Shown: positions 1-64,000 of the stretch, piece after piece | Position numbering within the stretch: position 1 is the first letter of the stretch | Layout of the letters: each line of letters opens with the position of its first letter | Assembly (NCBI RefSeq): GCF_001677475.2 | Contig: NZ_CP015229.1 | Source: Escherichia coli | GTDB taxonomy: Bacteria; Pseudomonadota; Gammaproteobacteria; Enterobacterales; Enterobacteriaceae | Direction: 5' to 3' (one strand) | Length of the DNA: 64,000 nucleotides | Made by a program: the position numbers and the translations under genes | Notes under the pieces: generated by a model | Database searches by the model: none | The model's input: the letters and a program-made list of their open reading frames with translations, nothing else | Told to the model about the DNA's origin: nothing

Positions 1-1536
1 TAAGATCTCTTCCATTGAGGAGATCATCGGGATCATGATTTTCAGGCTGCCGTGAGCGGAGGCGCGCAGGATCGAGCGTAGTTGTGTGGTAAATAACGAC
101 GCGTATTCTTCATAAATACGCACCGCGCGATAACCGAGGAACGGGTTAGCTTCTGCCGGAATGTTCAGATAATCAACGGGTTTGTCACCGCCAATGTCCA
201 TAGTGCGCACAATAATGCTGCGTCCGTTGGCGGACTCCAGCGCCTGACAAAAAATGTTGTACAGCTCGCTTTCGCCCGGTGCGCTGGTGCGATCCATATA
301 GAGCATTTCAGTGCGGAACAAACCAACGCCTTCCGCACCATTGCCGAATGCGGCCTGCGCTTCCACGGAGTGAGCGATGTTAGCGGCAATTTCAATGCGG
401 ATACCGTCAGCGGTACGGGCTTGTTGGGTCAGCCAGACACGCTGTTGCTCACGCAGGGCGTCCTGTACGCGGGCTTCCTGCTGATAATAACGAGCTACGG
501 CTTCCCCTGGCTCAACCACAATCGCCCCAGCGTTGCCGTCGATATAAATCGTTTGATGCTGCCACGGAGTGAGGGCATCAATATCCACACCAACCAGCGT
601 CGGAATGTTGAACGAACGGGCAAGGATCACCGTATGTGAGGTGGTGCCGCCGCTTTTGAGCAACAATCCTTTGAGGTGATTTTTATCCAATTCGAGGAAC
701 TGGCTGGGGGTCAGTTCATCAGCCATACAAATGGCGGGCTGCGTCAGTTTGCCCGGTGCCGGGAAGCGTTGCTCACCGTAGATTTGCTGGAGTAACTGGA
801 AGCAGACGTCGCGTACGTCCAGGGCGCGTTCTTGCAGGTAGCTGCTGCTGGAACGGGCGAACTCTTCGCAGAAGTGGTGTGCACTGGCGACAATCGCTTC
901 GGCACAGCTTAATCCCTCGCTGACGCCTGCCAGTAAGTGCTGACGTAAAGAAGTATCGCCAGCCAGGGATCGGTGAGCTTCCAGTATCGCGCTGGTAGCA
1001 CCGTCGCTATCCAGCAGACGAAATTCAATGTTTTTCATCACCAGTGTCAGGCCGTTTTCCAGCGCGGATTGCTCGGCGTCAACGTCTTTGGCTGCGGGAA
1101 GATTACCCAGCGCATTGAGATCTAAAGAAGAGATCGGCGTCAGAATGCCGCCTGCGCTACCGCTGCACACGGTGCGGGCGCGGATAATTTGCGGATTCAG
1201 ATTGGTCAGTGAAACCGGCAGTGGTTCCAGTTCGTCAGATTTTACTTCCGCCAGCGGTGCGTCGCAGTGGGGGAATTCATCGCGCAGCCATTGGCTTAAA
1301 CGCTGGTGCGCTTCCTGTTCGTCGGCCCCGGAAATCAGTAACTGGCAGTTATCGCCCACCAGCGTATCGGTGCCAATCAGCGCAAGGGCGCTTTTGGCGT
1401 TGCCCTTGCGGTCAGTGCGCAGGTTATGCCACTCAATTTGTGATGAAAAAGTATTACACAGCGTTTCAACGTGGCTTGCCGGACGCGCATGTACGCCGTT
1501 AGGTAGCTCACAAATAAATTCCACAATCAGGGCCAT
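1..1536 (-). CDS. ptsA: PTS multiphosphoryl transfer protein (HPr-like plus enzyme I-like domains), N-terminal ~512 codons; 3' end runs off the window start
   Basis: Reverse complement of 1501-1536 reads ATGGCCCTGATTGTGGAATTT (MALIVEF..), in frame down to base 1 where it reads ..SAHGSLKIMIPMISSMEEIL. Absent from ORF track because no stop lies inside the window. Divergent from frwC. Confidence 0.85.
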   Translation of the reverse strand, partial: MALIVEFICELPNGVHARPASHVETLCNTFSSQIEWHNLRTDRKGNAKSALALIGTDTLVGDNCQLLISGADEQEAHQRLSQWLRDEFPHCDAPLAEVKSDELEPLPVSLTNLNPQIIRARTVCSGSAGGILTPISSLDLNALGNLPAAKDVDAEQSALENGLTLVMKNIEFRLLDSDGATSAILEAHRSLAGDTSLRQHLLAGVSEGLSCAEAIVASAHHFCEEFARSSSSYLQERALDVRDVCFQLLQQIYGEQRFPAPGKLTQPAICMADELTPSQFLELDKNHLKGLLLKSGGTTSHTVILARSFNIPTLVGVDIDALTPWQHQTIYIDGNAGAIVVEPGEAVARYYQQEARVQDALREQQRVWLTQQARTADGIRIEIAANIAHSVEAQAAFGNGAEGVGLFRTEMLYMDRTSAPGESELYNIFCQALESANGRSIIVRTMDIGGDKPVDYLNIPAEANPFLGYRAVRIYEEYASLFTTQLRSILRASAHGSLKIMIPMISSMEEIL

Positions 1537-1844
1537 TGCCTCTCTCCCGGTACGGTTTTCTGTTTACAGGATAAGAGCGCATGGCAACGACCTGCCATGT
1601 GACAAATCTGCCAAAAGCTGGACAAATGTAATGTAACCGCCAATTTGCGACGCGTCTCACAAGACGCCGTTTTGCGGCATGCTTCCGGATTATCGCAAGT
1701 TATGAGGCGGATCGCATTTTTGTACTGATATTACAAAAGTCCAGTAAATGGCCTTTTTATCCACTGTTTGCTCCGCCTGCGATTGCCTATTGTTTCCTCC
1801 ATCAAAAATATGGACATGGGCTTTCGCAAGCCCGGGAGCAGCTT

Positions 1845-2924
1845 ATGAATGAGTTGGTGCAGATCCTGAAAAATACCCGTCAGCATTTAATGACGGGCGT
1901 TTCACACATGATTCCCTTCGTGGTATCGGGCGGTATTTTGCTGGCGGTTTCCGTCATGTTGTATGGCAAAGGCGCAGTGCCGGATGCCGTAGCCGATCCG
2001 AATCTGAAAAAACTGTTTGATATCGGCGTTGCGGGTTTGACGCTGATGGTGCCTTTCCTCGCCGCTTACATTGGTTACTCCATTGCAGAGCGTTCTGCGC
2101 TGGCTCCGTGCGCTATCGGTGCCTGGGTCGGCAACAGCTTTGGTGCGGGTTTCTTTGGTGCGCTGATCGCCGGGATTATCGGCGGCATCGTGGTGCATTA
2201 TCTGAAGAAAATTCCGGTGCATAAAGTTCTGCGCTCGGTGATGCCCATCTTCATCATTCCTATCGTCGGCACACTGATTACCGCAGGCATCATGATGTGG
2301 GGCTTGGGCGAGCCTGTAGGGGCGTTGACCAACAGCCTGACTCAGTGGCTACAGGGGATGCAGCAGGGCAGCATTGTTATGCTGGCGGTGATCATGGGGC
2401 TGATGCTGGCGTTCGATATGGGCGGTCCGGTTAACAAAGTGGCCTATGCCTTCATGCTGATTTGCGTTGCTCAGGGTGTTTATACCGTGGTGGCTATTGC
2501 CGCTGTTGGGATTTGTGTTCCACCGCTGGGCATGGGGCTGGCGACGCTGATTGGTCGTAGAAATTTCTCCGCAGAAGAGCGCGAAACCGGTAAAGCAGCG
2601 CTAGTGATGGGGTGCGTTGGGGTTACTGAAGGGGCGATTCCTTTCGCCGCTGCCGATCCGCTGCGTGTTATTCCTTCCATCATGGTCGGTTCAGTTTGTG
2701 GTGCAGTAACTGCGGCGCTGGTCGGTGCGCAGTGCTATGCAGGCTGGGGTGGTCTGATTGTGCTGCCGGTGGTTGAAGGTAAGTTGGGTTATATCGCGGC
2801 AGTGGCTGTCGGGGCGGTTGTGACGGCAGTCTGCGTGAACGTGCTGAAAAGTCTGGCGCGTAAAAATGGGTCTTCGACTGATGAAAAAGAAGACGACCTG
2901 GATTTGGATTTTGAAATTAATTAA
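1845..2924 (+). CDS. frwC: PTS fructose-like permease IIC component
   Basis: 359-aa ORF, polytopic membrane protein, ATG at 1845, position in frw operon. Confidence 0.92.
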   Translation: MNELVQILKNTRQHLMTGVSHMIPFVVSGGILLAVSVMLYGKGAVPDAVADPNLKKLFDIGVAGLTLMVPFLAAYIGYSIAERSALAPCAIGAWVGNSFGAGFFGALIAGIIGGIVVHYLKKIPVHKVLRSVMPIFIIPIVGTLITAGIMMWGLGEPVGALTNSLTQWLQGMQQGSIVMLAVIMGLMLAFDMGGPVNKVAYAFMLICVAQGVYTVVAIAAVGICVPPLGMGLATLIGRRNFSAEERETGKAALVMGCVGVTEGAIPFAAADPLRVIPSIMVGSVCGAVTAALVGAQCYAGWGGLIVLPVVEGKLGYIAAVAVGAVVTAVCVNVLKSLARKNGSSTDEKEDDLDLDFEIN

Positions 2925-2938
2925 TTGAGGAACGAGCC

Positions 2939-3259
2939 ATGACGAAAATTATTGCAGTAACCGCGTGTCCATCTGGTGTTGCCCATACCTATATGGCGGC
3001 AGAGGCGCTGGAAAGTGCCGCGAAAGCGAAAGGCTGGGAAGTGAAAGTAGAAACCCAGGGCTCGATTGGTCTGGAAAATGAACTGACTGCGGAAGACGTG
3101 GCGAGCGCCGATATGGTGATTCTGACCAAAGATATCGGCATCAAGTTTGAAGAGCGTTTTGCTGGCAAGACCATCGTGCGCGTCAACATCAGCGACGCGG
3201 TAAAACGCGCTGATGCCATTATGAGCAAAATTGAAGCTCACCTGGCACAAACCGCTTAA
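2939..3259 (+). CDS. frwB: PTS fructose-like IIB component
   Basis: 106-aa ORF with N-terminal Cys phosphorylation-site motif (VTACPSGVAHTYMAAE). Confidence 0.92.
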   Translation: MTKIIAVTACPSGVAHTYMAAEALESAAKAKGWEVKVETQGSIGLENELTAEDVASADMVILTKDIGIKFEERFAGKTIVRVNISDAVKRADAIMSKIEAHLAQTA

Positions 3260-3309
3260 GTTCTTATCCCGCCCGTAAGGGCGGGTTCGCTTTCCCACAG
3301 GAGTTCCTC

Positions 3310-5607
3310 ATGACGAATCGTATCTCTCGCCTCAAAACTGCACTGTTTGCCAATACCCGTGAAATCTCGCTGGAGCGGGCGCTGCTTTATACCGCCAGCC
3401 ATAAGCAAACCGAAGGCGAACCGGTGATTATTCGTCGGGCAAAAGCCACGGCGTATATCCTTGAACATGTTGAAATTTCGATTCGTGATGAAGAACTGAT
3501 TGCTGGTAACCGCACCGTAAAACCTCGCGCCGGGATTATGTCGCCGGAAATGGATCCTTACTGGTTGCTGAAAGAGCTGGAGCAATTCCCGACGCGACCG
3601 CAGGATCGCTTTGCTATCAGTGAAGAAGATAAACGTATCTACCGCGAAGAGTTGTTCCCGTACTGGGAAAAACGTTCGATGAAAGATTTCATCAACGGGC
3701 AGATGACGGATGAAGTAAAAGCCGCAACCAGCACGCAGATTTTCAGCATCAACCAGACGGATAAAGGCCAGGGGCACATTATTATTGATTACCCACGCCT
3801 GTTGAATCACGGGCTGGGGGAGCTGGTGGCACAGATGCAGCAACATTGTCAGCAACAGCCGGAGAATCACTTTTATCAGGCCGCGCTGTTACTGCTGGAA
3901 GCTTCACAAAAACACATTTTGCGTTACGCCGAACTGGCAGAAACGATGGCGGCAAACTGCACCGATGCCCAGCGTCGCGACGAATTGCTGACTATTGCGG
4001 AGATCTCCCGCCATAACGCGCAACATAAGCCGCAGACGTTCTGGCAGGCGTGCCAGTTATTCTGGTACATGAACATCATTCTGCAATACGAATCCAACGC
4101 CAGTTCGCTGTCGTTAGGGCGCTTCGACCAGTATATGTTGCCGTTCTATCAGACATCATTAACCCAGGGCGAAGACCCGGCGTTCCTGAAAGAACTGCTC
4201 GAATCTTTATGGGTGAAGTGCAACGACATCGTGCTGTTACGCTCCACCAGCAGCGCGCGCTATTTCGCAGGTTTCCCGACCGGCTATACCGCGCTGCTCG
4301 GCGGTTTAACGGAAAACGGACGTAGTGCGGTGAACGTGCTTTCGTTCCTCTGCCTCGACGCCTATCAAAGCGTGCAATTACCGCAACCGAACCTGGGCGT
4401 GCGCACTAACGCCTTGATCGACACGCCGTTCCTGATGAAAACCGCAGAAACCATTCGCCTCGGCACCGGTATTCCGCAAATCTTTAACGATGAAGTGGTG
4501 GTGCCAGCGTTCCTCAACCGTGGCGTTTCGCTGGAAGATGCGCGCGACTATTCAGTAGTGGGCTGTGTGGAATTATCTATTCCCGGCAGAACCTACGGCT
4601 TGCATGACATCGCGATGTTTAACCTGCTGAAAGTGATGGAAATCTGCCTGCATGAAAATGAAGGCAATGCTGCGCTGACTTATGAAGGTTTACTGGAGCA
4701 GATCCGCGCCAAGATCAGCCACTACATCACCCTGATGGTTGAGGGCAGCAATATTTGCGATATCGGTCACCGTGACTGGGCACCTGTACCGCTGCTCTCA
4801 TCGTTTATCAGCGATTGTCTGGAAAAAGGCCGCGATATTACCGATGGCGGTGCGCGTTATAACTTCTCCGGCGTACAGGGGATCGGTATCGCCAACCTGA
4901 GCGATTCTCTCCATGCGTTGAAAGGTATGGTTTTTGAGCAACAGCGTTTAAGTTTTGACGAATTGCTGTCGGTATTAAAAGCCAACTTTGCAACGCCAGA
5001 AGGCGAAAAAGTCCGCGCTCGCTTAATTAACCGCTTTGAGAAATACGGTAACGATATCGACGAGGTGGATAACATTAGCGCCGAACTGTTGCGCCACTAC
5101 TGCAAAGAAGTGGAAAAATACCAGAACCCGCGCGGCGGCTACTTCACGCCGGGATCGTATACCGTTTCTGCTCACGTCCCGTTGGGATCGGTGGTTGGCG
5201 CGACGCCAGACGGTCGTTTTGCCGGGGAACAACTGGCAGACGGCGGCTTGTCACCTATGCTGGGTCAGGACGCACAAGGGCCAACGGCGGTACTGAAGTC
5301 AGTCAGTAAGCTCGATAATACGCTGCTGTCTAACGGTACGTTGCTGAACGTGAAATTCACTCCGGCGACCCTGGAAGGTGAAGCGGGATTACGCAAACTG
5401 GCCGACTTCTTACGGGCGTTTACCCAGCTTAAGTTGCAGCATATTCAGTTTAACGTGGTGAACGCCGACACGTTGCGGGAAGCGCAACAGCGCCCACAAG
5501 ATTATGCCGGGCTGGTGGTGCGCGTTGCCGGATACAGCGCCTTCTTTGTCGAATTGTCGAAGGAGATCCAGGATGACATCATCCGCCGGACAGCGCATCA
5601 GCTGTAA
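3310..5607 (+). CDS. pflD: Glycyl radical enzyme (annotated formate acetyltransferase 2)
   Basis: 765-aa ORF; C-terminal glycyl radical motif RVAGYSAFF; catalytic-loop-like GCVE. Confidence 0.93.
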   Translation: MTNRISRLKTALFANTREISLERALLYTASHKQTEGEPVIIRRAKATAYILEHVEISIRDEELIAGNRTVKPRAGIMSPEMDPYWLLKELEQFPTRPQDRFAISEEDKRIYREELFPYWEKRSMKDFINGQMTDEVKAATSTQIFSINQTDKGQGHIIIDYPRLLNHGLGELVAQMQQHCQQQPENHFYQAALLLLEASQKHILRYAELAETMAANCTDAQRRDELLTIAEISRHNAQHKPQTFWQACQLFWYMNIILQYESNASSLSLGRFDQYMLPFYQTSLTQGEDPAFLKELLESLWVKCNDIVLLRSTSSARYFAGFPTGYTALLGGLTENGRSAVNVLSFLCLDAYQSVQLPQPNLGVRTNALIDTPFLMKTAETIRLGTGIPQIFNDEVVVPAFLNRGVSLEDARDYSVVGCVELSIPGRTYGLHDIAMFNLLKVMEICLHENEGNAALTYEGLLEQIRAKISHYITLMVEGSNICDIGHRDWAPVPLLSSFISDCLEKGRDITDGGARYNFSGVQGIGIANLSDSLHALKGMVFEQQRLSFDELLSVLKANFATPEGEKVRARLINRFEKYGNDIDEVDNISAELLRHYCKEVEKYQNPRGGYFTPGSYTVSAHVPLGSVVGATPDGRFAGEQLADGGLSPMLGQDAQGPTAVLKSVSKLDNTLLSNGTLLNVKFTPATLEGEAGLRKLADFLRAFTQLKLQHIQFNVVNADTLREAQQRPQDYAGLVVRVAGYSAFFVELSKEIQDDIIRRTAHQL

Positions 5608-6451
5608 CGTTGTGGAAACGCGCCGCAATGATGTGGCGCGCATTTTCAACATTCAGCGTTATTCACTGAATGACGGCGAGGGCATTCGTACGGTGGTCTT
5701 TTTTAAAGGCTGTCCGCATCTTTGCCCATGGTGTGCTAATCCGGAGTCGATCTCCGGCAAAATCCAGACGGTACGCAGAGAGGCGAAATGTCTGCACTGT
5801 GCGAAATGTTTGCGTGATGCGGATGAATGCCCGTCCGGGGCGTTTGAACGGATTGGTCGCGATATCAGCCTTGACGCGCTGGAGCGGGAAGTGATGAAAG
5901 ATGACATTTTCTTTCGCACGTCCGGCGGCGGCGTCACGCTTTCTGGCGGCGAAGTGTTAATGCAGGCGGAGTTTGCGACCCGTTTTTTACAGCGACTTCG
6001 GCTGTGGGGGGTGTCATGCGCCATTGAAACTGCCGGAGACGCGCCAACCAGCAAGTTGTTACCGCTGGCGAAATTGTGCGATGAAGTGTTGTTCGATTTA
6101 AAAATTATGGACGTAACTCAGGCGCGGGATGTGGTGAAGATGAACCTGCCACGCGTGCTGGAGAATTTGCGTTTGCTGGTGAGTGAGGGTGTCAACGTGA
6201 TCCCGCGTTTACCGCTGATCCCTGGTTTCACGCTCAGCCGGGAGAATATGCAGCAGGCGCTGGACGTGCTGATCCCGCTGAATATCAGGCAGATCCATCT
6301 GTTACCGTTTCATCAGTACGGCGAACCAAAATACCGCCTGCTGGGGAAAACATGGTCGATGAAAGAGGTTGCTGCGCCGTCGTCAGCCGATGTGGCAACG
6401 ATGCGCGAAATGGCAGAACGGGCCGGATTTCAGGTTACCGTGGGAGGTTAA
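5573..6451 (+). CDS. pflC: Glycyl radical enzyme activating enzyme (radical SAM)
   Basis: ORF-track 5504..6451 trimmed to internal ATG at 5573 (MTSSAGQRISCNVVE..), giving 292 aa; CPHLCPWC radical-SAM triad; overlaps pflD 3' end by 35 bp. Confidence 0.9.
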   Translation: MTSSAGQRISCNVVETRRNDVARIFNIQRYSLNDGEGIRTVVFFKGCPHLCPWCANPESISGKIQTVRREAKCLHCAKCLRDADECPSGAFERIGRDISLDALEREVMKDDIFFRTSGGGVTLSGGEVLMQAEFATRFLQRLRLWGVSCAIETAGDAPTSKLLPLAKLCDEVLFDLKIMDVTQARDVVKMNLPRVLENLRLLVSEGVNVIPRLPLIPGFTLSRENMQQALDVLIPLNIRQIHLLPFHQYGEPKYRLLGKTWSMKEVAAPSSADVATMREMAERAGFQVTVGG

Positions 6452-6452
6452 A

Positions 6453-6794
6453 ATGGCATATCTGGTGGCAGTAACCGCCTGCGTAAGCGGCGTGGCGCAT
6501 ACTTATATGGCGGCGGAACGGCTGGAAAAGTTGTGCCAGTTAGAGAAGTGGGGCGTCAGCATTGAAACTCAGGGCGCGCTGGGAACGGAGAATCGTTTAG
6601 CGGACGAGGATATCCGCCGGGCGGATGTTGCGCTGCTGATTACGGATATCGAGCTTGCCGGTGCCGAGCGATTTGAACATTGCCGCTACGTGCAATGCAG
6701 CATCTACGCTTTCCTGCGTGAGCCGCAGCGGGTGATGAGCGCGGTACGCAAAGTGCTTTCTGCGCCGCAGCAAACCCATCTTATTCTGGAGTAG
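6453..6794 (+). CDS. frwD: PTS fructose-like IIB component 2
   Basis: ORF-track 6369..6794 trimmed to ATG 6453 (MAYLVAVTACVSGVAHTYMAAE..), 113 aa; paralog of frwB. Confidence 0.9.
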   Translation: MAYLVAVTACVSGVAHTYMAAERLEKLCQLEKWGVSIETQGALGTENRLADEDIRRADVALLITDIELAGAERFEHCRYVQCSIYAFLREPQRVMSAVRKVLSAPQQTHLILE

Positions 6795-7632
6795 TCGGTT
6801 TTTCTGTCAGTTGGCTGTGGTACTGCCGACGATATTCCGACGGTGAGCGTTCGGTATTTTTACGAAACAGACGGCAGAAGTAGTTGCTGTCGACAAAGCC
6901 GCAGGCGTGCGCCACTTCTTTTACCTTCAGGTCATAGCCTTTCAATAACGTCTTAGCGTGCTCCAGTCGCGTGTGATTCAGGTATTCGTTAAAACCAATG
7001 GCCCCCGTTTTTTGAAACAGGTGCGAGAGGTAATTTGGCGAAATATAGAATGCCTGTGCGACAGATTCGCGGGTAAGCGCGGAGGCATAGCGTTCGTCGA
7101 TATAATCACGAATAGCTTCGAACAGTGCCTGGCTGCGTGAGGCGGTCTGGATTTGGCTGCCAAGCAAATCGCGGCAGTGGCTAAGCAGGCTGGCGACGAT
7201 AAGCCTTGCCGTTTGCTGCTCTTGCGACTGCATTTGCATTTCATTGAGCGTTTGTAGCAGAAAAGAACCAATGCGCGGGCCGCGTCGGGCGACGTGTTGC
7301 TTCGCCAGATTTTGATATTGTTTGCCATCCCATTGCACGACGCTGAAGCCGAGTTGCTGTTTGCCAAACAGCACGCTAAAGGTAGTGGCGGGGGCTTGCC
7401 ATTGTGGAAAATTCCAGCCACCAGCGGGAACGTACAGCACATCGCCGGGAACTAACGTTGCTCCAGCGCCGGTATCAACAAACTCACCTTCCAGCACAAT
7501 TTCCAGCCGTGGAAAATCGACCTGATACGCGAGATCGGGGACCGGACCGTTGCTGCTGGCAAAGTAAATCTGGCGCAGGGACAGCGGGCCGTTGATCAGG
7601 CGGGAGAGCAGATAGCTGACGTCGTGATACAT
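6781..7632 (-). CDS. yijO: AraC-family transcriptional regulator
   Basis: 283-aa ORF with C-terminal AraC-type HTH region; convergent with frwD, 14-bp overlap. Confidence 0.9.
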   Translation of the reverse strand: MYHDVSYLLSRLINGPLSLRQIYFASSNGPVPDLAYQVDFPRLEIVLEGEFVDTGAGATLVPGDVLYVPAGGWNFPQWQAPATTFSVLFGKQQLGFSVVQWDGKQYQNLAKQHVARRGPRIGSFLLQTLNEMQMQSQEQQTARLIVASLLSHCRDLLGSQIQTASRSQALFEAIRDYIDERYASALTRESVAQAFYISPNYLSHLFQKTGAIGFNEYLNHTRLEHAKTLLKGYDLKVKEVAHACGFVDSNYFCRLFRKNTERSPSEYRRQYHSQLTEKPTTPE

Positions 7633-7675
7633 GTTATTCCCTTAGGTATGTAGACGGGAAAACAGTAACTGGCAT

Positions 7676-7707
7676 TATTAAAAAAGGCCACCTGAAAAGT
7701 GTGGCCT
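7676..7707 (-). terminator. Intrinsic terminator downstream of eptC
   Basis: On minus strand, hairpin aggccacacttttcaggtggcct followed by a T-run. Confidence 0.6.
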
Positions 7708-7780
7708 GAGGGGAGTTCGATGTAAACATTGCGACAGTATCGCATCCGGCAAATAGCGCCAGACGCGATACAAAGGTCAT

Positions 7781-9514
7781 TTACTGATTACCTACCTGGT
7801 CGCCATACGGCAGCGTGTCGTAATCGATCAGCGCGTTTTTCTTGTACGGGTTACCAATCCAGCGGGTAGTTTCTTTGAACTGCGGATTCACCACTGAACG
7901 GGTTGGGTCGTAACCGTCGTAAGATAAGCCCGCCAAATCTGACCAGGTGTGGATCAGTTCCGCCAGGCTGTATTTACGATCAACATCCTGTGAGAAATCA
8001 CGCGGATGAGTCGCTTGCCATTTTTCCGACGTCCACAGCAGGAACGGAATGGTGTACATATGACGCGTCGGGTTGTCCTCATTACGCCCCTGAGTTTTGT
8101 GCGGCGGCGTGTCGTAAACCTCTTCACCGTGGTCAGAGAAGTAAACCAGGAAACCGTTCGGGTCTGCTGCTTTAAAGTCTTTAATCAGGCTGGCAACCAC
8201 ATGATCGTTATACAAGTTAGCGTTGTCATAATCGTTATATGACTCCAGTTCTTCTGCGCTTAATCCCGGCGGAACATGATCGGTATTGCCATCAAACTTG
8301 CCCTGATTTTCCGGGTAGCGGTATTTGTATTTGATATGCGTACCCAGCAGATGAACGATGATCAGTTTCTTCGGCGCAGGGTCATTCAGCACTTCCTGGA
8401 ACGGCTTCAGCACGTTGGTGTCGTATTCACGCGCACTCTGCGTACGTTGCTGGTTCATGTAGTACTGCTTGTCGGTCTGGCGCGAAAATACCGTCAGCAT
8501 GGTATTGCGGGCGGTCATCGTCTGCTGGTTGGTGATCCAGAAGGTTTTATAACCTGCCTGTTTCATCATGTTCATCAGCGACGGCTGTGTCAGATACAGG
8601 TCCGGGTTCTTTTCATTGGCAAAAGTCAGCGCCTGTTGCAGGATTTCAATGGTGTACGGACGAGACGTCACCACGTTATTAAACACGGTCAGATTCGGAT
8701 CGGTTTTATGCAGCGCATCCAGCTCCGGCGTGGTTTCACGCGGATAACCGTACAGACTCATGCGGCCACGCTGGGTCGACTCGCCAATCACCAGCACTAA
8801 AGTGCGCGGTTCGTTACCCGATTCATCTTTGAAATTCGCCAACGGCGGCAAGGCATTATTTTCATTCAGTAGCTTTGTTAGCGAGTTTAGTTGCTGACGA
8901 TACTGATAATAGCCGGTCAGGAATTGCCACGGTGCGGCAGGCTCCATACGCGATGCCAGGTTATCCAACGTTTTCTCAAACGGCTTGTTTTTGATAAACG
9001 TATTCATGGCGATCGGATGCAGAATCAAGCCATAAAGCAGGGCAAAAGAGACAACATAACGCCACGGCTTTGGAATATAGACCGGGCGCAGGCGTGTCCA
9101 CAGCAGAACTGCCACCGCCGTATAGGCCAGCGCGATAAGCACAATTTTCAGGCTGAAATACTGGCTTAAATACTCGCTGGCTTCGTTGGTGTTGGTTTCG
9201 AACATCACAAACAGAACGCTCTGCGAGAACTCCTGACCGTAGATGACGTAGTAGCACAGCGCCGCCAGAGAGGCCGCCCATAGCACCACGCCGATTACTG
9301 CGGCAATAATTTTAATCCGCTTCGGAAAGAGGAATACCGGGATCAACCACAGCGAACTGAATAACAGCGAGTCGCGAATGCCGTTAGTGCCACTATAACC
9401 ACTGATGTAAATAATGGCCTGTAGCAGAGTAGAGAAAAACCAAAAGTAGAGCAGTGCCCAACCCAGGGCTTTCCAGCTAAAAAGAGGTTTAGCCTGGACT
9501 TCTGTGGAATGCAT
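7781..9514 (-). CDS. eptC: Phosphoethanolamine transferase (LPS core modification)
   Basis: ORF-track 7781..9559 trimmed to Met at 9514 (MHSTEVQAKPLFSWKAL..), 577 aa; N-terminal TM helices plus sulfatase-like domain. Confidence 0.9.
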   Translation of the reverse strand: MHSTEVQAKPLFSWKALGWALLYFWFFSTLLQAIIYISGYSGTNGIRDSLLFSSLWLIPVFLFPKRIKIIAAVIGVVLWAASLAALCYYVIYGQEFSQSVLFVMFETNTNEASEYLSQYFSLKIVLIALAYTAVAVLLWTRLRPVYIPKPWRYVVSFALLYGLILHPIAMNTFIKNKPFEKTLDNLASRMEPAAPWQFLTGYYQYRQQLNSLTKLLNENNALPPLANFKDESGNEPRTLVLVIGESTQRGRMSLYGYPRETTPELDALHKTDPNLTVFNNVVTSRPYTIEILQQALTFANEKNPDLYLTQPSLMNMMKQAGYKTFWITNQQTMTARNTMLTVFSRQTDKQYYMNQQRTQSAREYDTNVLKPFQEVLNDPAPKKLIIVHLLGTHIKYKYRYPENQGKFDGNTDHVPPGLSAEELESYNDYDNANLYNDHVVASLIKDFKAADPNGFLVYFSDHGEEVYDTPPHKTQGRNEDNPTRHMYTIPFLLWTSEKWQATHPRDFSQDVDRKYSLAELIHTWSDLAGLSYDGYDPTRSVVNPQFKETTRWIGNPYKKNALIDYDTLPYGDQVGNQ

Positions 9515-9649
9515 AGTAAGAACCTGTCTTGAAAAAAATATCGCCGAATGTACCGACAATTCCTTAAGGATATCTGAAGGGATATCCAGAATTTGAATAA
9601 AATGCAGACAGAAATATATTGAAAACGAGGGTGTTAGAACAGAAGTATT

Positions 9650-9682
9650 TCAGAAAACCCTCGCGCAAAAGCGCGAGGGTTT
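9650..9682 (-). terminator. Intrinsic terminator of ppc
   Basis: GC-rich hairpin ccctcgcgc..gcgcgaggg followed by a T-run on minus strand, just 3' of the ppc stop. Confidence 0.7.
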
Positions 9683-9696
9683 GCAGGAGAGGAAGA

Positions 9697-12348
9697 TTAG
9701 CCGGTATTACGCATACCTGCCGCAATCCCGGCAATAGTGACCATTAACGCCTGCTCGACGCGAGGATCCGGCTCATGGCCTTCTTTTTCTGCCTGGCGGG
9801 AGCGGTGCAGCAACTCGGCCTGCAATACGTTCAGCGGGTCGGTGTAAATATTCCGTAGCTGAATAGACTCTGCAATCCACGGCAGATCGGCCATCAGATG
9901 GGAATCGTTGGCAATCGCCAGCACCACTTTGATGTCTTCTTCTTGCAGATTGCGTAACTCTTTACCTAACGGCCACAGTGCTTTGTCTACCAGACGTTGA
10001 TCATAGTATTCCGCCAGCCACAGGTCTGCTTTGGCGAATACCATTTCCAGCATACCCAGACGCGTCGAGAAGAACGGCCAATCGCGGCACATAGCCTCCA
10101 GCTCGCTCTGTTTGCCGTCTTCGACCACTTTTTGCAGCGCCGTACCTGCACCCAGCCAGGCGGGGAGCATCAGGCGGTTTTGCGTCCAGGCGAAAATCCA
10201 CGGAATGGCGCGTAGTGACTCGACGCCGCCGGTTGGGCGACGTTTCGCCGGACGTGAACCCAACGGCAGTTTGCCCAGTTCTTGTTCCGGCGTAGCGGAG
10301 CGGAAGTAAGGCACAAAATCTTTGTTTTCACGTACGTAGCCACGGTAGAGATCGCAGGAGATGACTGACAGTTCATCCATAATGCGACGCCAGCTCTCTT
10401 TCGGCTCAGGTGGTGGCAGCAGGTTGGCTTCCAGAATCGCCCCGGTGTACAGCGACAGGCTGCTGACGGTGATTTCTGGCAGACCATATTTAAAGCGGAT
10501 CATCTCGCCCTGTTCAGTCACGCGCAGGCCACCTTTCAGGCTTCCTGGCGGTTGTGACAGCAGCGCCGCATGAGCAGGTGCGCCGCCACGACCAATGGAA
10601 CCGCCGCGACCGTGGAACAACGTCAGCTCAATACCCGCTTTTTCGCAGGTTTTGATTAATGCATCCTGTGCCTGATATTGCGCCCAGGAAGCTGCCATCA
10701 CGCCCGCATCTTTTGCTGAGTCGGAATAGCCAATCATCACCATCTGTTTGCCCTGAATCAGGCCGCGATACCAGTCGATATTGAGCAGCTGGGTCATGAC
10801 ATCGTTGGCGTTGTTCAGGTCATCGAGAGTTTCAAACAGCGGAGCAACCGGCATTGCAAACCCGATACCCGCTTCTTTCAGCAGCAGGTGGACAGCCAGC
10901 ACGTCGGACGGCGTTTTCGCCATCGAGATCACGTAGGCGGCAATGGAGCCTTGCGGCGCTTCGGCAATCACCTGGCAGGTATCGAGCACTTCGCGCGTTT
11001 CGGCGCTTGGTTGCCAGTTGCGCGGCAGAAGCGGACGTTTGGAGTTCAGTTCGCGGATCAGGAACGCCTGTTTGTCGGCCTCTGACCAGCTTTCGTAGTC
11101 GCCGATACCGAGGTAGCGGGTCAGCTCGCCCAGCGCTTCGGTATGGCGGGTGCTCTCCTGACGGATATCAATACGGACCAGCGGTACGCCGAAACATTTC
11201 ACGCGGCGCAGGGTGTCGAGCAGATCGCCGTTGGCGATAATACCCATGCCACACGCCTGAAGTGACTGGTAGCAAGCGTAGAGCGGTTCCCACAGTTCTT
11301 CGTTTTGTGTCAGCAGGCCTTCTGGTTTTGGCAGTTCTTCGCCTTTCAGGCGCGCTTCCAGCCATGCCTGTGTCGCCATCAGGCGAGAACGCAGGTTTTT
11401 CATCAGATAGCGATACGGTTCTGCGGCACCTTCTTCGCCAACCAGCGCCAGCAGTTCAGGGGTCGCTTCAACCATCGACAGTTCAGAAACCAGCACCTGA
11501 ATATCTTTCAGGAACAGATCGGTGGCTTTCCAGCGACTGAGCAGCAGGACGTGGCGGGTGATATCGGCAGTGACGTTCGGGTTGCCGTCGCGGTCACCGC
11601 CCATCCACGAGGTAAAACGGACCGGAACAAATTCGACGGGCAGTTTGTAGCCGAGATTCTCTTCCAGTTGTTCGTTCAGTTCGCGCAGGTAATTTGGTAC
11701 GCCTTGCCACAGGCTGTTTTCTACTACGGCAAAGCCCCATTTGGCTTCATCTACCGGGCTTGGACGCAGCTTACGGATTTCATCGGTATGCCATGACTGG
11801 GCGATCAACTGGCGCAGGCGGCGCATCAGCTGGTTGTGTTCGTAGTCAGCGATATCTTTGTTATCGAGCTGTTTTAAACAGGCGTTCACTTCCACCATTT
11901 TGTGGATCAGCGTACGACGGGTAATTTCGGTTGGGTGAGCCGTGAGGACCAGTTCCAGCGACAGCGATTCCACTGCTTTTTTGATGGTGTCTTCGCTCAG
12001 TTCCGGCTGGTTTTTCAGTTTACGCAGGGTGCGGGCGATCACTTCCGGGTTGCTGGCAGCTTCGCCTTTCGGCGAAATGCTGTGGTATTGCTCGGCGGTG
12101 TTGGCCAGGTTCAGGAACTGACTAAACGCACGCGCAACGGGCAGCAGCTCGTCGTTCGACAAATTTTGTAAGGTGGTGAGCAACTCCTGGCGGTTAGCAT
12201 CATTGCCAGCGCGTGAAGATTTGGACAACTTACGGATAGTTTCTACGCGTTCAAGAATGTGTTCTCCCAACGCATCCTTGATGGTTTCTCCCAGCACTTT
12301 GCCGAGCATACTGACATTACTACGCAATGCGGAATATTGTTCGTTCAT
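9697..12348 (-). CDS. ppc: Phosphoenolpyruvate carboxylase
   Basis: 883-aa [32 protein letters not shown].. through C-terminal ..GMRNTG. Confidence 0.97.
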
Positions 12349-12675
12349 ATTACCCCAGACACCCCATCTTATCGTTTGATAGCCCTGTATCCTTCACGTC
12401 GCATTGGCGCGAATATGCTCGGGCTTTGCTTTTCGTCGTCTTTTATAAAGCCACGTAAAAGCGGTGACGTCAAATGCTGCGAAATCGCTTCAGCAAACGA
12501 ATAAATAGCAGGAATTTACGTCATTAAATTCACGACGCTTTAAATAAGCGTAACTTATGGGAATGTTAAAAAATCGCCTCAAGTAACACCAAAGAGTTAT
12601 GAGTTGTAGTTACCATTTGGGCAATCATCTGAGATTGCTGACAAACTCGTTTACGGGTCAGTATGGGCACGGTTT

Positions 12676-12720
12676 TCCCCTCACCCTAACCCTCTCCCCG
12701 AAGGGGCGAGGGGACTGTCC
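12676..12720. repeat. GC-rich palindromic (REP-like) element in the ppc-argE intergenic region
   Basis: Imperfect inverted repeat cccctcaccctaaccctctcccc / ggggcgagggg around a gaag loop. Confidence 0.4.
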
Positions 12721-12760
12721 GTGCGCTTGCATGGCTTTGTCATCAGCCTGATTTGCTTTT

Positions 12761-13912
12761 TTAATGCCAGCAAAAATGATGAATTACCTGGGTTATCAGT
12801 TCGCGGGTGGGCTTGATAAACCGTGTTTCCAGATATTCATCAGGCTGATGAGCCTGATTAATTGAGCCAGGGCCCAGAACCAGCGTCGGGCATAACGTTT
12901 GAATAAACGGCGCTTCGGTACAGTAATTCACCACTTCGGTCTTTGCTCCGAGCAATTTCTCAACTACTTCAACCAGTTGATGATTTGGCGGGCATTCATA
13001 GCCAGGGATCGGCGGATGCAGCTCGTCGACCGTCAGACGACCCGGCCAGCGTTCGCTCACCGGAGCCAGCGCATCGTTGAGTAGGCCATTAAGTTCATTG
13101 AGTGTCATGCCCGGCAGCGGACGAATATCCATATGCAACTCACAGCAAGCGCAGATACGGTTAGCCGCGTCGCCGCCGTGAATATGACCGAGGTTAAGCG
13201 TGGGGTAAGGCACGGTAAATGCCTCATAGTGATAGCGTTCTTTAAGATTGTCACGCAGTTGCAGGATATGACCGATGGCGTCGTGCATCAGTTCGATAGC
13301 GTTAACTCCGCGTGCTGGATCGCTGGAGTGGCCCGACTGGCCCTGAATACGGATGGCGTTAGAGATATGACCTTTATGTGCGCGTACCGGTTGTAGTGAC
13401 GTCGGTTCGCCAATGATGGCGCAATCCGGGCGCAGGGCGGTAGTTTCGGCAAAATAACGCGCTCCGGCCATACTGGTTTCTTCATCGGCAGTCGCCAGAA
13501 TGTAGAGCGGTTTTTTCAGTTTCGTGACGTCGACATCGCGTAGCGCATCAAGGATAAACGCAAAAAAGCCTTTCATGTCGGCGGTGCCTAAGCCGTAAAG
13601 CTTGCCGTCATGCTCCGTCAGTGTAAACGGATCGCGCGTCCAGCGTCCGTCATCAAATGGCACCGTATCGGTATGCCCCGCCAGCAACAAGCCGCCAGCC
13701 CCCTGTCCGGTACTTGCCAGCATATTAAATTTGTTGCGAGTTCCTGGCACAGGCTGCACTTCCACATTGAAGCCTAAATCTTTAAACCAGTCCGCCAGCA
13801 GAGTGATTAAATCTGCATTGCTTTGATCGAGTGCCTCTTCCGTGGCGCTTATTGAAGGTGTGGCAATCAGAGCACGGTAAATCTCGATAAATGGCGGTAA
13901 TTTGTTTTTCAT
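12761..13912 (-). CDS. argE: Acetylornithine deacetylase
   Basis: ORF-track 12761..13951 trimmed to Met at 13912 ([15 protein letters not shown]..), 383 aa. Confidence 0.93.
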
Positions 13913-13927
13913 TGTTGACACACCTCT

Positions 13928-13968
13928 GGTCATGATAGTATCAATATTCATGCAGTATTTATGAATAA
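13928..13968. promoter_or_regulatory. ARG boxes (ArgR operators) in the divergent argE / argCBH control region
   Basis: Tandem AT-rich 18-bp half-palindromes, e.g. ATGAATAAAAATACAC, between the divergent starts. Confidence 0.6.
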
Positions 13969-14065
13969 AAATACACTAACGTTGAGCGTAATAAAACCCA
14001 CCAGCCGTAAGGTGAATGTTTTACGTTTAACCTGGCAACCAGACATAAGAAGGTGAATAGCCCCG

Positions 14066-15070
14066 ATGTTGAATACGCTGATTGTGGGTGCCAGCGGCTA
14101 CGCTGGCGCAGAGCTAGTGACCTATGTAAATCGCCATCCGCATATGAACATAACCGCTTTGACTGTTTCAGCGCAAAGCAATGATGCGGGAAAGTTAATC
14201 TCCGATTTGCATCCGCAGCTAAAAGGCATCGTTGATCTGCCGTTGCAGCCGATGTCGGATATCAGCGAGTTTAGCCCAGGGGTGGACGTGGTGTTTCTCG
14301 CCACCGCCCATGACGTTAGCCACGATTTAGCGCCGCAATTTCTTGAAGCCGGCTGCGTGGTGTTCGACCTTTCCGGCGCGTTTCGTGTTAACGACGCCAC
14401 CTTCTATGAAAAATATTACGGCTTTACCCATCAGTATCCGGAACTGCTGGAACAGGCAGCCTACGGTCTGGCCGAGTGGTGCGGTAATAAATTAAAAGAA
14501 GCGAACTTGATTGCGGTGCCAGGCTGTTATCCGACGGCGGCACAGCTGGCGCTGAAACCGTTGATAGATGCCGATCTTCTTGACCTCAATCAGTGGCCGG
14601 TGATCAACGCCACCAGCGGCGTGAGCGGTGCAGGACGTAAGGCAGCGATTTCAAATAGTTTTTGTGAAGTTAGCCTGCAACCGTATGGCATCTTTACCCA
14701 TCGCCATCAACCAGAGATCGCCACACACCTCGGTGCTGACGTTATCTTCACCCCGCATCTGGGCAATTTCCCGCGCGGCATTCTCGAAACCATTACCTGC
14801 CGCCTGAAATCGGGTGTGACCCAGGCGCAAGTCGCGCAAGTGTTACAGCAGGCGTATGCCCATAAACCGCTGGTGCGGCTGTATGACAAAGGCGTTCCGG
14901 CGCTGAAAAATGTCGTTGGGCTGCCATTTTGCGATATCGGGTTTGCCGTTCAGGGCGAGCATCTGATTATTGTGGCGACCGAAGACAACTTACTGAAAGG
15001 CGCGGCGGCACAAGCGGTACAGTGCGCCAATATTCGTTTCGGCTATGCGGAAACGCAGTCTCTTATTTAA
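14066..15070 (+). CDS. argC: N-acetyl-gamma-glutamyl-phosphate reductase
   Basis: 334-aa [20 protein letters not shown].. Confidence 0.95.
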
Positions 15071-15077
15071 GGGTGCA

Positions 15078-15854
15078 ATGATGAATCCATTAATTATCAA
15101 ACTGGGCGGCGTACTGCTGGATAGTGAAGAGGCGCTGGAACGTCTGTTTAGCGCACTGGTGAATTATCGTGAGTCACATCAGCGTCCGCTGGTGATTGTG
15201 CACGGCGGCGGTTGCGTGGTGGATGAGCTGATGAAAGGGCTGAATCTGCCGGTGAAAAAGAAAAATGGCCTGCGGGTGACGCCTGCTGATCAGATAGACA
15301 TTATCACCGGAGCACTGGCGGGAACGGCAAATAAAACCCTGCTGGCATGGGCGAAGAAACATCAGATTGCGTCCGTAGGTTTGTTTCTCGGTGACGGCGA
15401 CAGCGTCAAAGTGATCCAGCTTGATGAAGAGTTAGGCCATGTTGGACTGGCGCAGCCAGGTTCGCCTAAGCTTATCAACTCCTTGCTGGAGAACGGCTAT
15501 CTGCCGGTGGTCAGCTCCATTGGCGTAACAGACGAAGGGCAACTGATGAACGTCAATGCTGACCAGGCAGCGACGGCGCTGGCGGCAACGCTGGGCGCGG
15601 ATCTGATTTTGCTCTCCGACGTCAGTGGCATTCTCGACGGCAAAGGGCAACGCATTGCCGAAATGACCGCCGCGAAAGCAGAACAACTGATTGAGCAGGG
15701 CATTATTACTGACGGCATGATAGTGAAAGTGAACGCGGCGCTGGATGCTGCGCGCACGTTGGGCCGTCCGGTAGATATCGCCTCCTGGCGTCATGCGGAA
15801 CAGCTTCCGGCACTGTTTAACGGTATGCCGATGGGTACGCGGATTTTAGCTTAA
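15078..15854 (+). CDS. argB: Acetylglutamate kinase
   Basis: ORF-track 15045..15854 trimmed to Met at 15078 ([14 protein letters not shown]..), 258 aa. Confidence 0.93.
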
Positions 15855-15914
15855 GTTTTGTTAGCCGGAGGCGCAGCTTTCCGGCATTGAATTTCAAAAT
15901 AAGGAAACAGAGTT

Positions 15915-17288
15915 ATGGCACTTTGGGGCGGGCGTTTTACCCAGGCAGCAGATCAACGGTTCAAACAATTCAACGACTCACTGCGTTTTGATTACCGTCT
16001 GGCGGAGCAGGATATTGTTGGCTCTGTGGCCTGGTCCAAAGCCCTGGTAACGGTCGGTGTGCTGACCGCAGAAGAACAGGCGCAACTGGAAGAGGCGCTG
16101 AACGTGCTGCTGGAAGATGTTCGCGCCAGGCCACAACAAATCCTTGAAAGCGACGCCGAAGATATCCATAGCTGGGTGGAAGGCAAACTGATCGACAAAG
16201 TGGGTCAGTTAGGCAAAAAACTGCACACCGGGCGTAGCCGTAATGATCAGGTAGCGACTGACCTGAAACTGTGGTGCAAAGATACCGTTAGCGAGTTGCT
16301 GACGGCTAACCGGCAGCTGCAATCGGCGCTGGTGGAAACCGCACAAAACAATCAGGACGCGGTAATGCCAGGTTACACTCACCTGCAACGCGCCCAGCCG
16401 GTGACGTTCGCTCACTGGTGTCTGGCGTATGTTGAGATGCTGGCGCGCGATGAAAGCCGTTTGCAGGATGCGCTTAAGCGTCTGGATGTCAGCCCGCTAG
16501 GCTGTGGCGCGCTGGCGGGAACAGCCTATGAAATCGACCGTGAACAGTTAGCAGGCTGGCTGGGCTTTGCTTCGGCGACCCGTAACAGTCTCGACAGCGT
16601 TTCTGACCGTGACCACGTGCTGGAACTGCTTTCTGCTGCCGCTATCGGCATGGTGCATCTGTCGCGTTTTGCTGAAGACCTGATCTTCTTTAACACCGGC
16701 GAGGCGGGGTTTGTGGAGCTTTCTGACCGCGTGACTTCCGGTTCATCATTAATGCCGCAGAAGAAAAATCCGGATGCGCTGGAGCTGATTCGCGGTAAAT
16801 GCGGTCGGGTGCAGGGTGCGTTAACCGGCATGATGATGACGCTGAAAGGTTTGCCGCTGGCTTACAACAAAGATATGCAGGAAGACAAAGAAGGTCTGTT
16901 CGACGCGCTCGATACCTGGCTGGACTGCCTGCATATGGCGGCGCTGGTGCTGGACGGCATTCAGGTGAAACGTCCGCGTTGCCAGGAAGCGGCTCAGCAG
17001 GGTTACGCCAACGCCACTGAACTGGCGGATTACCTGGTGGCGAAAGGCGTACCGTTCCGCGAGGCGCACCATATTGTTGGTGAAGCGGTGGTGGAAGCCA
17101 TTCGTCAGGGCAAACCGCTGGAAGATCTGCCACTCAGTGAGTTGCAGAAATTCAGTCAGGTGATTGACGAAGATGTCTATCCGATTCTGTCGCTGCAATC
17201 GTGCCTCGACAAGCGTGCGGCAAAAGGCGGCGTCTCACCGCAGCAGGTGGCGCAGGCGATTGCTTTTGCGCAGGCGCGGTTGGGGTAA
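15915..17288 (+). CDS. argH: Argininosuccinate lyase
   Basis: 457-aa [19 protein letters not shown].. Confidence 0.96.
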
Positions 17289-17311
17289 GAACATTTATAT
17301 GTACAAATTTG

Positions 17312-17340
17312 AGCCTGGCTTATCGCCGGGCTTTTTTATG
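17312..17340 (+). terminator. Intrinsic terminator of argCBH
   Basis: Hairpin gcctggcttatcgccgggc followed by TTTTTT. Confidence 0.6.
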
Positions 17341-17342
17341 GC

Positions 17343-17459
17343 AAAAAAAAGCGGATCCTGGAGATCCGCAAAAGTTCACGTTGGCTTTAGTTATTCGAGT
17401 TGAGAAACTCTCGAAACGGGCAGTGACTTCAAGGGTTAAAAGAGGTGCCGCTCCGTTTC
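17343..17459 (-). ncRNA. oxyS: OxyS small regulatory RNA (about 109 nt plus U-tail)
   Basis: Minus strand reads GAAACGGAGCGGCACCTCTTTTAACCCTTGAAGTCACTGCCCGTTTCGAG..GCGGATCTCCAGGATCCGC then a U-run; divergent from oxyR. Confidence 0.93.
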
Positions 17460-17554
17460 TGTGAGCAATTATCAGTCAGAATGCTTGATAGGGATAATCG
17501 TTCGTTGCTATGCTACCTATCGCCGCGAACTATCGTGGCAATGGAGGATGGATA
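17460..17554. promoter_or_regulatory. oxyS/oxyR divergent promoter region with OxyR binding site
   Basis: Position between the oxyS 5' end and the oxyR start; exact operator not delimited. Confidence 0.55.
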
Positions 17555-18472
17555 ATGAATATTCGTGATCTTGAGTACCTGGTGGCATTGGCCGAACACC
17601 GCCATTTTCGGCGTGCGGCAGATTCCTGCCACGTTAGCCAGCCGACGCTTAGCGGCCAAATTCGTAAGCTGGAAGATGAGCTGGGCGTGATGTTGCTGGA
17701 GCGGACCAGCCGTAAAGTGTTGTTCACCCAGGCGGGAATGCTGCTGGTGGATCAGGCGCGTACCGTGCTGCGTGAGGTGAAAGTCCTTAAAGAGATGGCA
17801 AGCCAGCAGGGCGAGACGATGTCCGGACCGCTGCATATTGGTTTGATTCCTACGGTTGGACCGTACCTGCTACCGCATATTATCCCGATGCTGCACCAGA
17901 CATTTCCAAAGCTGGAAATGTATCTGCATGAAGCACAGACCCACCAGTTACTGGCGCAACTGGACAGCGGCAAACTCGATTGCGTGATCCTCGCGCTGGT
18001 GAAAGAGAGCGAAGCATTCATTGAAGTGCCGTTGTTTGATGAGCCAATGTTGCTGGCTATCTATGAAGATCACCCGTGGGCGAACCGCGAATGCGTACCG
18101 ATGGCCGATCTGGCAGGGGAAAAACTGCTGATGCTGGAAGATGGTCACTGTTTGCGCGATCAGGCAATGGGTTTCTGTTTTGAAGCCGGGGCGGATGAAG
18201 ATACACACTTCCGCGCGACCAGCCTGGAGACGCTGCGCAACATGGTGGCGGCAGGTAGCGGGATCACTTTACTGCCAGCGCTGGCTGTGCCGCCGGAGCG
18301 CAAACGCGATGGGGTTGTTTATCTGCCGTGCATTAAGCCGGAACCACGCCGCACTATTGGCCTGGTTTATCGTCCTGGCTCACCGCTGCGCAGCCGCTAT
18401 GAGCAGCTGGCAGAGGCCATCCGCGCAAGAATGGATGGCCATTTCGATAAAGTGTTAAAACAGGCGGTTTAA
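17555..18472 (+). CDS. oxyR: LysR-family peroxide-sensing regulator OxyR
   Basis: ORF-track 17510..18472 trimmed to Met at 17555 ([23 protein letters not shown]..), 305 aa. Confidence 0.95.
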
Positions 18473-19855
18473 ACCGTTTAACGCAGCTACCCGATAGGCT
18501 TCCGCCATGGTCGGGTAGTTAAAGGTGGTGTTGACGAAGTACTCAATAGTGTTGCCGCCACCTTTCTGTTCCATAATCGCCTGACCGATATGAATAATTT
18601 CGGCAGCGCGCTCGCCAAAGCAGTGAATACCCAGAATCTCTTTTGTTTCCCGATGGAACAAAATTTTCAGCGTGCCCACGTTCATGCCGACGATTTGTGC
18701 ACGTGCCAGATGTTTAAACTGGGCGCGGCCCACTTCATATGGCACTTTCATCGCGGTCAGCTGCTGTTCGGTTTTGCCCACAGAGCTGATTTCCGGGATG
18801 GTGTAAATGCCGGTAGGGATATCTTCAATCAGATGCGCGGTGGCTTCGCCTTTTACCAGCGCCTGCGCGGCAATGCGCCCCTGGTCATAGGCCGCTGATG
18901 CCAGGCTCGGATAACCAATCACGTCGCCCACCGCGTAAACGTGCGGCTGTGCGGTCTGATACATGCTGTTGACCTTCAGCTGTCCGCGACTGTCAGTTTC
19001 CAGCCCAATGTTCTGTAACGCCAGCGAATCGGTATTACCGGTACGACCGTTGGCATAGAGCAGGCAGTCAGCTTTCAGTTTTTTACCCGACTTCAGATGC
19101 ATGATCACACCGTCGTCACAGCCTTCGATCTTCTCGTACTCTTCGTTGTGACGAATCACTACGCCACTGTTCCAGAAGTGATAGGAGAGAGAATCTGACA
19201 TCTCTTGATCGAGAAATGCCAGCAGGCGATCGCGGGTGTTGATCAGATCCACTTTTACATCCATACCGCGGAAGATCGACGCATATTCACAGCCGATCAC
19301 TCCAGCACCATAGATAAGTACATGGCGCGGTTCGTGGTGCATGCTGAGAATTGAGTCGCTGTCGTAAATGCGTGGATGGGTGAAATCAACATCTGTTGGA
19401 TGATATGGACGAGAGCCGCAGGCAATAACAAATTTTTCAGCGGTTAGCGTTTCAACGCTGCCGTCCGGGCAATCCAGCGCCAACGTATGCTCGTCAACAA
19501 AGCGAGCGTTCCCCTGCAATATTTCACAGTGATTACGTTCGTAAAATCCCTGACGCATGCGCGTTTGTTGATTAATCACGTTATCGGCATGGTTAAGGAT
19601 ATCGGCAAAAGAAGAGCGGAGCAGTCGGGAATGGTCGCTGTATAGTGGGTTTTGATTGAATTCTATAATGCGGCTGACGGCGTGACGGAGAGCTTTCGAC
19701 GGGATGGTGCCCCAGTGGGTGCAACCGCCGCCAACATTTTGATAACGCTCGATAACTGCGACGCGCGCACCTTGCTTAACCAGGCCCATTGCAGCGCCTT
19801 CGCCGCCGGGGCCGGAACCTATTACTATGGCATCGTAATCGTAGGAATGTGGCAT
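18455..19855 (-). CDS. sthA: Soluble pyridine nucleotide transhydrogenase
   Basis: 466-aa [26 protein letters not shown].. (FAD/NAD Rossmann GxGxxG); convergent 18-bp overlap with oxyR. Confidence 0.95.
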
Positions 19856-20184
19856 GGTAGGGCTTACCTGTTCTTATACATAAAAGCAACAGAATGGTAA
19901 CATTTTATCGCGGGTAAGCCAATTGATCCCCGTCATTAATCTGGCTATAGCGTGAGCGGCCTTTGCTTTGTCTGCCCCCTTCTTAACCCATTTATTTACT
20001 ATTAATCGCTTTTTCTTATGGCTGATAGTTTTATCTTGCCGAAGCGTGCTTTTTTGTTATTGTCTTTATGAAATATTCTTATAAAACAAACATATAAATA
20101 TTTTATATTGATGAGTTATTTGTATTTATACCATCAATAAAATCCGTTAATTAGCCTGTTTATAAGTGAATAAAGGAATAGCCG

Positions 20185-21351
20185 ATGATCGAACACTATA
20201 TTCGAGGGTTTGAGGAAGAACTGCGTGAGATCCGCCATCAGATCCACGAAAACCCGGAGCTGGGATTACAAGAATTTAAAACCAGTGCTTTGGTGGCGGA
20301 AAAGCTGCGTCAGTGGGGCTATGAAGTAGAGCAAGGACTGGCGACGACGGGGATAGTGGCCACGTTAAAAGTGGGCGACGGAGAGAAAAGTATTGGCCTG
20401 CGGGCGGATATGGATGCGCTGCCAATTTATGAAAATAGTGGCAAGCCCTGGGCCAGTAAACATCCTGGTTTAATGCACGCCTGCGGGCATGACGGGCATA
20501 CCACCATACTGCTGGGGGCCGCGCGTTATTTTGCCGAAACCCGCCGTTTTAACGGCACGTTACGTCTTATCTTCCAGCCTGCGGAAGAGATGATTAACGG
20601 CGGTGAGATCATGGTTAAAGAGGGGCTTTTTGATCATTTCCCCTGCGATGTCATTTTCGGCATGCATAACATGCCCGGTCTGCCGGTGGGTAAGTTTTAT
20701 TTCCAGCCAGGGGAACTGATGGCGTCAATGGATCAGTTCCATATTACAGTTCGTGGTTGTGGCGGACACGGTGCGATCCCGCACAAAGCCATCGATCCGG
20801 TGCTGGTTGCCGCACATATCACCACCGCATTACAAAGCATTGTGTCGCGCAATGTCGATCCGCTGGAAGCGGCGGTAATTACCGTCGGCAGCATTGTTGC
20901 GGGTGAGGCGGCTAACGTCATTCCTGACAGTGCTGAGATGAAAATCAGCGTCCGCTCTCTTAGCCGCGATACCCGACAACTTCTTCTGACCCGTATTCCT
21001 GCTCTGGCACAAACCCAGGCTGCCAGCTTTGGTGCTACGGCTGAGGTTACGCATGTTAACGGTACACCGGTATTAGTGAATGACGAGGAGATGGCGCGCT
21101 TCGCCTGGCAGGTGGCGTGTAAAACGTTTGGTGAAGATCGGGCCGAGTTTGGCATCAAGCCCCTGATGGGCAGTGAGGATTTCTCTTTCATGCTGGAAGC
21201 CCAGCCGAAAGGCGCTTTTTTGCTGTTCGGTAATGGCGATGTCGGGGAAGGTTCCTGCATGGTGCATAACCCGGGTTACGACTTCAACGATGCAAGTCTG
21301 GTCCCGGCATGCAGCTACTGGGGCGCACTGGTAGAAGCTTGGCTGCAATAA
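20185..21351 (+). CDS. M20D-family metal-dependent amidohydrolase (hippurate hydrolase / N-acyl-amino-acid deacylase-like)
   Basis: 388-aa ORF; HACGHDGH metal-binding signature; GGAGG-like RBS (aaaggaa) upstream; no signal peptide. Confidence 0.8.
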   Translation: MIEHYIRGFEEELREIRHQIHENPELGLQEFKTSALVAEKLRQWGYEVEQGLATTGIVATLKVGDGEKSIGLRADMDALPIYENSGKPWASKHPGLMHACGHDGHTTILLGAARYFAETRRFNGTLRLIFQPAEEMINGGEIMVKEGLFDHFPCDVIFGMHNMPGLPVGKFYFQPGELMASMDQFHITVRGCGGHGAIPHKAIDPVLVAAHITTALQSIVSRNVDPLEAAVITVGSIVAGEAANVIPDSAEMKISVRSLSRDTRQLLLTRIPALAQTQAASFGATAEVTHVNGTPVLVNDEEMARFAWQVACKTFGEDRAEFGIKPLMGSEDFSFMLEAQPKGAFLLFGNGDVGEGSCMVHNPGYDFNDASLVPACSYWGALVEAWLQ

Positions 21352-21393
21352 ATAAAACAACACACAACAACACTTTTTGGCAAGGAACATGGA

Positions 21394-22710
21394 ATGACGG
21401 CGATCGTAAATGAAACCGTGAGTGTGAAGAAAAAGCCCAGCGGTAAGCGGGTGATTTTTGCTTCGGCGTTTGGCAATGCGCTCGAATTTTTTGATTTTGG
21501 CGTTTACAACTTTTTTGTGGTCTATATCAGTACGCTTTTCTTCCCACCCAGCGCTGATCACAATGTCGCGCTGTTACTGGCATTTGCAACATTTGGCGTG
21601 AGTTTTTTTATGCGCCCGCTTGGTGGAATTATCGTCGGGGCCTGGGCCGATCGCTTCGGACGCAAACCCGCGATGGTGTTCACCATTGCCCTGATGAGCC
21701 TCGGTACACTGATGATCGGCATCGCACCGACGTATGAAACGGCGGGCTATTGGGGAACCGCGACGCTGGTGCTGGCGCGTCTAATTCAGGGCGTTGCGGC
21801 AGGAGGCGAAGTCGGTGCCTCAATGTCTTTGTTGGTTGAATCAGCTCCGGCAAATCGTCGCGGCTTTTACAGCAGTTGGTCACTGGCGACTCAAGGCCTG
21901 GCAACAACCTTTGGTGGTGTTGTCGCTTTAGGTTTAAGCGCATGGCTGCCCTTTGCGACAGGTTCAGAAACCGTAATGGCTGAATGGGGCTGGCGTGTGC
22001 CATTTTTTATTGGCGTGTTATTAGCACCTATCGGTTGCTGGTTGCGTCTGAGCCTGGAAAATGACGTACCTGAGCTAGTGCGCAATAAAAAAGCTGCTAC
22101 CAGCGAAAGCGCGTTCTCTCTGCTCCTGCAACATAAGGCGACTATCGTTAACGGCGTTTTACTCGCTATTGGTAGCACGGTCGCAACCTATATCTCCCTC
22201 TTTTATTACGGCACCTGGGCGGCGAAGTATCTGGCGATGCCTCAACATTATTCTCATGCAGCGATGTTACTGGCGGGCGTTATTACGTTTGTGGGTGCGC
22301 TGCTTGTGGGGATGTTGTGCGATTCGGTCGGGCGTAAAAAGCTGATTTTAATCTCCCGTGTGATGGTGCTGATCTGTAGCTGGCCGTCATTCTGGCTGTT
22401 GGTGAATTACCCAAGCCCTGGCATGTTGCTGACGGTGGTTTTCGTGATGGTCAGCTTTACCACGCTTGGCGGTGTGCCGGTAATGTTGCTGATCTCTGAA
22501 CTGTTGCCGAAACGGATTCGGGCATTGGGTTTTGCGCTGGTTTATAGCATTGGTGTGGCAATCTTTGGCGGTTTTGCTCAATATTTCGCTACGCAATCCA
22601 TCGTGTTGCTGGATAGTTTGACAGCTCCGGCGTGGTATTTGGGTGGAGGCACGTTGCTGTCGATGCTGGCGTTGTTGTACGTAAAAGAACCGGCCAAAGA
22701 ATTGCAGTAA
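21394..22710 (+). CDS. Major facilitator superfamily permease, metabolite:H+ symporter (MHS) type
   Basis: 438-aa hydrophobic ORF; [13 protein letters not shown] (GxxxDRxGRK) motif; 42 bp after the amidohydrolase, same strand. Confidence 0.8.
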
Positions 22711-22816
22711 ATATGTTTTATTGCGTTACCGTTCATTCACAATACTGGAGCAATCCAGTATGTTCATTCTCTGGTATAGTGCCAGCAGTACTTTTGGCAA
22801 GGATTCAGACATCGTG

Positions 22817-23464
22817 ATGGGCGTAAGAGCGCAACAAAAAGAAAAAACCCGCCGTTCGCTGGTGGAAGCCGCATTTAGCCAATTAAGTGCTGAACGCAGC
22901 TTCGCCAGCCTGAGTTTGCGTGAAGTGGCGCGTGAAGCGGGCATTGCTCCCACCTCTTTTTACCGGCATTTCCGCGACGTAGACGAACTTGGTCTGACCA
23001 TGGTTGATGAGAGCGGTTTGATGCTGCGCCAACTCATGCGCCAGGCGCGTCAGCGTATTGCCAAAGGCGGGAGTGTGATCCGTACCTCGGTCTCCACATT
23101 TATGGAGTTCATCGGTAATAATCCGAACGCCTTCCGGTTATTATTGCGGGAACGCTCCGGCACTTCCGCTGCGTTTCGTGCCGCCGTTGCGCGTGAAATT
23201 CAGCACTTCATTGCGGAACTTGCGGACTATCTGGAACTCGAAAACCACATGCCTCGTGCGTTTACTGAAGCGCAAGCCGAAGCCATGGTGACGATTGTCT
23301 TCAGTGCGGGTGCCGAGGCGTTGGACGTCGGCGTCGAACAACGTCGGCAATTAGAAGAGCGACTGGTACTGCAACTGCGAATGATTTCGAAAGGGGCTTA
23401 TTACTGGTATCGCCGTGAACAAGAGAAAACCGCAACTATTCCGGGAAATGTGAAGGACGAGTAA
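22817..23464 (+). CDS. fabR: TetR-family repressor of unsaturated fatty acid biosynthesis
   Basis: ORF-track 22721..23464; start placed at ATG 22817 ([15 protein letters not shown].., 215 aa); alternative in-frame starts at 22721 and 22760 cannot be excluded. Confidence 0.85.
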
Positions 23465-23823
23465 TGAAACAAGCAAATCAAGATAGAGGTACGCTGCTGC
23501 TGGCGTTGGTTGCTGGCTTATCGATTAATGGTACTTTCGCAGCTCTGTTTAGCTCCATAGTGCCATTTTCTGTATTCCCGATTATTTCCCTGGTGCTGAC
23601 GGTTTACTGCCTGCATCAACGTTATCTTAATCGCACTATGCCGGTAGGCTTGCCGGGTCTGGCAGCTGCCTGTTTTATTCTCGGCGTACTGCTGTACAGC
23701 ACGGTAGTTCGTGCGGAATATCCGGATATCGGCTCTAACTTCTTCCCGGCAGTACTCTCCGTCATTATGGTGTTCTGGATTGGCGCGAAGATGCGTAACC
23801 GTAAGCAGGAAGTTGCTGAGTAA
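23464..23823 (+). CDS. yijD: Small inner-membrane protein
   Basis: 119-aa hydrophobic ORF; start overlaps the fabR stop (TAATG). Confidence 0.85.
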
Positions 23824-23833
23824 TCGGTATCAT

Positions 23834-23860
23834 GCCGGATGCTGGCGCATCCGGCATGGG
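23834..23860. terminator. Palindrome between convergent yijD and trmA (likely bidirectional terminator / REP-like)
   Basis: tgccggatgctggcgcatccggca inverted repeat. Confidence 0.45.
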
Positions 23861-23862
23861 TT

Positions 23863-24963
23863 TTACTTCGCGGTCAGTAATACGCCGCACTCCATATGGT
23901 GCGTGTAGGGGAACTGATCAAACAGAGCCAGACGTTCGACCTTGTGCGTCTGGCTTAATGTTTCCAGATTCTTGCATAACGTTTCCGGATTGCAGGAGAT
24001 ATACAGAATACGTGGATACGCCTGCACCATTTTCTCGGTTTCACTGTCCAGACCGCTGCGCGGTGGGTCGACAAAAATGGTTTCGCACTGATAACTCTTT
24101 AAGTCGATCCCTTGCAGGCGGTTAAACTCGCGCACACCATTCATCGCCTGAGTAAATTCTTCTGCCGCCATACGAATAATTTGTACGTTATCAATATGGT
24201 TAGCGGCAATGTTGTATTGCGCAGCAGCAACCGACGGCTTAGCGATTTCGGTGGCTAATACCCGATCAAAATTGCGCGCCAGTGCTAATGAAAAGTTACC
24301 GTTGCCGCAGTACAGCTCCAGTAAATCGCCTTTTGAGCCTTTGGTTACGTCCAGCGCCCATTCCAGCATCTGAATATTCATCGCCGCGTTCGGCTGGGTA
24401 AAGCTGTTTTCTACCTGACGGTAGATCATCTCTTTCCCTGCGACCGGCAGACGTTCATCGATGTAATCTTGATCCAGCTCGATTTTGGTTTTCGTTGCCC
24501 GACCAATCAGATGCACATTCAGATTCTGCGCTCGCAGTGCATCGCGCAGGGCTTCCGCTTCCTGACGCCACTCATCATCCAGCTTTTTATGGTACAGCAG
24601 GGAAACCACCGCCTGATTACTCAACGTAGTGAGGTAATCAATCTGGAACAACTTGTGGCGCAGAACGGGATTATTACGCACACCCGCAATCATCGCCGTC
24701 ATCAACTGGTTGATGAGTTCACTGGCAGCGGGGAAGCTATCCACGCGGATGCGGCTTTTGGTTTGTTGATCGAAAATGATGTGGTACAGGTCATCGCCAT
24801 CGTGCCAGATGCGGAACTCCGCGCGCATCCGGTAATGACTGACCGGCGAGCGAAACACTTCCGGAACCAGGTCAGAAAACGGTGCCATCATACTTTGCAA
24901 ACGTACCACTTTTTCGGCTAACTGCGCTTCATACTGTTCTGTTGGAAGGTGTTCGGGGGTCAT
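23863..24963 (-). CDS. trmA: tRNA (uracil54-C5)-methyltransferase
   Basis: 366-aa [26 protein letters not shown].. Confidence 0.95.
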
Positions 24964-25091
24964 GATGTATCCTGAAAAATTAAAGTACGCGGCGATTGTA
25001 GGGATTGCTCATCAGATGTCCAGATCTTGATGAATTCCTATTTGTGAGCTACGTCTGGACAGTAACTTGTTACAACCTGTAGCATCCACTT

Positions 25092-25331
25092 GCCGGTCCT
25101 GTGAGTTAATAGGGAATCCAGTGCGAATCTGGAGCTGACGCGCAGCGGTAAGGAAAGGTGCGATGATCGCGTTATGCGGACACTGCCATTCGGTGGGAAG
25201 TCATCATCTCTTAGTATCTTAGATACCCCTCCAAGCCCGAAGACCTGCCGGCCAACGTCGCATCTGGTTCTCATCATCGCGTAATATTGATGAAACCTGC
25301 GGCATCCTTCTTCTATTGTGGATGCTTTACA
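25092..25331 (+). promoter_or_regulatory. Adenosylcobalamin riboswitch in the btuB 5' leader
   Basis: About 240-nt leader GCCGGTCCTGTGAGTTAATAGGGAATCCAGTGCGAATCTGGAGCTGAC.. with B12-box-like CCCGAAGACCTGCCGGCC. Confidence 0.88.
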
Positions 25332-27176
25332 ATGATTAAAAAAGCTTCGCTGCTGACGGCGTGTTCTGTCACAGCCTTTTCCGCTTGGGCACAGGATACC
25401 AGCCCGGATACTCTCGTTGTTACTGCTAACCGTTTTGAACAGCCGCGCAGCACTGTGCTTGCACCAACCACCGTTGTGACGCGTCAGGATATCGACCGCT
25501 GGCAGTCGACCTCGGTCAATGATGTGCTGCGCCGTCTCCCTGGTGTGGATATCACCCAAAACGGCGGTTCAGGTCAGCTCTCATCTATTTTTATTCGCGG
25601 TACAAATGCCAGTCATGTGTTGGTGTTAATTGATGGCGTCCGCCTGAATCTGGCGGGGGTGAGTGGTTCTGCTGACCTTAGTCAGTTCCCTATTGCGCTT
25701 GTCCAGCGTGTTGAATATATCCGTGGGCCGCGCTCCGCTGTTTATGGTTCAGATGCAATAGGCGGGGTCGTGAATATCATCACGACGCGCGATCACCCCG
25801 GAACGGAAATTTCAGCAGGGTGGGGAAGCAATAGCTATCAGAACTATGATGTCTCTACACAGCAACAACTGGGGGATAAGACACGGGTAACGCTGTTGGG
25901 CGATTATGCCCATACTCATGGTTATGATGTTGTCGCCTATGGTAATACCGGAACGCAAGCGCAGCCAGATAACGATGGTTTTTTAAGTAAAACGCTTTAT
26001 GGCGCGCTGGAGCATAATTTTACTGATGTCTGGAGCGGCTTTGTGCGCGGCTATGGCTATGATAATCGTACTAATTATGACGCATATTATTCTCCCGGCT
26101 CGCCGCTGGTCGATACACGTAAACTCTATAGCCAAAGTTGGGATGCCGGACTGCGCTATAACGGCGAACTGATTAAATCACAACTCATTACCAGCTACAG
26201 CCATAGCAAAGATTACAACTACGATCCGCATTATGGTCGTTATGATTCGTCCGCGACGCTCGATGAGATGAAACAGTACACCGTCCAGTGGGCAAACAAT
26301 GTCATCGTTGGTCACGGTAGTATTGGTGCGGGTGTCGACTGGCAGAAACAGACTACGACGCCGGGTACAGGTTATGTTGAGGATGGATATGATCAACGTA
26401 ATACCGGCATCTATCTGACCGGGCTGCAACAAGTCGGCGATTTTACCTTTGAAGGCGCAGCACGCAGCGACGATAACTCACAGTTTGGTCGTCATGGAAC
26501 CTGGCAAACCAGCGTCGGTTGGGAATTCATCGAAGGTTATCGGTTTATCGCTTCTTATGGTACGTCGTACAAGGCACCTAATCTTGGGCAACTCTACGGC
26601 TTCTACGGTAATCCGGATCTGAACCCTGAGAAAAGCAAACAGTGGGAAGGGGCGTTTGAAGGCTTAACCGCTGGAGTGAACTGGCGTATTTCCGGATACC
26701 GTAACGATGTTAGTGACTTGATCGATTACGATGATCACACCCTCAAATACTACAATGAAGGGAAAGCGCGAATTAAGGGCGTCGAGGCGACCGCCAATTT
26801 TGATACCGGACCGCTGACGCATACGGTGAGTTATGATTATGTCGATGCGCGTAACGCGATTACCGACACGCCGTTGCTACGTCGCGCTAAACAGCAGGTG
26901 AAATATCAGCTCGACTGGCAACTGTATGACTTCGACTGGGGTATTACTTATCAGTATTTAGGCACTCGCTATGATAAGGATTACTCATCTTATCCTTATC
27001 AAACCGTTAAAATGGGCGGTGTGAGCTTGTGGGATCTTGCGGTTGCGTATCCGGTCACCTCTCACCTGACAGTTCGTGGTAAAATAGCCAACCTGTTCGA
27101 CAAAGATTATGAGACAGTCTATGGCTACCAAACTGCAGGACGGGAATACACCTTGTCTGGCAGCTACACCTTCTGA
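25332..27176 (+). CDS. btuB: TonB-dependent outer-membrane vitamin B12 receptor
   Basis: ORF-track 25287..27176 trimmed to Met at 25332 ([35 protein letters not shown]..), 614 aa; TonB box; C-terminal aromatic residue. Confidence 0.95.
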
Positions 27177-27978
27177 ACCACGTCCCACCGTGCTGGTGTT
27201 TGACTCCGGCGTCGGTGGGTTGTCGGTCTATGACGAGATCCGGCATCTCTTACCGGATCTCCATTACATTTATGCTTTCGATAACGTCGCTTTCCCGTAT
27301 GGCGAAAAAAGCGAAGAGTTTATTGTTGAGCGAGTGGTGGCAATTGTCACCGCGGTGCAAGAACGTTATCCCCTTGCGCTGGCTGTGGTCGCTTGCAACA
27401 CTGCCAGTACCGTTTCACTTCCTGCATTACGCGAAAAGTTCGACTTCCCGGTTGTTGGTGTCGTGCCGGCGATTAAACCTGCTGCACGTCTGACGGCAAA
27501 TGGCATTGTCGGATTACTGGCAACCCGCGGAACAGTTAAACGTTCTTATACTCATGAGCTGATCGCGCGTTTCGCTAATGAATGCCAGATAGAAATGCTG
27601 GGCTCGGCAGAGATGGTTGAGTTGGCTGAAGCGAAGCTGCATGGCGAAGATGTTTCTCTGGATGCACTAAAACGTATCCTACGCCCGTGGTTAAGAATGA
27701 AAGAGCCGCCAGATACCGTTGTATTGGGTTGCACCCATTTCCCTCTACTACAAGAAGAACTGTTACAAGTGCTGCCAGAGGGAACCCGGCTGGTGGATTC
27801 TGGCGCAGCGATTGCTCGCCGAACGGCTTGGTTGTTAGAACATGAAGCCCCGGATGCAAAATCTGCCGATGCGAATATTGCCTTTTGTATGGCAATGACG
27901 CCAGAAGCTGAACAATTATTGCCCGTTTTACAGCGTTACGGCTTCGAAACGCTCGAAAAACTGGCAGTTTTAGGCTGA
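27121..27978 (+). CDS. murI: Glutamate racemase
   Basis: ORF-track 27109..27978 trimmed to ATG 27121 ([16 protein letters not shown]..), 285 aa; overlaps btuB 3' end by 56 bp. Confidence 0.93.
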
Positions 27979-28023
27979 TTTGGTTGAATGTTGCGCGGTC
28001 AGAAAATTATTTTAAATTTCCTC

Positions 28024-28060
28024 TTGTCAGGCCGGAATAACTCCCTATAATGCGCCACCA
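28024..28060 (+). promoter_or_regulatory. rrnB P1 promoter
   Basis: -35 TTGTCA (28024-28029), 16-bp spacer, -10 TATAAT (28046-28051), GC-rich discriminator; AT-rich UP element 27990-28020. Confidence 0.9.
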
Positions 28061-28142
28061 CTGACACGGAACAACGGCAAACACGCCGCCGGGTCAGCGG
28101 GGTTCTCCTGAGAATTCCGGCAGAGAAAGCAAAAATAAATGC

Positions 28143-28178
28143 TTGACTCTGTAGCGGGAAAGCGTATTATGCACACCC
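28143..28178 (+). promoter_or_regulatory. rrnB P2 promoter
   Basis: -35 TTGACT (28143-28148), 16-bp spacer, -10 TATTAT (28165-28170). Confidence 0.88.
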
Positions 28179-28209
28179 CGCGCCGCTGAGAAAAAGCGAA
28201 GCGGCACTG

Positions 28210-28221
28210 CTCTTTAACAAT
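28210..28221 (+). promoter_or_regulatory. boxA antitermination element of the rrn leader
   Basis: TGCTCTTTAACAA motif in the leader. Confidence 0.8.
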
Positions 28222-28351
28222 TTATCAGACAATCTGTGTGGGCACTCGAAGATACGGATTCTTAACGTCGCAAGACGAAAAATGAATACCAAGTCTCAAG
28301 AGTGAACACGTAATTCATTACGAAGTTTAATTCTTTGAGCATCAAACTTTT

Positions 28352-29893
<1,542 letters not shown>

Positions 29894-29978
29894 CCTTAAA
29901 GAACTGTGCTTTGCAGTGCTCACACAGATTGTCTGATAGAAAGTGAAAAGCAAGGCGTCTTGCGAAGCAGACTGATAC

Positions 29979-30054
29979 GTCCCCTTCGTCTAGAGGCCCA
30001 GGACACCGCCCTTTCACGGCGGTAACAGGGGTTCGAATCCCCTAGGGGACGCCA
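29979..30054 (+). tRNA. gltT: tRNA-Glu (UUC) in the 16S-23S spacer
   Basis: GTCCCCTTCGTCTAGAGGCCCAGGACACCGCCCTTTCACGGCGGTAACAGGGGTTCGAATCCCCTAGGGGACGCCA. Confidence 0.98.
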
Positions 30055-30247
30055 CTTGCTGGTTTGTGAGTGAAAGTCACCTGCCTTAATATCTCAAAAC
30101 TCATCTTCGGGTGACGTTTGAGATATTTGCTCTTTAAAAATCTGGATCAAGCTGAAAATTGAAACACTGAACAACGAAAGTTGTTCGTGAGTCTCTCAAA
30201 TTTTCGCAACACGATGATGAATCGAAAGAAACATCTTCGGGTTGTGA

Positions 30248-33150
<2,903 letters not shown>

Positions 33151-33243
33151 ACAACGCCGAAGCTGTTTTGGCGGATTGAGAGAAGATTTTCAGCCTGATA
33201 CAGATTAAATCAGAACGCAGAAGCGGTCTGATAAAACAGAATT

Positions 33244-33363
33244 TGCCTGGCGGCCGTAGCGCGGTGGTCCCACCTGACCCCATGCCGAACTCAGAAGTGA
33301 AACGCCGTAGCGCCGATGGTAGTGTGGGGTCTCCCCATGCGAGAGTAGGGAACTGCCAGGCAT
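33244..33363 (+). rRNA. rrfB: 5S ribosomal RNA
   Basis: TGCCTGGCGGCCGTAGCGCGGTGGTCCCACCTGACCCCATGCCGAACTCAG..GGAACTGCCAGGCAT; 120 nt. Confidence 0.99.
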
Positions 33364-33367
33364 CAAA

Positions 33368-33409
33368 TAAAACGAAAGGCTCAGTCGAAAGACTGGGCCT
33401 TTCGTTTTA
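33368..33409 (+). terminator. rrnB T1 terminator
   Basis: aaaacgaaaggctcagtcgaaagactgggcctttcgtttt hairpin plus T-run. Confidence 0.92.
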
Positions 33410-33544
33410 TCTGTTGTTTGTCGGTGAACGCTCTCCTGAGTAGGACAAATCCGCCGGGAGCGGATTTGAACGTTGCGAAGCAACGGCCCGGAGGGTGGCG
33501 GGCAGGACGCCCGCCATAAACTGCCAGGCATCAAATTAAGCAGA

Positions 33545-33575
33545 AGGCCCGGTCGGAAGACTGGGCCTTTTTGCG
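33545..33575 (+). terminator. rrnB T2 terminator (stem sequence differs from the K-12 version)
   Basis: aggcccggtcggaagactgggcct hairpin followed by TTTTT. Confidence 0.8.
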
Positions 33576-33665
33576 TTTCTACAAACTCTCCCTGTCGTCA
33601 TAACTACAAGCCATCCCCCCACAGATACGGTAAACTAGCCTCGTTTTTGCATCAGGAAAGCAGCT

Positions 33666-34694
33666 ATGAACCACTCCTTAAAACCCTGGAACACATTTGG
33701 CATTGATCATAATGCTCAGCACATTGTATGTGCCGAAGACGAACAACAACTACTCAATGCCTGGCAGCATGCAACCGCAGAAGGGCAACCCGTTCTTATT
33801 CTGGGTGAAGGAAGTAATGTACTTTTTCTGGAAGACTATCGCGGCACGGTGATCATCAACCGGATCAAAGGTATCGAAATTCATGATGAACCTGATGCGT
33901 GGTATTTACATGTAGGAGCCGGAGAAAACTGGCATCGCCTGGTAAAATACACTTTGCAGGAAGGTATGCCTGGTCTGGAAAATCTGGCATTAATTCCTGG
34001 TTGTGTCGGCTCATCACCTATCCAGAATATTGGTGCTTATGGCGTAGAATTACAGCGAGTTTGCGCTTATGTTGACTGTGTTGAACTGGCGACAGGCAAG
34101 CAAGTGCGCTTAACTGCCAAAGAGTGCCGTTTTGGCTATCGCGACAGTATTTTTAAACATGAATACCAGGACCGCTTCGCTATTGTAGCCGTAGGTCTGC
34201 GTCTGCCAAAAGAGTGGCAACCTGTACTAACGTATGGTGACTTAACTCGTCTGGATCCTACAACAGTAACGCCACAGCAAGTATTTAATGCGGTGTGTCA
34301 TATGCGCACCACCAAACTCCCTGATCCAAAAGTGAATGGCAATGCCGGTAGTTTCTTCAAAAACCCTGTTGTATCTGCCGAAATGGCTAAAGCATTACTG
34401 GCTCAATTTCCAACAGCACCAAATTACCCCCAGGTGGATGGTTCAGTAAAACTGGCAGCAGGTTGGCTTATCGATCAGTGCCAGCTAAAAGGGATGCAAA
34501 TGGGTGGGGCTGCGGTGCACCGTCAACAGGCGTTAGTTCTCATCAATGAAGGCAATGCAAAAAGCGAAGATGTGGTGCAACTGGCACACCATGTAAGACA
34601 AAAAGTGGGTGAAAAATTTAATGTCTGGCTTGAGCCTGAAGTTCGCTTTATTGGTGCATCAGGTGAAGTTAGCGCAGTGGAGACGATTTCATGA
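33666..34694 (+). CDS. murB: UDP-N-acetylenolpyruvoylglucosamine reductase
   Basis: 342-aa [24 protein letters not shown].. Confidence 0.95.
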
Positions 34695-35656
34695 AGGATA
34701 ATACCGTTCCGCTGAAATTAATCGCGCTGTTAGCGAATGGCGAATTTCACTCTGGTGAGCAGTTGGGTGAAACGTTAGGAATGAGCCGGGCGGCTATTAA
34801 TAAACACATTCAGACACTGCGTGACTGGGGCGTTGATGTCTTTACCGTTCCGGGTAAAGGATACAGCCTGCCTGAGCCTATCCAGTTACTTAATGCTGAA
34901 CAGATATTGGGTCAGCTGGATGGCGGTAGTGTAACTGTGCTGCCAGTGATTGACTCCACGAATCAGTACCTTCTTGATCGTATCGGAGAGCTTAAATCGG
35001 GCGATGCCTGCGTTGCAGAATACCAGCAGGCTGGCCGTGGTCGCCGGGGTCGGAAATGGTTTTCGCCTTTTGGCGCAAACTTATATTTGTCGATGTTCTG
35101 GCGTCTGGAACAAGGCCCGGCGGCGGCGATTGGTTTAAGTCTGGTTATCGGTATCGTGATGGCGGAAGTATTACGCAAGCTGGGTGCAGATAAAGTTCGT
35201 GTTAAATGGCCTAATGACCTCTATCTGCAGGATCGCAAGCTGGCAGGCATTCTTGTGGAGCTGACTGGCAAAACCGGCGATGCGGCGCAAATAGTCATTG
35301 GAGCCGGGATCAACATGGCAATGCGTCGTGTTGAAGAGAGTGTCGTTAATCAGGGGTGGATCACGCTGCAGGAAGCGGGGATCAATCTCGATCGTAATAC
35401 GTTGGCGGCCATGCTAATACGTGAATTACGCGCGGCGCTGGAACTCTTCGAACAAGAAGGATTGGTACCTTATCTTTCGCGCTGGGAAAAGCTGGATAAT
35501 TTTATTAATCGCCCAGTGAAACTTATCATTGGTGATAAAGAAATATTTGGCATTTCACGCGGAATAGACAAACAGGGCGCTTTATTGCTTGAGCAGGATG
35601 GAATAATAAAACCCTGGATGGGCGGTGAAATATCCCTGCGTAGTGCAGAAAAATAA
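34691..35656 (+). CDS. birA: Bifunctional biotin-[acetyl-CoA-carboxylase] ligase / biotin operon repressor
   Basis: 321-aa [30 protein letters not shown]..; ATGA overlap with murB. Confidence 0.95.
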
Positions 35657-35658
35657 GA

Positions 35659-35678
35659 AGGGGAGCATTAGCTCCCCT
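35659..35678. terminator. Shared hairpin between convergent birA and coaA
   Basis: aggggagcattagctcccct palindrome in the 27-bp intergenic gap. Confidence 0.55.
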
Positions 35679-35683
35679 GTAAA

Positions 35684-36634
35684 TTATTTGCGTAGTCTGA
35701 CCTCTTCTACCGCATGATTAGCACTTTTCGTCAGGATTAAACTGGCGCGCTCGCGAGTAGGTAGAATATTTTGCTTTAAGTTCAGCCAGTTGATCTCTTT
35801 CCACAATGTCATGGCTGTCTTAATCGCTTCTTCTTTAGTTAATTTCGCGTAGTTATGAAAATAGGAATCCGGGTCTGTAAAAGCCCCTTCGCGGAATTTC
35901 AGAAAACGGTTGATATACCACGTCTGAAGTAAGTCTTCCGGTGCATCAACATATATCGAAAAATCGACAAAATCAGAAACAAATACATGATGTGGATCGT
36001 GTGGATAATCCATCCCGCTCTGTAAGACATTTAACCCTTCAAGAATTAAAATATCAGGCTGAACAACAGTTTTATCTCCATCCGGGATCACATCATAAAT
36101 AAGATGCGAGTAAACAGGGGCTGTAACGTTTGGCACGCCGGATTTGAGATCGGAAACAAACTTCACCAGGCGATGCATATCATACGATTCCGGGAAGCCT
36201 TTCTTCTTCATCAGACCACGTTCTTTCAGAACCTGATTAGGGTGAAGGAAGCCATCTGTAGTGATCAGTTCAACACGACGATGTTCCGGCCAACGGCTTA
36301 ATAGCGCCTGCAATACACGGGCGGTTGTACTTTTCCCCACCGCGACACTACCAGCAATACTGATAATGTAAGGAATGCGTTGCCCGTTGGTACCAAGAAA
36401 CTGTTCCAGAACTGCCTGACGGCGCAGATTCGAGCTTATATAGAAGTTCAGCAAACGTGACAGAGGTAAATAGATCTCGGCAACTTCTTCTAACGAGAGA
36501 TCTTCATTAATACCTTTGAGACGGGCGATCTCATCTTCCGATAACGTCATAGGTACGGAATCACGCAGAGCTGCCCACTGGTTGCGGTCAAACTGTAGGT
36601 AAGGCGTCATTAACGTTTGCTCTTTTATACTCAT
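35684..36634 (-). CDS. coaA: Pantothenate kinase
   Basis: ORF-track 35684..36655 trimmed to Met at 36634 ([20 protein letters not shown]..), 316 aa; P-loop GSVAVGKST. Confidence 0.93.
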
Positions 36635-36951
36635 AAGCATGTTTCTGGCGGTCATAGCTCTATCGGCAAGCGATATTTGCCATGGCGCGTCACAGTTCTG
36701 TTGAATGGGTCAATGGGCAGGAGGGTAACACCAGATGGGGAGGAATAATAAGAAAAAATCTCTCCCAGGAAGCTATCGTTGAAAAGCAATGTGACAGATA
36801 TTCCATCCGATAAAAAGAATTATGGTTTAGCAGGAGCGCATTGTTGAGCACAATGATGTTGAAAAAGTGTGCTAATCTGCCCTCCATTCGGCTGTTTCTT
36901 CATCGTGTCGCATAAAATGTGACCAATAAAACAAATTATGCAATTTTTTAG

Positions 36952-36986
36952 TTGCATGAACTCGCATGTCTCCATAGAATGCGCGC
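36952..36986 (+). promoter_or_regulatory. Promoter of the thrU-tyrU-glyT-thrT-tufB operon
   Basis: -35 TTGCAT (36952-36957), 17-bp spacer, -10 TAGAAT (36975-36980), GCGC discriminator; AT-rich upstream tract. Confidence 0.75.
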
Positions 36987-36994
36987 TACTTGAT

Positions 36995-37070
<76 letters not shown>

Positions 37071-37078
37071 TCAAGTCC

Positions 37079-37163
<85 letters not shown>

Positions 37164-37279
37164 ATTTCGGCCACGCGATGGCGTAGCCCGAGACGATAAG
37201 TTCGCTTACCGGCTCGAATAAAGAGAGCTTCTCTCGATATTCAGTGCAGAATGAAAATCAGGTAGCCGAGTTCCAGGAT

Positions 37280-37354
<75 letters not shown>

Positions 37355-37360
37355 AGATGT

Positions 37361-37436
37361 GCTGATATAGCTCAGTTGGTAGAGCGCACCCTTGGTAAGG
37401 GTGAGGTCGGCAGTTCGAATCTGCCTATCAGCACCA
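37361..37436 (+). tRNA. thrT: tRNA-Thr
   Basis: GCTGATATAGCTCAGTTGGTAGAGCGCACCCTTGGTAAGGGTGAGGTCGGCAGTTCGAATCTGCCTATCAGCACCA. Confidence 0.98.
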
Positions 37437-37514
37437 CTTCTTTTCTCCTTCCTGTTTTTTCCTTCTGTTTATTGCATTCAACAAGTCGGGCATGTTGCCT
37501 GGTTGATGTGGTGA

Positions 37515-38735
<1,221 letters not shown>

Positions 38736-38766
38736 TTGCCGATAACATTTGACGCAATGCGCACTA

Positions 38767-38792
38767 AAAGGGCATCATTTGATGCCCTTTTT
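38767..38792 (+). terminator. tufB intrinsic terminator
   Basis: aaagggcatcatttgatgccctttttg. Confidence 0.8.
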
Positions 38793-38964
38793 GCACGCTT
38801 TCGTACCAGAACCTGGCTCATCAGTGATTTTCTTTGTCATAATCATTGCTGAGACAGGCTCTGTTGAGGGCGTATAATCCGAAAAGCTAATACGCGTTTC
38901 GATTTGGTTTGCCTCGCGATCGCGGGGTGAAAATGTTTGTAGAAAACTTCTGACAGGTTGGTTT

Positions 38965-39348
38965 ATGAGTGCGAATACCGAAGCTCAAGGAAGCGGGCGC
39001 GGCCTGGAAGCGATGAAGTGGGTCGTTGTGGTGGCATTGCTCCTGGTGGCGATTGTCGGCAACTATCTTTATCGCGACATTATGCTGCCGCTGCGTGCGC
39101 TGGCCGTAGTAATTCTGATTGCTGCAGCGGGTGGTGTCGCGCTGTTAACGACAAAAGGTAAAGCTACCGTTGCTTTTGCCCGTGAAGCGCGTACCGAAGT
39201 CCGTAAGGTCATTTGGCCGACTCGCCAGGAAACATTGCACACCACGCTGATTGTGGCTGCGGTTACCGCAGTAATGTCACTGATCCTGTGGGGACTGGAT
39301 GGTATTCTGGTTCGCCTGGTATCCTTTATCACTGGCCTGAGGTTCTGA
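38965..39348 (+). CDS. secE: Preprotein translocase subunit SecE
   Basis: 127-aa ORF with three hydrophobic segments. Confidence 0.95.
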
Positions 39349-39349
39349 G

Positions 39350-39895
39350 ATGTCTGAAGCTCCTAAAAAGCGCTGGTACGTCGTTCAGGCGTTTTCCGGT
39401 TTTGAAGGCCGCGTAGCAACGTCGCTGCGTGAGCATATCAAATTACACAACATGGAAGATTTGTTTGGTGAAGTCATGGTACCAACCGAAGAAGTGGTTG
39501 AAATCCGTGGCGGTCAGCGTCGCAAAAGCGAACGTAAATTCTTCCCTGGCTACGTCCTCGTTCAGATGGTGATGAACGACGCGAGCTGGCACCTGGTGCG
39601 CAGCGTACCGCGTGTGATGGGCTTCATCGGTGGTACTTCCGATCGTCCTGCGCCAATCAGCGATAAAGAAGTCGATGCGATTATGAACCGCCTGCAGCAG
39701 GTTGGTGATAAGCCGCGTCCGAAAACGCTGTTTGAACCGGGTGAAATGGTCCGTGTTAATGATGGTCCGTTCGCTGACTTCAACGGTGTTGTTGAAGAAG
39801 TGGATTACGAGAAATCTCGTCTGAAAGTGTCTGTTTCTATCTTCGGTCGTGCGACCCCGGTAGAGCTGGACTTCAGCCAGGTTGAAAAAGCCTAA
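39350..39895 (+). CDS. nusG: Transcription antitermination factor NusG
   Basis: 181-aa [26 protein letters not shown].. Confidence 0.96.
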
Positions 39896-39926
39896 CCCAG
39901 CGATCAAAAAAGCGGCGATTTAATCG

Positions 39927-39973
39927 TTGCACAAGGCGCGAGATTGGAATACAATTTCGCGCCTTTTGTTTTT
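39927..39973 (+). promoter_or_regulatory. rplKA (L11 operon) promoter superimposed on the nusG terminator hairpin
   Basis: -35 TTGCAC (39927-39932), 17-bp spacer, -10 TACAAT (39950-39955); embedded hairpin ggcgcgagatt..aatttcgcgcc followed by TTTTGTTTTT. Confidence 0.6.
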
Positions 39974-39990
39974 ATGGGCCTTGCCCGTAA

Positions 39991-41190
<1,200 letters not shown>

Positions 41191-41602
41191 TGCCTTTACG
41201 TGGGCGGTGATTTTGTCTACAATCTTACCCCCACGTATAATGCTTAATGCAGACGTATATCCGAGATATTCGGGTTGTGGCAAGGCGGCAACTGAGTGAG
41301 TCGCCAGGAGCATAGCTAACTATGTGACTGGTGCGAACGAAGGAAGCCAACGCCGCCACAAGCTGAATAGCGACGGATAGAAAAGATTTGTTCGTTGGAG
41401 CCTGGCCTATCCAGGCCTCCGTCGAAGACCGCAGGAGTTTCGCAAGAAACTTAATCCCCTGCGTAGACGGTGACAGAACGCTAAGATTATTCTTTTATAT
41501 TCTGGCTTGTTTCTGCTCACCGTAATTAAGACGCTCTCTCCGTTTGGAGGAGTGAAGTGAGTTCCAGAGATTTTCTCTGGCAAACATCCAGGAGCAAAGC
41601 TA
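41191..41602 (+). promoter_or_regulatory. rplJL leader (L10 promoter and L10-(L12)4 autoregulatory mRNA leader)
   Basis: About 410-nt untranslated, structured region between rplA and rplJ, as in the known L10 operon. Confidence 0.65.
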
Positions 41603-42100
41603 ATGGCTTTAAATCTTCAAGACAAACAAGCGATTGTTGCTGAAGTCAGCGAAGTAGCCAAAGGCGCGCTGTCTGCAGTAGTTGCGGATTCCCGTGGCGT
41701 AACTGTAGATAAAATGACTGAACTGCGTAAAGCAGGTCGCGAAGCTGGCGTATACATGCGTGTTGTTCGTAACACCCTGCTGCGCCGTGCTGTTGAAGGT
41801 ACTCCGTTCGAGTGCCTGAAAGACGCGTTTGTTGGTCCGACCCTGATTGCATACTCTATGGAACACCCGGGCGCTGCTGCTCGTCTGTTCAAAGAGTTCG
41901 CGAAAGCGAATGCAAAATTTGAGGTCAAAGCCGCTGCCTTTGAAGGTGAGCTGATCCCGGCGTCTCAGATCGACCGCCTGGCAACTCTGCCGACCTACGA
42001 AGAAGCAATTGCACGCCTGATGGCAACCATGAAAGAAGCTTCGGCTGGCAAACTGGTTCGTACTCTGGCTGCTGTACGCGATGCGAAAGAAGCTGCTTAA
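41603..42100 (+). CDS. rplJ: 50S ribosomal protein L10
   Basis: 165-aa [32 protein letters not shown].. Confidence 0.98.
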
Positions 42101-42166
42101 TCGCAGTTATCTTTTTAACGCATTCGCTTACGTATAAACTTATTCTGATATTCAGGAACAATTTAA

Positions 42167-42532
<366 letters not shown>

Positions 42533-42550
42533 GCCAACCCTTCCGGTTGC

Positions 42551-42606
42551 AGCCTGAGAAATCAGGCTGATGGCTGGTGACTTTTTAGTCACCAGCCTTT
42601 TTGCGC
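42551..42606 (+). terminator. rplL-rpoB intercistronic attenuator
   Basis: Two hairpins (cagcctgagaaatcaggctg; ggctggtgactttttagtcaccagcc) followed by TTTTTGCGC. Confidence 0.75.
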
Positions 42607-42851
42607 TGTAAGGCGCCAGTAGCGTTTCACACTGTTTGACTACTGCTGTGCCTTTCAATGCTTGTTTCTATCGACGACTTAATATACTGCGACAGGACGT
42701 CCGTTCTGTGTAAATCGCAATGAAATGGTTTAAGCGTGATAGCAACAGGCATTGCGGAAAGTGTTCCATTTTCCGGTCAACAAAATAGTGTTGCACAAAC
42801 TGTCCGCTCAATGGACAGATGGGTCGACTTGTCAGCGAGCTGAGGAACCCT

Positions 42852-45800
42852 ATGGTTTACTCCTATACCGAGAAAAAACGTATTCGTAAGGATTTTGGTA
42901 AACGTCCACAAGTTCTGGATGTACCTTATCTCCTTTCTATCCAGCTTGACTCGTTTCAGAAATTTATCGAGCAAGATCCTGAAGGGCAGTATGGTCTGGA
43001 AGCTGCTTTCCGTTCCGTATTCCCGATTCAGAGCTACAGCGGTAATTCCGAGCTGCAATACGTCAGCTACCGCCTTGGCGAACCGGTGTTTGACGTCCAG
43101 GAATGTCAAATCCGTGGCGTGACCTATTCCGCACCGCTGCGCGTTAAACTGCGTCTGGTGATCTATGAGCGCGAAGCGCCGGAAGGCACCGTAAAAGACA
43201 TTAAAGAACAAGAAGTCTACATGGGCGAAATTCCGCTCATGACAGACAACGGTACCTTTGTTATCAACGGTACTGAGCGTGTTATCGTTTCCCAGCTGCA
43301 CCGTAGTCCGGGCGTCTTCTTTGACTCCGACAAAGGTAAAACCCACTCTTCGGGTAAAGTGCTGTATAACGCGCGCATCATCCCTTACCGTGGTTCCTGG
43401 CTGGACTTCGAATTCGATCCGAAGGACAACCTGTTCGTACGTATCGACCGTCGCCGTAAACTGCCTGCGACCATCATTCTGCGCGCCCTGAACTACACCA
43501 CAGAGCAGATCCTCGACCTGTTCTTTGAAAAAGTTATCTTTGAAATCCGTGATAACAAGCTGCAGATGGAACTGGTGCCGGAACGCCTGCGTGGTGAAAC
43601 CGCATCTTTTGACATCGAAGCTAACGGTAAAGTGTACGTAGAAAAAGGCCGCCGTATCACTGCGCGCCACATTCGCCAGCTGGAAAAAGACGACGTCAAA
43701 CTGATCGAAGTCCCGGTTGAGTACATCGCAGGTAAAGTGGTTGCTAAAGACTATATTGATGAGTCTACCGGCGAGCTGATCTGCGCAGCGAACATGGAGC
43801 TGAGCCTGGATCTGCTGGCTAAGCTGAGCCAGTCTGGTCACAAGCGTATCGAAACGCTGTTCACCAACGACCTGGATCACGGCCCGTATATCTCTGAAAC
43901 CTTACGTGTCGACCCAACTAACGACCGTCTGAGCGCACTGGTAGAAATCTACCGCATGATGCGCCCTGGCGAGCCGCCGACTCGTGAAGCAGCTGAAAGC
44001 CTGTTCGAGAACCTGTTCTTCTCCGAAGACCGTTATGACCTGTCTGCGGTTGGTCGTATGAAGTTCAACCGTTCTCTGCTGCGCGAAGAAATCGAAGGTT
44101 CCGGTATCCTGAGCAAAGACGACATCATTGATGTTATGAAAAAACTCATCGATATCCGTAACGGTAAAGGCGAAGTCGATGATATCGACCACCTCGGCAA
44201 CCGTCGTATCCGTTCCGTTGGCGAAATGGCGGAAAACCAGTTCCGCGTTGGCCTGGTACGTGTAGAGCGTGCGGTGAAAGAGCGTCTGTCTCTGGGCGAT
44301 CTGGATACCCTGATGCCTCAGGATATGATCAACGCCAAGCCGATTTCCGCAGCAGTGAAAGAGTTCTTCGGTTCCAGCCAGTTGTCTCAGTTTATGGACC
44401 AGAACAACCCGCTGTCTGAGATTACGCACAAACGTCGTATCTCCGCACTCGGCCCAGGCGGTCTGACCCGTGAACGTGCAGGCTTCGAAGTTCGAGACGT
44501 ACACCCGACTCACTACGGTCGCGTATGTCCAATCGAAACCCCTGAAGGTCCGAACATCGGTCTGATCAACTCTCTGTCCGTGTACGCACAGACTAACGAA
44601 TACGGCTTCCTTGAGACTCCGTATCGTAAAGTGACTGACGGTGTTGTAACCGACGAAATTCACTACCTGTCTGCTATCGAAGAAGGCAACTACGTTATCG
44701 CTCAGGCGAACTCCAACCTGGATGAAGAAGGCCACTTCGTAGAAGACCTGGTAACTTGCCGTAGCAAAGGCGAATCCAGCTTGTTCAGCCGCGACCAGGT
44801 TGACTACATGGACGTATCCACTCAGCAGGTGGTATCCGTCGGTGCGTCCCTGATCCCGTTCCTGGAACACGATGACGCCAACCGTGCATTGATGGGTGCG
44901 AACATGCAACGTCAGGCCGTTCCGACTCTGCGCGCTGATAAGCCGCTGGTTGGTACGGGTATGGAACGTGCTGTTGCCGTTGACTCCGGTGTAACTGCGG
45001 TTGCTAAACGTGGCGGTGTCGTTCAGTACGTGGATGCTTCCCGTATCGTTATCAAAGTTAACGAAGACGAGATGTATCCGGGTGAAGCAGGTATCGACAT
45101 CTACAACCTGACCAAATACACCCGTTCTAACCAGAACACCTGTATCAACCAGATGCCGTGTGTGTCTCTGGGTGAACCGGTAGAACGTGGCGACGTGCTG
45201 GCAGACGGTCCGTCCACCGACCTCGGTGAACTGGCGCTTGGTCAGAACATGCGCGTAGCGTTCATGCCGTGGAATGGTTACAACTTCGAAGACTCCATCC
45301 TCGTATCCGAGCGTGTTGTTCAGGAAGACCGTTTCACCACCATCCACATTCAGGAACTGGCGTGTGTGTCCCGTGACACCAAGCTGGGGCCGGAAGAGAT
45401 CACCGCTGACATCCCGAACGTGGGTGAAGCTGCGCTCTCCAAACTGGATGAATCCGGTATCGTTTACATTGGTGCGGAAGTGACCGGTGGTGACATTCTG
45501 GTTGGTAAGGTAACGCCGAAAGGTGAAACTCAGCTGACCCCAGAAGAAAAACTGCTGCGTGCGATCTTCGGTGAGAAAGCGTCTGACGTTAAAGACTCTT
45601 CTCTGCGCGTACCAAACGGTGTATCCGGTACGGTTATCGACGTTCAGGTCTTTACTCGCGATGGCGTAGAAAAAGACAAACGTGCGCTGGAAATCGAAGA
45701 AATGCAGCTCAAACAGGCGAAGAAAGACCTGTCTGAAGAACTGCAGATCCTCGAAGCGGGTCTGTTCAGCCGTATCCGTGCTGTGCTGGTAGCCGGTGGC

Positions 45801-46880
45801 GTTGAAGCTGAGAAGCTCGACAAACTGCCGCGCGATCGCTGGCTGGAGCTGGGCCTGACCGACGAAGAGAAACAAAATCAGCTGGAACAGCTGGCTGAGC
45901 AGTATGACGAACTGAAACACGAGTTCGAGAAGAAACTCGAAGCGAAACGCCGCAAAATCACCCAGGGCGACGATCTGGCACCGGGCGTGCTGAAGATTGT
46001 TAAGGTATATCTGGCGGTTAAACGCCGTATCCAGCCTGGTGACAAGATGGCAGGTCGTCACGGTAACAAGGGTGTAATTTCTAAGATCAACCCGATCGAA
46101 GATATGCCTTACGATGAAAACGGTACGCCGGTAGACATCGTACTGAACCCGCTGGGCGTACCGTCTCGTATGAACATCGGTCAGATCCTCGAAACCCACC
46201 TGGGTATGGCTGCGAAAGGTATCGGCGACAAGATCAACGCCATGCTGAAACAGCAGCAAGAAGTCGCGAAACTGCGCGAATTCATCCAGCGTGCTTACGA
46301 TCTGGGCGCTGACGTTCGTCAGAAAGTTGACCTGAGTACCTTCAGCGATGAAGAAGTTATGCGTCTGGCTGAAAACCTGCGCAAAGGTATGCCAATCGCA
46401 ACGCCGGTCTTCGACGGTGCGAAAGAAGCAGAAATTAAAGAGCTGCTGAAACTTGGCGACCTGCCGACTTCTGGTCAGATCCGCCTGTACGACGGTCGCA
46501 CTGGTGAACAGTTCGAACGTCCGGTAACCGTTGGTTACATGTACATGCTGAAACTGAACCACCTGGTCGACGACAAGATGCACGCGCGTTCCACCGGTTC
46601 TTACAGCCTGGTTACTCAGCAGCCGCTGGGTGGTAAGGCACAGTTCGGTGGTCAGCGTTTCGGGGAGATGGAAGTGTGGGCGCTGGAAGCATACGGCGCA
46701 GCATACACCCTGCAGGAAATGCTCACCGTTAAGTCTGATGACGTGAACGGTCGTACCAAGATGTATAAAAACATCGTGGACGGCAACCATCAGATGGAGC
46801 CGGGCATGCCAGAATCCTTCAACGTATTGTTGAAAGAGATTCGTTCGCTGGGTATCAACATCGAACTGGAAGACGAGTAA
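42852..46880 (+). CDS. rpoB: DNA-directed RNA polymerase beta subunit
   Basis: ORF-track 42819..46880 trimmed to Met at 42852 ([31 protein letters not shown]..), 1342 aa; rifampicin cluster I reads the wild-type [32 protein letters not shown]. Confidence 0.98.
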
Positions 46881-46956
46881 TTCTCGCTCAAACAGGTCAC
46901 TGCTGTCGGGGTAAAACCCGGCAGCGGATTGTGCTAACTCCGACGGGAGCAAATCC

Positions 46957-49900
46957 GTGAAAGATTTATTAAAGTTTCTGAAAGCGCAGACTAAAACCGA
47001 AGAGTTTGATGCGATCAAAATTGCTCTGGCTTCGCCAGACATGATCCGTTCATGGTCTTTCGGTGAAGTTAAAAAGCCGGAAACCATCAACTACCGTACG
47101 TTCAAACCAGAACGTGACGGCCTTTTCTGCGCCCGTATCTTTGGGCCGGTAAAAGATTACGAGTGCCTGTGCGGTAAGTACAAGCGCCTGAAACACCGTG
47201 GCGTCATCTGTGAGAAGTGCGGCGTTGAAGTGACCCAGACTAAAGTACGCCGTGAGCGTATGGGCCACATCGAACTGGCTTCCCCGACTGCGCACATCTG
47301 GTTCCTGAAATCGCTGCCGTCCCGTATCGGCCTGCTGCTCGATATGCCGCTGCGCGATATCGAACGCGTACTGTACTTCGAATCCTATGTGGTTATCGAA
47401 GGCGGTATGACCAACCTGGAACGTCAGCAGATCCTGACTGAAGAGCAGTATCTGGACGCGCTGGAAGAGTTCGGTGACGAATTCGACGCGAAAATGGGTG
47501 CGGAAGCAATCCAGGCCCTGCTGAAGAGCATGGATCTGGAGCAAGAGTGCGAACAGCTGCGTGAAGAGCTGAACGAAACTAACTCCGAAACCAAGCGTAA
47601 AAAGCTGACCAAGCGTATCAAACTGCTGGAAGCGTTCGTTCAGTCTGGTAACAAACCAGAGTGGATGATCCTGACCGTTCTGCCGGTACTGCCGCCAGAT
47701 CTGCGTCCGCTGGTTCCGCTGGATGGTGGTCGTTTCGCGACTTCTGACCTGAACGATCTGTATCGTCGCGTCATTAACCGTAACAACCGTCTGAAACGTC
47801 TGCTGGATCTGGCTGCGCCGGACATCATCGTACGTAACGAAAAACGTATGCTGCAGGAAGCGGTTGACGCCCTGTTGGATAACGGTCGTCGCGGTCGTGC
47901 GATCACCGGTTCTAACAAGCGTCCTCTGAAATCTTTGGCCGACATGATCAAAGGTAAACAGGGTCGTTTCCGTCAGAACTTGCTCGGTAAGCGTGTTGAC
48001 TACTCCGGTCGTTCTGTAATCACCGTAGGTCCATACCTGCGTCTGCATCAGTGCGGTCTGCCGAAGAAAATGGCACTGGAGCTGTTCAAACCGTTCATCT
48101 ATGGCAAGCTGGAACTGCGTGGTCTTGCTACCACCATTAAAGCTGCGAAGAAAATGGTTGAGCGCGAAGAAGCTGTCGTTTGGGATATCCTGGACGAAGT
48201 TATCCGCGAACACCCGGTACTGCTGAACCGTGCACCGACTCTGCACCGTCTGGGTATCCAGGCATTTGAACCGGTACTGATCGAAGGTAAAGCTATCCAG
48301 CTGCACCCGCTGGTTTGTGCGGCATATAACGCCGACTTCGATGGTGACCAGATGGCTGTTCACGTACCGCTGACGCTGGAAGCCCAGCTGGAAGCGCGTG
48401 CGCTGATGATGTCTACCAACAACATCCTGTCCCCGGCGAACGGCGAACCAATCATCGTTCCGTCTCAGGACGTTGTTCTGGGTCTGTACTATATGACCCG
48501 TGACTGTGTTAACGCCAAAGGCGAAGGCATGGTGCTGACTGGCCCGAAAGAAGCAGAACGTCTGTATCGCTCTGGTCTGGCTTCTCTGCATGCGCGCGTT
48601 AAAGTGCGTATCACCGAGTATGAAAAAGATGCTAACGGTGAATTAGTAGCGAAAACCAGCCTGAAAGACACGACTGTTGGCCGTGCCATTCTGTGGATGA
48701 TTGTACCGAAAGGTCTGCCTTACTCCATCGTCAACCAGGCGCTGGGTAAAAAAGCAATCTCCAAAATGCTGAACACCTGCTACCGCATTCTCGGTCTGAA
48801 ACCGACCGTTATTTTTGCGGACCAGATCATGTACACCGGCTTCGCCTATGCAGCGCGTTCTGGTGCATCTGTTGGTATCGATGACATGGTCATCCCGGAG
48901 AAGAAACACGAAATCATCTCCGAGGCAGAAGCAGAAGTTGCTGAAATTCAGGAGCAGTTCCAGTCTGGTCTGGTAACTGCGGGCGAACGCTACAACAAAG
49001 TTATCGATATCTGGGCTGCGGCGAACGATCGTGTATCCAAAGCGATGATGGATAACCTGCAAACTGAAACCGTTATTAACCGTGACGGTCAGGAAGAGAA
49101 GCAGGTTTCCTTCAACAGCATCTACATGATGGCCGACTCCGGTGCGCGTGGTTCTGCGGCACAGATTCGTCAGCTTGCTGGTATGCGTGGTCTGATGGCG
49201 AAGCCGGATGGCTCCATCATCGAAACGCCAATCACCGCGAACTTCCGTGAAGGCCTGAACGTACTCCAGTACTTCATCTCCACCCACGGTGCTCGTAAGG
49301 GTCTGGCGGATACCGCACTGAAAACTGCGAACTCCGGTTACCTGACTCGTCGTCTGGTTGACGTGGCGCAGGACCTGGTGGTTACCGAAGACGATTGTGG
49401 TACCCATGAAGGTATCATGATGACTCCGGTTATCGAGGGTGGTGACGTTAAAGAGCCGCTGCGCGATCGCGTACTGGGTCGTGTAACTGCTGAAGACGTT
49501 CTGAAGCCGGGTACTGCTGATATACTCGTTCCGCGCAACACGCTGCTGCACGAACAGTGGTGTGACCTGCTGGAAGAGAACTCTGTCGACGCGGTTAAAG
49601 TACGTTCTGTTGTATCTTGTGACACCGACTTTGGTGTATGTGCGCACTGCTACGGTCGTGACCTGGCGCGTGGCCACATCATCAACAAAGGTGAGGCAAT
49701 CGGTGTTATCGCGGCACAGTCCATCGGTGAACCGGGTACACAGCTGACCATGCGTACGTTCCACATCGGTGGTGCGGCATCTCGTGCGGCTGCTGAATCC
49801 AGCATCCAGGTGAAAAACAAAGGTAGCATCAAGCTCAGCAACGTGAAGTCGGTTGTGAACTCCAGCGGTAAACTGGTTATCACTTCCCGTAACACCGAAC

Positions 49901-51180
49901 TGAAACTGATCGACGAATTCGGTCGTACCAAAGAAAGCTACAAAGTGCCTTACGGTGCGGTACTGGCGAAAGGCGATGGCGAACAGGTTGCTGGTGGCGA
50001 AACCGTTGCAAACTGGGACCCGCACACCATGCCGGTTATCACCGAAGTAAGCGGTTTTGTACGCTTTACTGACATGATCGACGGCCAGACCATTACGCGT
50101 CAGACCGACGAACTGACCGGTCTGTCTTCGCTGGTGGTTCTGGATTCCGCAGAACGTACCGCAGGTGGTAAAGATCTGCGTCCGGCACTGAAAATCGTTG
50201 ATGCTCAGGGTAACGACGTTCTGATCCCGGGTACCGATATGCCTGCGCAGTACTTCCTGCCGGGTAAAGCGATTGTTCAGCTGGAAGATGGCGTACAGAT
50301 CAGCTCTGGTGACACCCTGGCGCGTATTCCGCAGGAATCCGGCGGTACCAAGGACATCACCGGTGGTCTGCCGCGCGTTGCGGACCTGTTCGAAGCACGT
50401 CGTCCGAAAGAGCCGGCAATCCTGGCTGAAATCAGCGGTATCGTTTCCTTCGGTAAAGAAACCAAAGGTAAACGTCGTCTGGTTATCACCCCGGTAGATG
50501 GTAGCGATCCGTACGAAGAGATGATTCCGAAATGGCGTCAGCTCAACGTGTTTGAAGGTGAACGTGTAGAACGTGGTGACGTAATTTCCGACGGTCCGGA
50601 AGCGCCGCACGACATTCTGCGTCTGCGTGGTGTTCATGCTGTTACTCGTTACATCGTTAACGAAGTACAGGACGTATACCGTCTGCAGGGCGTTAAGATT
50701 AACGATAAACACATCGAAGTTATCGTTCGTCAGATGCTGCGTAAAGCTACCATCGTTAACGCGGGCAGCTCCGACTTCCTGGAAGGCGAACAGGTTGAAT
50801 ACTCTCGCGTCAAGATCGCAAACCGCGAACTGGAAGCGAACGGCAAAGTGGGTGCAACTTACTCCCGCGATCTGCTGGGTATCACCAAAGCGTCTCTGGC
50901 AACCGAGTCCTTCATCTCCGCGGCATCGTTCCAGGAGACCACTCGCGTGCTGACCGAAGCAGCCGTTGCGGGCAAACGCGACGAACTGCGCGGCCTGAAA
51001 GAGAACGTTATCGTGGGTCGTCTGATCCCGGCTGGTACCGGTTACGCGTATCACCAGGATCGTATGCGTCGCCGTGCTGCGGGTGAAGCTCCGGCTGCAC
51101 CGCAGGTGACTGCAGAAGACGCATCTGCCAGCCTGGCAGAACTGCTGAACGCAGGTCTGGGCGGTTCTGATAACGAGTAA
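46957..51180 (+). CDS. rpoC: DNA-directed RNA polymerase beta-prime subunit
   Basis: 1407-aa ORF from a GTG start (ORF track shows M); zinc-binding CxxC motifs; NADFDGD catalytic motif. Confidence 0.98.
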
Positions 51181-51202
51181 TCGTTAATCCGAAAATAACG
51201 TA

Positions 51203-51228
51203 AAAACCCGCTTCGGCGGGTTTTTTTA
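51203..51228 (+). terminator. rpoC intrinsic terminator
   Basis: aaaaacccgcttcggcgggttttttt. Confidence 0.9.
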
Positions 51229-51421
51229 TGGGAGTTATTCAGAGGGCAAAGTCTTCACGGGAAATATTAAGAAAGGCAGGGCGAAACGAGGAAGAAGCTT
51301 TTCGCCCTGGACAACATTCCTGCTGACGGCACTACCATAAAAAAACACAACGCTTTCAACAACCTTGCGTTTTTCATCTTCCGGAGCTGCTCGGAATAAA
51401 TTTACGTTCTTACATTCCGTC

Positions 51422-52555
51422 TCATGGCCTTTGCGAGGCGCGTCCCAGATAGCTGTCCCAGTCTTTCCATACCGGCTGCAAACCCTGAGCGGTTAACGCG
51501 GCAGCAACCGCTTCCGGTCTGCGATCGTCGTGTGGTGAGAACTGTTCCAGCTCGGGGTGATTGTCGGCATAACCCCCTGGCTGCGTTTTCGAGAAGGCGC
51601 TGACGTTATTGATCGCCAGCGGAATAACGCGATCGCGAAACCACGGTGATTCCCGCGTGGAGAGTGACAGTTCAATCTCCGGTGCAAGCAGTCGGAAGGC
51701 GCAGATGGTTTGCACTAACTGGCGTTCATCCATAATCGACGCAGGCTCAATGCCGCCAGTACACGGGCGCAGGCGCGGAAAGGAGACAGAGTAACGGCTT
51801 TGCCAGTAATGCTGTTGCAGCCATAGCAAATGTTCGGCAACCATATAGCAGTCAACGCGCCAGCTGTCGGAAAGGCCAATTAGCGCGCCGAGGCCTATCT
51901 TATCAATCCCCGCACACCCCAGCCGATCCGGCGTTTCCAGCCGCCAGAAGAAGTCCTGTTTTTTGCCTTTCAGATGATGACGGGCATATGTCGCCTCGTG
52001 ATACGTCTCCTGATAAACCATCACCCCATCGAGACCAAGCTGTTTTAGCTCGGCATATTCCGCCTCCGCCAGCGGTTGCACTTCCAGCTGTAGTGAAGAG
52101 AACTGTTCACGCAGGGCAGGAAGATGACGACGAAAGTAATCCATCCCCACTTTCGCCTGATGTTCACCAGTGACTAATAGCAGATGTTCAAAGCCCATCT
52201 CCCGTATAGCGGCGCTTTCCCTGGCAATATCCGCTTCATCCAGCGTTTTGCGCTTGATGCGGTTGCTCATGGAAAATCCGCAGTACGTGCAGTCGTTAGC
52301 GCAAAGATTGGAAAGATAAAGCGGGACGTAAAGACTGACAACGTTGCCAAATCGTTGACGGGTCAGACGCTGCGCCCGTTGGGCCAGTGGTTCCAGATAG
52401 CCACTGGCGGCTGGCGATAACAGCGCCATCATATCGTCGCGGGTGAGTTGCGAGGCATTTAGCGCCCGCTCTACGTCAGCAGCCGTTTTGCTGTTGATAT
52501 GCAGGCGGATGTCGTCCCAGTCCAGTTGTCGCCAGCGATCGCTGAAGGTTTTCAT
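51422..52555 (-). CDS. thiH: 2-iminoacetate synthase (tyrosine lyase, radical SAM)
   Basis: 377-aa ORF; CANDCTYC radical-SAM triad. Confidence 0.95.
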
Positions 52556-53322
52556 GCCGATGCCTCCAGAAATCCGGTCAGCGGGCTGGTGGCATGAGCA
52601 AAATGACTGCGGCTGCCCGGTCCGGCCTGACGTGCCAGCAGGCCTGCTTCTACCGCCAGGCGAAATGCCTTCGCCATGTTGACGGGATCGTCCGCGACGG
52701 CAATCGCCGTATTCACTAACACCGCGTCGGCCCCCATTTCCAGCGCCTGCGCGGCATGGCTGGGAACGCCGATGCCAGCGTCGACAACCACCGGAACCGT
52801 GGCTTGCTGGATAATAATCTCCAGCATGGCACGGGTTTCCAGTCCCTGATTCGAGCCAATCGGCGCGCCGAGCGGCATCACCGCTGCACAGCCGACTTCT
52901 TCCAGACGTTTACACAATACCGGATCGGCCCCGCAGTAAGGCAGCACGACAAATCCCTGTTGTACCAGCGTTTCGGCGGCTTTCAGGGTTTCGATGGGAT
53001 CGGGCAACAGCCAGCGGGCGTCAGGGTGAATCTCTAATTTTAGCCAGTTTGTGCCTAACGCTTCACGTGCCAGATGGGCGGCGAAAATGGCTTCTTCCGC
53101 TGTTTTCGCCCCGGATGTATTCGGTAGCAGGGTCACACCCGCCGCGATAAGCGGTTCGAGGATAGCGTCGTTGTGCTGGCGCAAGTCGACACGTTTCATC
53201 GCCAGCGTCACCAGTTGGCTGCCGGAAGCGCGAATAGACTCCACCATCAGTTGTGATGAGGCGAATTTCCCGGTGCCGGTAAACAGATGTGAATCAAACG
53301 TTTTGTCCGCAATACGTAACAT
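52552..53322 (-). CDS. thiG: Thiazole synthase
   Basis: ORF-track 52552..53580 trimmed to Met at 53322 ([20 protein letters not shown]..), 256 aa. Confidence 0.93.
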
Positions 53323-53323
53323 C

Positions 53324-53524
53324 TCAACCCCCTGCAATAACCTGAAAAAGCAGGATCTGGTCGCCATCCTGCACGATATGTTGCGCCCACTGCTCACGCG
53401 GGACGATTTGCTGATTAATCGCCAGAGCCGCGCCCGCTTGTCGTTGGTCGAGTTGCTCCAGTAGTTCGTGAACCGTTTGCCCGGCGGCGCACTGCATCGG
53501 TTGATCGTTAAACAGGATCTGCAT
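53324..53524 (-). CDS. thiS: Sulfur carrier protein ThiS (C-terminal Gly-Gly)
   Basis: ORF-track 53324..53551 trimmed to Met at 53524 ([15 protein letters not shown].. ..FQVIAGG), 66 aa. Confidence 0.9.
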
Positions 53525-54263
53525 TGCTTCCTCCGCATACTGGGCAACCACTGGCGCGGCGCAGCGCCAGGCTGCGCCACTGGCTAGACTTACCGTCGAA
53601 CAGTCGGAGTTCTCCCGCAGGCGTCTCTATACCGCTTAATAACTTAATGGCTTCCAGTGCCTGCAAAGTGCCCATAACCCCGACGACCGGGCCAACCACG
53701 CCCGCCGTGCGGCAGTTGCGTTCAGGCTCCTGGTTATCTGGCCACAGGCAGCGGTAACACCCCTGCTCCCAGGGCGGCGTCAGTACCATCAACTGACCGC
53801 CAAATCCGACCGCGCTGGCGGTGATAAGCGGCGTGTTGAGTGCCACGCAGGCGGCATTAATCTCCTGGCGAGTCGCCATATTGTCGGCACAGTCGAGCAC
53901 CACATCGGCTTGTGCAACCGCATCTTTTAACGCCTCACCCGTTAACCGTTGTTGTAGTGCTGTCAGTTGAATATCGGGATTCAACTGTGTCAGTCGCTGT
54001 TGGCTGACCTGCGATTTCGGGCGATCGATATCTTCAGTGGTAAAGAGGATTTGTCGTTGCAGATTGCTTAAATGCACATCGTCGTCATCTACCAGTACCA
54101 GCGTCCCGACGCCAGCGCCCGCCAGGTACAGCGCAGCAGGTGTCCCCAGCCCGCCAAGACCAATAATCAGCACCTGGCTATCGAGAAGTTTTTGCTGCCC
54201 GTCAAGAGCGATATCGTCGAGCAGGATTTGGCGGCTATAACGCATAAAATCACGGTCATTCAT
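53508..54263 (-). CDS. thiF: ThiS adenylyltransferase
   Basis: ORF-track 53508..54356 trimmed to Met at 54263 ([15 protein letters not shown]..), 251 aa; E1-like GLGGLG nucleotide-binding motif; C-terminal CPVCGG. Confidence 0.92.
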
Positions 54264-54890
54264 CGCCAACTCCTGCAATTTCCTGCAACTGTGCCGTTGC
54301 CAAACGCCAGTCTGCGGCTTGAGTAATGGCGCTGACAACGGCGATACTGCCGACACCCGTCGCCATTACCGCTGGCGCGCGCGCCAGACTGATACCGCCA
54401 ATCGCCACGGTGGGATAATCCGCCAGTCGCTCAACATGCCGTGCCAGCTGTTCCAGCCCCTGCGGTGCAGAAGGCATCTGTTTGGTTTGCGTCGGGAACA
54501 CATGTCCCAGCGCGATATAAGAAGGGCGTGCTGCCAGCGCGACGTCGATTTCCATATCATCATGGGTCGAAACGCCCAGCCGCAGACCAGCCGCGCGGAT
54601 GGCGCTGAGATCGGTGGCTTGCAAATCTTCCTGCCCCAAATGGACGCCATACGCCTGATGCTTGATCGCCAGCCGCCAGTAATCGTTGATAAACAATCGC
54701 GCGTTATAGCGGCGGCCCAGTGTAATTGCCGTCACGACATCGGCTTCCACCTCTTCATCGCGCCGATCTTTGATGCGTAGCTGGAGAGTACGTACACCTG
54801 CATCCAACAGACGTTCGATCCACTGTACGCTGTCCACCACCGGGTACAGTCCTAAACGAAAGGGTACAGGAGGAAAATCAGGCTGATACA

Positions 54891-54891
<1 letters not shown>
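54256..54891 (-). CDS. thiE: Thiamine-phosphate synthase
   Basis: ATG at 54891 ([20 protein letters not shown]..), 211 aa; start overlaps the thiC stop by 1 nt. Confidence 0.93.
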
Positions 54892-56965
<2,074 letters not shown>

Positions 56966-57018
56966 TTAGCCCCACACACGGGGCGTTGAATGTAAATTAC
57001 GCGTTAACAGCGTAGAAC

Positions 57019-57495
57019 TCAAGCGGGATGTTTGACGCGGGCGGCGTCAAGTACCAGCAGAATCAACTTATCTTCCAGCACAAAGCGTGCTTCCAGCGCC
57101 TCGCCGATGTCAGATAAAACCTGTTGAAACTCAAGGTAATTATCATGATCGATGGCGGTTTCCAGGCTGGAATCGTAGTAATCCATAATCTGTTGGGTAT
57201 TGGCTTCGAGTTGCGGCCAAATCTTCGCGGCGCGCGCGAGTTGCCCGTTGCCTTCCAGCTTATGAAGAATGCGCTCATAAATACTGAAATGTCCGGCAGA
57301 CAAGTAATCGACCAGGCTCTGACAAAAATCATCAAGGGCTTTTTCGTTTAGCCTCATGTACGATTCTTTGCCAGGCTTAATGCCAACCAGATTGTAGTAA
57401 GCCACGAGCAGATGCTTACGTACATGTAGCCAGCGATCAACCAGTTTGTTACTTCCTCTGACGCGCTCCGTCAGGTTATCGAGCTGGTTAAGCAT
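57019..57495 (-). CDS. rsd: Anti-sigma-70 factor Rsd
   Basis: 158-aa ORF, MLNQLDNLTERVRGSNKLVDRWLHVRKHLLVAYYNL.. Confidence 0.95.
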   Translation of the reverse strand: MLNQLDNLTERVRGSNKLVDRWLHVRKHLLVAYYNLVGIKPGKESYMRLNEKALDDFCQSLVDYLSAGHFSIYERILHKLEGNGQLARAAKIWPQLEANTQQIMDYYDSSLETAIDHDNYLEFQQVLSDIGEALEARFVLEDKLILLVLDAARVKHPA

Positions 57496-57589
57496 GATTG
57501 ACTCCGCAAGTTTGTATTCAAAAACTGCTCTGTGAGAAATGTAAAAACCATGTTAAACATGCCAGTGATGCAAAGGTAGTGCAAGAGCT

Positions 57590-58363
57590 ATGGATCGTAT
57601 AATTGAAAAATTAGATCACGGCTGGTGGGTCGTCAGCCATGAACAAAAATTATGGTTGCCGAAGGGAGAATTGCCATATGGCGAAGCGGCAAATTTCGAT
57701 CTTGTGGGTCAGCGCGCACTACAAATCGGCGAATGGCAGGGGGAACCTGTTTGGTTAGTACAACAGCAGCGGCGTCACGATATGGGGTCGGTACGTCAGG
57801 TCATTGATCTCGATGTTGGGCTGTTTCAACTGGCCGGACGTGGCGTGCAACTGGCGGAGTTTTACCGATCGCATAAATACTGTGGTTACTGCGGGCATGA
57901 AATGTATCCAAGCAAAACCGAATGGGCGATGCTGTGCAGCCATTGCCGTGAGCGTTACTACCCGCAAATCGCCCCCTGCATTATTGTTGCCATCCGTCGC
58001 GATGATTCGATCCTCCTCGCCCAGCATACCCGCCATCGTAACGGTGTCCATACAGTACTTGCCGGATTCGTCGAAGTGGGTGAAACCCTCGAGCAGGCAG
58101 TCGCGCGGGAAGTGATGGAAGAGAGCGGCATCAAAGTCAAAAATCTGCGTTATGTGACCTCCCAACCGTGGCCGTTTCCCCAGTCTTTAATGACCGCGTT
58201 TATGGCGGAATATGACAGCGGCGAGATCGTGATCGACCCGAAAGAATTGCTCGAGGCGAACTGGTATCGCTATGACGATTTGCCATTACTCCCGCCGCCC
58301 GGCACTGTAGCGCGCCGTCTGATAGAAGATACGGTGGCGATGTGTCGGGCAGAGTATGAGTGA
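57590..58363 (+). CDS. nudC: NADH pyrophosphatase / RNA decapping Nudix hydrolase
   Basis: 257-aa ORF; zinc-binding [12 protein letters not shown]; Nudix box [22 protein letters not shown]. Confidence 0.95.
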
Positions 58364-58402
58364 TGATACACTGACCGCCTGACGCACTAAGGAACAGCCA
58401 AA

Positions 58403-59467
58403 ATGACCGAACTTAAAAACGATCGTTATCTGCGGGCGCTGCTGCGCCAGCCCGTTGATGTCACTCCAGTATGGATGATGCGCCAGGCGGGTCGCTATCT
58501 ACCAGAATATAAAGCCACGCGTGCTCAGGCGGGCGATTTTATGTCGCTGTGCAAAAACGCCGAACTGGCGTGCGAAGTGACTTTGCAGCCGCTGCGTCGC
58601 TATCCGTTGGACGCGGCGATCCTCTTTTCCGATATCCTCACCGTGCCGGACGCGATGGGGTTAGGGCTCTATTTTGAAGCCGGAGAAGGTCCTCGTTTTA
58701 CCTCGCCAGTCACCTGCAAAGCTGACGTTGATAAACTGCCAATTCCGGATCCGGAAGATGAACTGGGTTACGTGATGAACGCGGTGCGTACCATTCGCCG
58801 CGAACTGAAAGGCGAAGTGCCGCTGATTGGTTTTTCCGGCAGTCCGTGGACGCTGGCGACCTACATGGTGGAAGGCGGCAGCAGCAAAGCGTTCACCGTG
58901 ATCAAAAAAATGATGTATGCCGATCCGCAGGCGCTGCATGCTCTGCTCGATAAACTGGCGAAAAGCGTCACTTTGTATCTGAATGCGCAGATTAAAGCCG
59001 GTGCTCAGGCTGTGATGATTTTCGACACCTGGGGCGGCGTGCTTACCGGGCGCGATTATCAACAGTTCTCGCTTTATTACATGCATAAAATTGTTGATGG
59101 TTTACTGCGTGAAAACGACGGTCGCCGCGTACCGGTCACGCTGTTTACCAAAGGCGGCGGACAGTGGCTGGAAGCCATGGCAGAAACCGGTTGCGATGCG
59201 CTGGGCCTCGACTGGACAACGGATATCGCCGATGCGCGCCGCCGCGTGGGCAATAAAGTCGCGTTGCAGGGTAATATGGATCCGTCGATGCTGTACGCGC
59301 CGCCAGCCCGCATTGAAGAAGAAGTAGCGACTATACTTGCAGGTTTCGGTCACGGCGAAGGTCATGTCTTTAACCTTGGTCACGGCATTCATCAGGATGT
59401 GCCGCCAGAACATGCTGGCGTGTTTGTGGAGGCAGTGCATCGCTTATCTGAACAGTATCACCGCTAA
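58403..59467 (+). CDS. hemE: Uroporphyrinogen decarboxylase
   Basis: 354-aa [39 protein letters not shown].. Confidence 0.96.
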
Positions 59468-59476
59468 GGAGTGATT

Positions 59477-60148
59477 ATGGATCTCGCGTCATTACGCGCT
59501 CAACAAATCGAACTGGCTTCTTCTGTGATCCGCGAGGATCGACTCGATAAAGATCCGCCGGATCTGATCGCCGGAGCCGATGTCGGGTTTGAGCAGGGCG
59601 GAGAAGTGACGCGAGCGGCGATGGTGCTGCTGAAATACCCCTCGCTTGAGCTGGTGGAGTATAAAGTGGCCCGCATCGCCACCACCATGCCTTACATTCC
59701 AGGTTTTCTTTCCTTCCGCGAATATCCTGCGCTGCTGGCAGCGTGGGAGATGCTGTCGCAAAAGCCGGATTTAGTGTTTGTCGATGGTCACGGGATCTCG
59801 CATCCTCGCCGTCTTGGCGTCGCCAGCCACTTTGGTTTGCTGGTGGATGTGCCGACCATTGGCGTGGCGAAAAAACGGCTCTGCGGTAAATTCGAACCGC
59901 TCTCCAGCGAACCGGGCGCGCTGGCCCCACTGATGGATAAAGGCGAGCAGCTGGCCTGGGTCTGGCGCAGCAAAGCGCGCTGTAACCCGTTGTTTATCGC
60001 TACCGGTCATCGGGTCAGCGTGGACAGCGCGCTGGCGTGGGTACAACGCTGCATGAAAGGCTATCGTCTGCCGGAGCCAACGCGCTGGGCGGACGCGGTG
60101 GCCTCGGAACGTCCGGCGTTCGTGCGCTATACAGCAAATCAGCCCTAA
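59477..60148 (+). CDS. nfi: Endonuclease V
   Basis: ORF-track 59471..60148 (GTG) trimmed to ATG 59477 ([17 protein letters not shown]..), 223 aa. Confidence 0.92.
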
Positions 60149-60190
60149 TTCAGGTAAACTGCGGATAATTTCCGTATTTGAGAACTCAAC

Positions 60191-60781
60191 ATGTTACAAA
60201 ACCCAATTCATCTGCGTCTGGAGCGCCTGGAAAGCTGGCAGCATGTCACTTTCATGGCTTGCTTATGCGAACGCATGTACCCCAATTACGCCATGTTTTG
60301 CCAGCAAACCGGTTTTGGCGATGGGCAAATTTACCGCCGTATTCTCGATCTCATCTGGGAAACGCTGACCGTCAAAGACGCAAAAGTAAATTTCGACAGC
60401 CAACTGGAGAAATTTGAAGAAGCGATTCCTTCAGCCGACGATTTCGATCTGTACGGCGTTTATCCGGCAATCGATGCATGCGTGGCGTTAAGTGAACTGG
60501 TCCATTCGCGTTTGAGTGGTGAAACGCTCGAACACGCGGTAGAAGTGAGTAAGACCTCCATCACAACCGTTGCGATGCTGGAAATGACTCAGGCTGGTCG
60601 CGAAATGAGCGATGAAGAGCTCAAAGAAAACCCAGCTGTAGAGCAAGAATGGGATATTCAGTGGGAAATATTCCGACTTTTAGCTGAGTGCGAAGAACGC
60701 GACATCGAGCTGATAAAAGGCCTTAGGGCAGACCTGCGTGAGGCGGGTGAGAGCAATATTGGTATAATTTTTCAGCAATAA
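60191..60781 (+). CDS. yjaG: DUF416-family protein
   Basis: 196-aa ORF, MLQNPIHLRLERLESWQHVTFMACLCERMYPNY.. Confidence 0.88.
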   Translation: MLQNPIHLRLERLESWQHVTFMACLCERMYPNYAMFCQQTGFGDGQIYRRILDLIWETLTVKDAKVNFDSQLEKFEEAIPSADDFDLYGVYPAIDACVALSELVHSRLSGETLEHAVEVSKTSITTVAMLEMTQAGREMSDEELKENPAVEQEWDIQWEIFRLLAECEERDIELIKGLRADLREAGESNIGIIFQQ

Positions 60782-60967
60782 GACCAGAAAACGTGATTTA
60801 ACGCCTGATTTGTCGTACCTGGAGTCTTCCCTTTCGCCCCCCGTCTGGTCTACATTTGGGGGGCGAAAAAAAGTGGCTATCGGTGCGTGTATGCAGGAGA
60901 GTGCTATTCTGGCATTTCCGTCGCACTCGATGCTTAGCAAGCGATAAACACATTGTAAGGATAACTT

Positions 60968-61240
60968 ATGAACAAGACTCAACTGATTGATGTAATTGCA
61001 GAGAAAGCAGAACTGTCCAAAACCCAGGCTAAAGCTGCTCTGGAGTCCACTCTGGCTGCAATTACTGAGTCTCTGAAAGAAGGCGATGCTGTACAACTGG
61101 TTGGTTTCGGTACCTTCAAAGTGAACCACCGCGCTGAGCGTACTGGCCGCAACCCGCAGACCGGTAAAGAAATCAAAATTGCCGCAGCTAACGTACCGGC
61201 ATTTGTTTCTGGCAAGGCACTGAAAGACGCAGTTAAGTAA
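60968..61240 (+). CDS. hupA: DNA-binding protein HU-alpha
   Basis: 90-aa [93 protein letters not shown]. Confidence 0.98.
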
Positions 61241-61252
61241 GATTGCGTGGCA

Positions 61253-61948
61253 GTGAACAGTTTTAACGAAGGGGTGGTTTCACCCCTTTTGTCTTTCTGG
61301 CGTCGATCATTGATGCTGGCTGGTGCTCTGTTTCTCACTGCCTGTAGCCACAACTCTTCACTTCCTCCCTTTACCGCCAGTGGATTTGCTGAAGACCAGG
61401 GCGCGGTACGTATCTGGCGAAAAGACAGCGGCGATAATGTGCATCTGCTTGCCGTGTTTAGCCCGTGGCGCAGTGGCGATACCACGACGCGAGAGTATCG
61501 CTGGCAGGGCGATAACCTCACGCTCATCAATATCAATGTTTACAGCAAACCGCCGGTGAACATTCGTGCGCGTTTTGACGATCGCGGCGATCTGAGCTTT
61601 ATGCAACGTGAATCCGATGGGGAAAAGCAGCAGCTTTCTAACGACCAAATCGATTTATACCGTTATCGTGCTGATCAGATCCGCCAGATTAGCGATGCCT
61701 TACGTCAGGGGAGAGTCGTGCTGCGCCAGGGGCGCTGGCATGCGATGGAACAGACCGTGACCACCTGCGAAGGGCAAACCATTAAACCTGATTTAGATTC
61801 GCAGGCGATAGCGCATATCGAGCGCCGCCAGAGCCGCTCTTCTGTTGATGTCAGCGTGGCATGGCTGGAAGCGCCCGAAGGTTCGCAATTACTGTTAGTG
61901 GCAAACTCTGATTTCTGTCGCTGGCAACCCAACGAGAAAACGTTCTGA
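61253..61948 (+). CDS. yjaH: Putative lipoprotein (DUF1481)
   Basis: ORF-track 61247..61948 from GTG; start tentatively placed at the second GTG (61253, 231 aa); lipobox-like LTAC; exact start uncertain. Confidence 0.8.
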   Translation: MNSFNEGVVSPLLSFWRRSLMLAGALFLTACSHNSSLPPFTASGFAEDQGAVRIWRKDSGDNVHLLAVFSPWRSGDTTTREYRWQGDNLTLININVYSKPPVNIRARFDDRGDLSFMQRESDGEKQQLSNDQIDLYRYRADQIRQISDALRQGRVVLRQGRWHAMEQTVTTCEGQTIKPDLDSQAIAHIERRQSRSSVDVSVAWLEAPEGSQLLLVANSDFCRWQPNEKTF

Positions 61949-61949
61949 T

Positions 61950-62375
61950 TTACCAGTGGCCCATACCCATATGACCGCCACCACCGCAGCCGCCGTAGCC
62001 CATGCCCATTCCGGCTCCGCGCGGAATACCCGCTTCAGCCATCGCAATATCCCGTTTCACCCGTAACTCATCTAACGACTGACGCAAATTCTCCATCTCT
62101 TTGGCGACCGCGTTAATTTTGCTGCTATCCGGTGGGTTCGCGGCTAACAGGGCATTGTATTCATAACGCTTCGTCACCAGTTGCTGTTGCAGTGCGCTGC
62201 TTTGAGCGTAAAAGTCATTATGGATTTTCTGCCACGCTGTCTGTTGTTCGCTGGTCAAAGGCGCGGCATTTTGCTGCCACATACCGTGTCCGCCGTGAGC
62301 AAATGCAGATGTCGATCCCATCGCCATTGCTGAAAGCGCCATCATTACCAGGGCAATTTTCGTGTTCCGTTTCAT
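61950..62375 (-). CDS. zraP: Periplasmic zinc-responsive envelope-stress protein ZraP
   Basis: ORF-track 61950..62516 trimmed to Met at 62375 (MKRNTKIALVMMALSAMAMGSTSAFA..), 141 aa; signal peptide; Gly/His/Met-rich C-terminus. Confidence 0.92.
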   Translation of the reverse strand: MKRNTKIALVMMALSAMAMGSTSAFAHGGHGMWQQNAAPLTSEQQTAWQKIHNDFYAQSSALQQQLVTKRYEYNALLAANPPDSSKINAVAKEMENLRQSLDELRVKRDIAMAEAGIPRGAGMGMGYGGCGGGGHMGMGHW

Positions 62376-62409
62376 GGTTAATCCTCCAGTGGTTGTCTTA
62401 CTTCGGGTA

Positions 62410-62427
62410 TTGCATCTTCCGTGCCAA
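62410..62427 (-). promoter_or_regulatory. Sigma-54 (-24/-12) promoter of zraP
   Basis: Minus strand reads TTGGCACGGAAGATGCAA (GG..N10..GC), about 35 bp upstream of the zraP ATG. Confidence 0.8.
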
Positions 62428-62468
62428 CGATGAAACGCTGATATGACGGGTAATCTGGCATGATAAAC

Positions 62469-62515
62469 GAGTAAAAATGACTCGCCTGCTGCGGGTAGCG
62501 AGTCATTTTTACTCA
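62469..62515. promoter_or_regulatory. ZraR enhancer-binding palindrome
   Basis: Perfect 17-bp inverted repeat GAGTAAAAATGACTCGC .. GCGAGTCATTTTTACTC between the divergent sigma-54 promoters. Confidence 0.8.
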
Positions 62516-62565
62516 TTGAAACTTAAGCCTTTGTGTTACAGCGCAGGGTAAGCGCTGATAAAAGA

Positions 62566-62581
62566 TGGCATGATTTCTGCT
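62566..62581 (+). promoter_or_regulatory. Sigma-54 (-24/-12) promoter of zraSR
   Basis: TGGCATGATTTCTGCT about 30 bp upstream of the zraS start. Confidence 0.75.
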
Positions 62582-62612
62582 GTCAGAAAGGGATGAGCAG
62601 GCAAAGAAGAAG

Positions 62613-63989
62613 ATGCGTTTTATGCAACGTTCTAAAGACTCCTTAGCTAAATGGTTAAGCGCGATCCTCCCCGTGGTCATTGTTGGGCTGGTGGGGCTGT
62701 TTGCGGTGACTGTGATTCGCGATTATGGGCGCGAGACTGCCGCCGCCAGACAAACGCTGCTGGAAAAAGGCAGTGTACTTATCCGTGCTCTCGAATCCGG
62801 CTCGCGCGTCGGCATGGGGATGCGCATGCATCATGCGCAGCAGCAGGCATTACTGGAAGAAATGGCCGGGCAGCCTGGTGTACGTTGGTTTGCGGTCACG
62901 GATGAACAAGGAACAATCGTGATGCATAGCAACTCCGGCATGGTGGGAAAACAGCTTTATTCCCCGCAGGAAATGCAGCAGTTACATCCGGGAGATGAAG
63001 AAGCGTGGCGGCGGATCGATAGCGCAGACGGCGAGCCTGTTCTGGAAATTTATCGCCAGTTTCAACCGATGTTTGCTGCTGGAATGCACCGGATGCGCCA
63101 TATGCAGCAGTATGCCGCGACACCACAAGCAATTTTCATCGCTTTCGACGCCAGTAATATTGTGAGTGCCGAAGATCGTGAGCAGAGAAACACCCTGATT
63201 ATCCTTTTCGCCCTGGCGACGGTCTTGCTGGCAAGCGTATTGTCATTCTTCTGGTATCGCCGCTATCTGCGCTCGCGCCAGCTTCTACAAGATGAAATGA
63301 AGCGCAAAGAGAAGCTGGTGGCGCTGGGGCATCTTGCGGCAGGCGTTGCCCACGAAATCCGTAACCCACTTTCCTCGATTAAAGGACTGGCGAAATACTT
63401 TGCCGAGCGCGCGCCTGCAGGGGGAGAAGCGCATCAACTGGCGCAGGTGATGGCGAAAGAGGCCGACCGTTTAAACCGCGTGGTAAGCGAGTTGCTGGAA
63501 CTGGTTAAGCCAACGCATCTGGCTTTGCAGGCGGTGGATCTCAACACGCTGATTAACCACTCATTACAGCTGGTAAGCCAGGATGCAAACAGCCGGGAGA
63601 TCCAGTTACGCTTTACCGCCAACGACACATTACCGGAAATTCAGGCCGATCCGGACAGGCTGACTCAGGTCCTGTTGAATCTCTATCTCAATGCTATTCA
63701 GGCGATTGGTCAGCATGGCGTGATTAGCGTGACGGCCAGCGAAAGCGGCGCGGGCGTGAAAATTAGCGTTACCGACAGCGGTAAGGGAATTGCGGCAGAT
63801 CAGCTTGAAGCCATCTTCACCCCGTACTTCACCACCAAAGCCGAAGGCACCGGACTGGGGCTGGCGGTCGTGCATAATATTGTTGAACAACACGGTGGTA
63901 CAATTCAGGTCGCAAGCCAGGAGGGAAAAGGCGCAACGTTCACCCTCTGGCTTCCGGTCAATATTACGCGTAAGGACCCACAAGGATGA
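62613..63989 (+). CDS. zraS: Sensor histidine kinase ZraS
   Basis: 458-aa ORF; two TM segments flanking a periplasmic domain; H-box HLAAGVAHEIRNPL; G-boxes in the ATPase domain. Confidence 0.93.
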   Translation: MRFMQRSKDSLAKWLSAILPVVIVGLVGLFAVTVIRDYGRETAAARQTLLEKGSVLIRALESGSRVGMGMRMHHAQQQALLEEMAGQPGVRWFAVTDEQGTIVMHSNSGMVGKQLYSPQEMQQLHPGDEEAWRRIDSADGEPVLEIYRQFQPMFAAGMHRMRHMQQYAATPQAIFIAFDASNIVSAEDREQRNTLIILFALATVLLASVLSFFWYRRYLRSRQLLQDEMKRKEKLVALGHLAAGVAHEIRNPLSSIKGLAKYFAERAPAGGEAHQLAQVMAKEADRLNRVVSELLELVKPTHLALQAVDLNTLINHSLQLVSQDANSREIQLRFTANDTLPEIQADPDRLTQVLLNLYLNAIQAIGQHGVISVTASESGAGVKISVTDSGKGIAADQLEAIFTPYFTTKAEGTGLGLAVVHNIVEQHGGTIQVASQEGKGATFTLWLPVNITRKDPQG

Positions 63990-64000
63990 CGCACGATAAT
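63986..64000 (+). CDS. zraR: Sigma-54-dependent response regulator ZraR, first 5 codons only (runs off window end)
   Basis: ATGACGCACGATAAT (MTHDN) overlapping the zraS stop as ATGA; identity from context. Confidence 0.6.

What the first reader, a model, noticed from the sequence alone, without database searches (positions are those of the whole stretch)
1..6794. Cryptic PTS-plus-glycyl-radical operon with duplicated IIB genes and a fused EI-HPr-IIA partner
ptsA (minus strand, HPr-like N-terminus MALIVEF..NGVHARPA.. fused to enzyme I-like domains) diverges from a tightly packed operon frwC (IIC) - frwB (IIB) - pflD - pflC - frwD (second IIB). The glycyl radical genes sit inside the PTS operon, pflC overlaps pflD by 35 bp, and there are two IIB genes but one IIC. 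The arrangement implies a dedicated anaerobic catabolic route for an unidentified PTS substrate. The 308-bp divergent control region (1537-1844) should hold its regulation.
Basis: partly seen in the sequence, partly recalled or inferred. Interest (0 to 1): 0.4.

Follow-up and report, generated by a model that had tools for sequence, protein, structure and literature searches.

The report
Known E. coli anhydro-sugar fermentation locus
This is the long-annotated frw/pflDC gene cluster of Escherichia coli; it was a puzzle for about 30 years, but a 2024 study showed that its radical enzyme PflD drives anaerobic breakdown of the anhydro-sugar 1,5-anhydromannitol, so the finding is correct but already explained.

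Summary
ptsA (5' 512 codons, minus strand) diverges across 308 bp from frwC-frwB-pflD-pflC-frwD. pflD and pflC overlap by 35 bp, and there are two IIB genes for one IIC.

This is the classical E. coli 89-min 'frw' cluster (Reizer et al. 1995). It is present in 5,425 of 5,426 complete E. coli genomes and syntenic from Salmonella to Vibrio.

PflD is not a pyruvate formate-lyase. It has the dehydratase-type Cys-x-Glu site and is about 99% identical to PDB 8yjo.

Ma et al. (JACS 2024, read through a 2025 review) showed that PflD opens 1,5-anhydromannitol-6-phosphate to 1-deoxyfructose-6-phosphate after PTS phosphorylation, strictly anaerobically. The downstream enzymes FsaB and GldA sit behind ptsA, just off the window.

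'Cryptic' and 'unidentified substrate' are out of date.

Modest additions from this work:
- The control region holds two mirrored, deeply conserved ATTACA-N4-TCCAG boxes, probably YijO operators.
- It holds two CRP-type sites (one matches a published CRP ChIP-seq peak) and no FNR site.
- A conserved hairpin separates frwB from pflD.

Novelty: already known. Interest: low.

The parts
1..1536 (-). ptsA (frwA), 5' part: codons 1-512 of an 833-codon multiphosphoryl transfer protein. It has an HPr domain (His16 in GVHARPA) and the N-terminal and middle parts of enzyme I (His301 in TSHTVILAR). The rest of EI and the IIA domain lie off the window.
   Evidence: Translation. NCBIfam EI and HPr hits. 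Pfam on the full-length E. coli orthologue gives HPr 7-84, EI 123-653 and EIIA_2 690-829. Residue positions.
1537..1844 (.). Divergent control region of 308 bp. Its length is conserved (302-311 bp) across the sampled Enterobacteriaceae genera and Yersinia.
1592..1636 (-). Left operator-like block. It holds the ATTACATTTGTCCAG box (1618-1632, minus strand) and a weaker second repeat, GTCACAT, 20 bp further toward ptsA. It is a candidate YijO (AraC-type) site for the ptsA-fsaB-gldA promoter.
   Evidence: The box occurs only twice in the 64 kb. It is mirrored, and the two copies are 112 bp apart in most of the ~38 loci that have both exact boxes. Cross-species consensus. The assignment to YijO is inferred.
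1646..1661 (.). CRP-type site 1, TGCGACGCGTCTCACA. The half-sites are conserved and the spacer varies freely. Orbaceae and Pasteurellaceae have the canonical TGTGA-N6-TCACA.
   Evidence: It is the only CRP core with at most 1 mismatch in the whole window. Per-species 16-mers.
1701..1716 (.). CRP-type site 2, TATGAGGCGGATCGCA.
   Evidence: It is the reverse complement of TGCGATCCGCCTCATA, the motif assigned to the CRP ChIP-seq peak 'ptsA/frwC' in ETEC H10407 (PMC4287617). It is conserved across genera.
1730..1770 (+). Right operator-like block. It holds the ATTACAAAAGTCCAG box (1730-1744) and a second repeat, ATCCACT (1759-1765), 20 bp downstream. It is a candidate YijO site abutting the -35 of the frwC promoter.
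   Evidence: The same box sits directly upstream of pflD in PTS-less Kluyvera.
1788..1793 (+). Candidate -10 hexamer (TATTGT) of the frwC promoter, within the conserved GATTGCCTATTGT. A mirror candidate for ptsA is TATCCT (1573-1568, minus strand).
   Evidence: Conserved block; coordinates. This is inferred: the consensus promoter scan found nothing here, as expected for an activator-dependent promoter.
1845..2924 (+). frwC, fructose-family PTS EIIC (359 aa).
   Evidence: NCBIfam NF007787, 719 bits against a cut-off of 426.
2939..3259 (+). frwB, PTS EIIB (106 aa), phosphorylatable Cys10 in VTACPSGVAHT.
   Evidence: NF007783, 210 bits against 135. The motif is invariant in 76 of 76 orthologues.
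3268..3285 (+). GC-rich stem-loop (CCCGCCC-GTAA-GGGCGGG) followed by a weak U-tract, in the frwB-pflD spacer. It is probably a partial terminator or an mRNA-stabilising hairpin.
   Evidence: Terminator-like scan hit. MFE -18.5 kcal/mol, z = -2.7. It is conserved in 18 species with one compensatory pair. Unrelated hairpins or REP elements occupy the same place in other genera.
3310..5607 (+). pflD, a glycyl radical enzyme (765 aa), with Gly741 (RVAGYS), Cys419 and Glu421 (GCVE). Per the literature it is the 1,5-anhydromannitol-6-phosphate ring-opening 'dehydratase'.
   Evidence: PMC12441222.
5573..6451 (+). pflC, the radical-SAM activase of PflD (292 aa). It has CX3CX2C at residues 47-54 and one auxiliary Cys motif at 73-86. 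It overlaps pflD by 35 nt.
   Evidence: NF007483, 626 bits against 326. Motifs. The same 35-nt overlap is annotated in E. coli and Salmonella, and tblastn start offsets imply it in most other loci.
6453..6794 (+). frwD, a second PTS EIIB (113 aa), 44% identical to FrwB. Cys10 is kept.
   Evidence: NF007747, 225 bits against 153. BLASTP against FrwB. The Cys is kept in 73 of 73 orthologues.
6781..7632 (-). yijO, an AraC-family regulator (283 aa), convergent with frwD and overlapping it by 14 bp. It is the probable pathway regulator.
   Evidence: Pfam HTH_18 and HTH_AraC at residues 179-270. It is linked to pflDC in nearly every sufficiently long locus examined, including the PTS-less ones. It is listed as uncharacterised in PMC4797297.

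Best explanation
Window 1-7632 is the right-hand half of the enterobacterial locus for anaerobic catabolism of 1,5-anhydro-D-mannitol ('radical-mediated glycolysis').

Proposed mechanism, step by step:
1. PEP phosphorylates the tripartite protein PtsA (EI His301, then HPr His16, then the IIA domain).
2. PtsA passes the phosphoryl group to Cys10 of the soluble IIB proteins FrwB and/or FrwD.
3. The IIC permease FrwC imports the anhydro-sugar as its 6-phosphate.
4. PflC, a radical-SAM activase, installs a glycyl radical on PflD Gly741.
5. PflD (thiyl radical at Cys419, Glu421 as the base) opens the anhydro-sugar ring by C-O cleavage, giving 1-deoxyfructose-6-phosphate.
6. FsaB splits that product into glyceraldehyde-3-phosphate and hydroxyacetone, and GldA reduces the hydroxyacetone to 1,2-propanediol. 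Both genes are co-transcribed with ptsA just off the window.

Basis of each step:
- Shown in the literature: the PflD reaction, the requirement for PTS phosphorylation, and strict anaerobiosis.
- From my recollection of the Ma et al. abstract, consistent with the gene context: step 6.
- Inferred here: that the Frw proteins are the PTS responsible.
- Inferred here: that expression runs from two mirror-image promoters, each with a tandem AraC-type (YijO) operator and a CRP site about 92 bp upstream.
- Inferred here: that a hairpin after frwB lowers or stabilises transcript levels between the transporter genes and the enzyme genes.
For: Identity of the locus:
- It matches the annotated ptsP(ptsA)/frwC/frwB/pflD/pflC/frwD/yijO genes at 97.8% in 5,425 of 5,426 E. 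coli genomes.
- All five plus-strand genes pass the NCBIfam equivalog cut-offs.

Enzyme class:
- PflD is about 99% identical to PDB 8yjo 'Probable dehydratase PflD'.
- Its next-best solved relatives are glycerol and diol dehydratases and choline TMA-lyase, not PFL.
- GCVE aligns with the GCVE of glycerol dehydratase.
- The PFL1 model scores 121 against a cut-off of 994.

Function:
- PMC12441222 summarises Ma et al. 2024: PTS phosphorylation, then YbiW and PflD cleave 1,5-AG6P and 1,5-AM6P respectively to 1-deoxyfructose-6-P, under strict anaerobiosis.
- ptsA-fsaB-gldA form one operon (PMC6643234; annotation).

Selection and linkage:
- Substitutions are mostly synonymous (pflD 73 nt against 7 aa).
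- The full gene set is conserved in about 70 loci from Escherichia to Vibrio, Gilliamella and Necropsobacter despite rearrangements.

Regulation:
- Conserved footprints.
- The box pair is unique in the 64 kb and usually 112 bp apart.
- A CRP ChIP-seq site lies at ptsA/frwC.
- The boxes are retained upstream of pflD in PTS-less Kluyvera, together with a yijO-like gene.
Against: - The primary paper (doi 10.1021/jacs.4c07718) is not in the held library. The PflD substrate rests on a secondary summary and on PDB molecule names. The FsaB and GldA steps rest partly on memory.
- The review says only 'a PTS', not the Frw PTS specifically.
- Kluyvera and Edwardsiella piscicida keep pflDC and a yijO-like gene without any frw genes nearby, so another transporter can feed PflD.
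- No transcription start, terminator or YijO binding data were available. The consensus scan finds no sigma-70 promoter in 1537-1844, and the repeat finder did not report the mirrored boxes.
- Only part of PtsA is in the window.
Confidence: 0.85

Rival explanations
1. The Frw PTS does not carry 1,5-anhydromannitol. AM6P is made by a general PTS (mannose, glucose or fructose type), and FrwCBD/PtsA either transport a different fructose-like sugar or serve mainly as a phosphorylation-state sensor for the operon.
For: - The accessible literature says only 'a PTS'.
- The YbiW paralogue pathway has no dedicated PTS in its cluster (my knowledge of the E. coli map).
- PTS-less pflDC plus yijO clusters exist in Kluyvera and E. 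piscicida.
- FrwD stays next to yijO in several gene orders.
Against: - frwC, frwB, frwD and ptsA are linked to pflDC in about 70 of 80 loci across four families, and apparently share one symmetric control region with them.
- A dedicated EI-HPr-IIA protein co-transcribed with the downstream enzymes FsaB and GldA is hard to explain otherwise.
Confidence: 0.15
2. This is the historical annotation. PflD and PflC are a second pyruvate (or 2-ketoacid) formate-lyase and its activase, serving anaerobic catabolism of fructose taken up by a fructose-like PTS.
For: - RefSeq and NCBIfam still name PflD 'formate C-acetyltransferase' and the PTS 'fructose-like'.
Against: - PflD has no Cys-Cys dyad; it has the single Cys-x-Glu of the dehydratase/eliminase class.
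- The PFL1 model scores 121 bits against a cut-off of 994.
- The closest solved relatives are dehydratases.
- The published activity is AM6P ring opening.
Confidence: 0.02
3. The operon is a cryptic, decaying remnant with no current function in this lineage.
For: - It has historically been regarded as silent under laboratory conditions.
- No strong consensus promoter was found.
Against: - All reading frames are intact and have ribosome-binding sites.
- Substitutions against E. coli are overwhelmingly synonymous.
- The locus is present in 5,425 of 5,426 E. coli genomes and syntenic across families.
- Non-coding operator blocks are conserved out to Vibrio.
- The review reports that these pathways let E. 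coli and other gut bacteria grow on 1,5-anhydroglucitol.
Confidence: 0.02

Closest known systems
E. coli K-12 frw cluster (ptsA/frwA-fsaB-gldA <> frwC-frwB-pflD-pflC-frwD, yijO). Sources: Reizer, Reizer & Saier 1995, Microbiology 141:961; Ma et al. 2024, JACS 146:26187.
   Same: - Same genes in the same order, with the same 35-nt pflD/pflC overlap and the same 308-bp divergent region.
- PflD is about 99% identical to the crystallised K-12 enzyme.
   Different: - There is only strain-level divergence: at most 97.8-98.9% nucleotide identity to any complete E. coli genome.
- The frwC-frwB spacer differs by 4 nt.
- PflD has seven conservative substitutions.
E. coli YbiW/YbiY with FsaA (the 1,5-anhydroglucitol-6-phosphate branch of the same pathway).
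   Same: - It is a paralogous glycyl radical enzyme with its activase and an Fsa-type aldolase.
- It yields the same product, 1-deoxyfructose-6-P.
- YbiW is a solved relative of PflD (8yjn and 8id7, E about 1e-143).
   Different: - It acts on a different epimer (gluco rather than manno).
- It has no dedicated PTS in its cluster (my knowledge).
- Its regulator is different: YciT is proposed, against the AraC-type YijO here.
B12-independent glycerol dehydratase (PDB 1r8w), and CutC choline TMA-lyase.
   Same: - Same GRE subclass (TIGR01774).
- The Cys-x-Glu catalytic loop and the RVxGY glycyl motif align.
- Each has a dedicated radical-SAM activase next door.
   Different: - The substrate here is a phosphorylated cyclic anhydro-sugar, and the C-O cleavage opens a ring.
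- The enzyme is embedded in a PTS operon rather than a microcompartment or diol operon.
E. coli fructose PTS (FruA IIB'-IIB-IIC with the multidomain FruB).
   Same: - It belongs to the fructose-family IIC/IIB.
- It has two IIB-type modules per IIC and a multidomain phosphoryl-transfer partner. This is established knowledge, and the NCBIfam cross-hits to PRK10712 agree.
   Different: - Here the IIB modules are two free proteins, and both align to the catalytic IIB region of FruA (profile positions 105-198).
- Both keep the Cys.
- The partner protein also contains its own Enzyme I.

Membership tests
Glycyl radical enzymes, PFL2/glycerol-dehydratase subclass (TIGR01774) | Whole-protein HMM score above the curated cut-off | tested here: met
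   1349 bits against 678. The PflD equivalog NF007437 scores 1725 against 1109.
Glycyl radical enzymes, PFL2/glycerol-dehydratase subclass (TIGR01774) | C-terminal glycyl radical motif RVxG[YF] | tested here: met
   RVAGYS at residues 738-743, with Gly741.
Glycyl radical enzymes, PFL2/glycerol-dehydratase subclass (TIGR01774) | A single catalytic Cys with Glu two residues downstream (GCVE), aligned to glycerol dehydratase | tested here: met
   Cys419 and Glu421. They align with the GCVE of PDB 1r8w.
Glycyl radical enzymes, PFL2/glycerol-dehydratase subclass (TIGR01774) | An adjacent radical-SAM activase with CX3CX2C | tested here: met
   PflC scores 626 bits against 326, and has CPHLCPWC at residues 47-54.
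Pyruvate formate-lyase proper (TIGR01255) | HMM score above the cut-off, and an adjacent Cys-Cys catalytic dyad | tested here: not met
   121 bits against a cut-off of 994. The active-site loop reads VGCVE, with no Cys-Cys dyad.
1,5-anhydromannitol-6-phosphate dehydratase (PflD of Ma et al. 2024) | Orthology to the characterised E. coli enzyme | tested here: met
   Seven substitutions in 765 residues against PDB 8yjo, and the same genomic context.
1,5-anhydromannitol-6-phosphate dehydratase (PflD of Ma et al. 2024) | Catalytic conversion of AM6P to 1-deoxyfructose-6-P | not testable with these tools
   Known only from the literature summary. The primary paper is not held.
Fructose-family PTS (EIIC, EIIB, EIIA, HPr, EI) | An EIIC of the fructose family | tested here: met
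   NF007787 scores 719 against 426. TIGR01427 scores 301 against 158.
Fructose-family PTS (EIIC, EIIB, EIIA, HPr, EI) | EIIB with a phosphorylatable P-loop Cys | tested here: met
   FrwB and FrwD both have Cys10. It is kept in 76 of 76 and 73 of 73 orthologues.
Fructose-family PTS (EIIC, EIIB, EIIA, HPr, EI) | EI, HPr and EIIA modules with their active-site histidines | tested here: inconclusive
   - The HPr His16 and EI His301 motifs are present in the window.
- The HPr and EI models score below their cut-offs, the EI match being cut short by the window edge.
- The EIIA domain was seen only in the E. coli orthologue L001.
Fructose-family PTS (EIIC, EIIB, EIIA, HPr, EI) | Demonstrated substrate and phosphotransfer | not testable with these tools
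The substrate is inferred from linkage to pflDC.
AraC-type activator with tandem operator half-sites at a CRP-assisted promoter (the araBAD, rhaBAD and melAB type) | An AraC-family HTH regulator linked to the operon | tested here: met
   YijO has HTH_18 and HTH_AraC domains. It is linked to pflDC in nearly every sufficiently long locus examined.
AraC-type activator with tandem operator half-sites at a CRP-assisted promoter (the araBAD, rhaBAD and melAB type) | Tandem repeats about two helical turns apart abutting the -35, bound by the regulator | tested here: inconclusive
   Conserved repeats 20 bp apart are present on both sides with mirror geometry. Binding by YijO and the transcription starts were not tested.
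AraC-type activator with tandem operator half-sites at a CRP-assisted promoter (the araBAD, rhaBAD and melAB type) | CRP binding upstream | tested here: met
   Conserved CRP-type sites at 1646-1661 and 1701-1716. The second matches the site assigned to a CRP ChIP-seq peak at ptsA/frwC.

The most novel reading that the evidence does not exclude
The second IIB, FrwD, is not just a spare phosphocarrier. It is the sensor arm of the switch: its phosphorylation state, set by whether FrwC is transporting sugar, is read by the AraC-type regulator YijO. YijO then acts on the two mirrored ATTACA-N4-TCCAG operators to fire both divergent operons together.

This would be a PTS-to-AraC signalling link. It resembles how IIB domains control Mlc or PRD-containing regulators, but with a different regulator class.

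The evidence does not exclude it:
- frwD stays beside yijO in four or five different gene orders.
- frwD overlaps yijO convergently.
- FrwD keeps its Cys everywhere.
- FrwD evolves faster than FrwB.
Probability: 0.12. Interest if true: 0.35.

Novelty: already known. Interest (0 to 1): 0.1.

Why it matters
The locus itself matters. It is one of two E. coli routes that let gut bacteria ferment 1,5-anhydro-hexitols by radical chemistry, and its 1,5-anhydroglucitol sister branch (YbiW) concerns a clinical glycaemic marker and the toxic precursor in GSD-Ib and G6PC3 neutropenia (PMC12441222).

That significance has already been established by others. The gene arrangement has been in the literature since 1995.

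What this re-examination adds is small:
- a concrete, testable map of the still-uncharacterised regulation (YijO boxes, two CRP sites, no FNR site, an intra-operon hairpin);
- the open question of why there are two catalytic IIB proteins.

Tried and rejected
1. FNR control. No match to TTGAT-N4-ATCAA with up to 3 mismatches in 1537-1844, and no conserved block resembles one. Anaerobic specificity probably lies in the oxygen-sensitive enzyme, not in an FNR site.
2. The generic sigma-70 promoter scan found nothing in the control region. That fits activator-dependent promoters, but the transcription starts remain unproven.
3. The repeat finder reported no inverted repeat in 1537-1844. The mirrored boxes emerged only from cross-species alignment and a pattern search. 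In the window alone the 40-mer mirror similarity is only modestly above shuffles (26 matches against at most 24 in 30 shuffles).
4. Rfam: no RNA family in 1-9700 at E up to 0.1.
5. The first alignment of 27 frwB-pflD spacers gave no consensus fold, because unrelated hairpins were misaligned. A subset of 18 gave a 7-bp stem with one covarying pair.
6. The primary paper by Ma et al. could not be read.
7. The roughly 500 plasmid hits turned out to be an eptC/cptA paralogue, not the frw genes.
8. I tried to identify the source strain. E. coli E69 (L003) has an identical PflD but is only 94.6% identical at the DNA level. The source remains unidentified.
9. FrwD as an IIB'-like non-catalytic module is rejected. 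It aligns to the catalytic IIB region of FruA and keeps the Cys.

Full report
**Observation**

- ptsA is on the minus strand with its ATG ending at 1536. It begins MALIVEF...NGVHARPA and runs off the left edge after 512 codons.
- On the plus strand lie frwC 1845-2924, frwB 2939-3259, pflD 3310-5607, pflC 5573-6451 and frwD 6453-6794.
- The spacers are 14 nt and 50 nt, then a 35-nt overlap, then 1 nt. The divergent region 1537-1844 is 308 bp.
- All frames are intact, and each has a Shine-Dalgarno-like sequence upstream.
- All five plus-strand proteins pass NCBIfam's curated equivalog cut-offs.

Four refinements:
- In the full-length E. coli orthologue, PtsA is HPr(7-84)-EI(123-653)-IIA(690-829). 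The order is therefore HPr-EI-IIA, and the IIA domain is not in the window.
- The convergent AraC-family gene yijO (6781-7632) overlaps frwD by 14 bp.
- The 50-nt frwB-pflD spacer contains a strong GC hairpin.
- ptsA is followed off-window by fsaB and gldA.

**What it is**

Megablast finds the 8-kb segment in 5,425 of 5,426 complete E. coli genomes, annotated ptsP(ptsA)/frwC/frwB/pflD/pflC/frwD/yijO/eptC. This is the 'frw' cluster described by Reizer, Reizer & Saier in 1995 (reference list of PMC6643234).

The window is a natural variant. Its best identity to any complete genome is 97.8-98.9%, while other Escherichia species are at most 94.6% identical. The differences are overwhelmingly synonymous (pflD has 73 nt differences but only 7 aa differences). 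The genes are therefore under purifying selection, not decaying.

**The enzyme**

PflD is a glycyl radical enzyme of the PFL2/glycerol-dehydratase subclass (TIGR01774, 1349 bits against 678).
- It has the RVAGYS motif with Gly741.
- It has a single catalytic Cys419 followed by Glu421 (GCVE). This aligns with the same motif of B12-independent glycerol dehydratase.
- It fails the true pyruvate formate-lyase model (121 bits against 994).
- It is about 99% identical to PDB 8yjo, 'Probable dehydratase PflD'. After a PflD homologue (8id0), its nearest solved relatives are glycerol and diol dehydratases, YbiW and choline TMA-lyase.
- PflC has the radical-SAM CX3CX2C motif (residues 47-54).

**Function in the literature**

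A 2025 review (PMC12441222) summarises Ma et al., JACS 2024, 146:26187.
- 1,5-anhydroglucitol and 1,5-anhydromannitol are phosphorylated by a PTS.
- YbiW and PflD then cleave 1,5-AG6P and 1,5-AM6P respectively to 1-deoxyfructose-6-phosphate.
- This is glycyl-radical chemistry that works only under strict anaerobiosis.

The primary paper is not in the held library. From my memory of its abstract, FsaA or FsaB then split the product into glyceraldehyde-3-P and hydroxyacetone, and GldA reduces the latter to 1,2-propanediol. This fits the fact that fsaB and gldA form one operon with ptsA.

**Comparative evidence**

A scan of species-representative genomes with PflD returned 80 loci. tblastn synteny shows three patterns:
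- gldA-fsaB-ptsA <> frwC-frwB-pflD-pflC-frwD >< yijO is conserved in Escherichia, Salmonella, Citrobacter, Enterobacter, Pluralibacter, Atlantibacter, Buttiauxella and Lelliottia. Hafnia, Rahnella, Serratia and Yersinia keep the same order but lack gldA (Yersinia also lacks fsaB) in the hits.
- The same genes, apart from gldA in most, occur in rearranged order in Gilliamella, Zophobihabitans, Necropsobacter and Vibrio.
- Kluyvera and Edwardsiella piscicida keep only pflD-pflC plus a yijO-like gene, with unrelated neighbours.

The same 35-nt pflD/pflC overlap is annotated in E. coli and Salmonella, and tblastn start offsets imply it in most other loci. So pflDC plus yijO is the core, and the Frw PTS with PtsA, FsaB and often GldA is a very frequent companion. 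That the Frw proteins are the transporter for the PflD substrate is a strong linkage inference, not a demonstrated fact.

**The two IIBs**

- FrwB and FrwD are 44% identical.
- Both align to the catalytic IIB region of FruA.
- Both keep the P-loop Cys in every orthologue (76 of 76 and 73 of 73).
- FrwD evolves faster than FrwB (as low as 41-46% identity against 71-75% in Gilliamella and Necropsobacter).
- FrwD remains adjacent to yijO in several different gene orders.

However, FrwD is found only where FrwC and FrwB are present. It is most simply a second phosphoryl donor. A regulatory role toward YijO is possible but unsupported.

**Control region**

Alignment of 23 genera reveals deep footprints:
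- Two mirrored boxes, ATTACA-N4-TCCAG, lie at 1618-1632 (minus strand) and 1730-1744 (plus strand).
  - They are the only two copies in the 64-kb window.
  - They are 112 bp apart in most of the ~38 loci that have both exact boxes.
  - Each is followed 20 bp further out by a weaker repeat (GTCACAT and ATCCACT), and 22-23 bp beyond that by a conserved -10-like hexamer (TATCCT for ptsA, TATTGT for frwC).
- Two CRP-type sites lie between the boxes.
  - Site 1 is 1646-1661, TGCGA-N6-TCACA. Its half-sites are conserved and its spacer varies freely. It is the only core with at most 1 mismatch in the window.
  - Site 2 is 1701-1716, TATGAGGCGGATCGCA. It is the reverse complement of the motif assigned to the CRP ChIP-seq peak 'ptsA/frwC' in ETEC H10407 (PMC4287617).

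With the inferred transcription starts, each CRP site sits about 92 bp upstream of one promoter. The right-hand box and a CRP2-like element persist directly upstream of pflD in PTS-less Kluyvera. This ties the boxes to the pflDC/yijO core.

YijO is still listed as uncharacterised. Assigning the boxes to it is an inference. No FNR-like site exists.

**Intra-operon hairpin**

- CCCGCCC-GTAA-GGGCGGG (3268-3285) folds at -18.5 kcal/mol, z = -2.7.
- It is conserved in 18 Enterobacteriaceae species, with one compensatory pair.
- In Salmonella, Citrobacter, Klebsiella, Gilliamella and Vibrio it is replaced by unrelated hairpins or REP elements at the same position. It is absent in Rahnella.
- It is often followed by a U-rich run.
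- It probably acts as a partial terminator or an mRNA-stability element that sets the ratio of transporter transcripts to enzyme transcripts. This is inferred.

**Verdict**

The residual open points are incremental: the YijO operators, the role of the second IIB, and the hairpin. Novelty: already known. Interest: low.

Noticed in passing
window 7797-7999 (3' end of eptC/cptA, minus strand): About 500 E. coli plasmids, many around 80-95 kb among those listed and several from cattle or human stool, carry a cptA-annotated paralogue 80-83% identical to this segment of the chromosomal phosphoethanolamine transferase gene.
   Followed up: partly
whole window (tested 1-8000 and 40000-60000): No complete E. 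coli genome out of 5,426 is more than 99% identical (best 97.8% and 98.9%). E. coli is nevertheless clearly the nearest species, with other Escherichia species at most 94.6% identical. The source is an unusual E. coli/Shigella-group lineage that I could not identify.
   Followed up: partly
window 3268-3285: A GC-rich hairpin with a weak U-tract lies between frwB and pflD. The structure is conserved in many genera, but outside a core group of Enterobacteriaceae the sequence is not. In Salmonella and Citrobacter it is replaced by REP-type palindromes.
   Followed up: yes
window 6781-6794: frwD and the convergent yijO overlap by 14 bp, with no terminator-like site for either gene. The same overlap is present in Salmonella. 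Read-through of the frw operon would make antisense RNA to its own presumed regulator.
   Followed up: partly
L033, L034, L042, L051 (Kluyvera) and L077 (Edwardsiella piscicida), around 10001-15000: pflD-pflC plus a yijO-like AraC gene occur without any frw PTS, ptsA, fsaB or gldA nearby. In Kluyvera the cluster sits between fhlA/hyp genes and a heme receptor, and two small ORFs with no family match lie between pflC and the regulator.
   Followed up: partly
L018, L025, L075, positions ~400-2700: In Pluralibacter, Phytobacter and one Citrobacter, a second, distant (35% identical) PflD-like glycyl radical enzyme gene lies about 1 kb beyond gldA, on the same strand as gldA.
   Followed up: no
window 2925-2938: The frwC-frwB spacer is 14 nt here but 10 nt in E. 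coli RM14516. The difference is a 4-nt indel in a TTAATTAATT run.
   Followed up: no
window 5573-6451 (PflC residues 73-86): After its radical-SAM cluster motif, PflC carries only one CX2CX2CX6C auxiliary cysteine motif. As I recall, many dehydratase-class activases have two ferredoxin-like motifs.
   Followed up: no

What the first reader, a model, noticed from the sequence alone, without database searches (positions are those of the whole stretch)
3260..3309. GC-rich hairpin in the frwB-pflD intercistronic gap
Between the frwB stop (3259) and the pflD start (3310) lies the palindrome cccgcccgtaagggcggg followed by ttcgctttcc. Inside an operon this could act as a partial terminator or an mRNA stabiliser/processing site that sets the stoichiometry of PTS versus glycyl radical components.
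Basis: seen in the sequence. Interest (0 to 1): 0.25.

Follow-up and report, generated by a model that had tools for sequence, protein, structure and literature searches.

The report
Conserved hairpin between frwB and pflD
A short, very stable RNA hairpin sits 8 bases after the frwB stop codon inside an Escherichia sugar-uptake/radical-enzyme operon; it is real and kept by selection, but it is an ordinary operon "punctuation" hairpin, not a new kind of element.

Summary
frwB ends at 3259 and pflD starts at 3310. The gap holds a perfect 7-bp all-G·C stem (3268-3274 / 3279-3285) with a GUAA loop, followed by TTCGCTTTCC.

- **Not chance.** Only two such hairpins occur in the 64 kb window (0.54 expected). 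Pair probability is ≥0.986.
- **Conserved.** It is single-copy and present in about 5,390 of 5,426 complete E. coli genomes, as three alleles that all keep the stem.
- **Under selection.** Across 22 sequences (about 17 species, at least six genera) every stem pair is kept, with compensatory changes. Stem identity is 95.5%, against 52% at four-fold sites and 36% in the loop.
- **Replaced elsewhere.** Other genera carry unrelated hairpins or REP-like palindromes at the same spot, usually 6-10 nt after the stop. About ten have a short gap with no hairpin.
- **Weak as a terminator.** The U-tract scores 3.28, below the window's known terminators (4.4-5.8). A hairpin this close to a stop codon is expected to be repressed by the ribosome.

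The most likely function is a leaky, read-through hairpin that mainly blocks 3' exonucleases and so stabilises the frwCB segment. A weak attenuator is the main rival. No 3'-end data exist for this site. It is a new member of a known kind, of low interest.

The parts
1845..2924 (+). frwC (PTS EIIC), first gene of the presumed frwCB-pflDC-frwD transcription unit
   Evidence: ORF. RefSeq annotation of the collinear E. coli locus L001 and of K-12.
2939..3259 (+). frwB (PTS EIIB-like, 106 aa), with stop codon TAA at 3257-3259
   Evidence: The protein is 100% identical to E. coli FrwB.
3260..3267 (+). 8-nt spacer GTTCTTAT between the stop codon and the hairpin
   Evidence: The stop-to-stem distance has median 8 nt (IQR 6-10) in the 49 species loci that carry a simple hairpin. 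The spacer sequence itself is not conserved (50% identity).
3268..3274 (+). 5' arm CCCGCCC
   Evidence: Paired in 22 of 22 class-A sequences. Stem identity is 95.5%, against 52% at four-fold degenerate sites.
3275..3278 (+). Loop GTAA, a GNRA-type tetraloop
   Evidence: The loop is GCAA in K-12 and TTCG, TTAG, ATTC and others in other genera. Loop identity is 36%, i.e. evolving freely.
3279..3285 (+). 3' arm GGGCGGG
   Evidence: Pair probability >=0.986.
3286..3295 (+). T-rich but interrupted tail TTCGCTTTCC (6 T in 10; 5 in the first 8)
   Evidence: Its tail score is 3.28. Known terminators in the same window score 4.4-5.8 (rrnB T1/T2, nusG, rplL-rpoB attenuator, rpoC, oxyS, ppc, tufB).
3299..3303 (+). 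Shine-Dalgarno AGGAG of pflD, 6 nt before the ATG
   Evidence: The ACAGGAG block is conserved in the class-A alignment, with 76% identity.
3310..5607 (+). pflD (glycyl-radical enzyme, 765 aa)
   Evidence: PMC12441222 reports, citing Ma et al., that PflD cleaves 1,5-anhydromannitol-6-phosphate.
5573..6451 (+). pflC (activating enzyme), overlapping the end of pflD
   Evidence: Coordinates transferred from the L001 annotation.
6453..6794 (+). frwD (second EIIB-like protein), last gene. It overlaps the convergent yijO (6781-7632, minus strand).

Best explanation
The element is an RNA stem-loop at the 3' end of the frwB cistron, formed in a polycistronic frwCB-pflDC-frwD transcript.

Transcription mostly reads through it, for two reasons. 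The U-tract is interrupted (UUCGCUUU). The stem also starts only 8 nt after the stop codon, so a ribosome terminating on frwB covers its base while RNA polymerase is at the release site.

Once formed, the very stable G·C hairpin acts as a barrier to 3'-to-5' exonucleases. After downstream cleavage or occasional termination, the frwCB segment would therefore outlive the pflDC-frwD segment. The A/U-rich, unstructured 24 nt that follow leave the pflD ribosome-binding site free for independent initiation.

Shown here: the hairpin, its stability, its selection, its position and the weak tail. Inferred: co-transcription of the five genes, read-through, and the stabilising effect.
For: - **Hairpin stability.** A real and dominant fold.
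- **Selection on the stem only.** All 7 pairs are kept in 22 of 22 sequences (about 17 species, at least six genera). Three pairs carry compensatory double changes and K-12 has a U·G intermediate. Stem identity is 95.5%, versus 52% at four-fold sites, 36% in the loop and 57% in the tail.
- **E. coli alleles.** All three alleles keep pairing: 3,131, 1,064 and about 1,150 genomes.
- **Structure conserved, sequence not.** Klebsiella and Raoultella carry a different G·C hairpin, itself with a compensatory G-C to A-U change, followed by an A-rich tail that cannot be a U-tract. Citrobacter, Phytobacter and Kosakonia carry REP-like palindromes, whose class is reported to stabilise upstream mRNA (PMC12306157).
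- **Distribution.** Of 67 species loci, 49 have a simple hairpin of -10 kcal/mol or better. In 41 of these it starts within 15 nt of the stop. Only 2 have a tail score of at least 4.2, roughly the lower bound of the window's known terminators.
- **Attached to frwB.** In Pseudocitrobacter pflDC is absent, yet a hairpin still follows frwB ahead of frwD.
- **Weak tail.** It is the lowest among the top 25 terminator-like sites in the window.
- **Ribosome repression.** A terminator 5 bp after a stop codon fell from about 90% to under 10% efficiency (PMC4824070).
- **No internal promoter.** No plus-strand promoter-like site lies in 1-9000, and the other gaps in the operon are 14 nt or less, or overlaps.
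Against: - There is no transcript, 3'-end or half-life data for this operon. The supplements of two E. coli 3'-end studies contain no frwB, frwC or pflD entry. The likely reason is that the operon is silent in standard culture.
- About ten genera (Buttiauxella, Cedecea, Rahnella and others) have a 16-29 nt gap with no hairpin, so the element is dispensable.
- Within class A the tail stays T-rich (4-6 T in 8 in most), which fits a terminator as well as an unstructured linker.
- In long gaps of Photobacterium and Gilliamella the hairpin lies 28-47 nt from the stop.
- Stable hairpins under 16 nt from a stop codon are reported to lower, not raise, expression of the upstream gene (Liang et al., as cited in PMC12306157).
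Confidence: 0.4

Rival explanations
1. Leaky intrinsic terminator (attenuator). The hairpin plus the imperfect U-tract releases a set fraction of RNA polymerases after frwB, so pflDC-frwD is transcribed less than frwCB. Release is stronger when frwB is poorly translated, because the ribosome no longer masks the stem.
For: - The architecture is terminator-like, and it is the top hit of the simple scan in 1-9000.
- It ranks 14-18 of 49 on a d'Aubenton-Carafa-style score that recovers the known terminators of the window, including the rplL-rpoB attenuator.
- T-richness of the tail is maintained in most class-A genera. It is near canonical in Leclercia (TTTGTATTTTT), in a Pluralibacter MAG (TTGTTTTACC) and in E. 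cloacae (CTGGTTTTTTT).
- GNRA and UUCG loops, typical of terminators (my own knowledge), occur in about half of the class-A sequences.
Against: - The tail score of 3.28 is below every established terminator in the window (4.4-5.8), with C-G-C at tail positions 3-5.
- Tail sequence identity (57%) is barely above neutral (52%).
- The Klebsiella/Raoultella hairpins have A-rich or no-U tails. Only 2 of 49 hairpins across species reach terminator-grade tails.
- A stop codon 8 nt upstream should repress termination during coupled translation.
- The majority E. coli allele weakens the stem by 3 kcal/mol.
Confidence: 0.25
2. Stop-codon-proximal roadblock. The hairpin is too close to the frwB stop codon for the ribosome to terminate freely. 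It slows or stalls termination, lowering FrwB output or triggering cleavage and trans-translation, or it modulates re-initiation at pflD. This is the mechanism reported for REP elements under 16 nt from a stop codon.
For: - The stem starts 8 nt after the stop. The median is 8 nt (IQR 6-10) in 49 species, and the distance holds even where the hairpin sequence is unrelated.
- REP-like palindromes occupy the same place in Citrobacter.
Against: - In 50-nt gaps the hairpin has little room to sit anywhere else, so the short distance may only reflect a compact gap.
- Ribosomes normally unwind 7-bp stems (own knowledge).
- There is no experimental evidence for this locus.
- The original paper could not be read here.
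Confidence: 0.1
3. No present function. The hairpin is a relic, for example of a terminator from a time when frwCB was a separate unit, or one of the palindromes that tend to settle in intergenic gaps. It is tolerated because it does little.
For: - The gap is evolutionarily plastic. Within Citrobacter alone it holds the class-A hairpin, another hairpin, REP-like palindromes, or nothing.
- About ten genera lack any hairpin.
- In Kluyvera frwB is the last gene and is followed by a true terminator-like hairpin.
- The operon is little expressed in laboratory conditions (inference).
Against: A neutral relic would not keep 95.5% stem identity and 100% pairing across genera whose four-fold sites are at 52% and whose loop is at 36%. 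It would not show compensatory double substitutions either.
Confidence: 0.12

Closest known systems
Intra-operon intrinsic attenuators, e.g. the rplL-rpoB attenuator (present in this same window at 42572-42597)
   Same: A G·C-rich stem-loop with a T-rich tail in an intercistronic gap of a multi-gene operon. It is expected to let some transcription through.
   Different: The rplL-rpoB element has an uninterrupted TTTTT tail (score 4.65 versus 3.28) and lies about 40 nt after the stop codon in a 319-nt gap. The frwB hairpin lies 8 nt after the stop with a C-G-C-interrupted tail, so much weaker termination is expected.
Intercistronic mRNA-stabilising hairpins and REP stabilisers (malE-malF REP; Newbury et al. 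1987, as cited in PMC12306157)
   Same: A stable stem-loop just 3' of the upstream cistron. REP-like palindromes occupy the homologous gap in Citrobacter, Phytobacter and Kosakonia.
   Different: It is single-copy per genome, 18 nt long and has no REP consensus, so it is not a REP. Stabilisation is not shown for this site.
Stop-codon-proximal REPs that stall ribosomes (Liang, Rudd and Deutscher 2015, as summarised in PMC12306157)
   Same: [quoted passage not shown]
   Different: It is not a REP, its stem is shorter, and the effect on FrwB is untested.
Ribosome-repressed terminators close to stop codons (Li et al., PMC4824070)
   Same: The hairpin lies a few nt after the stop. The model system showed near-complete repression of termination at 5 bp.
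   Different: That study used the strong lambda tR2 terminator in a synthetic reporter. Here the terminator is intrinsically weak and native.

Membership tests
Intrinsic (Rho-independent) terminator | G·C-rich stem of about 5-14 bp with a 3-8 nt loop | tested here: met
   7 G·C pairs and a 4-nt loop, -15.7 kcal/mol.
Intrinsic (Rho-independent) terminator | U-tract immediately 3' of the stem, comparable to proven terminators | tested here: inconclusive
   TTCGCTTTCC has 5 T in the first 8, which passes the loose scan. Its tail score of 3.28 is the lowest of the top 25 candidates and below all known terminators in the window (4.4-5.8). The score formula was written from memory and used only for ranking within the window.
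Intrinsic (Rho-independent) terminator | RNA 3' ends or polymerase release at the site | not testable with these tools
   No frwB, frwC or pflD entry in the held supplements of Adams et al. 2021 or the TERMITe paper. The supplements of three other studies (PMC6061677, PMC9023263, PMC4161252) are not held.
REP / BIME repeated palindromes | Many copies per genome sharing a consensus | tested here: not met
   Median of one place per E. coli genome and one copy in the window. It has no REP consensus.
mRNA-stabilising intercistronic hairpin | Stable stem-loop directly 3' of the protected cistron, maintained by selection | tested here: met
mRNA-stabilising intercistronic hairpin | Longer half-life of the upstream segment that depends on the stem | not testable with these tools
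   This needs RNA decay measurements.
Stop-proximal ribosome-stalling hairpin | [quoted passage not shown] | tested here: met
   8 nt in the window. The median is 8 nt across species. The criterion is taken from PMC12306157.
Stop-proximal ribosome-stalling hairpin | Ribosome stalling, mRNA cleavage or tmRNA tagging | not testable with these tools
   There are no data.
Any curated Rfam family | Match at or above the gathering score | tested here: not met
   The best hit overlapping the hairpin is porB RNA on the minus strand, at 18.2 bits against a 35.1-bit cut-off and E = 4.7.

The most novel reading that the evidence does not exclude
The frwB-pflD junction may be under long-term selection for a structure rather than a sequence. 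Unrelated G·C hairpins, REP-like palindromes and other stem-loops have repeatedly replaced one another 6-10 nt after the frwB stop in Enterobacterales, Vibrionaceae and Orbaceae. This would maintain a translation-gated checkpoint: read-through to the oxygen-sensitive glycyl-radical enzyme genes only while the transporter cistron is being translated, and a stabilised frwCB stub otherwise. If so, this is a clean natural example of structural turnover of an intercistronic regulator.
Probability: 0.2. Interest if true: 0.4.

Novelty: new member of a known kind. Interest (0 to 1): 0.2.

Why it matters
If the hairpin really tunes frwCB against pflDC-frwD, it would be one control point in the recently assigned anaerobic 1,5-anhydromannitol pathway of gut Enterobacteriaceae (PMC12441222). 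It would also give a simple native case of a stop-proximal hairpin whose effect depends on translation.

The main practical value is for annotation. The site should be recorded as a conserved intercistronic stem-loop with a weak U-tract, not as an operon boundary. Nothing here changes general understanding of terminators or mRNA stabilisers.

Tried and rejected
- **Rfam, permissive threshold, 2500-4000.** Only chance-level hits.
- **Whole-segment folding z-scores.** Not significant (-1.17 and -1.70). Rejected as a test because shuffles keep the G/C runs.
- **Minus-strand function.** The same stem forms, but its tail is ATAAGAAC, both flanking genes are on the plus strand, and it is not a bidirectional terminator.
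- **Own promoter for pflD inside frwB.** No plus-strand promoter-like site in 1-9000. This is a weak negative from a consensus scan.
- **Alternative (antiterminator) pairing.** The hairpin keeps a probability of at least 0.986 in 231 nt, and there is no competing G-rich or C-rich partner upstream.
- **Repeated-element hypothesis.** Single copy.
- **Protein-binding palindrome in DNA.** Judged unlikely, because loops vary freely, arms change by compensatory pairs, and other genera use unrelated arms.
- **Literature.** No paper in the library discusses this gap. 3'-end supplements have no entry or are not held. Liang et al. 2015 could not be fetched, so it is cited only through PMC12306157.
- **Homology between the class-A and Klebsiella-type hairpins.** No convincing alignment of the arms. 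I treat them as a replacement, or as too diverged to tell.

Full report
**1. The observation**

The sequence is as described. frwB occupies 2939-3259 and pflD occupies 3310-5607. RefSeq annotation of collinear E. coli records gives the same names and the same 50-nt gap. The region is frwC-frwB-pflD-pflC-frwD, with ptsA-fsaB-gldA divergent upstream and yijO convergent downstream.

The gap reads GTTCTTAT | CCCGCCC GTAA GGGCGGG | TTCGCTTTCC CAC AGGAG TTCCTC, then ATG. The stem is 3268-3274 paired with 3279-3285, and the loop is 3275-3278.

- The hairpin alone is -15.7 kcal/mol. It is the centroid structure in 71-nt and 231-nt contexts, with pair probabilities of at least 0.986.
- Perfect 7-bp all-G/C hairpins are rare: two in 64 kb, against 0.54 expected from shuffles. 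The other lies between rrnB T1 and T2.
- Whole-segment z-scores are weak. Shuffles preserve the G/C runs, so I do not use them.
- Nothing in Rfam matches.

**2. Variation within E. coli**

The 50-nt gap is single-copy and present in about 5,390 of 5,426 complete genomes. There are three main alleles:

| Allele | Genomes | Notes |
|---|---|---|
| K-12: CCCGCTC GCAA GGGCGGG | 3,131 | one C-G pair becomes U·G; -12.7 kcal/mol |
| Window: CCCGCCC GTAA GGGCGGG | 1,064 | -15.7 kcal/mol |
| CCCGCCC GCAA GGGCGGG | most of the remaining ~1,150 | |

All three keep the stem and a GNRA-type loop.

**3. Other genera**

A scan of species-representative genomes with FrwB returned 80 loci. In 67 of them pflD follows frwB.

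*Class A.* Twenty-two sequences share CCCGCCC-N4-GGGCGGG. They cover about 17 species in at least six genera (Escherichia, Enterobacter, Leclercia, Lelliottia, Pluralibacter, one Citrobacter) plus unassigned Enterobacteriaceae.
- All seven pairs are formed in all 22 sequences.
- Three pairs carry compensatory double changes: C-G to U-A in Enterobacter ENT03, and two swapped pairs in Enterobacter kpr-6. The K-12 U·G is an intermediate state.
- No column shuffle or slid register reaches the observed values.
- Identity between sequences is 95.5% in the stem, 36% in the loop, 50% in the spacer, 57% in the tail and 76% in the Shine-Dalgarno block. Four-fold degenerate sites of frwB and pflD in the same genomes are at 52%. 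The stem arms, and little else, are under purifying selection.

*Other occupants of the gap.*
- Klebsiella and Raoultella carry a different hairpin (CGGGGCGC...GCGCCCCG, or GCGGAGCGC...GCGCTCCGC, related by a compensatory G-C to A-U change). Its tail is A-rich or lacks U.
- Citrobacter, Phytobacter and Kosakonia carry REP-like palindromes. I recognised these by eye from their consensus.
- Vibrio, Photobacterium, Gilliamella and Pseudovibrio have other hairpins.
- Buttiauxella, Cedecea, Rahnella and a few others have 16-29 nt gaps with no hairpin.

*Counts over the 67 loci.*
- 49 have a simple hairpin of -10 kcal/mol or better. At least four more have larger bulged structures.
- In 41 of the 49 the hairpin starts within 15 nt of the stop (median 8 nt, IQR 6-10).
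- Only 2 of the 49 have a tail score of at least 4.2, roughly the lower bound of the known terminators in this window.

In Pseudocitrobacter pflDC is missing, and a hairpin still follows frwB ahead of frwD. In Kluyvera frwB is the last gene and is followed by a hairpin with a TTTGTTTTCT tail.

**4. Is it a terminator?**

I scored every hairpin-plus-tail in the window with a d'Aubenton-Carafa-style function. It was written from memory and used only for ranking. I placed the hits on the K-12 map.

The top hits are the expected terminators: rrnB T1 and T2, the nusG terminator, the rplL-rpoB attenuator, and the rpoC, oxyS, ppc, tufB, eptC and coaA/birA terminators. The frwB hairpin ranks 14th to 18th of 49, entirely on stem strength. 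Its tail score of 3.28 is the lowest of the top 25, and those known terminators score 4.4-5.8.

Li et al. (PMC4824070) moved a stop codon to 5 bp upstream of the tR2 terminator. Efficiency dropped from about 90% to under 10%, and uncoupling translation abolished this repression. With 8 nt between the frwB stop and the stem, the same effect should apply here. Strong termination is therefore unlikely while frwB is being translated.

**5. Most likely mechanism**

I commit to a read-through hairpin whose main effect is post-transcriptional (confidence 0.4). It would act as a 3'-exonuclease barrier that stabilises the frwCB part of the transcript, with at most weak, translation-sensitive termination. 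The reasons are:
- the stem is what selection conserves, not the U-tract;
- U-less hairpins and REP-like palindromes substitute for it in other genera;
- the structure stays attached to the frwB stop whatever follows.

The rivals are:
- a genuine leaky attenuator (0.25), favoured by the maintained T-richness in class A;
- a stop-proximal roadblock to the ribosome, as reported for REPs under 16 nt from stop codons (0.1; PMC12306157);
- a functionless relic (0.12), disfavoured by the conservation statistics.

Co-transcription of the five genes is inferred from the gaps (14 nt or less, or overlaps, apart from this one) and from the absence of promoter-like sites. It is not shown. I found no 3'-end or expression data for the site.

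**6. Comparison with known elements, and novelty**

The element works like known intercistronic hairpins: attenuators such as rplL-rpoB, and REP or hairpin stabilisers such as malE-malF. It is not a REP, because it is single-copy and lacks the consensus. It only partly meets the definition of an intrinsic terminator, because the stem is met and the U-tract is inconclusive.

It is a new member of a known kind. Interest is low (0.2). The only mildly notable aspect is the repeated replacement of one structure by another at a fixed distance from the frwB stop.

**7. Context**

PflD is reported to cleave 1,5-anhydromannitol-6-phosphate after PTS uptake (PMC12441222, citing Ma et al.). The hairpin therefore separates the transporter cistrons from the oxygen-sensitive enzyme and its activase. 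The stoichiometry idea is reasonable but untested.

Noticed in passing
window 1-64000: The window corresponds to the K-12 region from 4,140,686 (ptsA) to about 4,204,000. It is only 97-99% identical to K-12, and at most 98.0% identical over the first 25 kb to any of 5,426 complete E. coli genomes. The source is therefore a divergent Escherichia lineage.
   Followed up: partly
window 19975-22675: About 2.7 kb between sthA and fabR is absent from K-12. It encodes a 388-aa M20-family peptidase/amidohydrolase (20185-21351) and a 438-aa MFS transporter (21394-22710).
   Followed up: partly
window 51232-51260: A 29-nt stretch replaces about 950 bp of K-12 (4,189,625-4,190,573). yjaZ and the sroH sRNA gene downstream of the rpoC terminator are therefore missing.
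   Followed up: no
window 12594-12759: The ppc-argE intergenic region is about 185 bp shorter than in K-12. This may reflect a difference in repeated palindromes.
   Followed up: no
window 33497-33515: The only other perfect all-G/C 7-bp hairpin in the window is GGCGGGC AGGAC GCCCGCC, which has no T tail. It lies between rrnB T1 (33373-33404) and T2 (33546-33567).
   Followed up: partly
window 33546-33567: The stem at the position of rrnB T2 reads GGCCCGGTCGGAAGACTGGGCC. From memory, this differs from the K-12 T2 stem, although the TTTTTGCGTTTCTAC tail is the same. I did not compare it with the K-12 sequence.
   Followed up: no
L033 3322-3385 and L034 (Pseudocitrobacter): pflD and pflC are absent, and frwB is followed directly by a hairpin and then frwD (81% identical to the window's FrwD). 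This is a natural deletion of the radical-enzyme module from the operon.
   Followed up: partly
L010 3322-3471 (Buttiauxella sp. A111); L048 and L053 3322-3460 (Raoultella): The frwB-pflD gap holds 139-150 nt insertions that fold into long, near-perfect structures (-62 to -63 kcal/mol). These may be small mobile palindromic elements.
   Followed up: no

What the first reader, a model, noticed from the sequence alone, without database searches (positions are those of the whole stretch)
12676..12720. REP-like GC-rich palindrome downstream of argE
cccctcaccctaaccctctcccc..ggggcgagggg forms an imperfect palindrome in the otherwise unremarkable 412-bp ppc-argE spacer. It resembles the short extragenic palindromes common in E. 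coli and could serve as the argE 3' stabiliser or terminator.
Basis: seen in the sequence. Interest (0 to 1): 0.15.

Follow-up and report, generated by a model that had tools for sequence, protein, structure and literature searches.

The report
BoxC triplex-motif repeat downstream of argE
The GC-rich palindrome after argE is one copy of BoxC, a known dispersed E. coli repeat (also called PIT, TMECO or HPG1) that can fold into hairpin, triplex or G-quadruplex forms; it is not a REP element or a terminator, so the finding is ordinary.

Summary
The sequence is real and non-random. It has 11-nt arms with 10 of 11 paired, and the RNA fold z-score is about -3 on both strands. On the argE-sense (-) strand it reads CCCTCGCCCC-TTC-GGGGAGAGGG-TTA-GGGTGAGGGG (12712 to 12677). 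This is the published "type A mm" TMECO / BoxC / PIT / HPG1 motif; the exact 36-mer appears 43 times in the supplement of Holder 2015. Family-typical flanks extend the unit to about 12665-12728.

The unit hits a median of 19 places per E. coli genome. Its 23-nt purine half occurs exactly in many distant phyla.

It is not a REP. K-12 and about 95% of 5,426 complete E. coli genomes carry true REP/BIME palindromes at this position. Only about 285 genomes (5%) carry the 162-bp BoxC-bearing allele.

It has no U-tract, and the family was reported to lack terminator activity. At the K-12 adk copy, the mapped RNA 3' end lies at a separate terminator 40 nt beyond BoxC.

Most likely it is a structure-forming repeat with no dedicated function at this locus. 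A modest role as an exonuclease barrier for argE mRNA remains untested.

The spot just after argE holds different palindromes in different genera. The family is already known, and interest is low.

The parts
12677..12712 (-). 36-nt BoxC / PIT / TMECO 'type A mm' core. Read on the - strand: CCCTCGCCCC-TTC-GGGGAGAGGG-TTA-GGGTGAGGGG.
   Evidence: Sequence. A regex for the family architecture hits only here in the window. The architecture matches Table 1 of PMC4666352. The exact 36-mer is listed 43 times in that paper's supplement.
12703..12712 (-). Block 1, the pyrimidine block CCCTCGCCCC. It is the Watson-Crick partner of block 2, with 9 of 10 pairs; the G.A mismatch is the 'mm' of type A mm.
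   Evidence: register check.
12690..12699 (-). Block 2, the central purine block GGGGAGAGGG. Loop 1 (TTC) is at 12700-12702.
12677..12686 (-). Block 3, the purine block GGGTGAGGGG. All 10 contacts with block 2 are compatible with a purine-motif triplex (G.G, A.A, T.A). It can alternatively pair Watson-Crick with block 1. Loop 2 (TTA, which defines type A) is at 12687-12689. Blocks 2 and 3 together form a G3+N3G3+N3G3+N3G3+ quadruplex motif.
   Evidence: HPG1 sequence in PMC5100583.
12713..12728 (-). Family-conserved 5' flank AAGCGCACGGACAGTC. It contains the outer-stem arm at 12719-12724.
   Evidence: Alignment by eye of the window copy with K-12 copies. The 14-nt core of the flank is identical to the adk-hemH copy, and the flank is similar at fepB-entC, zntA-tusA and yjdP-phnP.
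12665..12676 (-). 3' flank (G)AAAACCGTGCCC. It contains the outer-stem arm at 12667-12672 that closes the whole unit.
12595..12757 (.). Allele-specific segment of about 162 bp: 70 nt unique, then the BoxC unit, then about 27 nt unique. In most E. coli it is replaced by 51, 101 or 347 bp of REP/BIME sequence.
   Evidence: Alignments A1 and A2. Span classes 701/751/997 versus 811. The 70-nt unique part is single-copy and present in only 285 of 5,426 genomes.
12349..12594 (-). Conserved ppc-proximal part of the spacer (ppc leader and promoter region). It is shared with K-12 and, from about CACATTCCCATAAG onward, with other genera. It is not part of the repeat.
12761..13912 (-). argE (acetylornithine deacetylase), 383 aa. 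The element lies in its 3' flank.
9697..12348 (-). ppc (phosphoenolpyruvate carboxylase), the downstream co-directional gene.

Best explanation
The element is one copy of the BoxC repeat family of Enterobacteriaceae, also published as PIT element, TMECO type A mm and HPG1. It is a roughly 56-65 bp non-coding unit. Its core is a pyrimidine block followed by two purine blocks. As single-stranded DNA or RNA it can fold into a hairpin (block 1 with block 2 or with block 3), a purine-motif intrastrand triplex, or a three-tetrad G-quadruplex. Here it sits in a 162-bp segment between the argE stop and the conserved ppc control region. That segment is an allelic alternative to the REP/BIME cluster carried by about 95% of E. 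coli. Most likely it has no dedicated regulatory job at this locus. It is a repeat, possibly selfish, that persists in a permissive gene-end zone. Its main consequence is inferred to be at the DNA level: transient non-B structures that favour local rearrangement and allele turnover. As RNA it adds a stable hairpin to any argE read-through transcript, but it is not the terminator. Shown here: family identity, copy number, fold stability, allele polymorphism, absence of a terminator signature. Inferred: neutrality at this locus, and instability as the mechanism.
For: Identity: the three-block architecture and loops match published TMECO type A mm copies, and the exact 36-mer is catalogued 43 times. 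The purine half equals the HPG1 consensus GGGAGAGGGTTAGGGTGAGGG. The flanks match K-12 copies. Copy number: the 67-nt unit hits 5,425 of 5,426 complete E. coli genomes, with a median of 19 places per genome and a range of 2-35. Structure: RNA folds at -37.3 and -36.5 kcal/mol with z about -3. The register gives 9/10 Watson-Crick pairs and 10/10 triplex-compatible contacts, and G4 and hairpin are nearly isoenergetic with DNA parameters. The literature reports triplex formation in vitro by CD and NMR, no stable triplex in vivo by DMS footprinting, and higher variability around TMECO loci than around controls. Locus turnover: the BoxC allele is in 284-285 of 5,426 genomes, and the rest carry BIME alleles with spacers of 301, 351 or 597 bp. 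Different genera carry REP pairs, BoxC, a GC hairpin or plain terminators just after argE. Not a terminator: and the literature. No consistent orientation relative to transcription: among co-directional K-12 contexts, 2 are sense (adk-hemH, ycjD-fabI) and 2 antisense (pstA-pstB, yihS-yihR); the window and Enterobacter argE copies add 2 further sense cases.
Against: No experiment addresses this copy. A hairpin, terminator or repeat of some kind is present after argE in every genus examined. That could mean a stem-loop is selected there, which would argue against pure neutrality. The link between TMECO and instability is correlative in the source paper, and the in vivo footprint did not detect the triplex. 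The exact conservation of the 23-mer across phyla is hard to explain by neutrality alone.
Confidence: 0.8

Rival explanations
1. RNA 3' stabiliser: argE transcripts read into the element, and the hairpin of about -37 kcal/mol blocks 3'-to-5' exonucleases, as REP hairpins do, raising argE mRNA stability. This is compatible with the element being a BoxC copy.
For: A stable fold on the argE-sense strand begins 32 nt after the stop. Every genus examined has some stable palindrome right after argE: REP, BoxC, a GC hairpin or a terminator. HPG1 copies lie mostly at gene 3' ends, with six between convergent genes and one between divergent genes.
Against: Orientation relative to transcription is not consistent across copies. 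None of five K-12 copies checked has a curated Term-seq 3' end next to it. At adk the 3' end is at a separate terminator downstream. No family-level effect on RNA polymerase or termination has been reported.
Confidence: 0.2
2. Intrinsic (Rho-independent) terminator of argE.
For: It is a GC-rich stem-loop downstream of a stop codon. Relatives (Siccibacter, the metagenome contig L137) have canonical terminators at the equivalent place.
Against: The tails after the inner and outer stems on the - strand are AAAACCGTGCCC and CCATACTGACCCG, with no U-tract. The scan finds no - strand terminator in 12250-12900. PIT elements are reported to have no terminator activity. At adk, transcripts pass through BoxC.
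Confidence: 0.04
3. A REP/BIME element, recognised by a RAYT transposase and bound by gyrase, IHF or Pol I.
For: It is extragenic, palindromic, GC-rich and multi-copy.
Against: It has no similarity to the REP consensus. The true REPs (GCCGGATGCGGCG...CCTTATCCGGCCTAC) are seen in the K-12, Salmonella and Kluyvera alleles at this same spot, and they do not align with the element. A scan for the REP tail CTTATCCGGCCTAC at up to 2 mismatches found nothing in the spacer.
Confidence: 0.01
4. A DNA-level regulatory switch (duplex / hairpin / G4) that modulates ppc promoter activity or insulates ppc from argE read-through.
For: Hairpin and G4 are nearly isoenergetic. Kaplan et al. proposed such a switch. 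The G-rich strand is the non-template strand of argE and ppc transcription.
Against: The element lies at least 85 nt upstream of the block conserved across genera that holds the ppc control region. About 95% of E. coli lack it at this locus and carry BIME instead. No promoter activity was found for the family.
Confidence: 0.05

Closest known systems
BoxC repeat = PIT element (Hoyne & Maher 2000, 2002) = TMECO type A mm (Holder et al. 2015, PMC4666352) = HPG1 G-quadruplex motif (Kaplan et al. 2016, PMC5100583)
   Same: The three-block core, the TTA second loop, the G.A mismatch of type A mm, the intergenic location, the semi-conserved flanks and the multi-copy dispersal are all the same. The exact 36-mer is already catalogued at other loci.
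   Different: K-12 has no copy at ppc-argE. This copy belongs to a minority allele (about 5% of complete E. coli genomes). Loop 1 is TTC, rather than the TTT, CTC or TCT of the K-12 copies.
REP / BIME (PU) elements of E. coli
   Same: They are also short extragenic GC-rich palindromes, found at gene ends, multi-copy and variable between strains. They occupy the same slot after argE in the alternative allele.
   Different: The sequence is unrelated. REP is a two-arm palindrome with a GTAG/CTAC end, has hundreds of copies, forms tandem clusters and has a known partner enzyme (RAYT). BoxC has three blocks, about 20 copies and no known enzyme.
Rho-independent terminators
   Same: A GC-rich stem-loop just after a stop codon. 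True terminators occupy the equivalent position in Siccibacter and in a metagenome relative.
   Different: It has no U-tract, and the family is reported to be inactive as a terminator.
MITE-like composite repeats carrying the same motif in other phyla (for example the roughly 150-nt repeat of Pseudomonas sp. dw_612)
   Same: The 23-nt purine half and the preceding C-block are identical.
   Different: The flanks are species-specific and much longer. The E. coli unit is only about 60 bp.

Membership tests
BoxC / PIT / TMECO | Three consecutive blocks: CCCTC(G/T)CCC(C), a 3-5 nt loop, GGG(G)AGAGGG, a TTA loop (type A) or CCG loop (type B), then GGGTGAGGG(G). | tested here: met
   The - strand 12712 to 12677 matches exactly, with TTC and TTA loops. 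Compare Table 1 of PMC4666352.
BoxC / PIT / TMECO | Register allows Watson-Crick pairing of blocks 1 and 2 plus purine-motif third-strand contacts between blocks 3 and 2. | tested here: met
   9/10 Watson-Crick pairs and 10/10 G.G, A.A or T.A contacts.
BoxC / PIT / TMECO | Dispersed in many copies per E. coli genome. | tested here: met
   Median 19 places per genome, range 2-35, in 5,425 of 5,426 genomes. The literature gives 23 copies in K-12 and 823 in 56 strains.
BoxC / PIT / TMECO | Always intergenic. | tested here: met
   It lies between the argE stop and the ppc start. The overlapping 50-aa ORF has no family hit.
BoxC / PIT / TMECO | Semi-conserved flanks beyond the core (the 56-bp BoxC unit). 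| tested here: met
   The 5' flank GCGCACGGACAGTC is identical to the adk-hemH copy and similar in others.
BoxC / PIT / TMECO | Forms an intrastrand triplex as an isolated strand in vitro. | not testable with these tools
   Reported for type A mm oligonucleotides (Tm 74 C; CD and NMR) in PMC4666352. This copy was not measured.
REP / BIME | Imperfect palindrome of about 35 nt matching the REP consensus, with a GTAG/CTAC end. | tested here: not met
   It does not align with the REP units of the K-12, WB61 and MA11 alleles. There is no CTTATCCGGCCTAC-like site in the spacer.
Intrinsic terminator | GC-rich stem-loop followed directly by a U-rich tract on the transcribed strand. | tested here: not met
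   No - strand site in 12250-12900. The tails are AAAACCG... and CCATACTG....
Rfam RNA families | Match to any curated covariance model at gathering score. | tested here: not met
   Best hit was Antizyme_FSE at 18.6 bits against a gathering score of 40, E 0.57, which is chance.
Canonical G-quadruplex motif (G3+N1-7 repeated four times) | Four G-runs of at least 3 separated by loops of 1-7 nt. | tested here: met
   GGGG-AGA-GGG-TTA-GGG-TGA-GGGG. With DNA parameters, ViennaRNA predicts a G4 at -12.6 versus a hairpin at -9.0 kcal/mol for the core. NMR in PMC4666352 favoured the triplex over G4 for the full motif.

The most novel reading that the evidence does not exclude
Two observations fit active placement better than passive persistence. 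First, the 23-nt purine half is conserved letter for letter from E. coli to Alpha-, Beta- and Deltaproteobacteria, a Firmicute MAG and an archaeal MAG. Second, the argE 3' flank has been filled repeatedly by different palindromic elements. Together they suggest that BoxC-type motifs may be placed by an unidentified sequence- or structure-specific mobilising or recombination system that targets gene-end hairpin zones. The extra flank identity between the argE copy and the adk-hemH copy would then be a trace of copy-with-flanks transfer.
Probability: 0.1. Interest if true: 0.6.

Novelty: already known. Interest (0 to 1): 0.13.

Why it matters
For this window it matters little. The element is a catalogued repeat with no demonstrated function, and it should not be annotated as a REP or as the argE terminator. 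Three modest points have wider value. The ppc-argE spacer is a clean natural example of two unrelated repeat families (BoxC and BIME) occupying the same slot as alternative alleles within one species. The slot has turned over among genera. The family's cross-phylum sequence identity and its means of spread remain unexplained more than 30 years after its first description.

Tried and rejected
- **Rfam.** A permissive scan of 12000-13100 gave only chance-level hits.
- **Terminator and promoter scan.** Nothing was found on the argE-sense strand. The one + strand hit (12719-12734) is at the level expected from shuffles, and no gene precedes it on that strand.
- **Other copies in the window.** There are none at up to 3 mismatches. 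A family regex found only this copy.
- **Overlapping ORF.** The 50-aa ORF 12599-12751 (+) has no Pfam or NCBIfam hit and was treated as spurious.
- **Term-seq test of the stabiliser/terminator idea.** In K-12 data (PMC7815308), no curated 3' end lies next to the tauD, adk, zntA, yjdP or yhfS copies. The adk 3' end is at a downstream terminator. This is negative but weak evidence, because the lists are thresholded and K-12 lacks the argE copy.
- **Orientation bias.** Thirteen K-12 copies at 11 loci showed no consistent sense orientation.
- **Taxonomic census.** It shows breadth only, not counts.
- **Polarity of the two alleles.** Named relatives gave mixed states, and no E. albertii or E. fergusonii sequence was recovered, so which allele is ancestral is unresolved.
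- **Window origin.** No complete E. coli RefSeq genome is identical to the window. The best is 99.4% over 20 kb. The exact ArgE and spacer occur in draft assemblies GCA_002516285.1 and GCA_040939905.1.
- **Later literature.** No later functional paper on the family was found under the name TMECO or in an "intrastrand triplex" search.

Full report
**Observation**

The window has ppc at 9697-12348 and argE at 12761-13912, both on the - strand, separated by a 412-bp spacer. The quoted bases are present: + strand 12677-12713 reads CCCCTCACCC-TAA-CCCTCTCCCC-GAA-GGGGCGAGGGG.

- The repeat finder reports arms 12676-12686 / 12704-12714, 11 nt, 91% complementary.
- An outer stem, GCACGG 12667-12672 with CCGTGC 12719-12724, encloses the element.
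- The 81-nt stretch folds as RNA at -37.3 kcal/mol on the argE-sense strand (z -2.99) and -36.5 on the + strand (z -2.82).
- The 23-mer never appeared in 100 shuffles of the window.

**Anatomy**

On the - strand the core (12712 to 12677) is CCCTCGCCCC-TTC-GGGGAGAGGG-TTA-GGGTGAGGGG.

- Block 1 pairs with block 2 at 9 of 10 positions.
- Block 3 lies antiparallel to block 2 with 10 of 10 G.G, A.A or T.A contacts, which is the purine-motif triplex register.
- Block 1 can alternatively pair with block 3 through a G-T/U wobble. This is the fold RNAfold prefers.
- Blocks 2 and 3 together form a canonical four-tract G-quadruplex motif. With DNA parameters, G4 and hairpin are nearly isoenergetic.

**Family identity**

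A full-text search for the 23-mer led to Holder et al. 2015 (PMC4666352). Its Table 1 lists 23 "TMECO" copies in K-12, and 13 of them are the same "type A mm" architecture. That paper equates TMECO with BoxC (1990s) and with the PIT elements of Hoyne and Maher. The exact 36-mer, including the TTC loop, is listed 43 times in its supplement for other strains and loci. Kaplan et al. 2016 (PMC5100583) found the purine half again as the HPG1 G-quadruplex motif.

I compared the window copy with 13 K-12 copies fetched by coordinate. The flanks are also family-like. The 5' flank GCGCACGGACAGTC is identical to the adk-hemH copy. The repeat unit in the window is therefore about 12665-12728, wider than the reported 12676-12720. 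Rfam has no model for it.

**Copy number and spread**

The 67-nt unit hits 5,425 of 5,426 complete E. coli genomes, with a median of 19 places per genome and a range of 2-35. The exact 23-mer also occurs in Alpha-, Beta-, Gamma- and Deltaproteobacteria, a Desulfotomaculum MAG and a Methanomicrobiaceae MAG. It is always preceded by a CCCCTC(T/G)CCCC block and a variable loop, with species-specific flanks. This breadth is already published: Holder et al. report the motif in more than 260 genomes.

**The locus is polymorphic**

- Only 284 of 5,426 genomes carry the whole 412-bp spacer.
- K-12 has a 597-bp spacer. The ppc-proximal 246 bp are the same, but the argE-proximal part is three tandem pairs of REP palindromes, a BIME.
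- Other E. coli have shorter BIME alleles, with spacers of 301 and 351 bp.
- The allele-specific segment in the window is about 12595-12757. Its 70 nt to the left of BoxC are single-copy and occur in only 285 genomes. The BoxC allele is therefore not a simple insertion into the K-12 type sequence.
- K-12's published list has no TMECO between 4,070,452 and 4,314,285, which agrees.

The window itself is not identical to any complete E. coli genome. The best match is 99.4% over 20 kb. Its ArgE protein and spacer are identical in two draft assemblies.

**Other genera**

I used named ArgE cluster members to fetch argE-ppc spacers. Immediately after the argE stop:

| Genus or source | Element after argE |
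|---|---|
| Salmonella, Kluyvera | REP pair |
| Enterobacter cloacae complex | BoxC type A, same orientation, 15 nt after the stop |
| Klebsiella | GC hairpin |
| Siccibacter, metagenome relative L137 | canonical hairpin plus T-run terminator |

The conserved ppc upstream block begins only at about CACATTCCCATAAG. The argE 3' flank is therefore a slot that different palindromic elements have filled in different lineages.

**Tests of the proposed function**

*Terminator.*
- No T-run follows either stem on the - strand, and the scan finds no site there.
- PIT elements are reported to lack promoter and terminator activity and to have no effect on RNA polymerase (Hoyne & Maher 2002).
- In K-12 Term-seq data (PMC7815308), none of five copies checked has a curated 3' end next to it.
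- At adk-hemH, where BoxC is in the sense orientation 24 nt after the adk stop, the 3' end is at 497939. That is the T-run of a separate terminator, GGCCGGAT-attcat-TCGGCC-TTTT, 40 nt beyond BoxC.

*Strand-specific RNA role.* Among co-directional K-12 contexts, the copies at adk-hemH and ycjD-fabI are sense, and the copies at pstA-pstB and yihS-yihR are antisense. The argE copies of the window and of Enterobacter add two more sense cases, giving four sense and two antisense overall. The convergent cases are ambiguous. This gives no support for a consistent sense-strand function.

*3' exonuclease barrier.* This role remains possible and untested. The fact that some stem-loop is always present after argE is the best argument for it.

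**Committed explanation**

This is a BoxC/PIT/TMECO/HPG1 copy (confidence about 0.97 for identity). It most likely has no dedicated role at this locus. It persists in a permissive gene-end zone. Its consequence is probably at the DNA level, through transient hairpin, triplex or G4 formation that favours local rearrangement. This fits the published excess variability around TMECO loci and the allele turnover seen here. The G-rich strand is the non-template strand of argE transcription and the leading-strand template (GC skew +0.057). Structure formation would therefore be driven by transcription rather than by lagging-strand exposure; this is inference.

**Novelty and score**

The family has been described four times under four names, and its sequence variants are catalogued. 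The finding is ordinary. The only local additions are:

- the BoxC versus BIME allelism at ppc-argE, with BoxC in about 5% of genomes;
- the turnover of the argE 3' slot across genera;
- the extra flank identity between the argE and adk-hemH copies: a 15 of 16 nt match, TT(G/A)TCAGCAATCTCAG, downstream of the core.

The unexplained cross-phylum identity of the motif keeps a small chance open for an undiscovered mobilising or targeting system.

Noticed in passing
window about 12377 (-), 29 nt upstream of the ppc ATG: K-12 Term-seq (PMC7815308, supplementary file 3) lists a strong 'orphan' RNA 3' end at 4153127 (-), inside the conserved ppc leader. This hints at a premature-termination or processing site in the ppc 5' UTR.
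   Followed up: no
window 12595-12757 versus L001 (K-12), L123, L124: The argE-proximal part of the spacer exists as unrelated alleles in E. coli. A 162-bp BoxC-bearing segment is in about 285 of 5,426 genomes. BIME segments of 51, 101 or 347 bp are in the rest.
   Followed up: yes
L126 343-440 (K-12 adk-hemH) versus window 12630-12730: The window copy and the adk-hemH copy share identity beyond the core: 14/14 nt upstream and 15/16 nt (TT(G/A)TCAGCAATCTCAG) 22-33 nt downstream. This is the closest paralogue among 13 K-12 copies and may be a trace of copy-with-flanks transfer.
   Followed up: partly
L133-L146, first 100 nt after argE: Different genera carry different palindromes just after the argE stop: REP pairs (Salmonella, Kluyvera), BoxC (Enterobacter cloacae complex), a GC hairpin (Klebsiella) and canonical terminators (Siccibacter, metagenome contig L137).
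   Followed up: partly
L032-L060 (Pseudomonas sp. dw_612): At least 28 copies of the exact 23-mer sit at the right end of a longer repeat of about 150 nt. It has a conserved 5' flank (..GAACACCTCGGTCAGTC) and a second C/G-block further upstream.
   Followed up: partly
L019 (Methanomicrobiaceae archaeon MAG), L063-L064 (Desulfotomaculum MAG): The exact bacterial 23-mer also appears on contigs binned to an archaeon and a Firmicute. Contamination or mis-binning was not checked.
   Followed up: no
window 12599-12751 (+): A 50-aa ATG ORF runs through the element (…FPLTLTLSPKGRGD…). It has no Pfam or NCBIfam hit and lies in the allele-specific segment. It is probably spurious, but it is the kind of ORF that gene callers annotate over BoxC copies.
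   Followed up: yes
window 12761-13951 (-): The mechanical argE ORF is 396 aa from an upstream ATG. The annotated protein in E. coli records is 383 aa, starting at 13912.
   Followed up: partly

What the first reader, a model, noticed from the sequence alone, without database searches (positions are those of the whole stretch)
17343..17554. Intact oxyS sRNA back-to-back with oxyR
The minus strand between argH and oxyR encodes an essentially canonical OxyS RNA (GAAACGGAGCGGCACC..GCGGATCTCCAGGATCCGC plus U-tail). Its terminator hairpin lies only a few bp from the argH terminator, giving a compact convergent terminator pair, and its promoter is divergent from oxyR.
Basis: partly seen in the sequence, partly recalled or inferred. 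Interest (0 to 1): 0.25.

Follow-up and report, generated by a model that had tools for sequence, protein, structure and literature searches.

The report
Standard E. coli oxyS small RNA
This is the ordinary, textbook oxyS small-RNA gene of Escherichia coli, base-for-base identical to the laboratory strain K-12 and sitting in its usual place next to oxyR, so nothing about it is new.

Summary
The observation and the interpretation both hold. The minus strand at 17459->17343 encodes OxyS. It matches Rfam RF00035 end to end (139.5 bits against a gathering score of 75, E 4.6e-29). It is 117/117 identical to the annotated K-12 MG1655 gene b4458. The gene lies between argH (15915-17288, +) and oxyR (17555-18472, +) and is transcribed divergently from oxyR. 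The only match in the 64 kb to the OxyR operator consensus (17497-17533) sits just upstream of the oxyS -35 region. oxyS is found in 5425 of 5426 complete E. coli genomes. The published fhlA-pairing loops, the Hfq-binding A-rich linker and the terminator with its U8 tail are all unchanged. Two context points are new to this check but ordinary. (1) The 54-bp argH-oxyS spacer is one of two alleles. About one third of E. coli genomes carry roughly 3.1 kb in its place (manD plus an MFS transporter), bounded by the argH stop codon and the oxyS U-tail. (2) The oxyS-oxyR intergenic region differs from K-12 at five positions. All five avoid the ATAG/CTAT operator elements. Verdict: already known, low interest.

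The parts
17343..17459 (-). oxyS gene: OxyS nt 1-109/110 plus the U-tail. The transcription start is G at 17459.
   Evidence: Rfam RF00035 at 139.5 bits, E 4.6e-29, full model. 117/117 identical to K-12 b4458, record positions 4158278-4158394.
17413..17459 (-). Stem-loop 1 (OxyS nt 1-47). Its loop, nt 22-30 UAACCCUUG (17438->17430), is the published pairing site for the fhlA coding region.
   Evidence: The RNAfold MFE and the Rfam consensus structure both give this helix. Nucleotide numbering and the fhlA contacts are from PMC10578473. The sequence is identical here.
17397..17410 (-). Stem-loop 2 (OxyS nt 50-63).
   Evidence: The RNAfold MFE pairs nt 50-54 with nt 59-63, and the Rfam consensus structure has the same helix.
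17386..17395 (-). A-rich linker (OxyS nt 65-74, AAUAACUAAA), the published Hfq distal-face binding site.
   Evidence: PMC4344510 gives nt 66-72 as AUAACUA and nt 68-74 as AACUAAA. The same letters stand at those positions here.
17343..17369 (-). Stem-loop 3, the intrinsic terminator (nt 91-109, GCGGAUCUCCAGGAUCCGC), plus the U8 tail. Loop nt 98-104 (17362->17356) is the published pairing site for the fhlA ribosome-binding site.
   Evidence: Terminator scan: 8 pairs, 5 of them G-C, followed by T8. RNAfold. PMC10578473.
17468..17473 (-). Candidate oxyS -10 hexamer GATAAT (-14 to -9). No good -35 hexamer lies upstream (TTATCC/TATCCC), as expected of an activator-dependent promoter.
   Evidence: Read directly from the sequence. 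The sigma-70 scan reports no minus-strand promoter that passes both hexamers. The assignment is an inference.
17497..17533 (.). OxyR operator: ATCGTTCGTTGCTAT-GCTACCT-ATCGCCGCGAACTAT, two ATAG-n7-CTAT inverted repeats. A third repeat, ATAGGGATAATCGTT, lies at 17488-17502.
   Evidence: This is the only site in the 64 kb within 6 mismatches of ATAGNTNNNANCTATN7ATAGNTNNNANCTAT. It has 4 of 20 mismatches, and shuffles give 0.1 sites at up to 4 mismatches. PMC5002191 places the repeat centres at -66, -44 and -35 from the oxyS start. The centres here are -67, -45 and -36.
17485..17514 (+). Candidate oxyR promoter (TTGATA-18-TATGCT, with TG upstream), overlapped by the OxyR operator. This is the basis for oxyR autorepression.
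   Evidence: Promoter scan. The overlap with the operator is read from the coordinates. Autorepression is stated in PMC3378865 and PMC5002191.
17555..18472 (+). oxyR (305 aa), the LysR-type peroxide sensor that activates oxyS.
   Evidence: NCBIfam NF008361 OxyR equivalog, 632.9 bits (cutoff 329), positions 1-305 of 305. RefSeq annotation of the identical DNA.
15915..17288 (+). argH (457 aa), convergent with oxyS.
   Evidence: NCBIfam TIGR00838 at 717.3 bits and NF008964 at 864.2 bits. RefSeq annotation.
17311..17337 (+). argH intrinsic terminator: stem GAGCCUGGC/GCCGGGCUU with a U-run.
   Evidence: Terminator scan. RNAfold gives -17.6 kcal/mol, z -2.93.
17289..17342 (.). The 54-bp argH-oxyS spacer, the cassette-free allele of a two-state polymorphism.
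   Evidence: Present in 3555 of 5426 genomes. In the two cassette-bearing strains inspected it is replaced by about 3.1 kb carrying manD and an MFS transporter.

Best explanation
This is the canonical E. coli oxyS gene. Shown here: a 109/110-nt RNA plus U-tail is encoded on the minus strand from 17459. It has the three-helix OxyS architecture and an intrinsic terminator. An OxyR operator lies immediately upstream of a promoter with a weak -35. The gene is divergent from oxyR and convergent with argH. Inferred from published work on the identical K-12 sequence: hydrogen peroxide oxidises OxyR. Oxidised OxyR occupies the four ATAG elements next to the oxyS -35 region and switches on oxyS, while the same occupancy covers the oxyR promoter and represses oxyR. 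OxyS then binds Hfq through its A-rich linker (nt 65-74) and its U-tail. It represses translation of targets by base pairing. The best-documented case is fhlA, through a two-site loop-loop contact (nt 22-30 with the coding region, nt 98-104 with the ribosome-binding site). It also represses rpoS translation.
For: Rfam OxyS: full-length match, 139.5 bits against a gathering score of 75, E 4.6e-29. 117/117 identity to K-12 b4458. The predicted fold gives SL1, SL2 and the terminator (-32.9 kcal/mol, z -2.84). The terminator scan hits at 17369-17351 followed by T8. A unique OxyR-consensus site lies at 17497-17533, against 0.1 expected, at the published distances from the start site. The neighbouring ORFs are the OxyR and ArgH equivalogs. 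The same 351 bp is 100% identical in many E. coli chromosomes annotated argH/oxyR. oxyS is present in 5425 of 5426 complete genomes, 4878 of them at 99% identity or more. The published functional nucleotides (PMC10578473; PMC4344510) carry the same letters here.
Against: Nothing found here argues against it. Expression, peroxide induction and target regulation cannot be observed from sequence. The -10/-35 assignment for oxyS is by eye, and the consensus scan did not call a minus-strand promoter. That fits an activator-dependent promoter but is not proof. The intergenic allele differs from K-12 at five positions, and their effect on OxyR binding is untested.
Confidence: 0.98

Rival explanations
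1. The sequence is an oxyS relic. The RNA sequence is intact, but the five changes in the oxyS-oxyR control region have uncoupled it from OxyR, so it is silent or constitutive in this strain.
For: Five differences from K-12 are packed into 37 bp of the control region (17504, 17512, 17525, 17526, 17540), while the 117-nt transcript has none.
Against: All four changes inside the operator fall at unspecified positions of the ATAG-n7-CTAT consensus or in the 7-bp central spacer. The four tetranucleotide elements are untouched, and the site is still the only consensus match in the window. For 848 genomes the best-matching place is at least 99% identical to the 351-bp query, and the same intergenic allele is seen in strain FDAARGOS_536. 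It is therefore a common natural variant, not a lesion. The oxyS -10 region and the transcript are unchanged.
Confidence: 0.015
2. The region's main product is a protein from one of the plus-strand ORFs overlapping oxyS (17164-17403, 17201-17464, 17445-17555, 17461-17568), and the RNA match is incidental.
For: These ORFs appear in the mechanical ORF list.
Against: They are short (35-87 aa). Two of them run out of the argH 3' end in other frames. None is annotated in the RefSeq record or in K-12. The RNA match has E 4.6e-29 with full structure.
Confidence: 0.005

Closest known systems
OxyS RNA of Escherichia coli K-12 (gene b4458; Rfam RF00035)
   Same: The transcript is identical over all 117 annotated bases, with the same strand and the same position between argH and oxyR. 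It has the same terminator and U8 tail, the same fhlA-pairing loops and Hfq linker, and the same OxyR operator architecture.
   Different: Only outside the RNA. There are five substitutions in the oxyS-oxyR control region and one in the argH-oxyS spacer (window C for K-12 T at 17304, read). None touches a specified operator position.
The oxyS locus of cassette-bearing E. coli (e.g. strain FDAARGOS_536, NZ_CP033762.1)
   Same: Identical oxyS, U-tail and oxyS-oxyR intergenic allele.
   Different: Those genomes have about 3.1 kb between the argH stop codon and the oxyS U-tail. It comprises a different hairpin, REP-like sequence, manD and an MFS transporter. oxyS is therefore convergent with the transporter gene, not with argH.
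Other divergent LysR-regulator/sRNA pairs (gcvA-gcvB)
   Same: A LysR-type regulator gene is divergently paired with the small RNA it activates, with inverted-repeat operators in the shared intergenic region (PMC5002191).
   Different: A different regulator, signal and RNA. This is mentioned only as the general architecture and was not tested here.

Membership tests
OxyS RNA (Rfam RF00035) | Scores above the family's curated gathering threshold over the full covariance model | tested here: met
   139.5 bits against 75, model positions 1-110 of 110, E 4.6e-29, no non-canonical pairs flagged.
OxyS RNA (Rfam RF00035) | Sequence identity to the experimentally characterised K-12 OxyS | tested here: met
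   117/117 identical to b4458.
OxyS RNA (Rfam RF00035) | Long 5' stem-loop, a second small stem-loop, a single-stranded A-rich linker, and a 3' terminator hairpin with a U-tail | tested here: met
   The RNAfold MFE reproduces SL1 (nt 1-47), SL2 (nt 50-63) and SL3 (nt 91-109), with z -2.84. The terminator scan agrees. The layout agrees with the NMR-based layout in PMC10578473.
OxyS RNA (Rfam RF00035) | Divergently transcribed from oxyR | tested here: met
   The OxyR equivalog NF008361 (632.9 bits) starts at 17555 on the opposite strand, 95 bp from the oxyS start.
OxyS RNA (Rfam RF00035) | OxyR operator (four ATAG-type elements) adjacent to the promoter | tested here: met
   A unique consensus match at 17497-17533, with 4 of 20 mismatches against 0.1 sites expected. 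Positions agree with PMC5002191 to within 1 nt.
OxyS RNA (Rfam RF00035) | Published target-pairing and Hfq-binding nucleotides present (nt 22-30, 98-104, 65-74) | tested here: met
   The letters at those positions equal those quoted in PMC10578473 and PMC4344510.
OxyS RNA (Rfam RF00035) | Induced by hydrogen peroxide in an OxyR-dependent manner; represses fhlA and rpoS translation | not testable with these tools
   Needs expression and reporter experiments. Inferred from identity to the K-12 gene.

The most novel reading that the evidence does not exclude
The most novel reading not excluded concerns the locus, not oxyS itself. The argH-oxyS junction may be a recurrent recombination boundary. 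A 54-bp allele and a 3.1-kb manD/MFS allele replace each other between the argH stop codon and the oxyS U-tail. The linked five-SNP variant of the OxyR operator and oxyR promoter could quantitatively retune oxyS/oxyR expression in the lineages that carry it.
Probability: 0.05. Interest if true: 0.2.

Novelty: already known. Interest (0 to 1): 0.04.

Why it matters
It matters little beyond correct annotation. OxyS was among the first bacterial regulatory RNAs characterised, and this copy is identical to the reference. One practical point follows. The 25 PGAP-annotated RefSeq E. coli records listed show no feature at oxyS, and among the records inspected only K-12 MG1655 annotates it. A covariance-model pass is therefore needed to label it. 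The accessory-gene cassette that ends at the oxyS U-tail in a third of strains is a reminder that the 3' neighbour of oxyS is not fixed within the species.

Tried and rejected
(1) I looked for anything unusual in the transcript relative to K-12 and found no differences. (2) I asked whether the five intergenic SNPs damage the OxyR operator. They all fall at unspecified or spacer positions and the consensus match survives, so I rejected this. (3) I asked whether the T>G change at 17512, which creates an in-frame ATG at 17510 and a 320-aa ORF, extends OxyR. I rejected this as unlikely. The ATG lies inside the predicted oxyR -10 hexamer, it has no Shine-Dalgarno sequence, and the OxyR equivalog model aligns positions 1-305 of 305 from the ATG at 17555. 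(4) I asked whether the oxyS terminator could act bidirectionally for plus-strand transcripts. I rejected this because the hairpin is followed on the plus strand by AAAAGTTCACG, not a T-run, and the scan calls it on the minus strand only. (5) I asked whether the cassette allele is a simple insertion into the 54-bp spacer. It is not. The 54 bp is undetectable in the other 1871 genomes even with the sensitive blastn setting, so it is a replacement. Only a short TTTATAT similarity remains after the argH stop codon. (6) I did not use the metagenome or genome-collection scans, the large protein searches or structure prediction. The identity of the feature was settled without them and their cost was not justified.

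Full report
**Observation.**
GAAACGGAGCGGCACC begins at 17459. GCGGATCTCCAGGATCCGC runs 17369->17351 and is followed by eight U at 17350->17343. A scan of the whole window against Rfam 15 gives a full-length OxyS match (RF00035) at 17459->17350. The score is 139.5 bits against a gathering score of 75, with E 4.6e-29 and model positions 1-110 of 110.

**Identity.**
The window is Escherichia coli.
- The 351 bases 17250-17600 are 100% identical to many complete E. coli chromosomes, where the flanking genes are annotated argH and oxyR.
- In K-12 MG1655 the ncRNA oxyS (b4458) is annotated at 4158278-4158394. This corresponds exactly to window 17343-17459, and the alignment shows no difference across those 117 bases. 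'Essentially canonical' is therefore an understatement.
- The finding's coordinates run from the annotated 3' end of oxyS (17343) to the base before the oxyR start codon (ATG at 17555).
- NCBIfam confirms the neighbours. The ORF at 17555-18469 is the OxyR equivalog (632.9 bits, cutoff 329, positions 1-305 of 305). The ORF at 15915-17285 is argininosuccinate lyase.

**Anatomy.**
- RNAfold of the 117-nt transcript gives the long 5' stem-loop (nt 1-47), a small second stem-loop (nt 50-63), an unpaired linker and the terminator hairpin (nt 91-109). The energy is -32.9 kcal/mol with z -2.84. This agrees with the Rfam consensus structure and with the NMR-derived layout in PMC10578473.
- With OxyS nt n equal to window 17460-n, the published fhlA-pairing nucleotides are nt 22-30 (UAACCCUUG, 17438->17430) and nt 98-104 (UCCAGGA, 17362->17356).
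- The published Hfq distal-face site is nt 65-74 (17395->17386), containing AUAACUA and AACUAAA.
- All of these carry exactly the letters quoted in the papers.

**Control region.**
- Upstream of the start lies GATAAT (17473->17468, -14 to -9) but no credible -35 hexamer. The sigma-70 scan calls no minus-strand promoter. That is what one expects of a promoter that depends on an activator.
- I scanned the whole window with the OxyR consensus ATAGNTNNNANCTAT-N7-ATAGNTNNNANCTAT. I recalled this motif from Toledano et al. 1994, and its ATAG/heptamer description is corroborated in PMC3378865 and PMC5002191.
- Exactly one site in the 64 kb lies within six mismatches, at 17497-17533. It has 4 of 20 mismatches, against 0.1 sites expected from shuffles.
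- Its two inverted repeats and a third at 17488-17502 are centred at -67, -45 and -36 from the oxyS start. This is within one base of the -66, -44 and -35 reported for E. coli.
- The operator overlaps the plus-strand promoter-like site TTGATA-18-TATGCT (17485-17514). This fits the published autorepression of oxyR.

**The convergent terminators.**
- The argH terminator is a 9-bp stem at 17311-17333 with a U-run to 17337.
- The oxyS terminator stem is 17369-17351, with its U8 tail at 17350-17343.
- The stems are 17 nt apart and the tails are 5 nt apart (ATGGC, 17338-17342).
The transcripts should abut with little or no overlap, which is an inference.

**What the wider comparison adds.**
- oxyS is present in 5425 of 5426 complete E. 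coli genomes, and 4878 of them are at least 99% identical.
- The 351-base query is covered to 80% or more in only 3553 genomes. In the rest the match starts at query base 94, which is window 17343, the end of the U-tail.
- I inspected two such strains. In both, about 3.1 kb lies between the argH stop codon and the oxyS U-tail. It holds a different hairpin, REP-like sequence, manD (D-mannonate dehydratase) and an MFS transporter.
- The window's 54-bp spacer (17289-17342) is found in 3555 genomes and is undetectable in the other 1871. The two states are therefore replacements, not a simple insertion.
- The window carries the short, K-12-like state.

**Differences from K-12.**
- Five differences cluster in the control region: 17504 A>G, 17512 T>G, 17525-6 AT>GC and 17540 G>A.
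- The first four lie inside the operator, but at unspecified positions of the consensus or in the central spacer.
- The change at 17512 turns the oxyR -10 from TATTCT to TATGCT. Both match the consensus at 4 of 6 positions.
- For 848 genomes the best-matching place is at least 99% identical to the query, and the cassette-bearing strain FDAARGOS_536 shows the same intergenic allele. I read this as common natural variation.

**Mechanism.**
- Shown here: an intact OxyS-family gene with an operator, a weak-(-35) promoter and a terminator, in canonical synteny.
- Inferred from published work on the identical sequence: H2O2-oxidised OxyR binds the four ATAG elements and activates oxyS while repressing oxyR. 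OxyS binds Hfq and represses translation of fhlA, through a two-site loop-loop pairing, and of rpoS (abstracts and text).

**Verdict.**
The finding is correct, fully explained and already known. Interest is low.

Noticed in passing
window 17289-17342, compared with L003 2900-6006: The 54-bp argH-oxyS spacer is one allele of a species-wide two-state polymorphism. 3555 of 5426 genomes have it. The other 1871 lack it, and the two such strains inspected instead carry about 3.1 kb with manD and an MFS transporter. The boundaries fall at the argH stop codon and the oxyS U8 tail.
   Followed up: yes
window 17504, 17512, 17525-17526, 17540: Five substitutions relative to K-12 are packed into the oxyS-oxyR control region, while the 117-nt oxyS has none. 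All of them avoid the ATAG/CTAT elements of the OxyR operator. The change at 17512 alters the oxyR -10 from TATTCT to TATGCT.
   Followed up: partly
window 17510-17512: The T>G change at 17512 creates an ATG in frame with oxyR, 15 codons upstream, giving the mechanical ORF 17510-18472 of 320 aa. It lies inside the predicted oxyR -10 hexamer and lacks a Shine-Dalgarno sequence, so it is probably not used.
   Followed up: partly
window 20185-22710: Two accessory genes lie between sthA and fabR: an M20-type amidohydrolase (TIGR01891, 358.9 bits) and an MFS metabolite/proton symporter that RefSeq calls a citrate-proton symporter. They are present in strain FDAARGOS_536 and absent in strain A15. 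The window therefore has this island but lacks the manD cassette.
   Followed up: partly
window 17343-17459 and its RefSeq counterparts: The PGAP-annotated RefSeq E. coli records listed (25 rows, all showing feature 'none') carry no feature at oxyS. The K-12 MG1655 record annotates it.
   Followed up: no
window 25077-25266, 28352-33361, 36995-37433, 42537-42598, 56867-56967: Other Rfam hits are consistent with the E. coli chromosome region around argH-oxyR-btuB-rrn-tufB-thiC. They are a cobalamin riboswitch, a full rRNA operon with a spacer tRNA and StyR-44, a cluster of four tRNAs, a P26 match and a TPP riboswitch on the minus strand.
   Followed up: no
and summary lines: Two of the oxyS and spacer matches are on records labelled as plasmids rather than chromosomes. 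I did not inspect them. They could be mislabelled replicons or assembly artefacts.
   Followed up: no

Follow-up and report, generated by a model that had tools for sequence, protein, structure and literature searches.

Tail-to-tail coding overlaps of oxyR/sthA and frwD/yijO in Escherichia coli and the ends of their convergent transcripts

Convergent genes in Escherichia coli commonly produce transcripts whose 3′ ends overlap, as recorded for 276 of 370 convergent operons (75%), and several described systems bear on how such junctions arise and what they do. Convergent coding overlaps have been explained by extension of a 3′ end to the next stop codon (Fukuda et al. 2003), and, in the account given by a paper that cites Kingsford et al. 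2007, random 3′ extension accounts for their lengths. Transcripts that are terminated by Rho are typically trimmed by 3′-5′ exonucleases, and antisense regions form the largest class of Rho regions (51.5%; PMC7815308). Hundreds of convergent gene pairs in E. coli lack canonical terminators, and for these a model has been put forward in which collisions between RNA polymerases bring about termination (10.1101/2022.10.23.513370). Finally, ExcludonFinder (Sanmartin et al., NAR 2025, PMC12288877) defines excludons as neighbouring genes whose opposite-strand transcripts overlap in half or more of 58 transcriptomes, and both gene pairs discussed here, oxyR-sthA and frwD-yijO, are among its 165 convergent excludons.

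These two pairs lie in the window analysed here, a 64,000-nt stretch of the E. coli genome. The best explanation of the whole, to which we assign a probability of about 0.7, is that both are ordinary, old coding overlaps whose transcripts end inside the neighbouring gene by the action of Rho.

Geometry, conservation and origin of the overlaps

The oxyR coding sequence (17555..18472, plus strand) specifies a 305-aa LysR-family peroxide sensor, and sthA (18455..19855, minus strand) a 466-aa soluble pyridine nucleotide transhydrogenase; the open reading frames, the OxyR translation and the RefSeq annotations of the nearest strain and of K-12 are concordant (oxyR at 4158490..4159407 and sthA at 4159390..4160790 in K-12; window position = K-12 position - 4140935). 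The longest oxyR reading frame opens with an ATG at 17510, a start that was dropped, the true one being at 17555. As claimed in the sequence-only reading, the two genes share 18 bp at their tails (18455..18472). The oxyR stop codon TAA occupies 18470-18472, that of sthA lies on the complement of 18455-18457, and the two reading frames share one codon register, so that TTA AAA CAG GCG GTT TAA on the plus strand (L K Q A V and stop) is antisense to TTA AAC CGC CTG TTT TAA on the minus strand (L N R L F and stop). The second overlap in that claim, of 14 bp (6781..6794, identical in K-12), is equally real and joins frwD (6453..6794, plus strand; a 113-aa PTS IIB-like protein with Pfam PTS_IIB at residues 5-95) to yijO (6781..7632, minus strand; a 283-aa AraC-family regulator with Pfam HTH_18 at residues 192-270). 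Here the codon registers differ; frwD terminates with TAG at 6792-6794, and the stop codon of yijO lies on the complement of 6781-6783. The RefSeq annotation of the nearest strain agrees, as does that of K-12, where frwD ends at 4147479 and yijO runs from 4147466. Pfam, PDB and RefSeq data identify all four genes as genuine protein-coding genes on opposite strands, and in both pairs the stop codons fall within the shared nucleotides. The Pfam domains of OxyR (HTH_1 and LysR_substrate, the latter ending at residue 293) and SthA (Pyr_redox_2/Pyr_redox_dim) stop short of the overlap, and the OxyR structures PDB 1I69 and 1I6A span residues 87-305. Both overlaps have been in the reference annotation for decades and are already catalogued; they represent an ordinary, evolutionarily old arrangement.

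Among 5,426 complete E. coli genomes, the oxyR-sthA locus is found in 5,425 and the frwD-yijO locus in 5,415 (at ≥80% coverage). The exact 18-bp overlap of oxyR and sthA is retained in 76 of 78 Enterobacteriaceae loci and in 7 of 9 other Enterobacterales; the arrangement is altered in Dickeya and Pectobacterium, and Dickeya provides a natural un-overlapped control. In four 50-kb stretches of the K-12 annotation, which served as the base-rate sample, 33 convergent junctions between coding sequences were counted; 2 of them overlap, in each case by 4 bp, and no overlap reaches 14 bp. Coding overlaps of 14 to 18 bp are uncommon, yet not rare genome-wide.

The persistence of the exact 18 bp in 76 of 78 loci, together with the constraint on the codon for SthA Leu-461, goes beyond chance. 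This codon is TTA or CTA, the sole Leu codons with a stop as their complement, in 77 of 79 sequences; the adjacent Leu-458 uses six codons. On the protein side, the SthA homologue PDB 9n4y aligns through its final residue (...GLNRLF), and the homology of OxyR to its Pseudomonas aeruginosa counterpart ends at residue 291. Judged from such sequence comparisons, SthA, with its conserved C-terminus, is the constrained partner, and the variable tail of OxyR runs into it. The lineage-specific 14-residue tail of OxyR would read the complement of the sthA end up to the stop opposite Leu-461, and selection on both proteins would then have frozen the 18 shared bp. The strict retention of the overlap across the order could also reflect selection for coupling, besides dual coding alone.

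Transcript ends and embedded stem-loops

The sequence-only reading held that the overlaps leave no space for terminators and that transcription from each gene must run into the coding region of its partner. A consensus scan revealed no canonical intrinsic terminator near either junction, in agreement with the first of these statements, and for oxyR/sthA the second is borne out by published data, including the 3′-end mapping that had been proposed as a check. Term-seq places the 3′ end of the sthA mRNA at 18410 on the minus strand (K-12 4159345). This position is 45 nt beyond the stop codon of sthA and 63 nt inside the oxyR coding sequence; average reads are 78,428 and 54,987 for two of the three conditions, and the end is classed as primary for sthA and antisense to oxyR (Adams et al. 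2021, PMC7815308, Supplementary file 1). Regions of Rho-dependent, bicyclomycin-sensitive termination, mapped coarsely in 800-nt windows, lie inside each partner gene. For the oxyR transcript (plus strand, antisense to sthA), the peak is at 18574 (K-12 4159509), ∼100 nt past the oxyR stop, with a score of 5.10 and p=3.2e-16; for the sthA transcript (minus strand, antisense to oxyR), it is at 18080 (K-12 4159015), ∼375 nt past the sthA stop, with a score of 5.81 and p=5.9e-31 (PMC7815308, Supplementary file 2). In DirectRNA-seq data from the same study, bicyclomycin raised the ratio of downstream to upstream coverage from ∼0.17-0.19 to ∼0.9-1.1 on both strands. The C/G ratio is 1.2-1.5 at +61 to +240 past the oxyR stop and up to 2.23 in a C-rich, G-poor tract at +261 to +338 past the sthA stop. 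With bicyclomycin-sensitive readthrough and C-rich, G-poor untranslated RNA, the oxyR and sthA transcripts both have the properties of Rho-dependent termination.

The sthA end lies 5 nt past the stem of a hairpin, designated here hairpin S (GGCCAUCC-N10-GGAUGGCC; 18415..18440, minus strand), which is an inverted repeat with an 8-bp stem and a ΔG of -15.1 kcal/mol that falls within oxyR codons 287-296. The sequence that follows it, UCUGCCAG, is not a U-tract, and hairpin S does not qualify as an intrinsic terminator. Comparison of its sequences shows 97.2% of alignment cells paired and double compensatory changes at 3 pairs in 11 cells, a level matched by none of 500 shuffles, in a control that is inflated by sequence relatedness. 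On these compensatory substitutions, hairpin S counts as a conserved structured RNA element. The oxyR synonymous sites in its arms have an entropy of 0.33 bits versus 1.03 bits (p=0.0009). Assignment of the hairpin to a strand from its G·U asymmetry (8 versus 0 in favour of the sthA sense) was rejected, and Term-seq was used for this purpose instead, because the asymmetry is contradicted by folding, in which the oxyR sense is at least as stable as the sthA sense (slightly more so), and also by Pseudocitrobacter, which retains the hairpin in the oxyR sense only. Hairpin S may act also, or instead, in the oxyR mRNA or as a DNA palindrome. A scan with Rfam covariance models gave no match at the hairpins and recovered only OxyS (17350-17459).

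On the other side of the junction, the RNAalifold consensus predicts a long conserved stem-loop at 18515..18569 (plus strand), 43-97 nt past the oxyR stop and within sthA codons 430-447. In this structure, which was optimised on one sense, 99.4% of alignment cells are paired in the oxyR sense versus 77.9% in the sthA sense; independent alifold runs for each sense gave -19.85 (oxyR) versus -4.58 (sthA), and the oxyR sense is the more stable one in 76 of 79 species and in all 8 outgroups that have the overlap. Synonymous sites in Thr and Asn codons of sthA are frozen here, a signal of which codon bias could be a partial cause; double compensatory changes are absent, and the shuffle control is not exceeded. 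Because Term-seq called no discrete oxyR 3′ end (Adams et al. 2021; TERMITe has no entries either), the role of this stem-loop on the oxyR side is a putative one. A smaller hairpin just past the oxyR stop (18485..18520 or, more narrowly, 18487-18518, plus strand; core CTACCCGA/TCGGGTAG) was rejected as a conserved element: covariation is absent, in the sthA sense one of its pairs is broken in 22 sequences, and its strand asymmetry is slight. Overall, stem-loops at the 3′ ends of these mRNAs are probably under nucleotide-level selection that is visible at synonymous sites of the partner gene.

The chain of events proposed for oxyR/sthA runs as follows. With no space between the genes, the RNA polymerase from each would proceed into the partner gene; ribosome release at the stop codon would leave an untranslated, C-rich antisense RNA as a substrate for Rho, which would end oxyR transcripts ∼100 nt and sthA transcripts ∼300-400 nt past their stops. 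Exonucleases working in the 3′-to-5′ direction would then trim the RNA back to a stable stem-loop, in sthA transcripts to the GGCCAUCC/GGAUGGCC hairpin inside oxyR, at the end seen by Term-seq, and in oxyR transcripts probably to the long stem-loop at 18515-18569 inside sthA.

The frwD/yijO junction is arranged in the same way; its locus is poorly expressed and shows no detectable RNA structure. Its flanking RNA folds no better than shuffles and contains no terminator-like site, the supplements of Adams et al. 2021 hold no Term-seq or Rho entries for it, and the transcript overlap of this pair is known from the ExcludonFinder listing.

Overlap and the question of regulation

By the transcript-overlap definition, both pairs are excludons in published data. 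One rival explanation is that the overlap is a selected device: by polymerase collision, by RNase III cleavage of a duplex of at least 63 bp, or by both, transcribing one gene would reduce expression of its partner and so couple the abundance of OxyR to the NADPH-consuming transhydrogenase. Such an explanation is consistent with the presence of both pairs in the ExcludonFinder core set, with the higher synteny and lower single-cell co-expression of excludon pairs as a class (PMC12288877), with the conservation of the oxyR/sthA arrangement across Enterobacterales, with the mapped ends, which guarantee complementary oxyR and sthA RNA, and with the precedent of mscL-arfA, where an overlap of 3′ coding sequence and 3′ UTR regulates via RNase III (PMC10070815). 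We nevertheless regard it as unlikely. In the K-12 sample, 9 of 10 junctions with gaps of 11 bp or less are listed by ExcludonFinder, and none of 23 at 33 bp or more, which means that intergenic distance alone predicts the listing; the label is nearly automatic at zero or negative distance and is therefore not to be taken as evidence of regulation. Three-quarters of convergent operons overlap regardless. The p19 capture of double-stranded RNA is uninformative for convergent pairs, for which such validation was not feasible (PMC12288877). Dual coding with an invariant SthA C-terminus fully accounts for the conservation, and the arrangement has changed in Dickeya and Pectobacterium. The oxyR and sthA mRNAs coexist in LB at similar bulk levels (∼250 reads per 800 nt per strand in published coverage), which argues against strong exclusion at the level of the population. 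Transcription of oxyR is autoregulated, not induced by stress (peroxide), so that a switch would have no obvious input signal. A literature search for bicyclomycin, RNase III or mutual-repression studies specific to oxyR-sthA found none. Antisense interference between the redox regulator and the redox enzyme, as suggested by the sequence-only reading, is thus far only a possibility, for which both the published classification as excludons and the single-cell statistics at the population level leave room. At least 63 nt of the two mRNAs are complementary, which would allow some pairing into duplexes or some collision of polymerases; the effect would most likely be a minor by-product, not a designed redox switch, and we infer that it lacks regulatory importance. 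A variant of the same idea, which we consider quite improbable, is a reciprocal 3′-end module, with the stem-loop of each mRNA deliberately encoded in the partner coding sequence and with OxyR abundance coupled to SthA by polymerase traffic or by the duplex, at least 63 nt long. If it were true, changes in sthA transcription with carbon source or growth phase would tune the peroxide sensor, or the reverse, giving redox cross-talk without any trans factor.

Another explanation invokes a bidirectional terminator driven by collisions, where polymerases coming from both sides would pause at a shared hairpin, and collisions both head-on and from trailing polymerases would end the two transcripts without any need for Rho. 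Hairpin S is palindromic, stable in both senses and adjacent to the sharp and abundant sthA end, as such a model would have it, but both strands regain readthrough under bicyclomycin, no sharp 3′ end is on record for oxyR, and oxyR and sthA are modestly expressed, while the model requires dense polymerase traffic. Moreover, hairpin S is located 30 nt upstream of the oxyR stop codon, so termination there in the oxyR sense would yield a non-stop mRNA. Judged by the definition of Ju et al. 2019, oxyR/sthA does not belong to the bidirectional terminators, both of its strands being sensitive to bicyclomycin and a 3′ end being called on the sthA strand only; we regard this mechanism as very unlikely. 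As for an artefact of annotation or sequencing, with a misplaced stop or a frameshift that fakes the overlap, all that speaks for it is that annotated overlaps are, in general, sometimes erroneous. A check for frameshifts or shifted stops, which could have removed the overlap, left it standing: the stops are unambiguous and identical in ∼5,400 E. coli genomes, the overlap is kept in 76 of 78 loci and in 7 of 9 other species, residue 305 is the last one of the crystallised OxyR construct, and the SthA homologue shares the same last six residues. An artefact is effectively refuted.

The overlap and its conservation are demonstrated, as are the 3′ end of sthA and the Rho dependence of both strands; new elements are the 18-bp conservation counts, the identification of SthA as the constrained partner, and the 3′ stem-loops embedded in the partner coding sequence that freeze synonymous sites. 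The arrangement is not special to oxyR/sthA, since overlapping 3′ transcription is the norm among convergent operons. The pair is a clean natural case of a triple constraint, with two proteins and an RNA 3′-end structure on one stretch of DNA, where stem-loops at mRNA 3′ ends visibly keep synonymous positions of the adjacent gene from changing, accompanied in one case by an Ile/Val replacement in OxyR. The added value is modest: it is cautionary with respect to excludon status, and methodological. A true coupling of OxyR and SthA would link oxidative-stress sensing to NADPH/NADH balancing; no evidence here points that way.

Comparison with described systems

Among ExcludonFinder excludons, both pairs are listed by name and satisfy the definition; the original concept, however, was one of mutually exclusive expression, and the transcript overlap of oxyR-sthA and frwD-yijO is a geometric necessity. 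The mscL-arfA pair of E. coli (Morra et al. 2023, PMC10070815), whose overlap is conserved in Gammaproteobacteria, resembles oxyR-sthA in its tail-to-tail orientation, its overlap of 3′ coding sequence and 3′ UTR, and its mutually antisense transcripts. It differs in that antisense regulation and RNase III processing were demonstrated experimentally there, whereas oxyR-sthA is known from its geometry and transcript ends.

Overlapping bidirectional terminators (Ju et al. 2019; Wang et al., 10.1101/2022.10.23.513370) have in common with oxyR/sthA the convergent orientation, the lack of a canonical intrinsic terminator and a hairpin near the 3′ ends. They are Rho-independent with sharp ends on both strands; oxyR/sthA is Rho-dependent with a sharp end for sthA only. 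The locus resembles more closely the system of Rho termination with exonuclease-trimmed ends protected by stem-loops (Dar & Sorek 2018; Adams et al. 2021, PMC7815308), with which it shares bicyclomycin-sensitive readthrough on both strands, the C-rich, G-poor tract downstream, and a mature sthA end a few nt past a hairpin without a U-tract. In contrast to that system, the oxyR/sthA hairpins are embedded in the partner coding sequence, where they limit variation at synonymous sites and, in one instance, at an Ile/Val residue; trimming at this locus is the presumed step.

With respect to its origin, oxyR/sthA fits the model of Kingsford et al. 2007 and Fukuda et al. 2003, in that the non-homologous tail of OxyR enters the antisense strand of sthA up to the first stop complementary to a Leu codon, in the codon register in which antisense stops are rare. 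It departs from that model in its length, 18 bp instead of the common 4-bp class, and in being fixed across a whole bacterial order.

Coding overlaps in sequence and across Enterobacterales

The gene for the peroxide sensor, oxyR (plus strand, 17555-18472), and that for the soluble transhydrogenase, sthA (minus strand, 18455-19855), share 18 bp at 18455-18472, and a second convergent pair, frwD (plus strand, 6453-6794) and yijO (minus strand, 6781-7632), overlaps by 14 bp, as the sequence-only reading had proposed. Sequence and ORF reading place the oxyR stop (TAA, plus strand) at 18470-18472, the sthA stop (minus strand) at the complement of 18455-18457, the frwD stop (TAG) at 6792-6794, and the yijO stop at the complement of 6781-6783. 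Both overlaps have identical relative coordinates in RefSeq for the nearest strain and K-12 MG1655 (the window-to-K-12 offset in the oxyR-sthA region is 4,140,935), and an annotation artefact as their source was excluded. The true oxyR start at 17555 (305 aa) matches the annotated and crystallised protein; the longest ORF (ATG 17510, 320 aa) includes a 5' overextension, 17510-17554, that stems from mechanical ORF calling. The window is chromosomal E. coli DNA; a 2.6-kb oxyR-sthA query matched 5425 of 5426 complete E. coli genomes at ≥95% identity, with the best match in strain PapM-32-1 (99.5%). PapM-32-1 and the window strain also carry, between sthA and fabR, an M20 aminoacylase gene (20185-21351, plus strand) and a citrate-proton symporter pseudogene with an internal stop (~21394-22710, plus strand); fabR directly follows sthA in K-12, making this a strain-variable insertion beside the locus.

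The two reading frames are in the same codon register, with TTA AAA CAG GCG GTT TAA of oxyR (L K Q A V stop) opposite TTA AAC CGC CTG TTT TAA of sthA (L N R L F stop), so that each stop is complementary to a TTA codon for leucine in the partner gene. A perfect 12-bp palindrome with a PmeI site, CGGTTTAAACCG at 18465-18476, is centred on the oxyR stop; it requires GGT for Gly-460 and is missing from most other strains and species, and is therefore probably incidental.

An SthA scan of the genome collection yielded 80 Enterobacteriaceae loci, 78 of them informative for the overlap, which is exactly 18 bp in 76 and 27 bp in Enterobacter soli and Pluralibacter gergoviae, where Leu-461 has changed to CTG and oxyR runs on to the next complement-stop. 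The Leu-461 codon is otherwise TTA (73) or CTA (4), the only leucine codons with a stop as complement; six different codons are used for Leu-458, three codons off and outside the overlap. The overlap is also exactly 18 bp in Pantoea, Erwinia, Tatumella, Hafnia, Edwardsiella, Serratia, and Chimaeribacter. Pectobacterium (locus L091, 3865-3907) has a 43-bp overlap, with an oxyR-like ORF running into sthA and CTT for Leu-461. Dickeya (locus L090, 3908-4023) is a natural un-overlapped variant, with a 116-bp AT-rich spacer of repeated TTGATTTAATCAA-like units between sthA and oxyR; its OxyR nevertheless still ends in ...SKQSA, which suggests that the shared segment may have been duplicated. The sthA stop is TGA in both of these genera and never TGA where the 18-bp overlap is kept.

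In an alignment with SthA, the solved homologue 9n4y matches through to the final residue and has the same ...GLNRLF end; homology between the OxyR proteins of E. coli and P. aeruginosa ends at ...LAEAIRA, residue 291 of 305. Pfam domains stop short of the overlap in all four proteins. In the simplest history that these sequences suggest, the variable OxyR tail would have grown into the antisense strand of an sthA end that could not move. The fixation of the overlap across the order Enterobacterales and the identification of SthA as the constrained partner are minor refinements. Outside Enterobacteriaceae, oxyR diverges from a gene for a peroxiredoxin-glutaredoxin hybrid (AhpC-TSA and Glutaredoxin domains), seen in Pantoea, Erwinia, Tatumella, Dickeya, Hafnia, Edwardsiella, Serratia, and Chimaeribacter (comparison loci L087-L090 and L092-L095; ~4930-5830 in each). 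E. coli has oxyS/argH in its place: the upstream partner of oxyR was swapped and the downstream partner, sthA, was kept.

Transcript ends and Rho-dependent termination

Transcription of each gene into its partner, also part of the sequence-only reading, is borne out for oxyR/sthA by published mapping. The Term-seq data of Adams et al. (eLife 2021, PMC7815308) contain a strong end, “primary sthA / antisense oxyR,” at K-12 4159345 (window 18410, inside oxyR), with mean reads of 78,428 and 54,987 in two of the three conditions, a level similar to that of OxyS. In the printed sequence, this end lies 5 nt past the hairpin GGCCAUCC-N10-GGAUGGCC, which has a folding energy of -15.1 kcal/mol and no U-tract. 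The bicyclomycin table in the same work lists Rho regions inside both partners: the sthA antisense strand has one at K-12 4159509 (window 18574, plus strand; Rho score 5.10, p=3e-16), and the oxyR antisense strand has one at K-12 4159015 (window 18080, minus strand; Rho score 5.81, p=6e-31); Rho inhibition raised the downstream/upstream coverage from ~0.17-0.19 to ~0.9-1.1 on both strands. Thus, both transcripts enter the partner gene and both end Rho-dependently, and the abundant sthA 3' end adjoins a conserved hairpin within the oxyR gene. Those Term-seq data give no discrete 3' end for oxyR, and frwD and yijO have no entries in the 3'-end or Rho tables. According to the same authors, more Rho regions are antisense (51.5%) than of any other class, and 3'-5' exonucleases typically shorten RNAs that end by Rho termination.

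Consensus scans detected no intrinsic terminator near the oxyR/sthA or frwD/yijO junction. Downstream of both the oxyR and the sthA stop, the transcribed strand turns C-rich and G-poor (C/G up to 1.5 at +61 to +240 past the oxyR stop and 2.23 at +261 to +338 past the sthA stop), which is consistent with Rho loading and with the termination zones mapped. The 110-nt segment past the oxyR stop has a folding energy of -36.9 kcal/mol (z = -3.3; equalled by 0 of 200 shuffles); around the frwD/yijO junction, the flanking sequence has no folding advantage over shuffles. One kilobase from the terminator-less oxyR/sthA junction lies a canonical intrinsic-terminator convergent junction, argH/oxyS, where the hairpins of argH (plus strand) and oxyS (minus strand; OxyS sRNA at 17350-17459, Rfam 139.5 bits) stand back to back within ~60 bp (17311-17369).

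Stem-loops within the partner genes

The hairpin at the sthA mRNA 3' end (18415-18440) has near-invariant stem arms and a freely varying 10-nt loop in a 79-species alignment, with 97.2% of cells paired and compensatory double changes at three pairs (11 cells; matched by 0 of 500 shuffles). In nine species, an A-U pair became G-C through a synonymous Asp change coupled to an Ile-to-Val replacement in OxyR. Mean entropy is 0.33 bits at the oxyR synonymous sites in the arms, versus 1.03 bits at the other synonymous sites of the last 40 oxyR codons (p=0.0009). A strand call from single-sided changes, based on G·U compatibility in the sthA sense only, was contradicted by independent folding, in which the oxyR-sense hairpin proved no less stable than the sthA-sense one and is the only one that Pseudocitrobacter retains; the strand assignment therefore rests on the Term-seq end. 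Directly past that end, a second, highly conserved potential stem (CAGCUGC-UCAUA-GCGGCUG, 18391-18409, minus strand) appears in the folds of most outgroups, within a very conserved OxyR segment.

On the other side of the junction, RNAalifold predicts a long stem-loop at 18515-18569, which ends 5 nt short of the Rho-region peak. Double compensatory changes are absent from it, and it does not exceed the shuffle control. However, 99.4% of cells are paired in the oxyR sense versus 77.9% in the sthA sense, independent consensus folds reach -19.85 versus -4.58 kcal/mol, and the oxyR sense folds more stably in 76 of 79 species and all 8 overlapping outgroups. The sthA synonymous sites are frozen where a transition would break an oxyR-sense pair (0.13 versus 0.66 bits, p=0.0017): entropy is zero at two paired Thr ACC codons (unpaired Thr codons, 1.38 and 1.45) and 0.17 at paired Asn codons (one unpaired, 0.94). 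The stem-loop is a probable, if unproven, oxyR 3' structure. A smaller hairpin, 18485-18520, was rejected as a conserved element, its support being limited to protein conservation. Rfam yields a match to OxyS alone and to none of these elements. The imprint of 3'-end stem-loops on the synonymous sites of a neighbour is a minor refinement of a known kind of phenomenon.

Frequency of such overlaps and alternative readings

Among 33 convergent CDS junctions in four 50-kb K-12 annotation stretches (200 kb), two overlap, each by a minimal 4 bp (fepE/fepC and purR/punR), none by 14 bp or more, and 8 further junctions have gaps of 0-11 bp. Few convergent junctions thus carry coding overlaps as long as 14-18 bp, but the phenomenon itself is well known; in the model of Kingsford et al., the general length distribution of convergent overlaps is explained by random 3' extension to the next stop. 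Two same-strand overlaps annotated in the window, pflD/pflC (35 bp, ~5445-5479) and btuB/murI (56 bp, ~27121-27176), are longer than either convergent one.

Both pairs are among the 165 convergent MG1655 “excludons” (opposite-strand neighbours with overlapping transcripts) of ExcludonFinder (NAR 2025, PMC12288877). Its sole criterion is an overlap of RNA-seq coverage in 50% or more of 58 transcriptomes, without a pair-specific test, and its dsRNA (p19) validation was not feasible for convergent pairs. In the 200-kb sample (L083-L086), its Table 1 includes 9 of 10 junctions with gaps of ≤11 bp, the sole exception being fepE/fepC despite its 4-bp overlap, and 0 of 23 with gaps of ≥33 bp. List membership thus tracks intergenic distance, and the label is largely a geometric consequence for such short-gap pairs.

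Because at least 63 nt of the mature sthA mRNA are complementary to oxyR mRNA, duplex formation or polymerase collision can occur. A regulatory switch of the excludon type, for which mscL-arfA sets a precedent of such overlaps regulating via RNase III, appears unlikely, given that dual coding and RNA-end structure account for the conservation and that oxyR transcription is autoregulated, not stress-induced. Bulk levels of the two RNAs, similar in published data (~250 reads per 800 nt on each strand), also speak against it. A collision-driven bidirectional terminator is disfavoured, since that model is Rho-independent and calls for a sharp end on each strand and for dense traffic of polymerases. 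Under the preferred reading, dual coding with RNA-end structure, ribosome release at each stop would expose C-rich antisense RNA to Rho, exonucleases would trim the RNAs back to the stem-loops, and selection for mRNA 3'-end stability may maintain these. Of the sequence-only reading, the geometry and the transcription hold, and the antisense interference that it envisaged, like any regulatory effect of the overlap, is speculative. Conway et al. found complementary 3' ends in 276 of 370 convergent operons, with a mean overlap of 286 nt; transcript-level overlap is the rule among E. coli convergent operons, the oxyR/sthA layout is typical of them, which further argues against a switch, and the overlap as originally posed is already known and ordinary.

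Follow-up and report, generated by a model that had tools for sequence, protein, structure and literature searches.

A two-gene amidohydrolase-permease module between sthA and fabR: probable ancestry in the genus Escherichia and loss from K-12-type E. coli

The sthA and fabR genes of Escherichia coli are separated by only 330 bp in K-12-type genomes, yet in other strains two additional genes lie between them. This raises the questions of whether the pair was gained by some lineages or lost by others, and of what it may do. We analyzed a window of 64,000 nucleotides from E. coli (contig NZ_CP015229.1, assembly GCF_001677475.2) in which the longer interval is present. A preliminary description of this DNA had put the K-12 spacing at a few hundred base pairs and proposed that both genes are missing there, and K-12-type genomes bear it out on both counts. 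The two genes are already annotated in RefSeq and form an ordinary two-gene operon, which a 2010 study listed as CFT073 c4924-c4926 (PMC2831201); what the present analysis usefully adds is the scar of the deletion and an ancestry that spans the genus. Our preferred explanation, which taken as a whole we hold to be likely, is that of a catabolic operon ancestral to the genus, active in the uptake and cleavage of compounds of the N-acyl-amino-acid type, which descended vertically and was removed from K-12-type genomes by a single deletion. The interval is organized as follows (positions in the window).

18455-19855, minus strand: sthA (ORF list).
19856-19974, no strand assigned: sthA-proximal intergenic DNA common to K-12-type genomes (blastn against the K-12-type genome L001).
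19975-22675, plus strand: 2,701-bp stretch not present in K-12-type genomes, which have 73 bp of unrelated DNA in its place.
19975-20184, plus strand: module-specific AT-rich leader, presumed promoter/silencing region (GC windows, allele comparison).
20078-20106, plus strand: match to a predicted TosR (PapB-family) motif (motif from PMC5956150).
20185-21351, plus strand: gene for an M20D-type metallo-amidohydrolase of 388 aa (RefSeq 'M20 aminoacylase family protein'; CFT073 c4924).
21394-22710, plus strand: gene for a 12-segment MFS permease of 438 aa (RefSeq 'citrate-proton symporter').
22676-22710, plus strand: final 11 codons of the permease gene with its stop, a gene remnant in K-12-type genomes (35/35 bases identical to L001).
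22711-22813, plus strand: fabR upstream region, shared with K-12 (blastn; Salmonella homology resumes at about 22733).

Both genes are intact and lie on the same strand 42 bp apart, exactly as first described. An AAGGA Shine-Dalgarno sequence stands 8 nt before the amidohydrolase ATG, and another precedes the permease ATG; the start of fabR in RefSeq homologues is GTG 22814, a codon ahead of the ATG at 22817. A scan of the 42-bp spacer detected no terminator-like site, and the two genes would be co-transcribed. Promoter and terminator scans of the interval gave no more matches than shuffled sequence does: a simple search for the sigma-70 consensus had no match upstream of the amidohydrolase gene, leader included, and its only sigma-70-like match in the interval (22736-22764) lies upstream of fabR. 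An Rfam scan of 19500-23200 returned nothing at E <= 0.1. The exact 12-mer TTTTGGCAAGGA occurs upstream of both the permease and the fabR starts, each copy overlapping a ribosome-binding site; with about 0.4 such pairs expected per 3.7 kb, we take it as chance.

Base composition is that of the neighborhood, the module genes having the same GC content as their flanks (0.49-0.57); around the leader, 400-nt windows fall to 0.37-0.39, against about 0.53 in the genes. The ORF list contains no integrase or IS and no dedicated regulator adjoining the module, there is no tRNA within 12000-30000, and flanking direct repeats are no longer than chance-level 12-mers. The hallmarks of a mobile genomic island (mobility genes, tRNA target, direct repeats, deviant composition) are thus lacking, and on integrase, IS, tRNA and repeats the preliminary description had said the same.

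The product of the first gene belongs to the M20D family, as had been proposed from its metal-binding signature. It matches TIGR01891 with 358.9 bits for a cut-off of 153.75 (residues 13-372 on positions 1-363 of a 366-position model), and Pfam places Peptidase_M20 at residues 72-384 (E = 2.9e-44) and M20_dimer, the lid domain inserted in the M20 catalytic domain, at residues 184-279 (E = 1.7e-12). The signature HACGHDGH occupies residues 98-105, and the motifs MHACGHD, FQPAEE, FGMHN, GSEDF and HNP align with those of YxeP, ILL2, AgaA and 4EWT; the metal-binding residues among them are presumably those known from structures 1YSJ, 1XMB and 4EWT. The N-terminus is not hydrophobic (maximal hydropathy -0.95 over N-terminal windows of 19 aa), in agreement with the earlier claim that a signal peptide is missing, and the enzyme is, judging from its sequence, cytoplasmic. 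Its best solved relatives, matched over nearly the full length with 229-241 bits, are Bacillus subtilis YxeP (1YSJ), Arabidopsis ILL2 (1XMB) and a Corynebacterium N-alpha-acyl-glutamine aminoacylase (6SLF). The metal and catalytic motifs of all three align with the amidohydrolase, and all three hydrolyze N-acyl-L-amino acids; they are too distant for specificity to be transferred, and they reside in other genomic contexts, none being paired with an MHS permease. Together with 4EWT, they make the four closest solved relatives N-acyl-amino-acid or peptide amidohydrolases. Only the broad TIGR01891 is passed: the equivalog models CpsA and DoeB2 give 334.7 bits for a cut-off of 500 and 324.7 for 550, and no model of that level names the enzyme.

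The second product has 12 hydrophobic segments, MFS motif A at residue 82 and matches to MFS_1 (E = 3e-27) and Sugar_tr (E = 1.7e-22), which makes it an MFS member. Its initial assignment to the MHS family stands only in part. The metabolite/H+ symporter family TIGR00883 is indeed its best match, with an end-to-end alignment (residues 27-416 on positions 1-392 of 400), and a GxxxDRxGRK-type motif is present; the score, however, is 323.2 bits, below the cut-off of 443.45, and the motif is the general MFS motif A, found between TM2 and TM3 and not specific to MHS proteins. This points to a divergent MHS relative rather than a certified member. The second-best NCBIfam match is the TcuC model NF011656 (287.3 bits, cut-off 445). 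Altogether, the best-scoring transporter models, TcuC/CitA, KgtP, ProP and ShiA, align end to end and share the 12 segments and motif A, but they all score below their cut-offs (287-323 versus 443-550), and the permease is an orthologue of none of them.

Is the association of the two genes meaningful? The taxonomic spread of homologues was derived from a species-representative scan and a cluster look-up. The nearest relatives of the module outside Escherichia are in Betaproteobacteria, the closest enzyme being 63% identical and the next 57%. An MHS-type permease gene lies directly downstream of an M20D gene in nine loci, from Burkholderia, Paraburkholderia, Pseudomonas and others, and several of these carry a divergent LysR regulator. 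The uncharacterized LysR-M20D-MHS clusters of Burkholderia and Paraburkholderia, and the M20D-MHS-amidase-IclR clusters of Pseudomonas, have the gene order and families of the module, with enzymes 51-57% and permeases 36-45% identical to its own; unlike the Escherichia module, they possess a regulator. In Silvimonas and Bordetella, the sources of the two closest enzyme homologues outside Escherichia, no MHS gene adjoins the enzyme gene, so that the pairing is frequent, not obligatory. Neighbors of the closest non-Escherichia homologues (LysR, IclR, amidase, ACC deaminase, serine ammonia-lyase, prenyltransferase) form no consistent pathway across loci.

The gene pairing suggests uptake followed by deconjugation, a reading that is strengthened because the same pair recurs in distant Proteobacteria. 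The permease would work by proton symport and import an amide that bears a carboxylate, an N-acyl-L-amino acid being the most probable case. The cytoplasmic metal-dependent M20D enzyme would then cleave the amide bond, so that an amino acid is set free together with an organic acid; both this substrate class and the inward direction of transport are predictions. The literature searched contained no experiments on either protein, and nothing was found there under the locus tags Z5522, Z5523 and ECs4892. The closest analogy in E. coli is abgABT, in which an amide-linked carboxylate is likewise imported and cleaved in the cytoplasm by an M20D hydrolase, AbgAB. That system, devoted to p-aminobenzoyl-glutamate utilization, comprises AbgAB, the importer AbgT and the LysR regulator AbgR, and under laboratory conditions it is cryptic or weakly expressed, in which respect we liken the module to it. 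The resemblance does not extend to the components: the Abg-type structure 3IO1 is only distant from the amidohydrolase (124.8 bits, versus 241 for YxeP), the abg transporter is of the AbgT family and not of the MFS, and no regulator adjoins the module.

Existing annotations suggest more specific substrates. The pair could be a dedicated hippurate system, the enzyme being a hippuricase (EC 3.5.1.32) and the permease importing hippurate. The gene is called 'Hippuricase' or 'hippurate hydrolase' in source annotations, a label that comes from Campylobacter jejuni HipO, a member of the same M20D subfamily; hippurate, moreover, occurs abundantly in urine, and uropathogenic B2 strains commonly carry the module. 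The KEGG assignment K01451 (hipO) is reported in PMC4819403. Nevertheless, E. coli is used as the negative control in hydrolysis assays: strain NCTC 10418 is negative (PMC4867780), and the same paper cites Perry et al. 1998 as having reported a negative result for 42 E. coli strains. With a module prevalence of about 28%, it is very unlikely that 42 strains would include no carrier, although silencing in vitro is another possible explanation. As no equivalog-level match supports the label either, CpsA and DoeB2 being below their cut-offs, we consider a hippurate system unlikely.

An enzyme acting as a di- or oligopeptide carboxypeptidase, of the Sulfolobus CpsA or S. aureus M20D dipeptidase type, in a pair that scavenges small peptides, seems to us quite unlikely; it could account for the CpsA score and for the 221 bits obtained with the S. 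aureus M20 peptidase 4EWT, but the former is below the 500-bit cut-off, and the substrates known for MHS-type permeases (TC 2.A.1.6) are organic acids and osmolytes rather than peptides. Very unlikely, finally, is a citrate or tricarballylate/H+ symporter functionally unrelated to the enzyme. This would agree with the RefSeq product name, with the rank of TcuC among NCBIfam matches and with the label 'citrate metabolism' given to c4924-c4926 in the 2010 comparative study (PMC2831201). The TcuC score (287 for a cut-off of 445) tells against it, as do the ORF list, in which no citrate-utilization enzymes occur nearby, and the recurrence of the enzyme-permease pair, in unchanged order, among distant Proteobacteria, which argues for a shared substrate. 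The 'hippuricase' and 'citrate-proton symporter' labels are backed by neither experiment nor a score above threshold, and we advise against propagating them.

Uptake and cleavage of an N-acyl-amino-acid-type substrate is thus the function that we favor, and the history of the operon can be read from its alleles. When 5,426 complete E. coli genomes were screened, 1,505 (about 28%) possessed the module and 72% did not; one and the same scar allele is shared by 3,918 of the 5,426, and three, for example RM13322, H30, have neither allele. Homology with the K-12-type genome L001 (97.5-98.8% identity up to 19974) stops at 19974 and resumes at 22676, placing the true breakpoints at 19974/19975 and 22675/22676. 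The similar octamers at 19901-19908 and 22723-22730, which had been suggested to mark the indel point, both reside inside DNA shared with K-12 and are to be discarded. The scar retains the last 35 bp of the permease gene (11 codons and stop) without a single difference from the window. Such a tail is a regular part of proteins of this family: KEPAKELQ* has KETAGRAID*, DETGGRELS* and DETFQKALD* as its aligned counterparts in homologues 36-45% identical, and it corresponds in length and motif to the C-termini of the Burkholderia and Paraburkholderia proteins. Because a piece intrinsic to the permease family is kept in the scar, the K-12 state is a deletion. The 73 bp that replace the module were compared with the module and with the Salmonella spacer as candidate sources, and the similarities lacked significance (the score was attained by 17, 6 and 5 of 300 shuffles); against Salmonella, only 7-10-mers match. 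Since no origin was found for this segment, the deletion was not a clean excision.

Other species indicate how old the operon is. We compared E. albertii, E. ruysiae and E. whittamii and found identical synteny (oxyR-sthA-M20-MHS-fabR-yijD) in all three. The Salmonella sthA-fabR spacer, 198 bp long, contains neither the module nor a remnant, the 35-bp permease tail included; in the sthA-proximal part it can be aligned only with about 19863-19905 (spacer positions 8-50). Between E. coli and E. albertii, dS amounts to 0.31 in the M20 gene and 0.57-0.67 in the permease gene, and the module values bracket those of the flanks (0.48-0.49 for sthA, 0.24-0.28 for fabR). Identity matrices of the module genes follow the species order, and the leader (19975-20184) is conserved from E. 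coli to E. albertii in the four module-bearing alleles compared. All seven module alleles examined are intact, and both genes are under strong purifying selection, with dN/dS of 0.03-0.09 (0.03-0.09 for the amidohydrolase, 0.03-0.06 for the permease).

A loss specific to the K-12 lineage had been raised beforehand as one of two possibilities, and the remnant, the presence of the module in three other Escherichia species and the absence of both from Salmonella now bear it out. An ancestor of the genus Escherichia would have received the operon in its sthA-fabR spacer once it had diverged from Salmonella, and inheritance would have been vertical ever since; one E. coli lineage would then have dropped 2.7 kb in a single deletion, giving the scar allele carried by K-12, now the majority state. 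The converse, a recent islet acquired horizontally by the lineage of the window, with the K-12 spacer as the ancestral empty site, is most improbable: the absence of the module from Salmonella and most E. coli genomes, the betaproteobacterial affinities and the AT-rich leader might suggest it, but K-12 keeps a family-conserved permease end that Salmonella does not have, the same site is occupied at species-level divergence in the three other Escherichia species, GC content is fully ameliorated, and mobility genes, tRNA and flanking repeats are wanting.

In CFT073, overproduction of the PapB-family regulator TosR raises c4924 by log2 6.6, and a predicted TosR motif, CTTATAAAACAAATATATAAATATTTTAT, lies 78 nt upstream of this gene (PMC5956150, supplement file 3). 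The same 29-mer is found in the window at 20078-20106, with one mismatch and again 78 nt before the ATG. In strain Sakai, ECs4893, which judged by gene order is probably the permease gene, increases 2.09-fold at a growth transition (PMC2241611), an observation to which we attach no weight. The AT-rich leader is probably silenced by nucleoid proteins under laboratory conditions.

For E. coli, these results mean that K-12 represents the derived state, the direction of change being fixed by the 35-bp remnant and four sister or outgroup species. The locus is a textbook case in which just two alleles account for the whole species, and the operon belongs to the small metabolic differences, outside islands, that set B2/E strains apart from A/B1 strains. 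Given its strong response to a uropathogen-specific regulator, identifying the substrate could reveal a trait of host-metabolite utilization. One tentative and rather unlikely reading is that the operon is a normally silenced scavenger of host-made amide conjugates that abound in urine and gut, such as phenylacetylglutamine, hippurate or N-acetyl amino acids, under the control of H-NS and PapB-family regulators. If this were true, it would provide the B2 and E lineages, uropathogens included, with an extra nitrogen or carbon source, and a single ancient deletion would partly set the A/B1-type commensal lineages metabolically apart.

The 17.5-25 kb portion of the window carries oxyR, sthA, two plus-strand ORFs, fabR, yijD and trmA, in that order. 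The two ORFs form a module composed of an M20D amidohydrolase gene (the enzyme gene) and a permease gene, laid out as follows:

18455-19855, minus strand, sthA
20185-21351, plus strand, enzyme gene (388 aa)
21394-22710, plus strand, permease gene (438 aa)

The ORF check found the preliminary description exact in its coordinates, lengths and 42-bp spacing of two same-strand genes. The HACGHDGH signature that it had noted lies at enzyme residues 98-105, a GxxxDRxGRK-type motif lies at permease residue 82, and the enzyme N-terminus is not hydrophobic, in keeping with the proposed lack of a signal peptide. Both genes have an AAGGA about 8 nt upstream of the ATG, and no terminator-like site was found on scanning the 42-bp spacer. 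The interval had also been described as free of integrase, IS, tRNA and long repeats; indeed, it contains no integrase or IS among its ORFs, no tRNA or Rfam match was found in it, and no repeats above chance flank the module. An exact 12-mer, TTTTGGCAAGGA, occurs at 21375-21386 and 22792-22803, about 10 nt upstream of the permease and fabR starts; the chance expectation for such a pair is about 0.4, and both copies overlap ribosome-binding sites. The fabR start itself varies by annotation: GTG at 22814 in RefSeq (216 aa), ATG at 22817 in the preliminary description, and ATG at 22760 in older records (234 aa).

In K-12-type genomes the module is absent and sthA and fabR are 330 bp apart, which agrees with the few hundred base pairs stated initially. 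Homology between the window and K-12 extends up to 19974 and resumes at 22676. In place of 19975-22675, a K-12-type locus (L001, 2076-2148) has 73 bp that resemble neither strand of the module nor the Salmonella spacer to a significant degree. The octamers earlier proposed as junctions (19901-19908 and 22723-22730) must be discarded, as both reside within DNA common to K-12. The breakpoint at 22676 falls within the permease ORF, of which 35 bp of the 3' end remain in K-12: TGTACGTAAAAGAACCGGCCAAAGAATTGCAGTAA, 35/35 identical, corresponds to the last 11 codons and stop of the permease. This tail is not accidental spacer DNA, since the same C-terminal length and motif are present in homologues of only 36-45% identity (Paraburkholderia, Burkholderia and others), whose aligned termini read MKETAGRAID, DETGGRELS and DETFQKALD, each followed by the stop.

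The sthA-fabR spacer of Salmonella is 198 bp long, aligns with Escherichia only beside sthA (about 19863-19905) and beside fabR (from about 22733), and contains neither the module nor the 35-bp tail. The order oxyR-sthA-M20-MHS-fabR-yijD is conserved in E. albertii, E. ruysiae and E. whittamii. Between E. coli and E. albertii, the enzyme gene has a dS of 0.31 and the permease gene one of 0.57-0.67, a range taken to bracket sthA (0.48-0.49) and fabR (0.24-0.28). The gene identity matrices reproduce the species order, and the GC content of the module genes equals that of the flanks. Together, the K-12 tail, the empty Salmonella spacer, the same-site modules, the divergence and the GC content point to an ancestral entry and a later deletion. 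The module would have entered the spacer in the Escherichia ancestor and been passed on vertically, and the K-12-type state would have arisen later by deletion of 19975-22675; we consider this account very likely. Lineage-specific loss in K-12, one of the options raised initially, is thus supported by the remnant and by the module at the same site in three other species.

When the interval was compared against 5,426 complete E. coli genomes, the whole of it was found in 1,505, including O157:H7, O145:H28, O25:H4 ST131, an ST95-named strain and the probiotic strain A0 34/86; the remainder match the flanks only. A 106-nt probe spanning the K-12 junction detected the scar structure in 3,918 genomes. 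Module and scar together account for 5,423 of the 5,426, and the locus is therefore effectively biallelic. The three others have neither module nor standard scar; one of them, NZ_CP050498.1 (match H30, RM13322), matches on the sthA side only. Two module copies are on plasmid-typed records, including NZ_CP170376.1 (match H58, 169 kb), which are probably chromosome fragments from hybrid assemblies. In ST131 strain CU568-3 (O25:H4; L088, 1342-2039), an IS1A lies between sthA and the amidohydrolase gene, within the module leader. The best identity of complete RefSeq E. coli genomes to the window is at most 98.8% over 12 kb including an rRNA operon (26000-38000), and at most 97.2% for the module itself, which places the window in an E. 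coli lineage that has been sampled only sparsely. Proteins identical to the enzyme and the permease are in GenBank as ANO91921.1 and ANO91922.1 (E. coli).

Both module genes have a dN/dS of 0.03-0.09 in every pairwise comparison, and the seven alleles inspected, which represent four species, all have an intact module. The sole deviation is an E. albertii enzyme shorter by 3 codons (NBRC 107761; L004, 7156-7158), where W386 has become TAG, the rest of the gene being intact. Comparison of the window with L002, L088 and L003 showed that nucleotide differences in the permease gene reach 8.4% among E. coli lineages (O157 versus ST131) and amount to 6.8% between the window and O157 (dS 0.27), while sthA beside these divergent alleles is 98.2-99.8% identical; old haplotypes, a weak constraint on codons, or introgression may explain this.

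On sequence criteria, the enzyme belongs securely to the M20D amidohydrolase subfamily, as initially proposed: it scores 358.9 bits against TIGR01891 (cut-off 153.75), and Pfam reports Peptidase_M20 with M20_dimer inserted. The nearest solved structures (221-241 bits) are Bacillus subtilis YxeP, Arabidopsis ILL2, a Corynebacterium N-alpha-acyl-glutamine aminoacylase and an S. aureus M20 peptidase, and MHACGHD, FQPAEE, FGMHN and HNP of the enzyme align with motifs of all four. The equivalog-level models CpsA and DoeB2 both remain under cut-off, so no substrate can be transferred. Outside Escherichia, the closest enzymes are from Silvimonas (63% identity), Bordetella and Paraburkholderia (57%). 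The permease is an MFS protein by profile match, with 12 hydrophobic segments. Its proposed MHS membership is upheld in part: TIGR00883 (metabolite/H+ symporter) is the top model, with an end-to-end alignment, yet the score of 323 bits is under its cut-off of 443, and GxxxDRxGRK is MFS motif A in general rather than an MHS marker. As the TcuC model also falls short (287 bits versus 445), the RefSeq product name 'citrate-proton symporter' (loci L002, L003 and L088) has no threshold support.

An MHS-type permease lies directly 3' of an M20D gene in nine loci (Burkholderia, Paraburkholderia, Pseudomonas and others), several of which also carry a divergently oriented LysR regulator; in Pseudomonas, the genes that come next encode an amidase and an IclR regulator. 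The two nearest enzyme homologues have no permease neighbor, so the pairing is common, not universal. Its recurrence supports a shared substrate and is, besides family membership, the main evidence for a model in which the permease would import a substrate that the cytoplasmic enzyme then deacylates, a general scheme that we hold to be reasonably probable.

In CFT073, oxyR is c4922 and the enzyme gene is c4924 ('putative hippuricase'), which was among the genes most strongly induced by overproduction of TosR, a PapB-family protein (log2 fold change 6.6; PMC5956150). The TosR motif predicted 78 nt upstream of c4924 (PMC5956150 supplement) matches the window 29-mer at 20078-20106 with one mismatch and is equally far from the start codon, which ties that study to this locus. 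TosR was argued to act on AT-rich DNA by antagonizing H-NS and Lrp (PMC5956150); as the 210-bp module leader is AT-rich (GC about 37-39%), silence under laboratory conditions is plausible. E. coli serves as negative control in hippurate hydrolysis assays (PMC4867780), and 42 E. coli strains were hippurate-negative (Perry et al. 1998, as cited in PMC4867780). With the module in about 28% of genomes, this speaks either against a hippuricase function or for a module that is silent in vitro. KEGG hipO (K01451) marks a uropathogenic E. coli clade associated with necrotizing enterocolitis (PMC4819403). A 2010 synteny study listed c4924-c4926, uncharacterized and named 'citrate metabolism', in F11, 536, UTI89 and E2348/69 (PMC2831201); it scored O157 negative, contrary to our finding, probably owing to its all-three-genes rule.

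The module is therefore real, and its initial interpretation was essentially right. It is an ordinary accessory operon of familiar families, already annotated and catalogued. What the analysis contributes is the direction of change, with loss in K-12 shown by the 35-bp gene remnant, together with the exact breakpoints, the strict two-allele structure within the species, and an ancestry that spans the genus, Salmonella being the empty outgroup.
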